Below are positions 1 to 64,000 of a stretch of DNA of 64,000 nucleotides, piece by piece. Positions within the stretch are counted from its first letter, which is position 1. Each line of letters starts with the position of its first letter. The notes below the pieces were generated by a model. It was not told the origin of the DNA, ran no database searches, and saw only the letters and a program-made list of their open reading frames with translations. Origin of the DNA: Mytilus trossulus. Its lineage: Eukaryota. The stretch is from positions 62,434,001 through 62,498,000 of the forward strand of contig NC_086383.1 of the NCBI RefSeq assembly GCF_036588685.1, given 5' to 3'. Both the position numbers and the translations under genes were made by a program.

Positions 1-1482
1 TTGTCTTGTATATTTTTAATTGTATAAATCTCTGTCCTGCCTTTTCTTTTCAGTTTATTCGGTCCTGTTTTTTTAATATGTTTATCCTGACAAATTTTAC
101 ATAAATTGTCATCCTATCCTTTTTTACCAAGTAAAAACAATGTACCTCATCCTGACTTTTTTCACTAAACATTCATGTCCTGCCTTTTTGTCAATTTTCA
201 TCCTATCCCCCCTTTCCATAAAAGTCAAATGGTAGCTTCCTAATCGAGCCCTTAACTCGTGTACCGTTCTTATCCATTGTGTTGGCAATGAGAACAAATT
301 AGGAAATGTGTGTGATATCAATTCAATGAATAAACGTTGTACAGTACTTGAAATGAAACCGTACTTAACTACAAAAACAACCCAATTACATAATAATTTT
401 ATTGTTCGATTTTTATAGTAATAGGTTTGTTTTATAAACTGTCATGTGCACTATTTATATTCACATTCTTTCGCAAGTTTTAGCTATTCGACTAGGGGTA
501 TTGTGATTTTTCCTGATTATGTCTACTAGTATTTTATTGTGAAGACAAAGAATCCCGAAATTCTAAATAAAGTCAGAATACGTAACCAACCATGCTTGTT
601 TCGAGAAAGATGGATATGACAAACAATAATTTTCACTGTGGAGGGAAATGTACTGTCATATAAATGTCCTGTTAAATTGTTCCTTTTAAAAGTTTTGGAT
701 TCTCATAAATTCTATGTATTACTTTTGGACTAGTTTGAATCTCGGTCTATTTCTGTAATTTATTCTTACATACTTTTGATTTTTTAACCCTGTATGCTTT
801 CATTGCCTATGTAAATTTTAAAATTGTTTATAATCCTGGTACTTTTGATAACTATTGTATGCACATTGAACGACAAATGTATGTGACGTATATAATTTTT
901 CTGACGTCAGACACTCAAATCAATCCATGTGTTCGTAGATAGAAGATGTTTTTGTGTCCTGTTAAATTGTTCCTTTTAAAATTGTTATACGATGATGGCT
1001 GATGTACCCATATTTTGACTATTTTATTAATTGTGACTGTTTATTTAACGCATCATGTAAATTTAGCGGAATTTGATGAGACTGTTATTAAAGTGAGATG
1101 GTTAGCGCTATAGAACCAGGTTTAATCCACCATTTTCTACATTTGAAAATGCCTGTACCAAGTCAGGAATATGACAGTTCTTGTCCATTCGTTTTTGATG
1201 CGTTTTGTTTTTTGATTTTGCCATGTGATTATAGACTTTCCAAATTGATTTTCCTCTGAGTTCAGTATTTTTGTGATTTTACTTTTCAGTAACGCCCGTC
1301 ATATACTTGATGAATTTATAATTTACTGTTCTCGGTTGAAATTATATATTGTAAATATTCAAATAGTTACAAAGAAAACAATCAAGTTGAAAAGGTGTTT
1401 GTTCATTAAAGGTGAGTCCCTCCTTGTATATGCATTTAGTCATCATTAATTTCTTGATATTTCGTTTATCAGTTTATTATAC

Positions 1483-2070
1483 ATAAAATTGAGAATTGAA
1501 ATTGGGAATGCGTCAAAGAGCAGAAGGTCACCAACATGTCTTCAACATGTTCAATGTAGCGAGAAATACCCGCACCCGGAGGCGTCCTTCAGCTGGCCCA
1601 TAAACAGATATATACTAGTTCAGTGATAATTAAAGCCATACTAATTTCCAAATTGTACACAAGAAACTTAAATTAAAATTATACAAGACTAACAAAGGCC
1701 AGGCTGCCGTTTCATAAAACGATCGTTAGCGTACGTTTGAACGTTAACCAAACGTAACGCTAAAATTCCGTTTCATAAAACAATCGTACTTTGCGATTGT
1801 CGTACATTGCGTGTGAATCGCGGATGCTATTTACGTTTGGTTAAACCTGACGCAAAGCGATCGTTAAATAAAAGATGGCTGTCGCCCTACATACTGCGAG
1901 GTACAACCAACGCCGAATCTTTAGACGACAAAGGGTTTTCAGGGAAGGATTGAAATCATGGACAATTTAAATGAAACATTATCACAAAGGCCAGATGCTC
2001 CTGAATTGGGACAGGCGCAAAAATGCAGCGGGGCTAAACATGTTTCTGAGATCTCAACCTCCTTCTATAC
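1483..2070 (+). repeat. SINE-like interspersed repeat family X (other copies 10545-10690 reversed, 17359-17625)
   Basis: Shared GAAGGTCACCAACA.GTCTTCAA...GGAGGCGTCCTTCAGCTGG...ACTAGTTCAGTGATAAT...ATACAAGACTAACAAAGGCCAG. Confidence 0.7.
1703..1983 (+). mobile_element. Probable PIF/Harbinger 5' end fragment inserted in a SINE-like repeat
   Basis: Starts GCTGCCGTTTCATAAAAC (repeated internally); ATG at 1875 gives MAVALHTARYNQRRIFRRQRVFRE; flanked by ACAAAGGCCAG direct repeats. Confidence 0.5.
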
Positions 2071-3569
2071 CTCTGATTTTGTATTTCATTTTGAATACCC
2101 ATACTACACATCACCTTGGCGGATAGTTCAACAATATTATGCTCAATTCTTACGGTATGAAATTAATTTTCATCCAATAAAATTATATGTCACCGTACGA
2201 CCTTACACAATGAACAAAACCCATACTCCATAATCAGCCATAAAAGGCTCCAAACAAAATCAATCGATAAAACTAACGGCCTAATTTATGAACATTATAA
2301 TGAAGGAAAAACAAAGATGATACACAAAAAGAAACGACAACTTTTAAATTATAAGCTCCTGACGTGTGATAGGCACATACAGAATGTAGAAGGATAATCA
2401 AACTTATTAGCGGGAGCTTAAATCTCCACTGCACTTGGAACAGTACTGTTACATTACAACATTAAGAGCACACCAACAAAATTGTTTGAAAAAAGGCTTA
2501 ACTCATAAGAATGATACACATATACACATAGAAATACATCTAATAAACACAGAGTAGACGTGCCGGGGTACTTATACATTCCCACAGAAAAATTACACTA
2601 AGTATTGTCAGATCTGAGAGTACTTCCAGTTACTAACAGATAGTTAAACATAATAGCAACTTATTAAAAAAAACAACTTTGGAGACTAAAATAATGAATA
2701 TTTTCCATAGGGCGAAAATTAGACATAGGAATCCAAATGTTTTTTTTGGTGAGGAATGCAACGATATTTTTATGTGGGGCGAAGTGTTTTCAAACGAAAA
2801 TTTCGGAATGTCGTCTCATAGAGTAGTGACATTAGTGACATAAATAATACAATTTTTTTTCATGCACCCACCTTCAGCTAAATCTTATTCCGTTCGAAAG
2901 CACACCATCTGCACTATATTTTTTGTCCGCTTGTCAATAAATGGCATGGTGCAGTTTCCGTTAAATGACAAAAAAAGGTCAAGGACTGACAACTTCAAAA
3001 TTTACAAGATGCCAGCACTTTTGCATATTCAGTCTTCTGAATAAGATTATTTTATATGGACATATGGAAATCTGTTAATACAGATGTGAGTACATTTGTA
3101 GTAACTTATCAAAAGCACTTCGAAATATTAATGTCGGACTTTTTCAAATTGCGCCGTTTTCCAAAAATTTCATTGAAAATGACAAAAATGCATAAAAAAC
3201 AAATATTTTGTCTTTGATTAAACTGCTATTCACATTAAAACCAAATAACATTATTTATTAAGTGCTAATACTGTTTAAACATAATGTAATTATTGCAATT
3301 GCGCTTCATTTTGATTAAACAGCCGAGTAGACCAACCATGCAGTTGTCCAAATTATCACCATCTACAGATAGATAGCTTTTGTAGCTGTCATTTGTTAAA
3401 ACAATTTGTATGTAGTCGAGGTTATTAAACACAAATCTCAAAGGTGCAAATTTTTTAAGGGACAGATAACATACGTCATTTATGCTTTAAGAGGAAAATT
3501 TTGGATCGAAACTTTGATATTTCAATATTTCCATATTTATATGTTTCCTTGTTTGCTTATAATGCGTCT

Positions 3570-3873
3570 TCACCGGCACAGTAGTCAACATTTCGGTGTT
3601 GACATGAATATCAATAATGTGGTCATTTTAATAAATATCCTGTTTACAAAACTTTGAATTTTTCGAAAACTAAGGATTTTCTTATTTCAGTCATAGATTA
3701 CCTAAGCCGTATTTGGTACAACTTTTTGGAACTATGGATCCTCAATGCTCTTCAACTTTGTCCTTGTTTGGCTTTATAAATGTTTCGATATGAGGGTCAC
3801 TGATGAGTCTTATGTAGACGAAAAGCGCGACTGGCGTACTAAGTTATAATCTTGGTACCTTTGATAACTATTT
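3570..3873 (+). mobile_element. Family 1 retrozyme-like copy, 5'-truncated, with mutated HHR
   Basis: Homologous to 52552-52850; CTGATGA at 3800, GAAA at 3820, but the cleavage triplet reads GAC. Confidence 0.8.
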
Positions 3874-3975
3874 AAGCCTGCATTGACTGGGGAAAGGAAA
3901 ATTACTATATGCACACCACTGAAATGTTCTCAATGCCTGGTCAATGTATTTTATTTCTATAAAACAACGTTATAG

Positions 3976-4183
3976 GGCTCTTCACGGTTAGTTCGGCCAT
4001 ATTGGATAGGGGCAGATTTTCATAATGGAGGTAAAAATGGTGTGAAAAATACGGGAAAACATCATTAAAATAGAGCAGTTGCTTGGAAACACACATATGA
4101 TTTCCCATACTTTAATTTTATTTCCACCTCTTTCTAAAAAATCTGCCCCCTATCCAATTTGGCCGAAATAACCGCGAAGAGCC
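3976..4183. mobile_element. MITE with ~45-bp TIRs
   Basis: GGCTCTTCACGGTTAGTTCGGCCATATTGGATAGGGGCAGATTT versus AAATCTGCCCCCTATCCAATTTGGCCGAAATAACCGCGAAGAGCC. Confidence 0.8.
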
Positions 4184-7100
4184 ATATTCTTGTATATAGG
4201 TTCAGAATTTCGAAATTATATTTACTTACATTATATCTTAGATGGCAATAGAAATTCGCAGTAACATTACACACACTTCTTGAAAACTTTACATATACAT
4301 ACAGATGATTGATGAATAGCTGATGTTTGACGCAATTTTCCGTTCCGCTTGTTGGACATTGGCATATTAACCTACAGATGGTTCATGTACATTTATAATA
4401 AACATGGTTAAAATAAAGTCATTTTTATTCTAAAATATCTATACAATTGTTGTTCCTCAGTTTTTCTGTTAAATCATTGTTTTTATTAATTTATATAGTT
4501 CATGTGTTTTCCTCGGTTTCATTTTGCAACTATAATTCTTTGCTCTTAAATTGATTTATGACTTTTGAACAGAAAAACAAATGTTTCAGTGGTTTTACGT
4601 CATTTTAACTTAAATGATGTTTGTGGATATTTATTTTGCACTGAGCCCTCTATCGTTGAACTGAAAGCAACCTTTGGTGATTTTCATATTTTTTCCGTTA
4701 GGGTTCTAATTGTGCGAAAATCTGGCAACAATAATAAGTGATATATATGTTAAAAAAAATCCCAAAATGCTGTACAAAATTATATGTATAAGTGTTAAAA
4801 CGAGATAGCTTGAAAGCAGGTAGGTTCTGGTAAATTTTAACAGATTGTTATTACTAACCCTATTATGAACACATTCCTCTATGTATAACCTCCATATGTG
4901 CAAAAACAAACAAAACTTCTTAAAACCCTATACCGAAATGTGCGAATACGACATACAGTTATCAAAAGGGTATTCAATCTTAATTAATCTGAATAATTAA
5001 TTTTCAGTCATGTTTAATTAAACAACTAATAAAGTATATCATAATGGTCTAAGTTAACATAAAAAGGAATTCGACACTTTTTATGTTGAAAAGCGCATGG
5101 TACAAACAGTTTTCATTCTTTCATTCGAACTTTGAACGAGAACAAATTTCGTATCTTGTCTTTCCACATCAGAAAACAATTGTTTAATCAAATATACCCT
5201 TTTTGCTCATCAAAGTTATTTCTTTGCTGTAAAATATATGGTAATCTGCCGATATTGGCAATATTATGTAGCCAAAACAGCAAAACGATCACCGTTTTAG
5301 GGCAATTGCAAACGAATCATAAGAAGGCTGCATCTAAAACCTATATCACAAAAGTTGCAGTTTAAAATGATAAAATATTCTCTCGGCCTTTAAACGACCA
5401 ATCTATTCTCTTTTTGACATATAAATATTAAAACTTTAGAAACCATTCAGATTTTATTTCAGTTTTATAATTTTTGGAAGTTTTTTTTTTTTTAGAAATA
5501 TTTATCCATACAAGTACATGGAAAAAGCCTTTTGATTAATTCTTGCAAAATTAAGGAATGTTCAATTTTAACCTTTGACCTTGATATAACGAACATTGTA
5601 TTGTAAGAATTATTGATAACCGGGCAAAACAAAAAGTATCAGCACAATAAGATTTCGAATGATATACAATATAGCCGTATGTTAGGTGGGTGCATTAAAG
5701 TCGGAAACTAGAAAAAAGGTCACTCGCATATCAGGTGTCAAATAGAAAACTATTCATAATTGATGATATTTTGCGAGATGAGAGTTAATTTTCTTGTAAT
5801 CTGATCTCATGTCAAAATAAAATGTTTTAAAATCGACTATGACTTATGAATCTCTCATAACTGGAAAAAATACATAACGCTACCACATGTACACTTTTCT
5901 TATTTTATTGATTTATTACATTGATTTTCCAGTTAAATAAACAACGATAATGTCACATGTGAAATAAACGTGGTTATTTCAGTCTCTGACGTCATACAAA
6001 AATAGGCGTTGTCCAGACGTCGATAACGGCGGACTAAAACAAATTGTGAATACGTAGAAAAAAGATATAGTTCCTTACATGTTTCACATTTGTTTCTTTA
6101 AAAAACTAATTAAAGAATTCAAATATCGAAAAATAGTCATCTCGTGACCAAACAACACTGATAATTAACTCATGTGCTACGTGTATTCGTTAATTAATGT
6201 GTTGTCCAGTCACTCGTTGAATATTTTTCTCTGTTTAAATTCTTCGATTAATTATTATATAAATATATGAATTCTTTGCACACAATAAATTCATAGGTAA
6301 TGAATAACCTCTAATTTAAGACTACAATATGTTTTATATCGAGTACACAAAATTCAATAAAGGGGCACTAGCTACGAAACATGGAAAATAAATATACGAT
6401 TCAATCATAAATAAATAAAATAATGAAATGATGATTCTTTTTAAGCAGCCAATTTTGTTCAATTTAGTTTAAATAGGGAAGAAATATATATGAGTTTGAC
6501 TGTCCCCCTGGTATATTTCGTCTCTCTCTTATCATATCATATCTTTAACTGTCTGAGCAGTTAGATAAAGCAGAGACATATATACACAGAGATTGGCAAC
6601 TCCGTGAAATCCCATTAAAGATCGCGGCCCGGAATGAGATTCTCGTCGATAAACTTTAGGACATGTAATCAAATCAGGGATGAATAACCTCGATAGATAA
6701 TCAAGAAAAGCAATGGGAAAATTATATCAGATCATATTATAAATTCTTTTCTGAAAAAAAAATACTTGAATGTTACATTTATCTTTAAAGCATTTATTGT
6801 CAATTTGAGAAAAATATTTTTATCTGCATTTCATAATTTATAATTCAAATCAGCTGGTAATGCTCAATTGTTATTACAAGAAAATTTTCGGTACGGCATA
6901 TCTTTGCAATAGTTTGCTCAATTACACAATAACATTTTGTGTGTCCGATTTTCCGGTAATAAGGTCTTTAATAGAGTTGTGACTGTTGATTCACAGGTAT
7001 GCGATTACGCAATTTATTGCCCTCCGATCACCTGCATATTGCCGGAGGTGAAGTTCTAAATGGATTATTACTTCGCAATTGTTTTTTTAAAACTAAACAA

Positions 7101-9084
7101 ATTCTGATATATTATTTTAACCATGACCAGAACTTTATTTTAACAGAAGCACTCGGCAATACTTTAGTGTATGTTCAATCAGGAAAACAAAAATAGTCTT
7201 TTAACATGTCAAAAAAGGAAATGAAGCAACTTTTTCATATATAAACACATATGTAGCCAGTTGAATTTTGTGGCCGAATTTTGTCTCGTGAGAAACTGGA
7301 TTTATATCTGTTTTAATTTAATTTAATTGTTTAATTGTCGATTGACCTAAAATAAAATAAAATAATTTATGGAACCTTTGCATGCTGACTATGCGGTATG
7401 TGCTTTGCTTGTTGTTGAAGGCCGTACGGTGACCTATATTTGTTAATGTTTGTGTCATTTTGGTCTTTTGTGGATAGTTGTCTCATTACAATCATACCAC
7501 ATCTTTTTTATTTGTACATTATAGTGTTTTCGAAATCACTATTTTTGCTACCATGAAATATTGAATATGAATCAGTCATTATTTGTATTTTTTTAAAGAC
7601 TTAATATCAAACTTTGATTAAAAACAATACATGTATGTATCATAAGTACAGTACATGCTCTGCTAAATGTAGAATTTTAATGTTTTGTTTCATAGACCAC
7701 TGAAGTACTACAACATTCTTATCTTTACTCTTTCCTATCAGGTAGTGAAACTTGAGTTTGAAATTAGAAGGATTTAAAATTGTGCACAAGTTTTTATATC
7801 TGATCTTTTGTGGGTTTTTGTTGTTCTCAAGGAACTTTTCTGTGCAGTTATTTTCTTTTCATTTGTTATTTTTTTCCTCTGTGTTACATGACCTTGTACT
7901 TTTTGTATTGCCCCTTGACATCTCCTGCTTCTGTTAAAACCTTTAACACAAATATCTCATCTGTTTTAAATGAAATAGTCTCATTCCTGGAATTTGCAAT
8001 ACAGAAATTCATTTTAATATCAGATTTTTTATAAGCATATAAACTGCTTGGTCTCTTCACACAACTTTTGTTTAGGACGGAATGCATGAATAGGTATATA
8101 CATGTACCAGGTCATGGATATATAAGTACACGTTATGTGCTTTTGACCTTCAAAAGAATTCGTAAACATTCATAGATGTGCAAAGAATATTGTTGTCGTT
8201 GGGTTGTTGTCTCATTGACATATACCTCACATTTCTGTTTAGTCATAGCATCTGTGCCTTTTCAATTTATTGCAGAAAATATTAGCATAACCATTTATTT
8301 TCAAAACAGGAAAGGTGAAATAGTGTTCACAGATTTAGGACATGTAAAACTGAAACAACACAACACAAGAGATAAATATAAATAAGTACCATTGACAATT
8401 TGTTAAAGGACTGACACAAACATAGATGGTGACCAATGAGAGCGACTAGTGTACAGTAGTAGAGTGAATTATACTTGCTTCTTTTCCTACACATTTTGTC
8501 ATTTTATGTAAACAATTACATATGTTACTTTCCATGGAGAGGAAGGAATTTGTGAATAGAGTGGCCTTCCAATGATAGTCATATATGTAAATCCTTGTCT
8601 CATTAGGAATCATACTACATCATCATATTGTTTATACATGTACATCTACATGTACATGTAGTCATGTAAGGTTTCTGGTAAAAACTATGTAAACATAAAG
8701 AAGACAAATGAAGTTGAACACAAGATATTTATTCATATTTTTATCCATTTTACAGTCAGGATGAGCACATGTACTTTTCTCTCTTACATAACCATTGTTA
8801 GTTTAAGTATCACATTGATAGTAGCAATCAGTCCACTACATGACTGTGCCGTCACATTTGGAAAAAGTCATCACTAGTTGTTCCTGTTTGCCAGGGAGTC
8901 TTATTTTCAATCTGAAAGACTTGGGAGTCCAACATTCAGCACATGTATGATATTATATCTCTTGTAAGCTTTACTGATAGGTAAACTTGATCAACATCTT
9001 TGTTCTTTTATAACATGCAGGATCCTGTTAAAAAAAAGCTAGCTGCCAGATACTGAATGTAAATATATATAAAATTGTTAATGT

Positions 9085-9545
9085 CATCAAAGTGGTGAAA
9101 ATAATGGAAAAAAACCAACTTCTATACACAAATCCAGTATGTCATAGGAAAGTAATGCATGTGCTGGGTACAATAATTCTCTGAAGATGGAAAAATGTAT
9201 AAACTGTAAACGGACAGGGGTCGGTCTTGATATTGAAGCAAAACACCATGGCTGACAGCTATAATACTGATTTTTAATTGTAAATTGCATCAAAGTGGGT
9301 GAAAATATGATAAAACAACCTCTATATGCAAATTCAGTGTGTCATAGGAAAAAAAATAATGTGCTGGGAACAATTATTCTCTGAAGATGGAAAAGTTTTA
9401 AACTGTAGCCATGGACAGGGGTCTGTCTTGATATTAAAGAAAATTAACATGGCCGTCAGCTATAATACTGATTTTTAATTGTAAATTGCATCAAAGTGGG
9501 TGAAAATATGATAAAAACAACCTCTATATGCAAATTCAGTATGTC
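9085..9545. repeat. ~202-bp tandem repeat, ~2.3 copies
   Basis: CATCAAAGTGG(G)TGAAAAT at 9085, 9288 and 9489. Confidence 0.8.
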
Positions 9546-11348
9546 TGGGGAAAGCAATTCATCTCGCAATTTGTTTTATTCCTTTTCAAATGAAAATGTT
9601 TTGATAGAAATTTCGACCGTGCTAAATATTTTCATAACGTGAATATCGGCCTAGTTTTTACCCTTAAATACTGCAATAAAACGTTAATCGTCTCAATATT
9701 TTAAATAATAACTACTGCAAACTGAATAAAACAAGGTAATTCATACTAGAAATTGAAATATATACTTACATTATGCTGTTTTAAAATGCTTGATGTGTAA
9801 TAAAAATCGAAGCGTGGTGGTGTACTTGTCGTGATAGAATCAAAATGCCGATCTCGTTAAAGTCTCGTGAGATGCGTGACGTGGATTAGATTTCGTTGAC
9901 CACTGTTACAGTTGCCAATCTCTGTGTATATATGTCTCTGGATAAAGATATGATGTTCTAAATAAGCAAGGAAATATCTATGAGTTTGACTGTACCTTTG
10001 TATCTTTCGTCTCTCTCTTATCACATCTAAGAAATGATATGTTATCAAAGAAATAATACTCTGCGTAGCAGAAATGTAAAACTTACGTATTCGTTCATAT
10101 CAGTAAAGTAGTCATTTCCTAAAGTAGAATATTCATAACACTAAAGTACGAAGCGTCATATTCACATAGATAAAGGAAGATGTGGTGTGAGTGCCAATGA
10201 GACAACTCTCTGATCCAAATAACAATTTATAAAAGTAAACCATTATAGGTCAATGTACGAGCTTCAACATTGAGCCTTTGCTCACACCGAACAAAAAGCT
10301 ATAAAGGGCACTAAAATCACTAGTGTAAAATCATTTAAAACGGGAAAACCCACGGTCTTCTTTCCATAAAAAACGTGAAACGAGAAACATAAAATGCATA
10401 AACAAACGACAACTACTGTACATCAGATTCTGGACTTAGGACAGGTGCAAACATTTGCAGCGAAATTAAACGTTTGAATAGCACCAAACCTTCCCTCTTT
10501 TCTGAAACAATATCATAACATCAAACATAGAAAACCATACATATTTTTAGGGGCAAGCTGAAGGACGCCTCCGGGTGCTTAAATTTCTCGTTACATTGAA
10601 GACCTGTTGGTGACCTTCTGCTGTTATTATTTTTATGGTCGGGTTGTTGTCTCATTGAAACATTCCCTACTTCCATTCTCAATTTGATTAAAATATCAAT
10701 TGGAAGGCTTAACTCGATCAAATAAAGTAAATGAACAAATTCGACAAGAAGGAGTTTCGCTAAGGATTGTTCTTAACAAAACTTGGTTTGCAGGTTTAAT
10801 CATTTCAGTCTTACAGAATAAACTTAAAAGACGTTTGACAAATACTTCTGAATTCCGGATGTAAATTTAGACAAAACATCTAGACTGTTACTATTATTTA
10901 TCAAATATCAAGCTATTTTTGTTCATCGCAATGACAATGAAAACATAAAATGAAAAGAAGACACTACAACTGGACAAGCAGAGTAAAATTACAAGGCAAA
11001 TTGTCGCTAAAAAAAGTCTTTATAGCAGGTTTGACTTTTTTTGTTTAGAATGATTGCAACACCGGAATGATTTGCAGAAGAAAATATTGTCACTGAATTT
11101 AGTACCTCAATCGTCAGTCTCCTGAATGTCAATAAATAAATCATCTTAGTTGTTTCATCAGTTATATTTGCTCTGATCTGGTATATGCTTTGATATTATC
11201 ACAAGAGCAACATCCAATCTGCCCTTCAATATGTGAACTATCTGTAACTCCTATTACTAGTCATATGAATACGTCAAACCATCAATCACTTCGGGTTTAT
11301 CTTCAATATTATGTTTTCCTTCCTTAAAACAAAGTTTCGATTATTTCC

Positions 11349-11445
11349 AAGGTGAAACAAACCAATCAACACACTACATATCGTACAACGTCAGTGTACA
11401 GTAAACCATCTAAGTATTTAAAGCACACACTATTGCAGAAATCAT
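11349..11445 (+). promoter_or_regulatory. Putative proximal promoter of gene A (CRE-like ACGTCA at 11388, TATA-like TATTTAAA at 11415)
   Basis: Block AAGGTGAAACA..AATCAACA..AACGTCAG..GTAA..CTATTG..AATCAT is conserved upstream of gene B (38228-38327). Confidence 0.4.
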
Positions 11446-11472
11446 GTTAGAATGGTGTGTGGACTGACAAGA

Positions 11473-11776
11473 ATGAATATAATGATACTATTTGTAGGTA
11501 TGCACACGATGTTCGTTGCTGTCTTGAGCGAATCAAGAATGATCTCAGCGCACCATAAACCTGAATATGACAACAAGTATGAAGAAGATAATGCCATTGA
11601 CACCTATCATGTTAGATCTGTAGGGCTATGCGGTATGCAATGTTTATCAAATGCGCGCTGTGTATCATTCTTCTACAACAATCTTACAGGGATGTGTGTT
11701 TTACACTCAGATCCGTTTACCTATACTGTGATGTCATCTTCAGCGAAAGGGTGGAAATTTTACCTTTCACAGGAAC
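11473..11776 (+). CDS. Gene A exon 1: signal peptide + PAN/apple-like domain of a secreted PAN-CTLD lectin (alternative in-frame ATG at 11452)
   Basis: Hydrophobic N-terminus MNIMILFVGMHTMFVAVLS; PAN motif CGMQCLSNARCVSFFYNNLTGMC; donor C|GTAAGT at 11777 (phase 1); paralog at 38355 starts at the ATG equivalent to 11473. Confidence 0.88.
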
Positions 11777-12551
11777 GTAAGTTTACGTAACTATATATTT
11801 ATTAACTAGTAACTTCTTATCTTTTCTAGGTTACAAAAGGTTAACCCTTGTACACATGCTGAATGTTTTTTATAATGTAAATGACTAAACAACTTTTCTT
11901 TGTTTTCACGATTAGGATAATGTGTAGCTCATCTTTCACAATCAATTTTATGAAAAATCAACATAACGTAGTGTATATAAAAACAAAATGAACGGTTTCA
12001 AGTACAAAAAGTGTTCTTTTTTTAATCAATCCCGTAGACTTGTGTTGTGCCTTTGGTGTTTTTTCCTAAAGTACTATATATTTTGTTTATCTAATTGAAC
12101 AGTGTTACTTGAAAATTTGAAGCATTTTAACAGACATTTTTTTCGGATTTGTTCCGCGTTTAAAAAAAAAAGATTTTTCACTGATTTTAAAGGAAAATTT
12201 CAATTCATTTCATTCACAATCCGGTATCAGATCTTTCAGGATCCAATCGCAATCCCTGACCACCTTTAGTTATTCTTTCATGATCAATTATCACTCGTTC
12301 TAACGGTACATACATACCCGTGAACTGTAATGTATTGTATCTATAAGTGCAAACAGCTACTGAACTATATTTTTAAATTGACAGTATTTCAATTATGCTG
12401 TGTTACTGGCTAAACATTACGTCACCTAACAGCGTTTGAAATCCTTTGTTGTATTTCGGATAGAATAAATATACAAAAGTTAAATCTAATAAATCAAATG
12501 GAAATGAAAATATAAAAGCGAAATTCTTATAGATTATTTTGTTTCTTACCG

Positions 12552-13227
12552 TATGTGTCTGGACCGTATGCGTACTTTTTCCAAATACTCATACGGTGGG
12601 ATCGTACGCGTACGGTCTCACTAATATTGAAAAAATAGGTTAATTTTATTAGATACAAATGCATATAGCAGATCAACATAAAACTATCAAATTAATATAA
12701 AAAAGTTCAATTGTAATTGAAACAAAAACTTTATATTTTAACTTTTTTTTAAAATTCACCCTATTTAAGTCTGTTAATCTCTTGCATTAAGCATGTCGAT
12801 CAGTAGTACTTTTATTGAATTATGAACACTGAAATTGAAAATATCGGAACTAAACATAATGTGGGAGGTCACTTGTTTTAGAACATTTAGCAACTTTACC
12901 AAAAAAATGCAAAGGAACATGCATGAACTGCATTCATGAAAATGTGAATAATATTACGTTACTTGAATTGTGTAACCTTTGGCGAGAGTACCAAAATAGG
13001 ATTTAGATATACAATTTGAAAATCGAATACTTAATTTTAATTGTTCGTTTGTTCATTTTATCTATCTAATTGTAAAAAATTATCAATAACAATTTGTAAA
13101 ACTAAAAATAGAGAACCATATGATAAAACAACATGTATGGTTAGCTCGTAGTCGGACCATACGAGTATACGTAAGGTTTCGGACCGTACATGTACGGTCC
13201 AAATACTCATATGGTCTGGAACATATA
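12552..13227. mobile_element. TIR element with GGACCGTAyG subterminal repeats; a decayed relative lies in gene B intron 1 (~41938-42563)
   Basis: TATGTGTCTGGACCGTATGCGTAC versus ATACTCATATGGTCTGGAACATATA. Confidence 0.55.
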
Positions 13228-13814
13228 TATAAGTTTATATTATTTATCATAAAATTGTTTCAACAAATTCTACTATGAGTTCTTTCATTTTCAGTTCCAT
13301 TTCTTTTTTGACTTTCCCATCTAACTATAACATGTCTGTTAGTACAATAAAATTAACGGTACCAATTTTCTTTCACAAGATGCAATACATGTATGTGTTT
13401 ACTTTTGAAGTTTACAGTTGTCGAAACCATAATACTGTTTTCTTTCTCTGAAATTTGATTTTCCATATTAAGACTTCTCAAAAGGTTCTTACTTACAAAG
13501 ATAGATATATAGTTTATTTTCATAAAACCATACAAGAACAAAGGTTACAGAGAAGTTAAAAAATAGTAAAGTATATTACATAAAAATAAATATGAATTAA
13601 AAATGCACAAAATTCATGTTGTGTTGTGTAGCCCTGTCTCGTTTATTTCACCTTATTCATGTAACAATGTTCTGTAACTAAATTACCTTTTAGAAATTCG
13701 CTTTGCAGTAATACAAAATAAGCAGCTTCATTTGAAATTTTGAAATACTTGAGGACCTTGACATAACAAATAATTCTAGGCCCATAAAGGGAAATACATT
13801 GCAATTGGGATATA

Positions 13815-14022
13815 CTGTGGATTCATTTATTTTCGTGGGTACCAATTTTCGTGGATTAAGGAAAATATGCATGTTCGTGGATATTTGAATTCGTGGTTTT
13901 GCAGAAATCTGCTTACTAGCCTATAGAACATGAGATATTCGTTGAACATTTAATTTCGTGGTTTACCTGTTCCCACGAATACCACGAAAATTGATATCCA
14001 ACGAACAATAATGAATCCACAG
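13815..14022. mobile_element. MITE with TA target duplication
   Basis: TA-CTGTGGATTCATT ... AATGAATCCACAG-TA. Confidence 0.82.
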
Positions 14023-14297
14023 TATCTGATTGGTTAGCGGTATATAATGTGATACTCTCCATCGTTAACATTGTTAACAATCAGGATATTTTTTTACCTA
14101 CTCTGTCAGATCAAATTTCAACACAGTGTGTTGTATTGTGGCTTTCACGTTGACAGAAACTCAACATCTTCCTCTATGTTTGAAATGAAAAAATACTTTT
14201 TTTTTAATTACGGATTTGTTTCAGCTATAAGTATTTTGTTCAACAACAAACTATTGTTACATAATATGATAACAACAGCTAATAACTATTTTGCCAG

Positions 14298-14468
14298 GTT
14301 CTGGTCGCTGTTTGGTCAACTTCTTCTACTACAGAGAAATGGACTTGTGTTATAAATTCGAACCACCAATTCAAACGTCCCTTGTAAATGAAGAATTCAT
14401 ATGTCCAGGAAGTGAGATCATGCGTATCGATTCTGATGAAAGACAAGATTATATCAAACTTGTTACAG
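14298..14468 (+). CDS. Gene A exon 2: N-terminal half of C-type lectin-like domain
   Basis: Acceptor ttttgccAG at 14296-14297, donor G|GTAAAA at 14469; 171 nt, phase 1-1; encodes (R)SGRCLVNFFYYREMDLCY...C...MRIDSDERQDYIKLVT; the paralogous exon in gene B is also 171 nt. Confidence 0.88.
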
Positions 14469-14930
14469 GTAAAAATGAACTAAAAAAAAAGAAAACTACC
14501 TGTTAAATATTGTTATACGTCCAAAACGCCTCTTTTGAATTTTTCTTCATTAGGAATGCTCAGACCCAAATATTTGAAAGCTAGGATTCAAAATTACCAA
14601 AAAGTTACTTCATGTGTGTAGGTAAAAAATCTTTTTTGTTCTTTTTACTTTGCTAATATGAAATTTTATAGTGACGAAAAAAAAGCAATAAGACGGCTGT
14701 TTCATTTAATACAGATGGAAATAGAAGGGAAAACATATTGCTCTTTTCAAAACAATAGTAAGATTTAAAAAACAAATCGGTTTCACTCATTCACAATCAA
14801 ACATTTACAACTTAATTATTTCTTCAATACATTGAAAAAAAGATAATATATTGGTAGCTCCTCAACTATGATGTTTAAATCAGACTTATCTCAGATACTC
14901 CTATAACAACTTTATATTGGATACATTTAA

Positions 14931-15200
14931 GGTGGTACCCAACCCTTTTACTTAAATTAAACTGACTCGTTTAATTTTCATAAAATTTGAACAAAGTATT
15001 TACTTTGATCCTTTGACAAAAATATAAAGAAATAAAAAAATTGAACCAACCGTTTTATCAGAAAAATTACACTGGTTATATAGCAGTTGACAAACACTTA
15101 TTTTGATCATTGAGAAGCTAATATTGCCATAACAACATAACGTAATTAAAACGTTAAGCTGATTTTACAGAGTTAACTCCTTGTAGTGTTAAGTACCACC
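14931..15200. mobile_element. TTAA-targeting MITE (Kolobok-like termini)
   Basis: TTAA-GGTGGTAC ... GTACCACC-TTAA; 270 bp. Confidence 0.75.
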
Positions 15201-15940
15201 TTAAGCTAGTGATATAAATTTCCAAGAATAATACTAATTCTTAAGAATATCCATAGTACAAATGAAAATAAAAGAAACTCAAAGGAAAATTAAAAAAAGC
15301 CCCTTATGAAATGACAAAATAAACAGCTCAAAGACATCAAACGGATGGAAAACAACTGTAAGGCATATATACATGTGACTACACGGAGGGCGCCGTTTTA
15401 AATGTTTGATAATCAAAACGGAAGTGATGAACGCACAAAAAAAAAATCGTATACACGAAACGAATATTATAAAGTATAATCGTTACAATGATGTTAACAT
15501 ATGTTTTAAGCAGTAAAAGTTGGATTATTAACCCATGAACAAAAAAAAGATCTAAACAGTCAAAGTTTCAGCAGCATCGACTGTTTCGATATTTTTAACT
15601 ATTTTTCTTATCAACGCTTGACTTTTTTACAATTCCTAAAGACAGTTCTAATGGTTAATTAACATTTTAAATTTTCATTAATTAATGACAAAAAACTTTT
15701 GTGTGAGATTTTCTTAAATTCAATTTGGGGCAACTGTGATCAAGATCGCAAAAGCAATTATTCAAAGTGGAATTTCCACAAATTACGGTTTTTATTTTGC
15801 AATTCAAGAAGAATGGGTATTGGATTATGTGATTGTGGTACCTCTGTGGTAATATGAATTTGGTAAATAACAATTTAACTTTTTTGAATTTTTTTTTACC
15901 TGCATCTACGTAAACTGAACTAAGTCCTGCATTAATTAAT

Positions 15941-16770
15941 TAAAAGAGGGGCGAAAGATACCAGACGGACAGTCAAACTCATCAATCGAAAATAAACTGA
16001 CAACGCCATGGCTAAATAAAAAAAAGCAACACGAACCTCACCAAAAAACGGGGGTGATCTCAGGTGCTCCAGAAGGGTAAGCAGATTTTGTCCCACTAGT
16101 GGCACCCGTCGTGTTGCTCATGTTATAAAAAACGGTAAATAGTCTGTAGGTTACGTTCATGACAGGGAAGGGGAATGTAGTTACGACGTAAGGAACATAT
16201 CCGATATCATTTGTAAAACAGTAATATTCCGTAACGGTCAACCAACTCGTGATGGCGTCCGACAAATTTACGAAGGGATGATTTCAACTTCACCAATTAA
16301 AACTCTTGGTTTAATAGCTTCCTTATGAGCAGCAACCCTATATGACAGGAAATACAATCACGGCAATATCGTTAATTGGGAAATATATAGCCGGACGCTG
16401 CTGGAACGTTGCTACTTAGAAATGGAAAGTTCAAAATTGGAAAGCTGAAATCATCTCTTTTGTCGTATAGTTTTGTCTTCAACCGACTCTCATTGTCAAT
16501 CTCTAGATGTATATACTTTGCGGCAAGATATGAGGACGACTTAACTGTATCGATGGTATCCTGTATGAAGTCAGCTTCATTATAATGAAGAAACAAGTCG
16601 ATAAGAAGAGGGGTTCACTTGGTTCCCATTAGAATGCAGACAGTCTGTTTAAAAACACGTCCTCCAAACGTAACAAATATGTTTTCAATCAAGAAATCAA
16701 GCATCTTGATAATGTCAGACTTAGAGATTTTTTTGTTTGAATCATGAGTATTCTTTACAAAGTAGGAATC
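15941..16770 (-). mobile_element. Penelope-like retroelement 3' fragment (decayed RT) in gene A intron 2
   Basis: FLIENIFVTFGGRVFKQTV and KTKLYDKRDDFSFPILNFPFLSSNVPAA remnants, plus the 3' tail with CCGGAGCACCTGAGATCACCCC-type motif. Confidence 0.8.
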
Positions 16771-16841
16771 ATCCTCCAATTTAAATAATTTCTTAATTGT
16801 TTCAATCCGTGATCGATATTTAAAACATACATCTATTTCAG

Positions 16842-17077
16842 CTGACATCGGAAGAGTGTACAATATGTATATATGCATACAAGGTGAAAGGAGACAAGGA
16901 GAATGGAAGTACATCGATGGATCTACGATGACGTATTTCAGGTGGCATCCAACTTATCCTAATGGAGATTCTAACGTGATCGGTATGAGCCGAAAGCATG
17001 ACTATACTTGGAAAACTCCTATAGGTACAGCCAAATGTACCTATATGTGTGAATATGGACCGAACGAAAATCGATGA
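16842..17077 (+). CDS. Gene A exon 3 (terminal): C-terminal half of C-type lectin-like domain
   Basis: Acceptor tatttcAG at 16840-16841; in frame with exon 2; ICIQG..GEWKYIDGS.MTYFRW...YTW...CTYMCEY; spliced CDS 304+171+236=711 nt = 236 aa; AATAAA at 17358. Confidence 0.88.
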
Positions 17078-18151
17078 CGGTATTCAAGATAAAGAAAAAG
17101 AAAAAGAAAAACTAAACTTCTACTTTATGTGTTACTTTTCTGCTATTGATTTTCATACTAACCATGCGAATTAGTTTGAAATATCTTATTGTGTGAAATT
17201 TGTGTATAGTATCCTGTTTATATACTACAGCAATCAATCTGGTATCGTTGTTAAATCTTGTAATTGTACAAGAACATATGCAACCGTAAGATCACCGAGA
17301 AGTTTATACCAAAATACTGCTGCTATTTAGTTCTTTTTACAAGTGATAAATCTGTTGAATAAAATTCAGAATGGAAATGGGGAATGAGTAAAAGAGACAA
17401 CAACCCGACCATAAAGCAGAACACAGTAGAAGGTCACCAACAGGTCTTCAATGCAGCGAAAAATTCTGGCACTCGAAGGCGTCCTTCAGCTGGGCCCTCA
17501 ACACATACATATACTAGTTCAGTGATAATAGACGCCATACTAAACTCTATATTGTACACATTCAAGAAACTAAAAGTTAAAATAATACAAGACTAACAAA
17601 GGCCAGAGGCTCTTGACTTGGGACTGAGGATTATCACGAGACCAAAGCAATTTTTTATTTTATCCCCTGAAAGAAACAATGTATCTAAACTTTAAAAAAT
17701 GAAATAAGTCTATGATTTTGCATGAATTGTCCAATAAAGAACCTCTAGAAAAAGGAATGTGCTAGATCCTAATGATTTTTACAAAGATTGCAATTTAAAA
17801 ACTTGTTCCCTATGATATGATCCTTCTAATTTTAATGCCAAATTAGAGATTTTATCCCATTTTTACGGTCCACTGAACATAGAAAATGATAATGCGGATG
17901 GGGCATCTGTGCACTTGGGACACATTCTTGTTGACAGTGTAATTCGATTGCAAAATATATATTCCTAATAGATTTAAAAACCTGAATTGTTTTACCAATC
18001 TTGATTTCTCAAAATAGTGGCTTTATCATTTATTGTGTCATATTTTATATACATTTGCCTTTTAAAATATGTTTTCACAACTAGTTTTATAATTATTATT
18101 TTTTTTAAATTTTTACTCAGTTTGCTATTAACCAATAGTGTTCACTATTAG

Positions 18152-18316
18152 GAGATAACTGCATTGTATTTTAAGCTCCGACGGCATCAATTGGGAATTT
18201 GATGGTCGCAACTTAAGTTTACTAGCGACGCGTTAGCGGAGACAGTAAACGGGTATTTGCGACCATCAAATCCCAAATTGATGCCATCGGAGCTTAAATA
18301 CAATATTGTTATCTCT
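18152..18316. repeat. Long imperfect palindrome (~165 bp)
   Basis: GAGATAAC..ATTGTATTTTAAGCTCCGACGGCATCAATT..TTTGATGGTCGCAA versus TTGCGACCATCAAA..AATTGATGCCATCGGAGCTTAAATACAAT..GTTATCTC. Confidence 0.85.
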
Positions 18317-19206
18317 ATTCTAATGAAACTGACAAAAAACAGCGTTAAAAAATGAATTTAAAATCTGTCAAATGCCGTCTGCGCTTGCGCGTACGTCCTA
18401 TAACATAAATTGTCAATTGATGTCATGTAAGAAAGTAACGTTATCCAATCAAAATGAACGTTACAAATGTGGTTGCATTAGAATAGTTTATAATGATTAT
18501 ATTTGGAATTATATAGTGGTTATTTGCAACAGCAAACGATATGTGCATGTGTGAATTAGAGCTTAATATTTATATTTTGAGCATTTTATTGGGCTATTGA
18601 TGTTAAATTTTTTTGGATTTTTTATTTCCAACAATTACAACATATTCATCATGTTCATGACATACATACAATAAAATACATATAAGATTAATACACTGTC
18701 ATTATCATAAATACATCTTAATTGGAAATATTTACATTTTCTATTGAAAAGATAAAGAAAAATAAAAACATAAAAAAAAACAAAGAAAGAAGGAAAAACA
18801 AAACACATAAAAAAACCAACACAAAACACAAAACACAAAACACAAAAGGATTATCCAGTTACATCCCTGTCTATATTTTCAATATCACATATTCAAAATT
18901 AACATTCGTATTTCTTTCCTAACAGCCATCAGCACAGATTAAGTACATAATATTTTTTTTTAAATAAATTATAATTAGTCATAAGTAATGTTAAAATTTG
19001 TTATCAATGGCTGTAAATTTCATTGTTGTAAGACGCAACTGCATTGACAGGTGGTTCATAATCTTGTTCATTAATGAACATTTTGTTTGGACAGAATATA
19101 TGTAAACTGCCTACGCAATAGAAAAAAGACAACCTGGCCAATACTGAAAAACACTCTGACGATATTGATTTGTTCTGTTTTTGCCAACTTTTAATCCGGC
19201 CAATAA

Positions 19207-19452
19207 AGATGGGAGGAGGTTTGGTACTTATTGACCCATTCAGCTTACTAACTCTTATCTGAATCACAATGACATCACTGATTTTACCCACTCCACAAGA
19301 GTGTCAACTTCAACCTTTTCTTTTTTGCCCAGTCTTTTGCATAATCCTCAACATATTTTATAGCATCAATATCCTTGTTTGTGAACTTCAAATGTAAGAA
19401 TGAACGTTTTTGTAGTTCCTCCGAATGTTCAAAAACTGGTCTGTGTAATCTA
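19207..19452 (-). repeat. Near-identical duplicate of Penelope-like segment 23761-24002
   Basis: GGAGGTTTGGTACTyATTGACCCATTCAGCTTACTAACTC...CTGTrTAATCTA present at both positions. Confidence 0.75.
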
Positions 19453-21829
19453 ATCCCGCCAATACAGATTTTTCAGATATCCTTAGTTTTTAGATCGAAA
19501 GTCTTGATAAACAAAAACAAAGTCTAAACTGTCGTTTGGAAGACTCTTCAGTTTGAAGACGATCATATTCATTTAAAAATAGATTGCCTTACACAGTTAC
19601 TTTCTCTTTTCGTGTTTTTGTTCGGTATCATGTATTTTTCAAACCGAAATATTCATAAATAAATTGTTGCAGGTTGACATGTAATAAACTGTGATTTGTT
19701 CAAGTCTTTGTTCTTCGGTCATGGTCTATGGATATGTGTTTAAATATCACTGTGGTATCTTTCGCACATCTTCTTGTCTTAATCAACTTCTGTATATCTT
19801 TATTTTCATTTTTATCTTTTATGTATTTATTTTGTTCGCATACCCTGGTCACTATAATGGAACTTTTCCACTGTCATACAAGTGAGAGGTTAAGCTAGAT
19901 AAAAATTAAATTTAATATGCCATTTCCTACACAAGAACATGTCTGTACCATGGCAGGAATATGACAGTTGGGTCAATATATTTGATTGATTTCCCAAAGT
20001 CACTAATGGTTACGCTTTTTTCCTGTAGCTCAGTCCATATAGTAAACTTGTATATAGATATAGGAAGATGTGGTGTGAGTGGCAATGAGACAACTCTCCA
20101 TCCAAATAACAATTTAAAAAGTAAACCATTATAGGTTAAAGTACGGCCTTCAACACGGAGCTTTGACGCCTCGTTTCGAAGCTGAGACATTTTCACAAAT
20201 GTGGTTTTCAAGGGCAAACATGAGGTGCAAACAATTGATATACACTATATCCGGAATTCAACAATTAATGTCTCTTCAGTGATGTTAGGGATCGACACGG
20301 TATTTGGAAATCCATATAATTTACCTCAATTTAAGATTGACATTAGACGGTACAATCTTTATTTTTAGTTTTTAGGGTGCGAAGTGGGATTCATTTTTCC
20401 GTAAATAAGCATAATCCGAAAATACTTTCTTGATGCGGCTCATTATGGTTAACAAATCGCTTTTTGAGTACAGTAAGTCGTTTGAAAACTTAATACTTTG
20501 AACAAATGTAATAGCTTCATAGCTTTTATACATCTAGTATATATCCCTCTACTTTTAAAATCTAGACAATTGTCTGAGCTCAATTACTTGTTAAAAAAAA
20601 CCCTATCCAATATAACTATAATTAGATCGTTGTTGAACACACAACTTTTGAGATCCTTAATTCGATTCAATTTGTTGTCCATTCGTTTGAGCGTATACTT
20701 AAGTTTTTACATTTAAACGTTGTGTTTCCGTTGTGTCGTATGTTTTTCTTTTATAATTGAGTGTGAATTCGCATTACTATATAGGACGTGTCAATGTGCT
20801 TTTCTATTCCAAATTCATGTGTTTAGTTTTGATGTTATATTTGTTGTTCGAATCGGATTTGGTCAATGCTTGGTCCGTTTCTGTGTGTGTTGCATTTAGG
20901 TGTTGTGTCGTTGTTTTCATCTTGTATTTAATGCGTCTCCCTCGGTTTGGTTTGTTACCTCGATTTTGTTTTGTTTTTGTCCATGGAGTTTTGAACAGGG
21001 GTATAATACTGTTGCCTTTATTTGCCATTTGATAACGGACTTATTATGGGTCCTAGGTCAGCATGCCGATGGCCAATGACAAAGCCAATACGGATATATT
21101 CACAAAATAATATTACAATATTATTTTCAATTTTTAAAATGCTTTTATAGCTCTAAAAGATTTTCCTTAAAACCTAACACCCTGGCGCTTTCTATACACT
21201 GTTTGATTTTTATTTCGACATCGAAATCGGAAGTTACTCTTTAAATATTAAAATGCATACAGGAATCGTCGTCCCATTACGTCTTTAGACAAACGTAAGA
21301 CGCACCAATTGCATACATGTACTATACAATATTGCAACTACAGGAATTGCCAAAAAAAAAAAGAAGAGTTTTCATTGTACAGGAACATATTAGTTTGTTA
21401 TTTACGTTTGATAAATCCAAAAATATGTTTTTTTGAAAATATACACATATGCCATGTATTGAAAGAAAACAATCAAATTATAAAAATTATTTTATAATAA
21501 CTTTCTATATGAACGTGATTGTTGGATTGGAAAATGGTTGATTTTTTTTTTACTTATTGTATCATTGGTTTTTTTATGACGCATTTATAATAAAAACATC
21601 TATTTTAATAATGTGTTCTTACTCTACAACTTAATTTTAGATGTATGTGTAAAGCATATCTGATCTTTTGATTTGGGAGAAAGGCCGACATAGTTAGATA
21701 AGGCAGTTAGTTTACAATTTTTAAAAATAAGTCTATACTAATGACAATAACAGTAAAAAGCAGGGAGTAAAAAAACATCCACAAAATCAAAAGACAATTA
21801 CATCAATAGTTTAAAAAAATAAAAAATAA

Positions 21830-24001
21830 ATAACACGAACTCCACTAAAACCGGGAGTGAAATCAGGTGCTCCGGAAGAATAAGCATTTCCTGCACCGTA
21901 TACGTCACCCGTTGTGTTATTGTTTTGTTTAGTTCGGTAGTGATGGAAGGTTATTAGGACTGAGGAAGAATAGAATATATGATTTCTGACACACTTTTGT
22001 CATAATGGCCAATCAACTCATGATGGCGACCGTAAAATTTCTTGAGTGATGACCTTGATTTGATTGATTCATAGTCCTGTCTTAGCAACTTTTGAGAAAA
22101 CAGTATTTCTCGTTCAACATCAACGTACTTAAAGCTAGCTCTAGAGTAACATATCAATTGAGAAACACATACTCAATATGCTGATGCCGCTGGCATGTTG
22201 CTACACAGAAATGGAATGTTGATTATAGGAAAATTAAAAGCATCGCGTTTGTCATAAATTTTGGTTTTTAATCTACCATCAGTAGTCATTTCGAGAAAAC
22301 AATCTGAATATGAAGCAGATATATCTGTGTCGGCAGTATCTTTAATTTCAAGTTCATTTGGATATATTAAATGTAAGTGATCACTGAATCTATTATTATT
22401 AAGAGACAGTACATCATCAATATACCAAAAGGTGAAATTAAAAGGCTGGGATAATTTCTTTTCTCCTTTTTGTACATGCCCTTGTGTATATTCTGCTTCA
22501 CTGGAATATGCAAACAAACCTGCAAGTAGAGGAGCGCAATTGGCACCCATTTAGATTCCAATTGTCTGTTGAAGGTTACATTACACCATTAGATTTTATG
22601 GGCGCAGCCATTTTATGAGCATAACATGTTATTCAGAATTAAGAGTATGGCGAATCCTGATTGGTCGATATGTGCGCCCGTTTTTTTTATTAGAGACTTC
22701 GTGCACTCTGCTTTATACAAAAGGCAAAATAAAAATTATTCCGTAGCCCTAAAGACACTGAGATGACTTTTCAACACTAGGACAAGACACGTATTTTTAA
22801 GGGCAAAATTGGTAGCCATGGGAGATAAGTACAAAATACGCTAAGAAAAGCAACGTGACCCTATATTTTTTGGACCAAAAAATACTGTCCTAATAACTTT
22901 TCTTTGATTCTAGTAAGGTTTCGTTAAAAAAATCAACTTTCTAAAGTCTGTATCTCGAAAAAGGCTACCATTGTCGCCTATGGGGAAATTAATTGTTTAT
23001 TTTAATCTGAAAGACCAAACCTCCTAATTCAACAAATATGTTGTCAATTAAAAAGTACTGAATGGCAGTGAAATCCTCTTCGGTGAATTTTTGCTTGACT
23101 ATGTATGATTTTACACAAAGCTAGCTGAAATCCTGCCCAGAACTAGATATTTAATCGTCGAGTGCCTTTTCTGTTAAGTAAACATAAGCCGACGAGTTCT
23201 ATTAGTCCATTTAGTATGTGAAATAGTGGTATAAAGAGTTGAAAAACCAAAGGTTTTAATTTTGTTGCAATGATTTAGTAAGTGAGATTGTAAATTCACC
23301 AATAACTCTTTTGATTTTCTCTTATTTACACCACTTCTCAAATATGCAATTTCGGAATATTTCTGAAGTCTTTCTTTAACTGCAATGAGTATGACAGTAA
23401 GTACTTTGAAAAGGGATTTAGTGGAACACTTGGAAGAACCTGCAATATACCATTCCCTATATGGATTCTTGTCAGGAATCCAATGTAAGGATGGAAGATC
23501 CTGGTCTTCATCCACTGGATTAACAACAAAAGATATTATAACCGATTTGTAGTTTTTCCAGGATCTCCTACGTCGGAGGCGTACTTAGTGTATATGTAGA
23601 ATTTCCAAGTGTGTTATTTATTCCGAGTTCCTCAATTAGGTAGTCATTGTAGTGTTTCTTGCAAACAACAACAATATTGTTTGAGATTTAATCAGCTGGA
23701 ACGACAACATATTTGTCATGGAGACAAAAGAACATCTCTATGACCTGAGGACCTTTAACGATGGTAGGAGGTTTGGTACTCATTGACCCATTCAGCTTAC
23801 TAACTCTTATCTGAATCAATGACATCACTGATTTTACCCACTCAACTAGAATGTCAACTTCAACCTTTTCTGTTTTGCCCAGTCTTTTGCATAATCCTCA
23901 ACATATTTTATAGCATCAATATCCTTGTTTGTGAACTTCAAATTGAAAAATGAACGTTTTTGCAGTTCCTCCAAATGTTCAAAAACGGATCTGTATAATC
24001 T
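21830..24001 (-). mobile_element. Penelope-like retroelement (second subfamily), frameshifted RT, interrupted at ~22575-23190 by an unrelated insert
   Basis: MGANCAPLLA, YIDDVLSLNN, KIYDKRDAFNFPIINIPFLCSNMPAASAY, DLPSLHWIP, TFGFSTLYTTISH. Confidence 0.82.
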
Positions 24002-24409
24002 ATGGTTAGCCATACCCATCACTACAGCAACTATTTTATGCTTCGTAGATCGACTATATGTAGTGTGGCTTTGTAATGGTTAAAAAATACTTCAAATAAC
24101 ATAAATACTAAAATAATCTTCATCTATATTCAATGTTTAAACATGTACCTGTGACGTAATGTTTTGATGCGTTGATACATTATTGTGACCCACAGTTCTT
24201 TATTCTATTTTGCTTGTGTACTGTCATAAAGCAATTTAGTTTTTCATTGTTATTCTGTTGTTAATATATCGAAATGTACCAATATTATTCATTTAATGAT
24301 GTATTTCTCTGTTCTGCTTGTTCTTGCATTTATTTTTACTTTAATCCTGGCATGTAATGTTGCAGTTAAGCGGAACATTTAACATGGCCATAACGCGCGA
24401 GATGGAATG

Positions 24410-24839
24410 GCTTTGGTTCATAAAAAAGAATGATCAACATAGATACAAGTATCTTGTCTTAAGGAGGGATAAATACTACTTTGTAAAAGATCACTCTCAT
24501 TTAAACAAAAAATTCTCTGAAACTGACAGTATCAAGTTGTTTGATGTTTTGATTGAAAACATATTTGTTACATTCGGCGGACGTATTTTTCAACAGACTG
24601 TCGGCATTCCAATGGGAACCATTTGTGTCCCTCTTCTTGCCAACTTGCTTTTTTATTATAATGAGACTGACTTCATACATGAACTTCCTAGGAAGACAGA
24701 TAAGAAGTAAGCAATATCGTTTAACTCTACTTTCCGCTATATAGATGACGTTCTTTCACTTAATAATTAAAACAAATGGTGACTCGGTTGAACGTATCTA
24801 TCCCATCTTACTAGAGATAAAGGAAACACCAGATACAGT
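24410..24839 (+). mobile_element. Penelope-like RT fragment
   Basis: LIENIFVTFGGRIFQQTVGIPMGTICVPLLA; TTCCGCTATATAGATGACGTTCTT (FRYIDDVL). Confidence 0.8.
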
Positions 24840-26726
24840 GTAAAAACAAACTAAATATGAAAACTACACGTTACAGATTTGTATGACTCCACAACGATTT
24901 TCTGAATTTACCTTCATCAGAAACGCTCAGAGCCTAAAATTCAAAAGCAAGGGTTAAAATTTACAGTTTCAGTAGCAATAAATGTTTCCGAATAACATGT
25001 TTGAACCATTCATTTTATGAACGATTACACTTCCTTTGGAACACTTCTTATGGTAAATGATTTGTCGAAGAACTAACTACCTCAGGACAATATCTGAAAC
25101 TAATTTTTGGTAACGATATTTAGTATAATAGTATTAGTTACATTGTGTGCTAATGACCTAACACAATATATATAGGGTCAGTAAATTCTGTACGGTGTGA
25201 TATCGAAGCTCTAGTCCCTAGATTGATTTTAATGACTCCATATATATATTACATTAGGTCTATAGCACACTATGTAACGAATTTGTCTGACTGACCATCT
25301 TAAACTTTACATGTATCATTGAGTGGGTTATAAAAGTGATCCAGTCTTCCTCCATACCGTTAATATTAAGAACCTAACGCCATCGGTATATAAACAAACA
25401 AATACCAGCAGTATCAACTTGTAAACTTCAAATGTGATTTATGATACATTTTAATCGTTCAATATCAATTTCATCGTCTGTTAATACCTTTACGGCGTTT
25501 CCTCAAAACCTTGGTGTTTGTATAAAGGGACATAACACCACTACTAACCGTGTATTGAAATAAGTCCGCCTTCTAGCCTTATATGGAATATGAATGGTCT
25601 AAATACGTTTGCGTTTTACCAATCATAGCCCTAGAAATGTGTAGGATGTAAGATAATTTAGATCCATCTTAAGGCAATTTTGTAAAAGGTCGAAACTACA
25701 ACAGCAAGTATTAATTTTATTGTTTTTTGTATGTAAACTGTATATTATTTATAATGTTTTAAGCCATTGGCCCATATTGGCGTAAAGTGCTTTTCAATAA
25801 TTAAAAGTAAAAAAAAGTATTAATTTAAAACTGAAATCTTAACCAACAAACGTTTATTCGTCGCATTTTTTATCAAATTTAGCAAATAACTTTACTGTAA
25901 AGATAAAACAATGACCTTGTTCAACAATACACGCTCGGATTCGATAAAACTTTTGGAATTGAAAAAAAAAAAAAAAAATCTAAAAAAAAAAATGACACAT
26001 CAAATCGTGGACTAGCGTCAATGAAGATTCCAAATTATCAATATAATCATTCGTTGTTAATTTATAAGATAGTGCCAGCTGACGAATGCTAAAACACTGT
26101 AAAGTGAAATTATTTGAAAGTATTAAATCATACTCCGACAAAGCACTTCCGTCGACTTCATAGCTCATTTGTACCGTGTTTACGCATAAATATAAGATTG
26201 TTCTTGAACATTATATGCCTGTTACAGTATTAGACAACCTCTTAACGTAATTTTGTATCCATGGTCTGTTTTGGTCTGACACCGTCGTAACGGATCTTAA
26301 CAGCTCGCTAGGAGATTCAGTCTTGATAATCTTGACATGCCTTCACGGACTGATTCACCTAATGAGACTATCGATCATAACGAGGTCTTAAGGGTCTAAA
26401 AAGTTTCGACGTTTGTCTCTAGCGGTATATCCAGTCAATTTAGATATGATAAGACCAAAATGACCGTTTCAGACTGAAATCGTGCTACTAGTGAGAGTAT
26501 TAGACACAACACAGACTGTATGCTTGCATCAACCTAACTGAAGACATAATTACTTGAAGTCTGAACATTTTGCTATTTTTTGTTTTATTCGTGTCAGTTT
26601 TTAATATCATCATGATTTCCTAAACACGCTACATCAACTGAATTAGGTCCTGCATGGGTTATACAAAAACATCTTAAAAATGTCTTTTGCTAATTTATGA
26701 TTAATACAGACATACATTTATTTTAG

Positions 26727-26956
26727 CTGACATTGGAAGAGTGTATTATATGCCAATATGTATACAAGGTAAAAAGACACAAGGAAAGTGGAAGTACAAC
26801 GACGGAAATATGATGGAGTATTTCAGGTGGTACCAAGGTGAACCAAGCGGATTATCTAACGCCATCGTTATGAGGCGGGTGAATAACTACATCTGGCAGA
26901 AACCTATACCTGATGAGGAGTGTACCTATATGTGTGAATATCGACCCCAGATTTAA
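26727..26956 (+). CDS. Orphan/alternative terminal exon 3 (CTLD C-terminal half) from a partial third gene copy
   Basis: Acceptor ttattttAG at 26725-26726 in the same phase as the other exon 3 copies; open frame ADIGRVYYMPICIQG...YQGEPSG...CTYMCEYRPQI*; AATAAA at 26980; no exon 1 or 2 homolog seen between 17077 and 26727. Confidence 0.65.
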
Positions 26957-27020
26957 ATATAGTGACGCGAATCAATATAAATAAAAAAGTTAAATATATT
27001 TATGTGTAAAATTTGTCTAA

Positions 27021-27097
27021 CTAGTTATCAAAGGTACCAGGATTAAAATTCAATTTACCAGACGCGCGTTTTGTCAGTGACGCTCAGATAAAATATT
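27021..27097 (-). mobile_element. Family 1 retrozyme fragment with internally deleted HHR
   Basis: Reverse complement reads GAGCGTCACTGA..CAAAACGCGCGTCTGG...AATCCTGGTACCTTTGATAACTA. Confidence 0.65.
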
Positions 27098-27702
27098 CAA
27101 CTACTCAGTTTATATCTGATTACTATTGCGACTAAACCATTTTTGCAAGCAAACACATTTATTTAATATGTTAACACTTGTCAAAAAAGTCTTTTTATAT
27201 TTCTCTTCTGAAAGAAACAATTAAATATAAAGTTTAAAATTCAAACACATGTATGTTAACCTCTAGAAAAAAAATGTGTTAAATCCTAATAGTTCTTACA
27301 AACTTTGCACTTTTTTATTTCCGATTTATTTTAGCTGACTCCAAATTACTTTCTTTTCAACAGTTGACGTAGCTGAATAATATCTTGTACGTATCTGTTA
27401 TTGTGCAAATAATGAAATACAACAAAAAAAACAACAAAATAAATCAAAATCTAAACAGCATTTCAAAAATCGTTCAATATGCCTTTCAATAAACGTGAGT
27501 TATTATCGACCAGCTTTGTTCTGCAAGCCATCAATGTTCTGTTTGTTGTTTGCTGTTGATTTATTTATTTGCTTAGTTAAAGCACATATGTTTTAATTTT
27601 CCTTTTAGCTTGCTTGCTATGATTTAAGCCTGTATGTTTAGCTACTACAGTCAGTATGTATATGTTTTTTTTTATGTGTCTTCTGTCAAATGTTTGATGT
27701 AT

Positions 27703-27937
27703 TTACCGGATTTGTTATCTCATAAGCAATACGACGGGTGCCACATGTAGAGCAGGATCTGCTTACCCTTCCGGAGCACTTGAGATCACCCCTGGTTTTT
27801 GGTAGGGTTCGTGTTGTTTATTTTAAATTTTCTCTGTTGTGTCGTGTGTGCTATTGTTTGTCTGTTTGTCATTTTATTTTTTTTGCCATGGCGTTGTCAG
27901 TTCATTTTCGATTTATGAGTTTAACCGTCCCTCTTGT
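27703..27937 (+). mobile_element. Penelope-like 3' terminal fragment
   Basis: ACGACGGGTGCCACATGT.GAGCAGGATCTGCTTACCCTTCCGGAGCAC; matches the reverse complement of 15945-16140. Confidence 0.7.
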
Positions 27938-30315
27938 ATATATCATGCCGGACAAAATTACCTACTTTCTTACTTACTTAACAAACATTGTCAAGAAATA
28001 TAATTGAATAATATACAGTTTAACAAAATAAATTTCAATTTTAACACAGCGAAATCGAGAGTTTGCATAATAGTTTATAATTATGATATGTGGAATTGTA
28101 TGTGAGGTAATCTACATTAGCAAAAGATATGATCATGTCTTAATTTCAGCCTAAAATTTTGAGCATTTTATCAAGCTATCGATTTGTTATAATCAATGGC
28201 TGCGATATTCTCTGTCGTAAGAATCAAGGGCATTGACGGGTTGCTATATATTCTTCTTTATTATTAAATTACTCTGTGAATTAATCTGCCTATGCAGACA
28301 ACCTGGCAAATCCAATTTATGAATTATTATACTAGTATTGCCTTATTTTTGTATGACTCATATGTAATAAAACATCCACTCAATATTGTGTTCTTGTTCT
28401 ACCAATTAATTGCAGATGTCCATGTACGTGTAAAGCATTTCTTATTGACTCGACTTTATGTTCTTTATTTGTGAACTCAAACTTTAAGATATAACGAAGC
28501 GGTATAATGGCCAATGGCACAATTTTTCATTAGAGGCTAATTGAAGAAAAAGGTCATCATGAGGGTAATGATCAAAATGTATACCGCTTAACAACCAAAT
28601 AATGTCTCCAAAATGACAAATGTTAAACAATTCAAACAAGAATCTTTTTATTAAGTAAAGCCATTTCAATTGATATTTGATAGTGTGTCTTTTTAATGAT
28701 GTGATGTCACACTATTGTTTCAGATAAGGGCGAAGGTTGTTACCAAATAAAACATTTTAAATTGCTGTCTTAGTTTTCACCTGTCCTTAGTCAGGAATTT
28801 AATTTTCATTAGTTGTCGTTTGTTGATGAGGTCAATCAGTGTTTCTCGGTTCTTGTTTTTTTAATATAGATTAGACCGTTGGTTTACCCGTTTGAATGGT
28901 TTTACACATGTAATTATTGGGGGCCTTTTAAGCTTGCTGTTTGAGCCAAGGCTGTATGTTGAAGACCGGTCTCTGACCTATAATGATTGAAAAATTGTGA
29001 CATGAACGAGATAGTGGTCTCATTCGAACTTATACCACATCTGCTGACATCATGACTGGCGACATGCACACGCACCATGTTGCAAGGTTTGGCTTATTTC
29101 CTTGCCTTCACTTTAAGTCGTATGCAGTTACCGAAACAGGTGATAAAGTAGTTGTGTTCAATAACCTTGCAATTAAATAAAAACAGTTCGTTGTAAGAGC
29201 ACGATTAATGGAATTGCTAGTAACGGTTAAGAGAAACAAAAGAGATGGAAAAAACATATATATAATAGACTGTGGGTCCTCTCAATTACCTACTTATGTG
29301 GTTTTTAAATTTCATTGGCTGGCTATGCACAACTCATAATTACAAGTAGCTTACATCAATGACGATCCATGTTATCCTGATTAAATTGATATAAATATAA
29401 TATAACATCTGGGTACAGCAGTCAACATTGTTTTTATAACCTTAGTCTATATAAAAAAGTTACCATTTCATCATCAAAGAAAATTGAAACTGTTATAAAG
29501 ACACTCGTTTAACAAAGGTTGCGCAGACATGAAAGAATACAATAAGATACATAGGACAATATCACAATGGTGGGATGTAAAATACCGAGCCATGTCAAAA
29601 GTATAATTACATGATTAATGTGAGAGAACTTTTATTTGTGGGGTTCTTATATTCGTAGTTTTCGTAGATTGTTATTCAGGAGTTTAATTGTCCAATACAA
29701 TATAACAACTGTTGTGTAAATAAGTTCATAGATGGAAATATACCCACTTAGGTTTGACTACGCGAATACGGGCATTGTTGATTTTATCTAGCAAAAAATA
29801 CAATGAGCTTAATTTCAAATTTCAAAGAGGATTTTATCCATTTAATCCTTTAAGAAACCGGAATTGTTCGACTTTGAACCCCTAAATTATACCAAAAACA
29901 AAGTCTTAATCCATGAGATTAAGATTTGGGGTAATGCTATTCCGGATGATATATTGAAGCAATTTGATTGCCTCATAATTTTCATACAGGAAAAATCATA
30001 TTAATTACCTTTTTAACCTAAAATAAATCTTCAATACAAAGTACATTAGTAGGAAAAGTTTGTAATTTTTTTTTTTGTAATTGACATGATTATGACCCAT
30101 TTAACACCGAGTATGATCCTTTATCTGTTGATTTCAGTTTAATTTAAGTCAGCACGTCTGATGTCAAGTATGCAACATTTAATATGTTGACCGAGACAAT
30201 TCGTAAGCATAGCTTATATCCGAAAGGTATTATTTACTTAAATATTTAATGATTGTTGTCATTAATACAAGACGAGAACGCATCTTATTTTCTAATGTCC
30301 CACACATCAATATAA

Positions 30316-31373
30316 CTAGAACACACCCACGAAATTGCGGGCATTCAGAGCGTAGTTTAAAGTATGTAAAGTGTTGTTGAAAGAATTTTGTAAAATACAG
30401 AATGACTGGAGAATTTCAGCAAAAGTAGCATAAGTCATAGGTTATTGGGGACAGAGAAATTGTTTTTTTTATCCCTCCACCTTTATATCCAAAGTTCCCC
30501 ATTTTTGGTTTTCTATTAATTTCAATATGAACATATATTTAGTATGTTATGAACATTTCAGTAAGGAGCCTGACATTCAGTGGTTGTCGTTTGTTTATGT
30601 GTTACATTTTTGTTTTTCGTTCACTTTTTGTACATAAATAAGGCCGCTTGTTTTCTTGTTTGCATTGTTTTACATTGTTATTTCGGGGCCTTTGGAAGCT
30701 GAGTATGCGGTATGGGCTTTGCTCTTTGTTGAAGGCCGTACGGTGACCTATAAGTTGTTCATTTCTGTGTCATATTGGTCTCTTGTGGAGAGTTGTTTCA
30801 ACATGGCAATCATACCACATCTTCTTTTTTTGTAATCAACGAATTTTGTTAAAGATTTAATGACTGGAAAATTTCAGCCTGAAAAGGTATCAAATATTCA
30901 CATGAATAGTTTTAGCGCTTATCTGTATATTATGAAGATTCATTACTATATAAATAAAGCGTATTTACTGTTAATTCTAAGTTTACTGATCGATCCATGG
31001 TGTTCATTGATAGAGTATACAGACCCTCTCTATTTTATAAACTCTGTGACCGCCTTGGATAGTAAACTTGAAATGATAGAAGATAAAATTCTGAAAATAC
31101 ACTTTACTCGTAGTTTATGTATGTTCAAAGTAAACAAAAAAACGCAAACCGGAAGTATAATCTGACTTACAATTTCGTCCAATGACGGGACAATATCCGG
31201 ATGCCTTTTTTTCTCGTTTTTCTCCTAAAAAAAATCGTTCTGAATAATTATATGATTGGATGTCAAATGCGACTATGCACTGTACCTTTGAGCACAGCGG
31301 CGTGTTGATTAATTTATTGTGGAAAGAAGAGAAGCGACACACAAAATGAGGTCTTCTCGTTTAATAGTATAGA
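30316..31373 (-). mobile_element. Non-autonomous Helitron (with nested SINE-like repeat ~30561-30830)
   Basis: Minus strand starts TCTATACTA and ends CCCGCAATTTCGTGGG(hairpin)TGTGTT-CTAG; no TSD; the paralogous site at 63905/63906 is empty and reads A|T. Confidence 0.85.
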
Positions 31374-32178
31374 AACAGTTAAGTTTTGTTAAGAACATAA
31401 TTTCCGATGCCTTTTATTTTTACGCTCATTTTTTTTCCTTTAAACTACCAAATTCCACGAATATACAGTTTTTAAACAAACTCAAAAATTGATACCCACG
31501 AATAAAAGTACTTACCACTTAGCAAAAATTGAGTAAACAGTAAATATTAAAAGTGCAATAACACAAATAAAGGATAACATGCAATAAGAAAGATAAACAA
31601 TGTAAGTACCTATAATATATATAACAAGACCATAAATCATTTGTGATGTTTATACGGAATATTTATTAATAAGATTTTGATACCTTCTAATGACTTTAAA
31701 CCAAATTTATGTCATGGACTGGATTTGCATTTTAGATTATGAAAGATACGCTGGCAATCATTAATTGATCATTAATATATATTGATACTGATTCGACGAT
31801 GCCACGGCCACAACATCGTTTAATAGAAACGTTTAAACATAACGATATCGAATAGATTTTTTGTCGGTACACAAGTATTCACTAGGGACAAACTGGTTGA
31901 CAACAAGTAGACGAAAGGGTTTTAATATGGTCATTTGCTATACACAATTTTGCTTCAAAAGTAAAAAATACATTCTTTGAAAATATGAATGTTCCCCAAT
32001 TATTTATTTTTTTATAAATGTTGTGGATTACTTCAGAAAAATTGTGATTTCCACTGAAACTGCACTTACATAAACTATTATAATTAATAGACCTAGCTTT
32101 CTTATTTAGGCATTCTATCTACATTGCTCATTATTTATATATAAATGTATATTGTATTTGTTTTGTTTCTGTTTCTCG

Positions 32179-32445
32179 TTTGAAGCTCACCTTGACTTTT
32201 TCATCACTGATGTGTATCGTCGACTATCACATGTTTTCGTCCATCTTCCATCGTCATCGTCTGTCGTTATCTGTTTTCGTCCATCTTCCATCGTCATCGT
32301 CTGTCGTTATCTGTTTTCGTCCATCGTCCATCGTCATCGTCTGTCGTTATCTGTTGAAGTCCGTGAACGATCGTCTTCCGTCTCTGTCCGTCTATTACAA
32401 AAAAATATTCTCTTCTAAAACGACTAGGACAATTTTGAACTATTT
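32179..32445 (+). mobile_element. Truncated HINE-like element with 40-bp x3 CGTC-rich tandem core
   Basis: TTTGAAGCTCACCT start, (TGTTTTCGTCCATCTTCCATCGTCATCGTCTGTCGTTATC)x~3, then TTCTCTTCTAAAACGACT. Confidence 0.5.
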
Positions 32446-32769
32446 CAAGCATTTTAACGAAGAGACAAAATATGATAGGACCGATTAGTTAATACATAAT
32501 GTTGAGCACTACAAATTAATTACTTTATGTTACTACATATTAGTTACATTTGTTAAAGGTCAAGTTTAAAGTTTTTTTTTATTTCGGCCTATTATCTTGA
32601 TAATTATAATACAATATATTATATGTGTGTTTTGTTGAAGAATTTGCAATGATTTTGTTATCATTTTAGTTTCATAATGAAACATATATCGTACTGTCAT
32701 TTGAAAAGAATGCAATAAATATACAAGGTGCATTTATTTGTTAAACCGAATCTCATTACATAAACTACT

Positions 32770-34253
32770 TGATTAACAACTTAGGTATTGACAACTTAGA
32801 ATGAAACTCAACATGTACCCTTATGACACTTACCAAAGAGGAAATCCTAGATAACCATATTCCTTTGGAATTTCAACCAAAAATGAATAACTAGATCTTA
32901 AAACACTTTATTGGGTACGTAAACTGTATAAGAGTCCTTACAAACAACGGTATATTGCTCAGTCTTTCAAGAAAAGCATTTCTAAATCATTGCCATCTAT
33001 TTTATCAGCAGTCAAAGCCGTGCTTCAAAATTATTGGGAAACTGCACATTAAGAGGTGACTTGAATAAGATGTGGATACTAAAAACAATTATAAGTTTTT
33101 TTTAAGAATACATACAATATAAGACTCTTTCATTTTGCAGTAGTATTAACCATTTGACTTTTCCACACGTTACACAAGTATTTCTCATTCCAAACTACAA
33201 GACAAATTGAAAGAGTAAGTATTGGTTTCTTTCATAAAAAAGAATGATCAACGTAGAAACGAATATCTTGTCTAAGAAAGGGGTAAATCATACTTTGCAA
33301 AAAATCACTCTGATTTTCAAAAAAAATTCTCTGAATCTTAAATTATCAAGACGCTTGAGTTCTTGATCGACAATATATGTGTCACTCTACGTTTGGTGAC
33401 CAATTTTTCAACAGACTGTCGCCATTCCAATGGGAAACAATTATGTTTCTCTTTTTGTCGACTAATTATTTTACTATCACGAAGCTGACTTCCTTCTGGA
33501 ACCTCTCCTGAAGAAAGATTAATAGTTTACAATATCCTTTACATTTATATTCCGCTATATAGATGATGTTCTCTCAATAGGTCATTTATATTTCATGACT
33601 GTGTTAAACGCATCTATTCCATGGACCTAGAGATAAAAAAAATACCACAGATATAGCGAATCTGCCTTACATCTTGGCTGAAGTTTAGAAGTTGACAATA
33701 AGGGTCGGTTGAAAACAAAATCTTAAGTCAAAAGAGATGGTTTAGCTTCCCAATTCTATATCTATGTAGCAACATTCCAGCAGCAGCTGCATGCGGTGTA
33801 TTCGCTTTTTCGCTTGAATTGTTTTACATTGTCTTATCGGGGCCTTTTATAGCTGACTATATGCGTTATGGGCTTTGCTCATTGTATAAGCCCGTACGGT
33901 GACCTATAATTGTTAATGTTTGTGTCATTTTGGTCTTTCATACCACATCTTCTTTTTTTATATTTATATGATCTCCTTATTGGTATACCTGGGCTTGTAT
34001 TTCCTAACATGATTTCATTGAAGGAAGCTTTTGAACCAAGAGTTTCAAATGGTGCATTTGAAATCATCCCTTCGTAAATTTTATCGACACCATTACAAGT
34101 TGGTTGAACGCTATGGAATATCCGTTTTAAAGGTGATATCGGTTATGTTCCTCATGTCGTCACTACAATCCCCTTCCAATATCACTAATATGACCTACCG
34201 AATTAGGCTATTAACGGGGTTCGTGATAACATGAGAAACAAGACGGGTGACAT
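32770..34253 (+). mobile_element. Penelope-like retroelement, decayed RT, with nested SINE-like fragment (~33801-33965)
   Basis: TTTGACTTTTCCACACGTTACACAAG (FDFSTxYT), ATTCCAATGGGA (IPMG), TTCCGCTATATAGATGATGTT (FRYIDDV), LKSSLRKFY. Confidence 0.8.
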
Positions 34254-34852
34254 GCAACCAAACCCCTCTGCCTTTCTAAAAAGTAATTAATGAACATATC
34301 ATTAAGTGAATTTACCAATAATTAAAATGCAAAACCAGTCCATGACGAAAATGTTGTTTCAAAGTCATTAGAAGATATTAAAATGCAAAACCAGTCCATG
34401 ACGAAAGTTTCAAAGTCAATAGAAGATATTAAAATTTTATTGATAAATATTATGAATTTCACAAATTATTTAGTATGGTCTTGCTCTATTTATCATAGGC
34501 TCTAACACTATTTATCTATATTTTATTTTCTACGATTGCATTTCTTACATTTACCATGTTTACTGTAAACTCCATGTTTGCTGCGAGGAAAGTACTTTTA
34601 TTTGTGGCTACCAATTTTGGATCTTGATCAAAAATTGTATGTTCATTGGTTCTTAAATTCGTGAAATTAAGAAGCTTAGAGAAAAAGAAAAAAAATCGTA
34701 GAAATTGAAGGCATCGACATAATTTTCATTTAAATACTTAAACTGTGTTATATTAATTTGTGGGACAAAACAAGTTGACGAGTGACATTAATTAAAGCAT
34801 TACATTTTATTTTCAATGCACCAAACTAGCATACGGGAATATCATATACCAA

Positions 34853-34933
34853 TGGTCTCTGATGAATCGTTCTTAGACGAAACGCGCGCCTGGCGTAAAT
34901 AGAAAATTTAATCCTAGTTTCTATGACGAGTTT
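34853..34933 (+). mobile_element. Degenerate HHR/retrozyme fragment
   Basis: CTGATGA at 34859 ... AGACGAAACGCGCGCCTGGCGTAA; GTC changed to GCC. Confidence 0.65.
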
Positions 34934-35668
34934 TTTTACTATTTCAATGTTAAAAAAATATCAAATGTGGCCAGTTTGGTTACATGTTGATTACGTGGCT
35001 TTTGCATTGTCGACATTGAAGGTTCCGGTAGCTCAGGAATGGTCATATTAGGACACCCTAAACTAATACTAACAATAATATAATTATGCAATAGAGAACG
35101 TATTGGTCTTGCCACACTCTTGGATAAACACTTACAGGTACATGGTATAAGATAAACTTGCACTTTTCTACAGACCCCGATTTAAAAATGCTAACTCAGA
35201 TTATCACATATTTTGTACTGATATGTACGTTTTTGCATGGCCAATAATAGCCGGAAGTCAAGGTTGGTTATCAGCCCTCGGGGCCGATATCGATATCAGC
35301 CCTCGAAATCCATAGCAAGCCCCCGAGTTTAATTTCCGGTAAACTGTCAATCAAAGACTATTTGTAAACAAGTTGAACACAATGAACATGATGAAAAGAA
35401 ATTTAGAAAGTTACGAATCTCCTGTAGAAGAAAAAAGTAGGGAAGTCCTTTAATATTTGCAATTCTTAGAATTAATATATTTATTGTTAATTATTTCTGA
35501 AACTTTTCACAAAACGTTGTTTACCTACTGTGATACGAACTTTTTTTTAACTCACAGTGATACATTTTTTATTTTATTTTCGTTAAATATCTTTTTGATT
35601 TTTGATGAAATATCAAAAATAATTTGGTGTAAGCTATTTGTTTTCTCTTGCTTAAAAATATGTGATAA

Positions 35669-35813
35669 ATAGATTATTGCATGTCATTTTTCATATGGTC
35701 CCTGGTATCAGCCCACGACCCATATCAAGCCCTCGGACTAAAGCCCTCTGGCTTGATATGGGAGTCTAGGGCTGATACCAGGGCCATATGAAAAATGCCA
35801 TGTAATAATCTAT
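35669..35813. repeat. Long imperfect palindrome (~145 bp)
   Basis: ATAGATTATTGCATGTCATTTTTCATATGGTCCCTGGTATCAGCCC..CCCATATCAAGCC versus GGCTTGATATGGG..GGGCTGATACCAGGGCCATATGAAAAATGCCATGTAATAATCTAT. Confidence 0.85.
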
Positions 35814-35874
35814 AAATACTAAATATCATGCCATGAATGCCAGGTTGTTGGTAAGGCTTGTCAGAAAATGTAAC

Positions 35875-37130
35875 TGTGCACTGTTATTATTCGAGATACA
35901 TTATTGTTAACCCCTTTCACTACAGTCAATGACCGTAAGGGGCACGGTAATTGTTCGAGATACATGATTGTTTACCCCTTTCATTGCAGACAATGACCGT
36001 AAGGGGCACGGTAATTGTTCGAGATACATTATTGTTAACCTCTTTCACTACAGACAATGACCGTAAGCTTAGGGGCACGGTAATTGTTCGAGATACATTA
36101 TTGTTAACCCCTTTCACTACAGACAATGACCGTAAGGGGCACGGTAATTGTTCGAGATACATTATTGTTAACCCCTTTCACTACAGACAATGACCGTAAG
36201 GGGCACGGTAATTGTTCGAGATACATTATTGTTAACCCCTTTCACTACAGACAATGACCGTAAGGGGCACGGTAATTGTTCGAGATACATTGTTGTTAAC
36301 CCCTTTCATTGCAGACAATGACCGTTAGGGACACGGTAATTATTCGAGATACATTATTGTTAAACCCTTTCACTACATACAATGACCGTAAGGCATATAA
36401 GGGGCACGGTTATTATTCGAGTCACATTATTGTAAATTCCTTTCACTACAGACAATGACCGTAAGGGGCACGGTAATTATTCGAGTCACATTATTGTAAA
36501 TTCCTTTCACTACAGACAATGACCGTAAGGGGCATGGTAACTATTCAAGTAGCATTATTGTTAGCCCCTTTCACTACAGACAACGACCGTAAGGGGCACG
36601 GTAATTATTCAAGTTACATTATTGTTAACCCCTTTCACTACAGACAATGACCGTAAGGGGCACGTTAATTATTTGAGATACATTATTGTTAACCCTTTCA
36701 CTACAGACAATGACCGTAAGGTGCACGGTAATTATTTGAGATACATTATTGTAAACCCCTTTCACTACAGACAATGACCGTAAGGGGCAAGGTAATTATT
36801 CAAAATACATTATTGTTAACCGTGTCACTACATATAATGACCGTAAGGGACACGGTAATTATTTGAGTTACATTATTGTAAAACTCTTTCACTACAGACA
36901 ATGACCGTTAGGGGCACAGTAATTATTTGAATTACATTATTGAAAACCCGATTCACTACGGGCAATGACCATACGATGGCGCGGTAATTATTCGAGTTAC
37001 ATAATTGTTAACCCAATTCATTACGGACAATGACCGTAAGGGGCACGGTAATAATTCGAGATACATTATTGTTAACCCGAATCACAACAAACAATGGAAG
37101 TTATAGGGACTGTAAATATTCGATTGATAT
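35875..37130. repeat. 64-bp minisatellite, ~19 copies
   Basis: Unit GACAATGACCGTAAGGGGCACGGTAATTGTTCGAGATACATTATTGTTAACCCCTTTCACTACA. Confidence 0.95.
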
Positions 37131-37285
37131 TATTGGTAAAACATTGTATTTTTTAAGCGTCTGCCAGACGTAATTATTCCTGAAAATATTCGAATAATTA
37201 TCTTTTTAGAATTGATTATCATGATTTTGAATGAAATCTTTGTAATCAATCTCATCTTGTTCATCTCGCCTTTCCTGCCATATTT

Positions 37286-37712
37286 GAAAAATTGAAAACA
37301 ACACGTTAAATAATTTTAATGCATCGAAAGCGCTTTTGTGGTTTACCTTTATCAGGAACGCTAAAAGCCAAACATTTGAAATTCGAGGATGCAGAAGTAC
37401 CGAAACCGTTGATGAGCTTTATCACAAAAACAACTAAAATTGATAGCCAAATTCATCTAAAGTCAACTTTGCCCTAGGGAGTTGAAACCTTAGTTTCTTG
37501 ATATTTTAGAATTTATATACGGACAATTTTAGTAAAGTTTGTTAAATCATGCCAGTACCGAAGTACTGACTACTGAGCTGACGATACTCTCGGGGACTGA
37601 TAGTCCACCAGCAGAGGTATTGACCCAGTAATGTAAAAAATTGAAAACAACACGTTTAATAAATTATATACGTCCGAAGCGCTTTTCTGGATTTATCTGC
37701 ATCAATAACGCT
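37286..37712 (-). mobile_element. Retrozyme-like element, family 2 (~349-nt monomer bracketed by two decayed HHRs)
   Basis: TTGAAAACAACACGTT repeats at 37292 and 37641; reverse-complement consensus GCGTTC-CTGATGA-AGGTAAATCCA-GAAA-AGCGCT-TC-GGACGC; 37551-37630 is the reverse complement of the family 1 core at 52501-52578. Confidence 0.72.
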
Positions 37713-38227
37713 GTGTGTATTGGTAATAATGTTAGGCGCAATTCTCATTTATAGTCCTGTCATTTAGTCACATTTTTTTAACAGTATTCAGTTTAACTAT
37801 CGAAATGAAACTTTGTTCGATCATTAAACATCAGTTTACGATATAAAATGATCTTTTTGCTTTTGTTTTTTTCTACCTCGGGAATTGTGTAATTTTTAAT
37901 GTTATCAACATACAATTACTGAAAGGAGTGCAATTATAAAAAAAAAAGTGTTTTGATAACTTGAACATATAAAGTACTATCAAGAGACCGGTCTTTTAAA
38001 TTAGTTGAAATCTAAATGGATATTTATACCCTAAATGAGAGATCTAAAATATTGTTCGTGGATAATTGTTTCAGCTTTTGCATGAATAAAACATTATTTA
38101 ATTTAATTTACAGACGACAATGATCGATTGAAACATAACCGCATATGATATCAATTACACAATACCAAGGGCTCCAACAGTTAACAATGAAAATATTTTC
38201 AAAAAAAAAAAAACTTCAATTAATTAA

Positions 38228-38327
38228 AAGGTGAAACAGACAAATCAACATATAATAGGTCAACGTATAACGTCAGCGCATAGTAACCACATAATTATTC
38301 GAAGTACAAACTATTGAAGTCAATCAT
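38228..38327 (+). promoter_or_regulatory. Putative proximal promoter of gene B
   Basis: Homologous to 11349-11445; ACGTCA at 38270 is retained and the TATA-like box reads TATTCGAA. Confidence 0.35.
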
Positions 38328-38354
38328 AGAAGAGAACTTTGTGAACTGATACGA

Positions 38355-38664
38355 ATGGATATATCTATCATATTTCTATGTATGCATACGATGTTCGTTG
38401 CTGTCCATAGTGAATCAAGAATTAGATTGATCTCAGCGCACAATAAACCTGAATATGACAACAAGTATGAAGAAGAGAACGCCATTGACACCTATCATGC
38501 TAGATCTGTTGGGCTTTGCGGTATGCAATGTATATCGAATGCGCGGTGTTTATCATTCTTCTACAACAATCTTACAGGAATGTGTGTTGTACACTCAGAC
38601 CCGTTTACCTATACTGTGATGTCATCTTCAGCGAAAGGTTGGACATTTTACCTTTCACAGGAAC
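38355..38664 (+). CDS. Gene B exon 1: signal peptide + PAN/apple-like domain
   Basis: 71/78 aa identical to gene A in the mature part (hand count); donor C|GTAAGT at 38665. Confidence 0.88.
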
Positions 38665-39295
38665 GTAAGTCTACATAAAATATTTATAAACTATAGCAAA
38701 TTCCTATCCTGTCTGGTTAACAAAAAATTTGAACGTCAACTTTATATTTCTTGATTTGTTTTACTTGGGCGTGGTTTAACCGGATTGCTAATTAAAGACC
38801 AGTCCATCTACATTGTATAGACAGATGTTTTGGGATAAACTCATCAATGAAGTGTCCAGTTATTCGTCTCATATCATACACTCAGTCATTTTGTTTATCC
38901 GTTCGGTGACACGGGTAGGTTATTAGAAATCACTAATTATGATAACGGTAATCGCACACATACTCAAATAGACTGTCTTTCGGCAAATTAAAACGCATGC
39001 TCCGGCCAATCAGATGACAACACATTCATCTTGCAAAACCGCGTTTTTTTTAGTATGGCCTAGCCCCGTTGGAAATACTGTGAAAACCCCGGTTTTACTG
39101 AGTTTAAGTGTGTAATACTGGGTGTTACTGCGTAATAAAAAAATACTTTTGAATTTTATAAAGATTTCAGTGATCAAACACAAATGTAATACATTAAAGA
39201 TATTTAGTATCTATTGTGTTTGTCTTGATTGGTAAAACTGGAAATATAAAGCAAAAAAAGTGTTTTTCAAATAAATATAACGCCTGTTAATTAAT

Positions 39296-39623
39296 ACCGG
39301 ATATGTTCCTTCCGTTGTAACTACAATCCCCTTCCCTTTCATGAATGTGACCTACCTACCGAATTATACTATTTACCTTATTTGATATCACATAAGCAAC
39401 ACGACGGGTGCCACATGTGGAGCAGGATCTGCTTACCCTTCCGGAGCACCTGCGATCACCCCTAGTGTTTTGTGGGGTTCGTGTTGTTTATTCTTTGGTT
39501 ATCTATGTTGTGTTGTGTGTACTATTGTTTGTCTGTTTGTCTTTTTTTATTTTTAGCCATGGCGTTGTCAGTTTGTTTTAGATTTGTGAGTTTGACTGTC
39601 CCTTTTGGTATCTTTCGTTCCTC
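39296..39623 (+). mobile_element. Penelope-like 3' terminal fragment in gene B intron 1
   Basis: Same tail family as 27703-27937 and 15945-16205. Confidence 0.72.
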
Positions 39624-40673
39624 AATTAATTAGGAATTTACAGATGTAAGAAAAATAACATTTTAATGATGTATAAGTACTGTCACTAATTAAAAAGTAA
39701 TTATTCAGATTATAATATAGATTTGTTTATGTAACAATAATCTGCCCATTATAGTTTATAAGTATTAATGGCATGACCCCTTAAGTGTTTTTTTTATCAA
39801 TATGAATGGTTAATACCTAAAATTAACAACTCACTTAAACACTGCAATAAATGCATCCTTTTCAAAGTTTGGATTTTTGAAACAATGCTTGGTAAATAAC
39901 AAGGTGTCATTAAGTGTTAAAATCTTAGTATTCTGTCTACATAAAAAGAGATTGAAATTAAATTTTACATTCTTCTAGAAATGACTGTCAATAGATATCT
40001 GTATAGAAAGTATATATTTAGATGTTATACTATTAAACTACAATAATTCTTTATTATTTTATGTTAAAATGAGCTAAAACATTGATATTGCCCAGTAATA
40101 CCGAGTATTACATATTTCTGGGAGTATTATCAACACGACTGGAAATTCCAAAACGAATAATACTTTGCGAACCCAGATCACATTGGTAAACTAATCATGT
40201 GTACAACCACTCTGTCAATGCCACTACTGCATAATGGGGTTTTCACTACTAATGGGCTTTCCGCTACTGATGGGGCTCCTTCCTATGAGTACCATTCGCC
40301 AAATAGTCTTCATTTATGTATTGGCAGACATTGTCTTTGTTAAAAACATCTTAGCATAATGTCTGTTTGTCTTTTTCCTTTTAAGCCATGGCGTTTTCAG
40401 GTTATTGTCGATTTCTGAGTTTGACTGTCCCTCTGGTATCTTTCGTCCCTAATTTAAAATAAACTGTTGACAATCATGTTTTGTTAATTTCTTTCAAGAT
40501 ATGAAGTTTTTTTTTCTAATGTAAGCCTTGAACGCTTTTCAATTTTTTTGTTTTTTTTGCCTTTTGAACATTTTTGATTCCAGTGGTGCATTCCAGTGTA
40601 CACTCAGGAGTCTTTTGTAGGCTAAAAGAAAATCGGATGTAAAAATATATTCCTGGTATCTATGATTAGTTAA

Positions 40674-41853
40674 TTAGGTCTTTTCACTTTTCTGTGGAAA
40701 GACCTAATGTTTTTCTTTCTATCATTTTTTTTCCGCCTAATTTTGTTCTTGCGATAAGTATTTGTTTTGCAATAGGTCGCTTAGATATTTGGTATATGAT
40801 ATCGAACAGTTTATGCGCTTTTCAAATTTACCCTGCGTAACCGAATACTTTTCTTTGTAGGAGTTATCTCTCCAAACACTGTTTTCCTTGTGTCCACTAC
40901 TCCTTCGCAACCGTAAAAGATTATGAAAAATTTATTTTATAAAATTGCTCTTTACATCCTTCGCATTATTTGTCGTATTTTGACCGAAGCAATATGAACG
41001 TTCCATATGAGAGTTATTTCCCCTTATGCATTTGATATAAGTGATATGCATTTCTATCTTGTAAACCATAAGTGATAGAGACCTAGGATCTTTTGGTTTG
41101 AGGTCCTTGGTAAAAAAAAATGAAAATCAGGTCAGGGTCAAAGGTCAAGGTCATATTCAAAATTTTGAATTTGGCTGATTTTCACTAATTTCCAAAAACC
41201 GTATCAGATATCGACAAATTACTTTTACTAAACTGTTAGTTGCGACATGTCGTTACACATTAATCTTTATCGCAAGGGTACCTTAAACGTAAAAGGGAGT
41301 TTTCTCCCTTTTCGTATTTAAAAATACCCATATAATGATCTAACTCATTAACCAAATATAAGTAACACCTATGGTTTTTTGATTAGAGGTCCTTGGTTTA
41401 TGACCTTGAAATTGATCACAAGGTCATAGCTAAACTTGATGTTTTAGAATTTGACCTTTGATTTTACCTCATATGTATACATGATAAAGCCATGAGACTT
41501 TTGGTTAAAGGTATCAAACCCTTTAACCTTGAAAAAACAACCGGAAGTGACCCTGTGAAAACCGGAAGTGGATATTTTTTGTACTTTCTTCATATAAAAG
41601 TATATTTTTGGAATCAGTGTCAAATAAATATTCAAATATGAACGGGAGTAACATTTTTCAAACCGGAAGTAACAAAATATCTCCCTTATTTAAAAAATAT
41701 TGTATATAAACCATATATTTTTGGAATCAGCGTACACTGAGCTATCATTTGACGATTGAAATTACATTTTAAACTTAATTTTACAACTTTCATATTGAAA
41801 TACATTGTTTTTGGTGGAAAGACCTTCAATTGTTCTCTGAACAATTGGTTTTT
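40674..41853 (+). mobile_element. Helentron-associated interspersed element (HINE/DINE-like)
   Basis: 5' GGTCTTTTCAC with adjacent inverted GTGGAAAGACC; 3' GTGGAAAGACC + palindrome AATTGTTCTCTGAACAATT + T-run; internal TGACCTT/AAGGTCA repeats. Confidence 0.72.
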
Positions 41854-44124
41854 AATTTATAAAGGTTTTCAATTTATTATATGTAACAAAAACAGACGGA
41901 TTATCTTCTCTTGACACTAATTTATATTAACAATGTTTATGTTCTGGATCATGGGTGTCGATGGTCCATAAACTTATACTCATATGGGTCGACCATACGC
42001 TTGTGTCGACAATACGCTTGTGTCGACTATATAAGAATATAATTGGTTAATTGGAGTACTTGGTTATATTAAATTATTCTTAACAAATGCTGTTGATTAT
42101 AACTTCCTCCGCCGGATATTCGAACCAAAATCGACGCGAGTTATTAACTTAAATTATTTATATTTTAAAAATAAGTTGAAACTGATAAAAAAGGGGGGTG
42201 ATTACCCAAAAAAGTTAGTGTATCTGCTGTCTTGCTTTGCCTGGGTCAATACCTGACACATTATGTCAATTAGCACAAGTGTATATACCAAATGATACAA
42301 GGTACATGTACAATAAAATGTTTTATTTGTGTCTGATATTATGTTTCGTTATAAAAAAACGGTAAAGAACTTTGAATGTTTTTACACAATTTCTCGATGA
42401 ATCAGAATATGATTCAATGAGTAAAACTTGATTTTATCATCAACAGTTAAAGTGACTTTCACCATGTTTCTTATTACTTGGTCGGAACATATGAGTAAAT
42501 ATATATACGTATACAATCACTACGATACTTGTATGGTCAATGTACTCATATGGTTCGGAACATTATTAATTGAATTAATGGAAATTCATGTGATAATAAC
42601 GCTGTTGAATTTTGATTCATATCAATAAACAAAGATTTCATGGTAAATAAATGCGAAATTTGAAATTTGAAAGTTTTTAGTGGGGTTGATGTTGCCTTAT
42701 TTCAGTATTCTATGTTGTGTCGTCTGTACTATCATTTAACTGTTTTTTTTGTTGTCATGACCTTGTCAGTTTATTTTGAATCTATGAGTTTGACTGTTCC
42801 TCTGGTATTTTCGTCCTTCTTTTAAACTATGCGTAGTTCCCCTCTTACGATACATGCATCCCGTGCATTAAATCAGAAGTGACATGTTTCTTTCCTCCAT
42901 CTTTTGTAACTGACAAATTGTCTTCACCAAAAAAAATAATTGTTCGAAATTCTGAAGTCATCCCTACCAATCATTATATTGTATTGTGTAGCTGGGTATC
43001 TGTTATTGCAAACAGCTGCCGGATCATTAAGCACAGTATTTCAATGCATGATAAATATATAGTTTTGCGCAACCACATAATAGTTTGAAGAACATATTAT
43101 GACGATAATTTCTGTAAACAGATTTGAACGTGCATTCGTGATTTCAATATGAACTACACTTTTCTTGAATTTACGTTGCTTGTATTTACGTGGATTGATA
43201 GAGATGTTTACTGTTTTCAAGAAAGCATATAAACCAAGGGTTTCTATTGATGCAATTACAAAATTTGACGTTTCCACAATACCGTCTTACTTTCCTCAAA
43301 CGGGACTTACCGCATTATAAGAATTTTCACCGGTTTTTACTAACTTGAGAAATTTTTAGTAATATAATTATGTGGCGCAGGATTTTCTTACCCCACCAGG
43401 AATATTAGATGTAACTATCGTTTTAATGATGGGCTAGTATTACTAAGTGATTAGTTGTCTGTGTTATGTTATATCAAATATAAGCCTTCTTGTAAATCTT
43501 TATTTCTTTCTTTTGCCATGGTTTGTCCGTGTAATTCTACTTATGAGTGTAGTTATCCTATTTGGTATCTTTAATATCTTTTTTTGAATCATATCACATG
43601 ATCATGATGACATTAACATTTTAAAAGAACTCATTAAAGATTTTAAAATCAACATATCATCATGTGGCATGTTATGGAAATACATTATTTTTCTTCTGGA
43701 TGATTTGTTGTACATAAAATAATCTTTTATTTCATAGACAAATAGAACACACAACTCCATGCATATCCAGAAAAATATAAATTCACTCTAGTCTCTCTAA
43801 TTGGTTAGTTGTACACAGTTTGATATTTCTTAACGTTCTTAGTCATGGTATCTCGGGACTTTGAGATTGGTTGTTTGTTATTGATTTTGAACCTGTATAA
43901 TATCCATTTTATATCCATCAACAGTTTTTCCTTATATTCAAATGTTTGTGACCCTAGCAAAATTACACTTGTAAAGTAGAAAGAATGTTCTGCAACATAG
44001 TGTGTTTTTTGATACCTTTTCGTCAAGAAAGTCCGTAAAATTCATAATTTTTTTTCATTACATATTCATGCAGCCATCAGTATTTGTTCCATAATAAAAA
44101 CACAGTTAATAATTTGTTTTTCAG

Positions 44125-44295
44125 GTACCGGTCGCTGTTTGGTCAACTTCTTCTACTACAGAGAACTGGACTTGTGTTATAATTTTGGAACACCTATACC
44201 AGTAATCGATATTCACAAAGACTTCGTGTGTAAAGGAAGTGAGCTTATGCGTATTGATTCTGACACAAGACACGTTTATATCAAGCTAGTTACAG
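44125..44295 (+). CDS. Gene B exon 2: N-terminal half of CTLD
   Basis: Acceptor gtttttcAG at 44123-44124; donor G|GTAATA at 44296; 171 nt; (R)TGRCLVNFFYYRELDLCY...MRIDSDTRHVYIKLVT. Confidence 0.88.
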
Positions 44296-44818
44296 GTAAT
44301 AACAAACTAAAAGGATGTAGCTATTAGTTTAAGATTTAAATGCGTACAAAGGGCTATTTTGCGTTTACCTTCACCAAGACCACCAGAGCCGAATATTTAA
44401 TAGCCAATGATAAACCCTACCGAACAGTTATTAGAGGATTGAAAAATTCTATGAATATTTATTTAAAACCCCTCCATCTACCTTAATATGTGTAAGTGAT
44501 AGATCCGTATATATCCTTACATTGCCAATATGAAATGTTATAGAATCAATCCGATTGGATGGTTTTTTTTATATTGATGGAAATCCCGACAAAAAATATA
44601 TATTTCCACAATAATTATGTTTCAATCGTTTGCAGTCTTAATATATCGGTAGTTCTTTTCTTAAAAGAATATAATGTTCTTGACAACCTTGACAATCTTA
44701 ATATATCGGTAGTTCTTTTCCTAAAACAATAGAATGTCCTCGACAACCTTGACAATCTTAATATATCGGTAGTTTCCTTGAACGATATAATGTCCTTAAC
44801 AAACTTGACAATCTTAAT

Positions 44819-45072
44819 AGATATAGGAAGATGTGGTGTGAGTGCCAATGAGATAACTCTCCATCCAAATAACAATTTAAAAAGTAAACCATTATAGGTT
44901 AAAGTACGGCCTTCAACACGGAGCCTTGGCTTACACCGAACAACAAGCTATAAAGGGCCCAAAAATTACTAGTGTAAAACCATTCAATCGGGAAAACCAA
45001 CTGTCTAATCTATATAAACAAAACGAGAAACGAGAAACACGTATATATTACATAAACAAACGACAACTACTG
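44819..45072. repeat. SINE-like interspersed repeat family Y inserted in the satellite (related copies ~7375-7510, 10175-10500, 20055-20160, 28690-29040, 30561-30830, 33801-33965, 57300-57510)
   Basis: Shared GAAGATGTGGTrTGAkTGCCAATGAGAyAACTCTCCA...TATAGGT..GTACGGCCTTCAACA. Confidence 0.75.
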
Positions 45073-48000
45073 TAATGTATTGGTAGTTCTTTTCCTAAAA
45101 CGATAGAATGTCAAAGACAACCTCGAAAAAATCTTAATATATCGGTAGTTTCCTTAAACGATATAATGTCCTTGACAACCTTGACAATCTTAATATATCG
45201 GAAGTTCTTTTCCTGAAACGATAGAATGTCAATGACAACCTTGAAAATATCTTAATATATTGGTAGTTTCCTTAAACGATAGAATATCCTTGGCAACATT
45301 GACAATCTTTATATATCGGTAGTTCTTTTCCTAAAACGACAGACTGACTTTTACAATCTTAACAACCTCAATATATCGGAAGTACATTTCCTAAAGCTAA
45401 AGAATGTAGCAACTTGACAAACTTAAAATATCGGTAGTTATTTTCCTAAAACAAATGAATGTCTTTGACAACCTTGAAATTCTTAAAATATCCGTAGTTC
45501 TTTTCCTTTAACAGTAGGATGCTCATGACAAACTTGAAAATCTGAATAGACCGGTAGTTCTTTTCCTAAAATGATTTTATGTCCTTGACAATCTTAATAT
45601 ATCGGTAGTTCTTTTCGTGAAACGACAAAAGTCCATGACAACATTGACAATCTTAAAATAACGGTTGTTTTTTTTCCCTAAAACGTTAATATGTGCTTGA
45701 CAACTTGACATTCGTAATGTATCGAGTTTTTTTCCTTAAACGATTGAATATTCTTGACAACCTTAAAATTCTTAATATATCGGTAGTACTTTTCCTTAAA
45801 CGATAGAACGTCGCTGACAGCCTTAACAACCTTATCATATCGGTAATTCTTTTCCTTAAACGATAGAATGTCATTGATAACCTTGACATTCTTAATACAT
45901 GTATATCGGTAGTTATTTTATTCTTAAACAATAGAAAGTCCTTTACAACCTTGAAAATTTAATTAGTTCTTTTCCTAAAACGATAGAATGTCCACGACAA
46001 CCTTGAAAATCTTTATATATCGGTAGTTATTTTCCGTAAACGATAAAAGTTCCTTGGCAACATTGACAATTTTTATATATCGGTAGTTTATTTCCTAAAG
46101 CAACAGCATGTCCTTGACAGCCTTGACATTCTTAATATAACGGTTGTTTTTTCCTTAAACGATAGAATGTCCTTGTCAACCTTGACAATCTTAATATATC
46201 GGTAGTTATTTTCCTAAAACGATAGGGAACCTTAACGATTTTAATATATCGGTAGTTCTTTTCCTAAAACGATAGAATGTCCTTCACAACCTTGAAAATC
46301 TTTATATATCGGTAGTTATTTTCCCTAAACGATAATAGGTCCTTGGCAACATTGATAATTTTTATATATCGGCAGTTTATTTCCTAAAGCGACAGAATGT
46401 CCTTGACAGCCTTGACATTCTTATTATAACGTTTTTTTTCCCTTAAAAGATAGAATGTCCTTGTCAACCTTCGCAATCTTAATATATCGGTAGTTTTTTT
46501 CCCTAAACGATAATAGGTCCTTGGCAACATTGATAATTTTTATATATCCGTAATTTATTTCCTAAAGCGACATAATGTCCTTGACAGCCTTGACATTCTT
46601 AATATAACGGTTTTTTCCCATAAACGATAGAATGTCCTTGACAACCTCGAACAAATCTTAATATATCGGTAGTTTCTTTAAACGATATAATGTCCTTGAC
46701 AACCTTGACAATCTTAATATATCGGAAGTTCTTTTCCTAAAACGATAGAATGTTAATGACAACCTTGAAAAAATCTTAATATATCGGTAGTTTCCTTAAA
46801 CGATAGAATATCCTTGGCAACATTGACAATCTTTATATATCGGTAGTTCTTTTCCTAAATTGACAGACTGACTTTTACAATCTTAACAACCTCAATATAT
46901 CGGAAGTACATTTCCTAAAGCTATAGAATGTAGCAACTTGACAAACTTAAAATATCGGTAGTTATTTTCCTAAAACAAATGAATGTCTTTGACAACCTTG
47001 AAATTCTTAAAATATCCGTAGTTCTTTTCCTTTAACAGTAGGATGCCCATGACAAACTTGAAAATCTGAATAGATCGGTAGTTCTTTTCCTAAAACGATT
47101 TTATGTCCTTGACAATCTTAATATATCGGTAGTTCTTTTCGTGAAACGACAAAAGTCCATGACAACATTGACAATCTTAAAATAACGGTTGTTTTTTTCA
47201 CAAAACGTTAATATGTGCTTGACAACTTGACATTCGTAATGTATCTATTTTTTTTCCTTAAACGATTGAATATTCTTGACAACCTTAAAATTCTTAATAT
47301 ATCGGTAGTTCTTTTCCTTAAACGATAGAATGTCGCTGACAGCCTTAACAACCTTATCCTATCGGTAATTCTTTTCCTTCAACGATAGAATGTCATTGAT
47401 AACCTTGACATTCTTAATACATGTATATCGGTAGTTATTTTATTCTTAAACAATAGAAAGTCCTTTACAACCTTGAAAATTTAATTAGTTCTTTTCCTAA
47501 AACGATAGAATGTCCACGACAACCTTGAAAATCTTTATATATCGGTAGTTATTTTCCGTAAACGATAAAAGGTCCTTGGCAACATTGACAATTTTTATAT
47601 ATCGGTAGTTTATTTCCTAAAGCAACAGAATGTCCTTGACAGCCTTGACATTCTTAATATAACGGTTGTTTTTTTCCTTAAACGATAGAATGTCCTTGTC
47701 AACCTTGACAATCTTAATATATCGGTAGTTATTTTCCTAAAACGATAGGGAACCTTAACGATTTTAATATATCGGTAGTTCTTTTCCTAAAACGATAGAA
47801 TGTCCTTCACAACCTTAAAAATCTTTATATATCGGTAGTTATTTTCCCTAAACGATAATAGGTCCTTGGCAACATTGATAATTTTTATATATCGGCAGTT
47901 TATTTCCTAAAGCGACAGAATGTCCTTGACAGCCTTGACATTCTTATTATAACGTTTTTTTTTCCTTAAAAGATAGAATGTCCTTGTCAACCTTGACAAT

Positions 48001-51000
48001 CTTAATATATCGGTAGTTTTTTTCCCTAAACGATAATAGGTCCTTGGCAACATTGATAATTTTTATATATCCGTAATTTATTTCCTAAAGCGACATAATG
48101 TCCTTGACAGCTTTGACATTCTTAATATAACGTTTTTTTCCCTTAAACGATAGAATGTCCTTGACAACCTCGAAAAAATCTTAATATATCGGTAGTTTCC
48201 TTAAACGATATAATGTCCTTGACAACCTTGACAATCTTAATATATCGGAAGTTCTTTTCCTAAAACGATAGAATGTTAATGACACCCTTGAAAAAATCTT
48301 AATATATCGGTAGTTTCCTTAAACGATATAATGTCCTTGACAACCTTGCCAATCTTAATATATCGGAAGTTCTTTTCCTAAAACGATAGAATGTTAATGA
48401 CAACATTGACAATCTTTATATATCGGTAGTTCTTTTCCTAAAATGACAGACTGACTTTTACAATCTTAACAACCTCAATATATCGGAAGTTCATTTCCTA
48501 AAGCAATAGAATGTAGCAACTTGACAAACTTAAAATATCGGTAGTTATTTTCCTAAAACAAATGAATGTCTTTGACAACCTTGAAATTCTTAAAATATCC
48601 GTAGTTCTTTTCCTTTAACAGTAGGATGCCCATGACAAACTTGAAAATCTGAATAGATCGGTAGTTCTTTTCCTAAAACGATTTTATGTCCTTGACAATC
48701 TTAATATATCGGTAGTTCTTTTCGTGAAACGACAAAAGTCCATGACAACATTGACAATCTTAATATAACGTTGTTTTTTTTTCCTAAAGCGTTAATATGT
48801 GCTTGACAACTTGACATTCGTAATGTATCTATTTTTTTTCCTTAAACGATTGAATATTCTTGACAACCTTAAAATTCTTAATATATCGATAGTTCTTTTC
48901 CTTAAACGATAGAATGTCGCTGACAGCCTTAACAACCTGATCATATCAGTTTCTTTTCCTTAAACGATAGAATGCCATTGATCACCCTGACATTCTTAAT
49001 ACATGTATATCGGTAGTTATTTTTTTCTTAAACAATAGAAAGTCCTTTACAACCTTGAAAATCTTATTAGTTCTTTTCCTAAAACGATAGAATGTCCACG
49101 ACAACCTTGAAAAACTTTATATATCGGTAGTTATTTTCCTTAAACGATAAAAGGTCCTTGGCAACATTGATAATTTTTATGTATCGGTAGTTTATTTCTT
49201 AAAGCAACAGAATGTCCTTGACAGCCTTGACATTCTTAATATAACGGTTGTTTTTTCCTAAAACGATAGAATGTCCTTGTCAACCTTGACAATATTAATA
49301 TATCGGTAGTTATTTTCCTAAAACGATAGGGAACCTTAACGATTTTAATATATCGGTAGTTCTTTTCCTAAAACGATAGAATGTCCTTCACAACCTTGAA
49401 AATCTTTATATATCGGTAGTTATTTTCCCTAAACGATAATAGGTCCTTGGCAACATTGATAATTTTTATATATCGGCAGTTTATTTCCTAAAGCGACAGA
49501 ATGTCCTTGACAGCCTTGACATTCTTATTATAACGTTTTTTTACCCTTAAACGATAGAATGTCCTTGTCAACCTTGACAATCTTAATAGATCGGTAGTTT
49601 TTTTCCCTAAACAATAATAGGTCCTTGGCAACATTGATAGTTTTTATATATCGGTAGTTTATTTCCTAAAGCGACATAATGTCCTTGACAGCCTTGACAT
49701 TCTTAATATAACGGTTTTGTTCCCTTAAACGATAGAATGTCCTTGACAACGTACATTTACAGTTTAATATAACTTTAGTTTTTTTTTTCTTAAACGATAT
49801 AATGTCCTTGACAACCTTGGCAATCTTAATATATCGGAAGTTCTTTTCCTAAAACGATAGAATGTCAATGACAACCTTGAAAAAATCTTAATACATCGGT
49901 AGTTTCCTTGAACGATAGAATATCCTTGGCAACATTGACAATCTTTATATATCGGTAGTTCTTTTCCTAAAACGACAGACTGTCTTTTACAATCTTAACA
50001 ACCTCAATATATCGGAAGTTCATTTCTTAAAGCTATAGAATGTAGCAACTTGAGAAACTTAAAATATCGGTAGTTATTTTCCTAAAAACAAATGAATGTC
50101 TTTGACAACCTTGAAATTCTTAAAATATCCGTAGTTCTTTTCCTTTAACAGTAGGGTGCCCATGACAAACTTGAAAATCTTAATAGATCGGTAGTTCTTT
50201 TCCTAAAACTATTCTATGTCCTTGACAATCTTAATATATCGATAGTTCTTTTAGTGAAACGACAAAAGTCCATGACAACATTGACAATCTTAATATAACG
50301 GTTGTTTTTTCCTAAAACGTTAATATGTGCTTGACAACTTGACATTCGTAATGTATCGAGTTTTTTCCTTAAACGATAGAATATTCTTGAAAACCTTAAA
50401 ATTCTTAATATATCGGTAGTTCTTTTCCTCAAACGATAGAATGTCGCTGACAGCCTTAACAACCTTATCATATCGGTAATTCTTTTCCTTCAACGATAGA
50501 ATGTCATTGATAACCTTGACATTCTTAATACATGTATATCGGTAGTTATTTTTTCTTAAACAATAGAAAGTCCTTTACAACCTTGAAAGTCTTATAAGTT
50601 CTTTTCCTAAAACGAGAGAATGTCCACGACAACCTTGAAAATCTTTATATATTGGTAGTTATTTTCCTTAAACGATAATAGGTCCTTGGCAACATTGACA
50701 ATTTTTATATATCGGTAGTTTATTTCCTAAAGCAACAGAATGTCCTTGACAGCCTTGACATTCTTAATATAACGGTTGTTTTTTCCTAAAACGATAGAAT
50801 GTCCTTGTCAACCTTGACAATCTTAATATATCGGTAGTTATTTTCCTAAAACGACAGGGAACCTTAACGATTTTTAATATATCGGTAGTTCTTTTCCTAA
50901 AACGATATAATGTCCTTCACAACCTTGACAATCTTTATATATCGGAAGTTATTTTCCCTAAACGATAATAGGTCCTTGGCAACATTGACAATTTTTATAT

Positions 51001-52464
51001 ATCGGTAGTTTATTTCCTAAAGCGACAGAATGTCCTTGACAGCCTTGACATTCTTAATATAACGGTTGTTTTTTCCTTAAACGATAGAATGTCCTTGTCA
51101 ACCTTGACAATCTAAATATATCGGTAATTATTTTCCCTAAACGATAATAGGTCCTTGGCAACATTGATAATTTTTATATATCGGTAGTTTATTTCCTAAA
51201 GCGACATAATGTCCTTGACAGCCTTGACATTCTTAATATAACGGTTGTTTTTTCCTAAAACGATAGAATGTCCTTGTCAACTTTGACAATCTTAATATAT
51301 CGGTAGTTATTTTCCTAAAACGACAGGGAACCTTAACGATTTTTAATATATCGGTAGTTCTTTTCCTAAAACGATATAATGTCCTTCACAACCTTGACAA
51401 TCTTTATATATCGGAAGTTATTTTCCATAAACGATAATAGGTCCTTGGCAACATTGACAATTTTTATATATCGGTAGTTTATTTCCTAAAGCGACAGAAT
51501 GTCCTTGACAGCCTTGACATTCTTAATATAACCGTTTTTTTTTCCTTAAACGATAGAATGTCCTTGTCAACCTTGACAATCTAAATATATCGGTAATTAT
51601 TTTCCCTAAACGATAATAGGTCCTTGGCAACATTGATAATTTTTATATATCGGTAGTTTATTTCCTAAAGCGACATAATGTCCTTGACAGCCTTGACATT
51701 CTTAATATAACGAATTTTTCCCCTTAAACGATAAAATGTCCTTGACAACGTTCATTTACAGTTTAATAGAACGTTAGCTTTTTTTTCCTAAAACTAAAGA
51801 ATGTCTTTGGCAACATTGACAATCTTAACATATCTGTAGTTGTTTTCCCCAAACGATAGAATGTCCCTGACAGCCTTAACAACCTTATGCTATCGGTAAT
51901 TCTTTTCCTTAAACGATAGAATGTCATTGAGAACCTTGACATTCCTAATACATTGGTAGTTATTTTTCTAAAACAATAGAATGTGCTTTACAACCTAGAC
52001 ATCTTCAATATGACGGTTGTTTTTTTTCCTTAAACGATAGAATAGTCTTGTCAACCTTGACAATCTTAATATATCGGTAGTTATTTTCCCTAAACGATAG
52101 TAGGTCCTTGGCAACATTGACAATTTTTTATATATTGGTAGTTTATTTCCTAAAGCAAGATAATGTCCTTGACAGCCTTGACATTCTTAATATAACTGTT
52201 GTTTTTCCTTAAACGATACAATGTCTTTGTCAACCTTGACAATCTTAATATATCGGTAGTTATCTTCCCTAAACGATAGTTGGTCCTTGGCAACATTGAC
52301 AATATTGATATATCAGTATTCTTTTCCTAAAACTATAGAATGTCCTTGGCAACATTGACAATCTTAACGTATCGGTAATTTTTTTCCTAAAACATTAGAA
52401 TGCACTTTACATCTTGACATTCTTAATGTATCTAATTTTTTTTCCTTAAGCGATAGAATATTCT

Positions 52465-52848
52465 AAATTATAATCCTAGTACCTTTGATAATTATTTACA
52501 CCACTGGGTCGATGCCACTGCTGGTGGATGTTTCGTCCCCGAGGGTATCACCAGCCCAGTAGTCAGCACTTCGGTGTTGACATGAATATTAATTATGTGG
52601 TCATTTTTATAAATTTACTGGTTACAAAACTTTGAATTTTTCGAAAAGCTAAGGATTTTCTTATCCCAGGAATAGATAACCTTAGCTGTATTTGGCACAA
52701 CTTTTTGGAATTTTGGATTCTCAATGGTCTTCAACTTCGTACTTGTTTGGCTTTATAAATATTTTGATATGAGCGTCACTGATGAGTCTTATGTAGACGA
52801 AACGCGCGTCTGGCGTACTAAATTATAATCCCGGTACCTTTGATAACT
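52465..52848 (+). mobile_element. Non-LTR retrozyme-like element, family 1 (355-nt monomer + ~29-nt terminal redundancy)
   Basis: AAATTATAATCCyrGTACCTTTGATAAyT repeats 355 nt apart; inserted in the satellite with flanking ATATTCT duplication (52458-52464 / 52849-52855); contains an intact HHR. Confidence 0.85.
52773..52816 (+). ncRNA. Type I hammerhead ribozyme with minimal palindromic stem III (intact core)
   Basis: GCGTCA-CTGATGA-GTCT(TATGT)AGAC-GAAA-CGCGCG-TC^TGGCGT: stem I GCGUCA/UGGCGU, stem II GUCU/AGAC, predicted cleavage after GUC at 52810. Confidence 0.88.
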
Positions 52849-53361
52849 ATATTCTTGACAACCTTGACATTCTTAATATATCGGTAGTTGTTTTCCCCGA
52901 ACGATAGAATGTCCCTGACAGCCTTAACAACCTTATTATATCGGTAATTCTTTTCATTAAACGATATAATGTCATTGACAACCTTGACATTCTTAATATA
53001 TCGGAAGTTATTTTTCTTAAACAATAGAATTACCTTTACAACCTTGAAAATCTTATTATATCTGTAAATCTTTTCCTTCAACGATTGAATGTCATTGACA
53101 ACATTGACAATCTTAAAATATCGGTAGTTATTTTTCCTAAACGATAGTAGGTCCTTGGCTACATTGACAAGCTTGATATATCGGTAGTGTATTCCCTAAA
53201 ACTATAGAATATCTTTGGCAACAATGATAATCTTAACATATCGGGAATTGTTTTCCTAAAACGATAGAATGTCCTTGACAACCTTGATTATCTTGATATA
53301 TCGGTAGTTATGTCCTATAATGTTGAATCAGAATAATATCAGATACTCCTGCAACTCATAA

Positions 53362-53504
53362 GCACAACTTTTATGAATCTGGATCATCAATGCTCTTCAA
53401 CTTCGTACTTGTTTGGCTTTATGATATTTTGTTATGAACGTTACTGAGGTAGACGAAACGCGCGTCTTGCGTACTAAATTATAATCCTGGTACATTTGAT
53501 AACT
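53362..53504 (+). mobile_element. Family 1 retrozyme fragment (HHR core partly deleted)
   Basis: ...TTACTGAGGTAGACGAAACGCGCGTCTTGCGTACTAAATTATAATCCTGGTAC. Confidence 0.7.
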
Positions 53505-53587
53505 TTTTATCTTGACAGTGCCATGTACTTGATACAAGTTTTCTAAATTGAACTTAAATATCCTGAGTATTAGCATACCGTCATTTA

Positions 53588-54149
53588 TGGCATACAATAC
53601 AGTTACATGGGAGGTAATGACGATGCTAACGAAAAATGGTTTATTCGCGACGTCAAAACTATGACGTATCGGGAAAAGATGCATTTTCGACTGATTTATA
53701 TCGTTCAAACTCATTTAATTTGAAAACGAGTGGACCCCTATTTTTAAAAACGAGATTTTGTTTTATTTTGCAGGGAGATTATGTGGACCAAATTTTATAA
53801 AACTGTAAAAAGTGCATTTTTTTAAATTAAATAAACAACAAAAAAATCTTTTTTTCTCTCAAATTTTGACCATTTGATAAATATGACTTATTTTTGAATA
53901 AGAAATGCATAAATTTTTAAAATTTAAAAAAAAACAAAAAATTACAAATTAAGGACATTAATGTTTATCTTTTTAAACAAAAACAATATGGATTTCTTTC
54001 GAAAGGAAAAGACGGCCATAAATCCGAATTTAAAAGTACCACATTAAGGTATTTTTTTTTTAAATATTTGAATTAATCAGGCAAAAGCTAGCCAATATAG
54101 AAATGTTCGTCAAACTGTAAATACGGGACCAAAACTGTATCGTATGCCC
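53588..54149. mobile_element. TIR element, probably TTAA-targeting
   Basis: GGCATACAATACAGTT ... AACTGTATCGTATGCCC-TTAA. Confidence 0.55.
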
Positions 54150-55947
54150 TTAAGATGTAAGCACCTGAGACTATTTACATCAAGAAGTTGCATCCTCATT
54201 AAAATAACCTTCTCATCGATTATAAAGGGCCACGATTGTTTTGTTATACCGAACTAACAATGGAAAGGCCTTTCGAACACTTTCTATATTTTTTAAACTT
54301 TACATAACAAAGTCAAAGACAAGCTGACGTTTAAAATTACATTTGAGTTCTAAAATTTCTAGAATGTACAACAAAGGTAGAATCTTTTTGTAAAATATTG
54401 ATGGCCCTGAAAAGGACCGTTTCTCTATAAGATCTATAATCAACTGCTTGTACTCTATTCATGTATAATACCTCCTCGACTCTCGGTGGGCTTCCAGTGT
54501 AACGTGAACACTGCCATTTTGTTTATTTACTTCTGTGACGTCATTTTCATGGGAGATAACTCAAGTACAAATCAACAATCTTAAAAGGTTATTCGCAATT
54601 GAATAATAGGGTTATTCATCCTTTCTTGTCATTGAATGAAAAGCAACTGAATTATTCCATAAAAGGTAGTAACGTTTTATCCAATAGAATTGTTTAAAAT
54701 ATATGTAAGGAATAATAATATTTATAATCTCGATTCTATTGATTTAATAACCATTTGCTCATAGGTCTAGATGACAGTGACTATGCCAAGATTCTTTTTT
54801 CAGCAAAAGAAGGATATGTCATAATGTTTATACTACAAATAGTAATTTTAATATACAGATAAAGCTATACGTATAAACGAAAGCTTTGTACGTCAATGAC
54901 CTCAACTAACCTTTAAGCCCCGCCTACTTACTGAAACTACTGTATGTCATCAACAACGATAACGTCACATCACAACCATGACAACGTGTAGTAACAATGG
55001 TCAAACTTTTATTAATTTAACCTTGTTATGTCTGTATGTAGCAAGTTTATAAAATGTTATCAATTAGGTTTATTTTCCCTGTTTAATTCATTAAAATGTC
55101 AATGTCTAATTGCCTGGACTACGGTCATCAGCAAATACCCCAAAATGGTACCCCAAGAGGGAAATTCCAAACACTTTCTTTTAACAATATTTGTTACATT
55201 TTTTTTTTTATTATCGGTTTCAGTATAAAAACAATATACGTATAATGTCTTGAAATATAAAATTAATTTGTATTCGGCACGAAACAGGGGACATGTTCGG
55301 TAGAACCTCGCATTTTCCCCGTTTCTAAGCCTCATACAAATAAATTTGATATTTCAAGACACTATACGTATATTGTTTAATTATCAGAGATCTACACTGA
55401 AGTCATTGGATCGAATGTCAAAGTTAAAGTTTCGAAAGCATCACTTACATGTACATGTTTTCGGATAACATATTTTGAACCGTTCGTTAAATCAACACTT
55501 AACTTTGATCGGTAACACTTCTTTTGGTTATTAATAATATCCTTAAAAAATAGGATAATTATAGTTCAAGATAGTAATTCATTTGAGGCACATTTGTAAA
55601 AGATCGAGATCACATATTAAGCAATTATTAAACTTAAATTTTGGCAAATAACGGTTTAATCGCCGAATCCATGAAGATCGGATATGGGGTAATGTAACCA
55701 TGGTGCTTCTTTTGTTATCTAATTTTGACTAATTTAACTTTAACGTTCTTGATGTTCTTACTGAATCAAATGGCACATGCTCATCATCAGAAAAGCAAGT
55801 AAGGAAACCTTATGAGTTTAAGCAAGACAGTATAAAAAAATGTATTGAGAAGCTCGTAAAGATCATACTCTATTACGTGCATCAACTAAATTATGTCCTT
55901 CCAGATTTATATCCCCTATCTTTAATTGTTACATACATTTGTTTCAG

Positions 55948-56177
55948 CTGACATCGGAATAGTGTATAATACTGGCATATGCATACAAGGTAGAGAGACA
56001 CAAGGAAACTGGACATATATCGATGGATCTAAGATGGATTATTTCAGGTGGCTACCAAATCACCCAAGTAGAGCATCAAATGTTATTCGCATGATTCGAT
56101 CTCAAAACTACGGTTGGGAGAATTCTAATCCCGAACATAATTGTACCTACATGTGTGAATATAGATTGCAAAATTAA
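55948..56177 (+). CDS. Gene B exon 3 (terminal): C-terminal half of CTLD
   Basis: Acceptor tgtttcAG at 55946-55947; spliced CDS 310+171+230=711 nt = 236 aa; AATAAA at 56260. Confidence 0.86.
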
Positions 56178-59100
56178 AGATGGTGACGCTATTTACGATA
56201 GGGAAAACGTTCCTTTTTTTAAAATTTTACTTTTGTACATTTCATTGTCATGCATATCAAATAAATTAATTTATAATAACCTGAAAAAAATATGTATCTA
56301 TTATACTCCATTCATAGACTGAATAAACAAACTGGTTTCGTTGGTAAAGTTTGTACTTGTACCTTAAACGAGCAAACATGCCGCCATAAAATCATTTTAC
56401 CCTGTAAAATAAGTTCAAGACTGATAAATTCAAATTAGTCTCTAGTTAGTATGAATTATTTTCTAAATAAACCTTGCAGACATTACAATTTTCAATTTAC
56501 AATCTATCTTCGCTTGCTCCAATTTGCCGACGGATCATCAGTTTACGTAATTTAACCCCACAAATCTAGGAAAAATCTCAAATTTCCATTTTAAAGAATA
56601 TTTTTTTTCAAAGTTTGCGGCATGGAAGTAACTGGAGAATCTGTAGGTTGAGATATTTTTTTCGTATAACATCATGTTTTGCCATGATGTTTATCCGGTG
56701 GTTAAAACAATTTCGGCAAATATTATTTCATATGAATTTTAAACATTTTTCAAAACTTTTCCGCATTATTTTGTTTTGTTATGCATTGGAATAAATAAAA
56801 ACCAGTTCCATAGGTTGTTTATTATTTTAACTTTAATACAGCGAAATCAATAAATAAAGGCAACAGTAGTTTATCGGTGTTCAAAAGGAAGAATCGATTG
56901 ATTGAAGAAAACAAATCCGGGTTTCAATCTAAAACTTAAGGAAACACATATATTACGAAAACAAAGGACCAACAGGAACACTTCAGTAGAAAAAGCAAAC
57001 GTCAGTATACACAACAGCCCGAGTAGATTTTGTTTTTTCCACCTCCCCATCCGTGCCAACTCTAGCTATAATCTCTGTTTTTGTAAAAATATTGATTACA
57101 AATGCTTATCTGCTTTTTTCAAATGATTGTACTTGCAAGTCATTAGATTAAACAAAATAAATTGTATGCCCACTCCCATGGTTGGCCAGTGGAAACAGCA
57201 AAATCCACCCGAGCTGTAGTGAATATACAAACGGACTATATGTATTTGATAATAACTGCCACATTCCTTATATTGATAATACATGGTAGGGTGACTTTAA
57301 AAAAATAGAAGATGTAGTATAGTTGTCAATGAAATAATTCTTCACAAGAGTCAATATGACACAGCATAGTCAGTTTTTAAAGGCCCCGAAATGACAAATG
57401 TAAAACAATTCAAACTAGAAAAATACCGGTCTTATATCTGTACAAAAAATAAACGAAAAAAAACCCCCAACATGTTATACATCAAGAAAGGACAACAACT
57501 GAATTACAAGAACTTTATCCTCTTCCTAACCTGGGATAGTGTTGTAACAGTACAACATCACAGCGAAATATAGTAGTCATTATATAAGGCTTAACTTTCA
57601 AGTGGATACAGGTATCGCCAGATTGGAGATCCATGAATGTGTATATGTTTATGACAATAATATTTAACCCGAACCTTGTTTACTTAAACCTTCCGCTTAA
57701 TGACAATGTTAAAAACATCGTGGCAGAAATATAACATGTATATCGCAAATACAAAAAAGAATATTCATCACTGCAAAACGCACAAACAAATAACAGAAAA
57801 CCCGACACAAAAAGCAAACCGCGAACAAACAACGAACATATTCCAATATCTGTTCATTTCATTATAAGATTACATATCACGGCTTGTGACGTCAAATACG
57901 TTGAACCGGCATTTAGAACTTTGACCCGGACATTTCAGCAACGTCATGATGTTTGAACCAACGTAATAAGTTTGACCCGAACGATTCAATGGTTTGGACG
58001 ACTCAAGGGTATGAAAGGATTGCTTAATTTCTTGTTTAAAATTGTTTACCTGCCCGAAAATGGAAAACATATAGATTGTACCACTGCATCGAGTGTTATA
58101 CAATATTTATCTATTCGACACAGTTACATTAATCCGTCGAGAGTTGATAAATATGGTATCATACGGGATTTGGTAATGGAATCTATTCTCTAATGATTTT
58201 ATACCAACTTTTAACTTATTTTTGAACGACCTTTGGAAAGATGTGTTCTTTCTACGTGACGTCTCAGGCTACGTCGCTTTTTTTCATAACTTCACAATAT
58301 GTATTTTAGGGGGGGGGGGGGGGGGCAAGAAAGATTTACGTCATAATGGACTTTGCACAAATAAAGTTCTAAAAGCAAGCAAGAAACACGTTGTTTAAAT
58401 TAAAAAAAAAGGTCATTAGATGGAAAAATCAAGTAAGATTTGGTGAAAAGATTTGCCAACAGACTTTAAACAATGGCGCTTTACACATGTTATAAACGTT
58501 TTATTACTTTGAATTCGCCATGATAATTGGAAATTACCATTTAGATATTCAATATAACAGACGGAATGATATGTATACCAGAATCAATATTGAACTTACA
58601 GGAATTGTGGAGATAAGAAACCATTTATACAAATATATATTAATAATAAAGCACAAATAATTTTGTAGTTAACATTTCCGTATTCTAACATGTCTAAAAC
58701 ATATTTTTAACGAAACTATTACTTAATGAACTTTATTTTCTAAATTTATTTTGTAAAAAAAAAGGATTGTAGAAATTAAAAATGCTTGCTCTGATTCTTA
58801 AATTATTGTAATATTATATTTCCTTTTTTTTTCACGACTCATATATTCTAGTACTATTCTTTTAAATAATGTGTTCTTAACCGCAATTATATGTAGATGT
58901 ATGTGTAACGCATCTCTTATTGACTCTCCATCATGTTCTGTATTTGTGAGCTTGAACTTTAAAATAAAGCGATTGGATATGATGACACAATTTTCGACTA
59001 GAGTCCAATTTATGCAAAAGTTACCAACTATAGGTGATAATGAGGGTTATGACCAACATTCATACCGCTTAACAACCAATTAAAGTCTCCCAAATGACAA

Positions 59101-59223
59101 CTGTCAAACACTTCAAACAAGAAAAATACCAGTCTAACTTATGCATGTTATGTCCATAAAAATTTAGATTTTGATAAACATACAATGATCTAAACTATTA
59201 AATCGGTGACCGTTTATAACAAC

Positions 59224-59462
59224 TAATTATCAAATGTATCATGCTTATAAATTAATACGCCTCGTTTCGTCTACTTAAGACGCACCAGCGACGCTCAGAT
59301 TAAAAAAGTTAGAAAGCCAAACAAGTATAAAGTGGAAGAGCATTGAGGACCCTTAATTCAACAAAAGTTGTGCCCAATACGGCTAAGGTAATCTGTGCCT
59401 GGGATAAGAAAATCCTATTCTATTCGAAAAATTCTAACTTTTGCTAGCAGGAAATTTATAAA
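59224..59462 (-). mobile_element. Family 1 retrozyme copy, degenerate
   Basis: Reverse-complement similarity to 52605-52850, including remnant GTTTCGTCTAC..AAGAC..CAGCGACGCTC. Confidence 0.65.
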
Positions 59463-59599
59463 AAAAATCCAGCATCCAAATGCGTGCTTCAGTTGACCTA
59501 TGAACAAAAGTGCGCACTAGTTCAGTGAAAATGGATACCATACTAAACTTCAAAATAAAAAATTAACTACATCTACAATACATAATGCTCTACGACATT

Positions 59600-60012
59600 G
59601 ATTCGAGTGTACTGATGAGTCTGTTGTAGACGAACAATGTGTCTCGCCTATGATTATGATTTTGTTTACAACAAATGGATCAATGCCACTGGCGATGCAG
59701 TTTTTGTTCACGATGTCCTATCAAACCCAGTTGCCACCATTATTATGTTGACAAAATTCATCATTAATATGGCCATAAATTTCAATTTACTGTTTATTAG
59801 ATTGAAATAATAAAAAAAGAAGGAACTTTCTACTCACTAACTATGAAACTTAAAGCTGTCTTTGGCAAACAAAATTAGGAGTTGTGGATCTGAATTGCTC
59901 CTCGAACACATCCTTTTTTTGGTAATGTTGACTATTTGATTCGATCGTTACTAACGAGTTTTTTTTGTAGACACAACTCGCGTCTGTTATAAAAATTACA
60001 ATGTTGGTATAC
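59600..60012 (+). mobile_element. Old retrozyme-like monomer with two decayed HHRs 339 nt apart
   Basis: CTGATGAGTCTGTTGTAGACGAAC at 59612 and CTAACGAGTTTTTTTTGTAGACACAACTCGCGTCTG at 59951; internal GATCAATGCCACTGG core. Confidence 0.55.
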
Positions 60013-61654
60013 TAAATATAGTATATGATGATTACTTTAATGAATTTAGCTCAGGCTCAAAGTAACAAAATCATTGACATTATACTTTACCATAAACAAC
60101 ATTAAATCAAGCAGAAAGGAAACTTTACTACAAATAAGGGAACACGTTTTAATTTACAAACACTATGGACTAGGTTTAAGGTAGTTCCCTCCAGTCATGC
60201 CTTTTTTGTGTAGAACGTTCTGTTCAAAACTGAAATATGTAAATTAAGGAGGGGACAGTTATTGCTGTTTATAATTTATCTAAAGTACGTAATTTTTATT
60301 TACTAATTTTTACCTATGCTTAATGTTTAAGCTCCTTGTTATTTTCTTTTCGTTAGATTTAGCTTAGATTCCTATTTCCATAATTTTGTTCATGGCATTT
60401 TTTTCTAAAATATTTCACTGTTATTTTGTATTTTCGAAATATTTCAAAACCCTAATCAGACCCTCTTTCAAGTTCAACTAAAAAATGAATAACTGATTAT
60501 CCTAGGAAGAACATGTAGTGTTGCACATAGAATTATTTACAATTTGTCAATAAAATGTATTTCCAAAACTTTAAGTTAAAAAACACAAATACATAACTCC
60601 AAGGAAAATTCAAAACTGAAGTTTTTTTTATTAGATGACGACTCGACAGTTCAAACACACCAATAGAATAGAAACAACTCCCATATTCCTGACGTGGTAC
60701 AGGCATTTTCTTATGTTGAACATGATGGACTCAAAACTGTTTCACAGCTAGCTAAATCACGTCCATTATCACTGAATTAGTGCATAATTTTGTTTGGAGG
60801 CTAGTTAAGGCAAGTCTCCGGGTTAGAGATTGGTATGAAGGACCATTGATGACATTCGACCGTGTTCTGCTAAACACTTACTGGTTACAAACTTAATTAT
60901 TTTGTTTACAATTTGAAAACCATATTTTTAGTGCAGATATAATAGATCAATGATTACGTAACATAAATAGATTAGCATTAATTATTATAATCATTAAAAC
61001 AACTTAAATTTTTTAAACTGAAATGTTCAAATTTGGAAGTATCCAGAGTTAACTCATATATATGTTGAATAAAGAAATAGTAATGCTCTATCGTCCTCAA
61101 CTATTGGCCAGGGGGGAAAAGTATAGGGACGGAGTGCTCGGCTTTCACGTTACACCATTTGCGAGTATTTATGGTTTTGCAAAACGACGATAATTCGTCG
61201 GAATGGATCGACAAATGACTGATTCAACGATAACAAACAGATTTAAATTAAACTATTGGCCAATTGACGCTGAAATAAATCAATGAATCTTTACAAAGAT
61301 TATATATTTCAATTATATTTCAAATATGCATCCGCAAAAAGCATGACTGAGCAAAACGAACCCATTAAAAAACAGAGGTGATCTCCGGTGCTAAGGAAGA
61401 ATAAGTAGATTCTGAACCATATTTACTTAGCTTACCACAATTGGACCCAAGGGCAGCCAAATGTAATACCACCTGGCAAAAACAAACAGGAACACCCAGC
61501 ATGTTCTGTATAAGTCGGAAAGTTGTCTTTTTAACACGTCCCCCATTAACATTCTCAATTTTGTTGACTGTATGTTTACGGGCATTGTTAACTTAATCTA
61601 AAAAATACATCAAATTTGTCCTTTATTTTAAACTTCAGAGAGGATTTACCCATC

Positions 61655-63511
61655 TAATCTTTACAGAAATTTGACATTACCGTTTTTGCATCATTGATAT
61701 CTACCACAATTCATATCTTTACAGAAACCTGACATTACCGTTTTCGTACCATTGAGATCTACCATAATTCATATCTCTACAGAAACCTGACATTACGGTT
61801 TTTGTACCATTGAGATCTACTTAAATTCATATCTTTACAGAAACCTGACATTACCGTTTTTGTACCAATGAGATCTACTTAGATTCATATCTTTAGAGAA
61901 ACCTGACATTACCGTTTTTGTAACATTGAGATCTACCAAAATTCATATCTTTACAGAAACCTGACATTATCGTTTTTGTACCATTGATATCTACAAAAAT
62001 TCATATCTTTACATAAACCTGACATTACCGTTTTTTGTACCATAGAGATCTACTAAAATTCATATCCTTACAGAAACCTGACATTACCGTTTTTGTACCA
62101 TTGATATCTACCAAAATTCATATCTTTACAAAACTGACATTACCGTTTTTGTACCATTGAGATCTACCAAAATCCATATCTTTACTGAAACCGGACATTA
62201 CCGTTTTTTTACCATTGAGATCTACCAAAATCCATATCTTTACTGAAACATGACATTACCGTTTTTGTAACATTGAGATCTACCAAAATTCATATCTTTA
62301 CAGAAACCTGACATTACCGTTTTTGTACCATTGAGATCTACCAAAATTCATATCTTTACTGAAACCTGACATTACCGTTTTTGTACCATTGATATCTACC
62401 AAAATTCATATCTTGACAGAAACCTGAAATTACCGTTTTTGTACCATTGAGATCTACCAAAATTCATATCTTTACAGAAACCTGACATTACCGTTTTTGT
62501 ACCATTGAGATCTACCAAAATTCATATCTTTACAAAACTGACATTACCGTTTTTGTACCTTTGAGATCTACCAAAATCCATATCTTTACTGAAACCTGAC
62601 ATTACCGTTTTTTTACCATTGAGATCTACCAAAATCCATATCTTTACTGAAACCTGACATTACCGTTTTTGTACCATTGAGATCTACCAAAATTCATATC
62701 TTTACAGAAACCTGACATTACCGTTTTTGTACCATTGAGATCTACCAAAATTCATATCTTTACAAAACTGACATTACCGTTTTTGTACCATTGAGATCTA
62801 CCAAAATCCATATCTTTACTGAAACCTGACATTACCGTTTTTTTAAATTGAGATCCACCAAAATTCATATCTTTACAGAAACCTGACATTACCGTTTTTG
62901 TACCATTGAGATCTACCAAAATTCATATCTTTACTGAAACCTGACATTACCGTTTTTGTACCATTGATATCTACCAAAATTCATATCTTGACAGAAACCT
63001 GAAATAACCGTTTTTGTACCATTGAGATCTACCAAAATTCATATCTTTACAGAAACCTGACATTACCGTTTTTGTACCATTGAGATCTACCAAAATTCAT
63101 ACTTTTACAGAAACCTGACATTACCGTTTTTGTACCATGGAGATCTATCATAATTCATATCTTTATAGAAACCTGACATTACCGTTTTTAAACCATTGAG
63201 ATCTACCAAAATTCATATCTTTACAGAAACCTGACATTACCGTTTTTTTACCATTGAGATCTACCAAAATTCATATCTTTACAGAAACCTGACATTACCG
63301 TTTTTGTACCATTGAGATCTACAAATTTCATATCTTTACAGAAACCTGACATTACCGTTTTTGTACCATTGAGATCTACCAAAATTCAAACCTTTACAGA
63401 AACCTGACATTACCGTTTTTTGTACCATTGTGATCTACCAAAATTCATATATTTACAGAAACCTGACATTACCGTTTTTGTACCATTGAAATATACCAAA
63501 ATTTATATCTT
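61655..63511. repeat. 58-bp minisatellite, ~32 copies
   Basis: Unit ACAGAAACCTGACATTACCGTTTTTGTACCATTGAGATCTACCAAAATTCATATCTTT. Confidence 0.95.
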
Positions 63512-64000
63512 CAATCGATGAGAGTCGTATTTAGGGTAATGCTATGCCGGCTGATACATTGACGCAATTTCGATCCCTTTATTATTCTCATACAAGAAAA
63601 AAATCATATTTGCTTTTTAATTGAAAACAAATAAAGTTTATAATACAATGAACTTTTGTAAGACATTTGTAACCGACATGTTTATTGTCCATTTAACCCT
63701 TTAGACGCTCGTTTACCTGTTGATCTCATGTTAATTTGAGTCAGCACGTCTGATTTTAAGTATGCAACATTTAATATGTCTACTGAGAAAATTCGTAAGC
63801 ATAGCTTAGATCCGAAAGCTATTATTTTATTAAATATTTAATTAATGTTGACAATAATACAAGACGAAAACACATTAGTGTCCAATGTCCCACACATCAA
63901 TATAATACAGTTAAGTATTTTTTTCTCTTTAGACTACCAAATTCCACGAACAGGCAGCTTTTGATCAAACCCGAAAATTGATACCCACGAATAAAAGTAC

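Follow-up and report, generated by a model that had tools for sequence, protein, structure and literature searches.

A hammerhead retrozyme copy in a mussel satellite array and the common 3' end of its family

The insertion and its neighbourhood

Here we describe a short non-coding insertion in Mytilus trossulus together with its relatives in the window, by which we mean the whole 64-kb stretch of DNA that was analysed (Table 1). The insertion interrupts a 60-bp satellite of more than 130 units, in which the spacing of variant units gives a higher-order period of about 1.5 kb. Two other satellite arrays are present in the window, at 35878-37096 (64 bp) and 61657-63511 (58 bp, 92% matches), as well as two similar exons on the plus strand, 11422-11790 and 38295-38678, which carry a signal-like stretch and a PAN domain (Pfam PF00024, E about 1e-6) and are apparently a local duplication. 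Decayed Naiad-type fragments of Penelope-like elements were found at 21957-24061 (-), 24399-24879 (+), 16225-16848 (-) and 32676-34159 (+); all four carry stops and frameshifts, and the first two stand back to back, inverted. Full-length Naiad-type relatives are about 1000 aa long, with an N-terminal GIY-YIG and a C-terminal RT domain, and a search of the PDB with a Naiad fragment gave nothing significant.

Table 1. Coordinates of the insertion, its parts and its relatives in the window
Feature	Position	Strand	Remarks
Host 60-bp satellite array	45073..53311	.	interrupted by the insertion
Target-site duplication, 5' copy	52458..52464	+	7 nt; last 2 nt also fit the element
Partial second lap	52465..52493	+	29 nt; 5'-truncated insertion end; +10 to +38 from cleavage site
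Full retrozyme unit	52494..52848	+	355 nt; non-coding; GC 38.6%
Predicted hairpin, candidate reverse transcriptase binding site	52503..52560	+	just 3' of the fixed end position; z -1.6
Type I hammerhead ribozyme motif	52773..52816	+	cleavage predicted after 52810
Tail	52811..52848	+	38 nt; predicted cleavage site to the family's fixed 3' end
Target-site duplication, 3' copy	52849..52855	+	first 2 nt match the continuation of the element as well
Sister copy, tail only	828..853	+	+13 to +38; between 5-nt direct repeats
Sister copy, 5'-truncated	3570..3869	+	identity 89%; stem III altered; 3' end shared
Sister copy, short	27023..27100	-	hammerhead lost by internal deletion; 3' end shared; duplication of 4-5 nt probable
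Second-subfamily short copy	34855..34926	+	hammerhead and diverged tail
Diverged relative	37287..37712	-	about 1.2 laps; second lap stops at homologous position
Second-subfamily decayed short copy	40601..40672	+
Sister copy, broken hammerhead	53362..53504	+	3' end shared; lies 500 nt away from the focal insert
Older sister copy, about 80%	59225..59519	-	broken hammerhead; 3' end about +36 to +38
Old diverged relative	59598..60009	+	about 1.2 laps; 3' end placed only roughly

Between the two copies of ATATTCT lie 384 nt, which an earlier note on this DNA had read as a 355-nt monomer with about 29 nt of redundancy, and our measurements agree with it. Self-comparison of the insert is best at an offset of 355, where 37 of 70 positions match; the other 19 offsets that were tried match at 13-26. 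The redundant ends, 52465-52493 and 52820-52848, are identical at 26 of 29 positions. If the insert and one repeat are taken out, the 60-bp satellite is back in register, as the same note had claimed. ATATTCT departs from the satellite consensus, yet the same variant is found in the same phase in four other units, at 45748, 47270, 48854 and 50381 (the chance of the 7-mer is about 3e-4), and the target therefore pre-existed and the duplication is genuine. Neither junction can be placed more closely than 2 nt (CT on the 5' side and AT on the 3' side), so that the redundant segment starts at +10 from the cut, or at +8 if the CT common to the duplication is included; the value proposed before was about 9 nt. 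The supposed lack of coding capacity also holds, as the longest ATG open reading frame, read round the unit, has 35 aa, and within the insert we found neither a reverse transcriptase or GIY-YIG endonuclease reading frame nor a long terminal repeat beyond the 29-nt overlap. In size, composition and the length of its 7-nt duplication the unit agrees with the description of non-LTR retrozymes in PMC7229834 (150-450 bp, GC below 45-50%, non-coding, target-site duplication of more than 4 bp).

The hammerhead core CUGAUGA/GAAA/GUC is intact, as had been stated, with stems I, II and III of 6, 4 and 2 bp, stem III being capped by a palindromic GCGC loop, and the core bases and three stems of a canonical type I hammerhead as defined in PMC7229834 are all present. 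The comparison with Rfam that had been recommended gave a full-length match to RF00163 at 52773-52816 with E 5e-6 and 33 bits, the gathering score being 34 bits; a scan of the window at gathering thresholds returned no matches, and the hammerhead was found by the E-value scan only. Among 15 close copies 84% of the cells are paired, and two-sided covariation was seen in none of 12 pairs. In the circle the hammerhead fold lies 7.5 kcal/mol above the predicted minimum, and the folding z is -1.9 for the monomer and +0.35 for the hammerhead segment. Folding thus lends the hammerhead no independent support. With another fold predicted as the minimum and no two-sided covariation, its putative activity rests on the identity of the motif.

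Transcription and age

We compared the insert with four of 24 listed sequencing runs, two of RNA and two presumed to be of DNA. Reads of the family number 6,146 among 8.71 M records in one RNA run (0.07%) and 10,458 among 7.34 M in the other (0.14%), and in mid-unit the first mates are minus versus plus at about 6:1 and 11:1, from which, by the usual stranded-library convention, the RNA of the family is mostly the hammerhead strand. Abundant RNA of this strand, one of the marks of retrozymes in PMC7229834, is thus found at the family level only: just 44 and 32 reads are at least 99% like this copy and the flanks are almost without RNA depth, and for this reason we assign the expression to the family and not to this locus. 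A joint from unit end to unit start (52847 to 52493) occurs in 244 and 557 RNA reads, and reads also cross the predicted cleavage site, while no pile of read ends was seen anywhere on the unit, the cut included, in the two RNA runs. Such joints and such reads fit circles and uncut multimers alike. Another joint, 52704 to 52742, belongs to a variant with a 37-nt deletion, found in 14 and 12 reads of the two RNA runs; the joints listed for the presumed DNA runs do not include it. A second subfamily is also expressed, as marked by loose ends at 52771 and 52817.

Is the insertion a young one, as the earlier note supposed? At no fewer than 13 of its 384 sites (3.4%) this copy has a letter other than that of most RNA reads and DNA contigs, where the sites counted are those listed with the majority differing in all four runs examined. 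These private sites include 52478, 52492 and 52832, which account for all three mismatches between the redundant ends, and it follows that both laps appear to trace to one sequence which has mutated since. The three differences between the laps compare with 2.0 expected (P of three or more, 0.31), and the probability of an unmutated duplication is 0.62. Youth is therefore not supported and the insert is better described as a somewhat aged copy. No empty-site joint occurs among the joints listed, where the depth over the flanks is almost nil. The insert's words are 79-90% present in 14 runs that are non-RNA or unlabelled, which we do not take as proof that this locus is shared, since thousands of copies could supply such words.

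Relatives of the insert and the position of their ends

Nine further copies or relatives lie within the same 64-kb window. They had escaped the earlier note, which mentioned retrozymes of mussels; the size of the unit agrees with this, the repeats reported in PMC7229834 being of 350-390 bp. The 26-nt insertion at 828-853 is the shortest product and the sole kind that a cleaved monomer could template, and the diverged relative at 37287-37712 has about 349 nt per lap and an altered hammerhead core in both laps. Outside the window, a scan of metagenome contigs with an 18-nt core gave 62 loci, of which seven are family members; the other 55 were dropped as GC-rich and devoid of flanking similarity. 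One of the members, L011, has more than two head-to-tail laps, and the family was placed on 70,021 and 46,461 contigs in the two presumed DNA runs, so that head-to-tail repeats and many copies, also part of the description in PMC7229834, are seen at family level. Part of the insert is contained in 20 of 24 listed runs, one of which is labelled a mollusc metagenome. This label, the decayed Naiad elements of the window and the agreement with the mussel retrozymes of PMC7229834 all fit a mytilid host. Prokaryote genomes gave three pattern matches, two of them chance and one real (L063, from a genome bin), and viral contigs gave none with two patterns. The family copies in L028 (1-222) and L063 (182-275) are terminal on their contigs, the remainder of which becomes bacterial; the bin that contains L063 is cyanobacterial, and the GC of this contig rises from 34-38% to 55% past 800 nt. 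Both are probably assembly chimeras with host DNA.

The most telling property of these copies is where they end. With a query in which the unit was permuted so that the suspected end lay mid-query, ten alignments end at +40 to +44 past the cleavage site, five of them in the window (at 52850, 3874, 53509, 27018 and 856) and five elsewhere (L024, L028, L031, L051 and L063). The older copy at 59225 is an eleventh with nearly the same end (Table 1), and in the diverged relative at 37287 the second lap stops at the homologous base. The 5' ends are scattered, at +8, +13, +93, -14, -18, -29, -115 and elsewhere. Were ends uniform, ten in a stretch of 8 nt would have p of about 1e-14, a rough figure that assumes the copies to be independent. 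The metagenome copies had been selected by the hammerhead core and not by their ends, and nine fixed-end copies are left if both putative chimeras, L028 and L063, are dropped. One fragment, L001, is an exception and ends at -68, and L011 and L060 run off their contigs, which makes their ends uninformative. For three copies of the second subfamily BLAST similarity is lost at +4 to +7, and the same three reach the end zone, with a diverged tail, in the multiple alignment only. The 11 copies show a single class of end, and no poly(A) or repeat tail was seen at the junctions. Among seven copies with both ends visible, duplications are clear in three (7, 5 and 4-5 nt) and no clear duplication is found in four. 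The three duplications are rich in A and T, with A or TA as their first letters, in a genome that is 68% AT; elsewhere the letters also match the element.

What do these ends say about the template? A monomer cut by the hammerhead ends at 0. For a copy that passes over the cut and stops at +40, the template must therefore be continuous there and the start internal. The cleaved linear monomer is thereby excluded as the source of every copy except the shortest. The earlier note had proposed that the insert was copied more than once round a circular or multimeric RNA. A template that is longer than one unit and crosses the cut is indeed required, but this is not specific to a circle. Its further reading, of the 29-nt redundancy as a specific footprint of a circle, goes too far, since the 5' ends of other copies scatter and Penelope-like elements also make partial tandems (PMC8557442, PMC11167929). 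Nor do we see a special signal in the position of the focal 5' end, at +10, given that other copies have theirs scattered over the unit. The assignment to the non-LTR retrozymes was right, while the fixed 3' end common to the family had been missed.

Together, a fixed end, scattered 5' ends and partial tandems are the insertion pattern of Penelope-type elements. LINEs and SINEs, too, are marked by 5' truncation, duplications of variable length and a 3' end that is fixed, and all of these would fit a LINE-type enzyme acting, as for a SINE, on a linear RNA that really finishes at about +40. We consider this very unlikely, given that the junctions are without poly(A) or repeat tail and that the RNA shows no pile of read ends and hundreds of reads pass into the next lap, with the reservation that library preparation may blur ends. 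Helitron-type elements likewise have 3' ends that are fixed, together with 5' truncation and copies arranged head to tail, but target-site duplications of 5-7 nt are not expected of them. Spread at the DNA level, by a Helitron-like rolling circle or by extrachromosomal circles with the hammerhead as a passenger, would account for the former features and has against it the duplications of 5-7 nt, the abundant strand-biased RNA and the conserved catalytic core, and we regard it as highly improbable. Could the copies instead be truncated 3' ends of an autonomous Penelope-like element and not a separate short element? Tails bearing hammerheads are common in animals (PMC4209133). However, the long copies (L011, 37287-37712, 59598-60009 and the RNA joints) wrap into the unit's own end and not into an open reading frame, and none of 10 loci tested with Naiad-type queries, eight of them family members, gave a Naiad-type protein match. 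The main loose ends upstream in the reads also resemble unit sequence. We have rejected this explanation on the wrapping of the long copies and on these loose ends, and give it next to no credence.

Possible route of insertion and comparison with known systems

We think it probable, if by no means certain, that the insert is an aged copy of a transcribed 355-nt retrozyme which a Penelope-type enzyme inserted from a fixed internal start, with circular RNA as the likely template. The hammerhead strand is transcribed, as the reads crossing the cleavage site and the unit joint show at the level of the family, though not of this locus. Multimers would then cleave themselves and the monomers be ligated into circles, a step that we take from PMC7229834. 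The enzyme may nick AT-rich DNA and prime internally at +38 to +41 with the help of 1-3 matching bases; internal priming is proposed because the 3' ends are fixed. The hairpin just beyond the fixed end is, by analogy, a candidate binding site for the reverse transcriptase. Copying would proceed back over the junction, through one full lap and 29 nt of a second, and then stop, much as other copies have their 5' ends at scattered positions. Integration would produce the 7-nt duplication, which itself is observed. This copy is likely a dead end, as a single hammerhead cannot release a unit alone and there is almost no RNA on the flanks.

It may be that the same enzyme, from the same internal start, used an uncut linear multimer transcribed from a tandem array, circles being a side product; the insert would then be a miniature Penelope partial tandem. 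Several observations are in keeping with this. An anole Penelope-like protein does not need cleavage by the hammerhead in vitro and works mainly on uncut RNA (PMC11167929), tandem copies do exist (L011), the focal 5' end lies 7-9 nt from the upstream cut as if by run-off from a cleaved RNA end, and the active hammerhead fold is not favoured in prediction. On the other hand, neighbouring laps of L011 differ by 7-11%, whereas the focal laps revert to one sequence once the three rare private changes are removed and both carry the same allele at a polymorphic site, which is a weak argument. The RNA of mussel retrozymes is reported to be mostly circular (PMC7229834), and the 5' ends of other copies form no pile at the cut. 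A multimeric template seems to us possible but rather doubtful, and the circle the likelier template of the Penelope-type enzyme. A broader proposal is quite conceivable, and we make it tentatively: retrozyme circles of animals may carry a dedicated Penelope-type start about 40 nt past the junction and before a hairpin, kept across diverged subfamilies. If so, genomic copies are direct records of target-primed reverse transcription round circular RNA, the class of the mobiliser is identified and a minimal RNA signal for integration from circle to genome is defined; a retrotransposon enzyme would be writing circular RNA into DNA. As for a partner, the Naiad-type fragments of the window gave no significant DNA match to the insert, and among them we found no autonomous element with the same end.

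How do retrozymes return to the genome? LINEs or Penelope-like elements have been named as candidates (PMC7229834), and for frogs there is an argument from homology (10.64898/2026.07.22.740005). The element described here is of a known kind, perhaps an already published member, and its locus alone is ordinary. Retrozymes, mussel circles and a model of multimeric cDNA made from a circle have been published (PMC7229834, PMC7761336), and the link to Penelope-like elements has been proposed in print. What we add is the fixed 3' end, which predicts an exact start of reverse transcription and so makes the question of the mobiliser directly testable. For animal retrozymes, neither an internal start nor a 3' end that is fixed turned up in the literature searched, which included the accessible text of PMC10886601 and 10.1101/721605; supplements or repeat databases may hold one.

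The nearest known system is that of the non-LTR retrozymes of Mytilus galloprovincialis, in which Cervera and de la Pena (PMC7229834) described repeats of 350-390 bp with two ribozyme families. As here, these are low-GC and non-coding repeats with a type I hammerhead, duplications of more than 4 bp and high expression; their two similar ribozyme families recall our two subfamilies, and a predicted fold that hides the hammerhead, which we also find, was reported for some of the mussel circles. Unlike those arrays, the focal copy is a solo of 1.08 units. The main text of that paper gives no fixed 3' end or priming site and leaves the choice between a LINE and a Penelope-like mobiliser undecided. 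It is likely that our family is the published one, for which PMC7229834 gives the GenBank accessions MN642551-MN642576 and with which ours agrees in size and subfamily pattern.

Penelope-like elements provide the second comparison. Frangieh et al. (PMC11167929) showed that a purified Penelope-like protein, Poseidon of Anolis, nicks at ATT, uses uncut RNA and starts internally downstream of the hammerhead, and that the genomic ends map to start sites of reverse transcription. Poseidon and our family have in common 5' truncation and RNA in which no ends fall on the ribozyme cut, and the internal start proposed here is, like that of Poseidon, fixed and past the hammerhead; its targets are AT-rich, as are the three duplications seen here, in a genome rich in AT. 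Penelope-like elements also resemble the insert in having a truncated copy followed by a full one (PMC11167929, PMC8557442), for which Craig et al. (PMC8557442) consider 5'-truncated partial tandems the normal form of insertion. In the described cases these are made without a shown circle (PMC8557442, PMC11167929), and copying of more than a unit from circles has been suggested for such elements (PMC4209133). There are differences as well. The proposed start lies about 40 nt past the cut here and, from the coordinates in PMC11167929, about 85-92 nt past it in the anole element. We find one class of end, whereas Penelope has two start sites that give an optional tail of 30-40 bp, and short target matches at the junction, whereas PMC11167929 reports no homology at the start site. 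Unlike Penelope-like elements, our insert has no open reading frame, a canonical three-helix hammerhead and a likely circular template; Naiads are described as lacking canonical hammerheads (PMC8557442).

Lastly, Li, Clavereau and Pollet (10.64898/2026.07.22.740005) proposed in 2026 that Penelope-like elements are both the origin and the mobiliser of vertebrate retrozymes. The main text of their work does not contain the words 'tail', 'initiation', 'TPRT' or 'mussel'. By their definition an 'active' retrozyme is something other than our locus, which has one hammerhead, and we found no pLTR homologue of the insert. Dispersed solo monomers like ours are described among the vertebrate retrozymes. 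Their evidence is co-occurrence and pLTR homology in Xenopus, whereas ours is the geometry of insertion ends in a mollusc.
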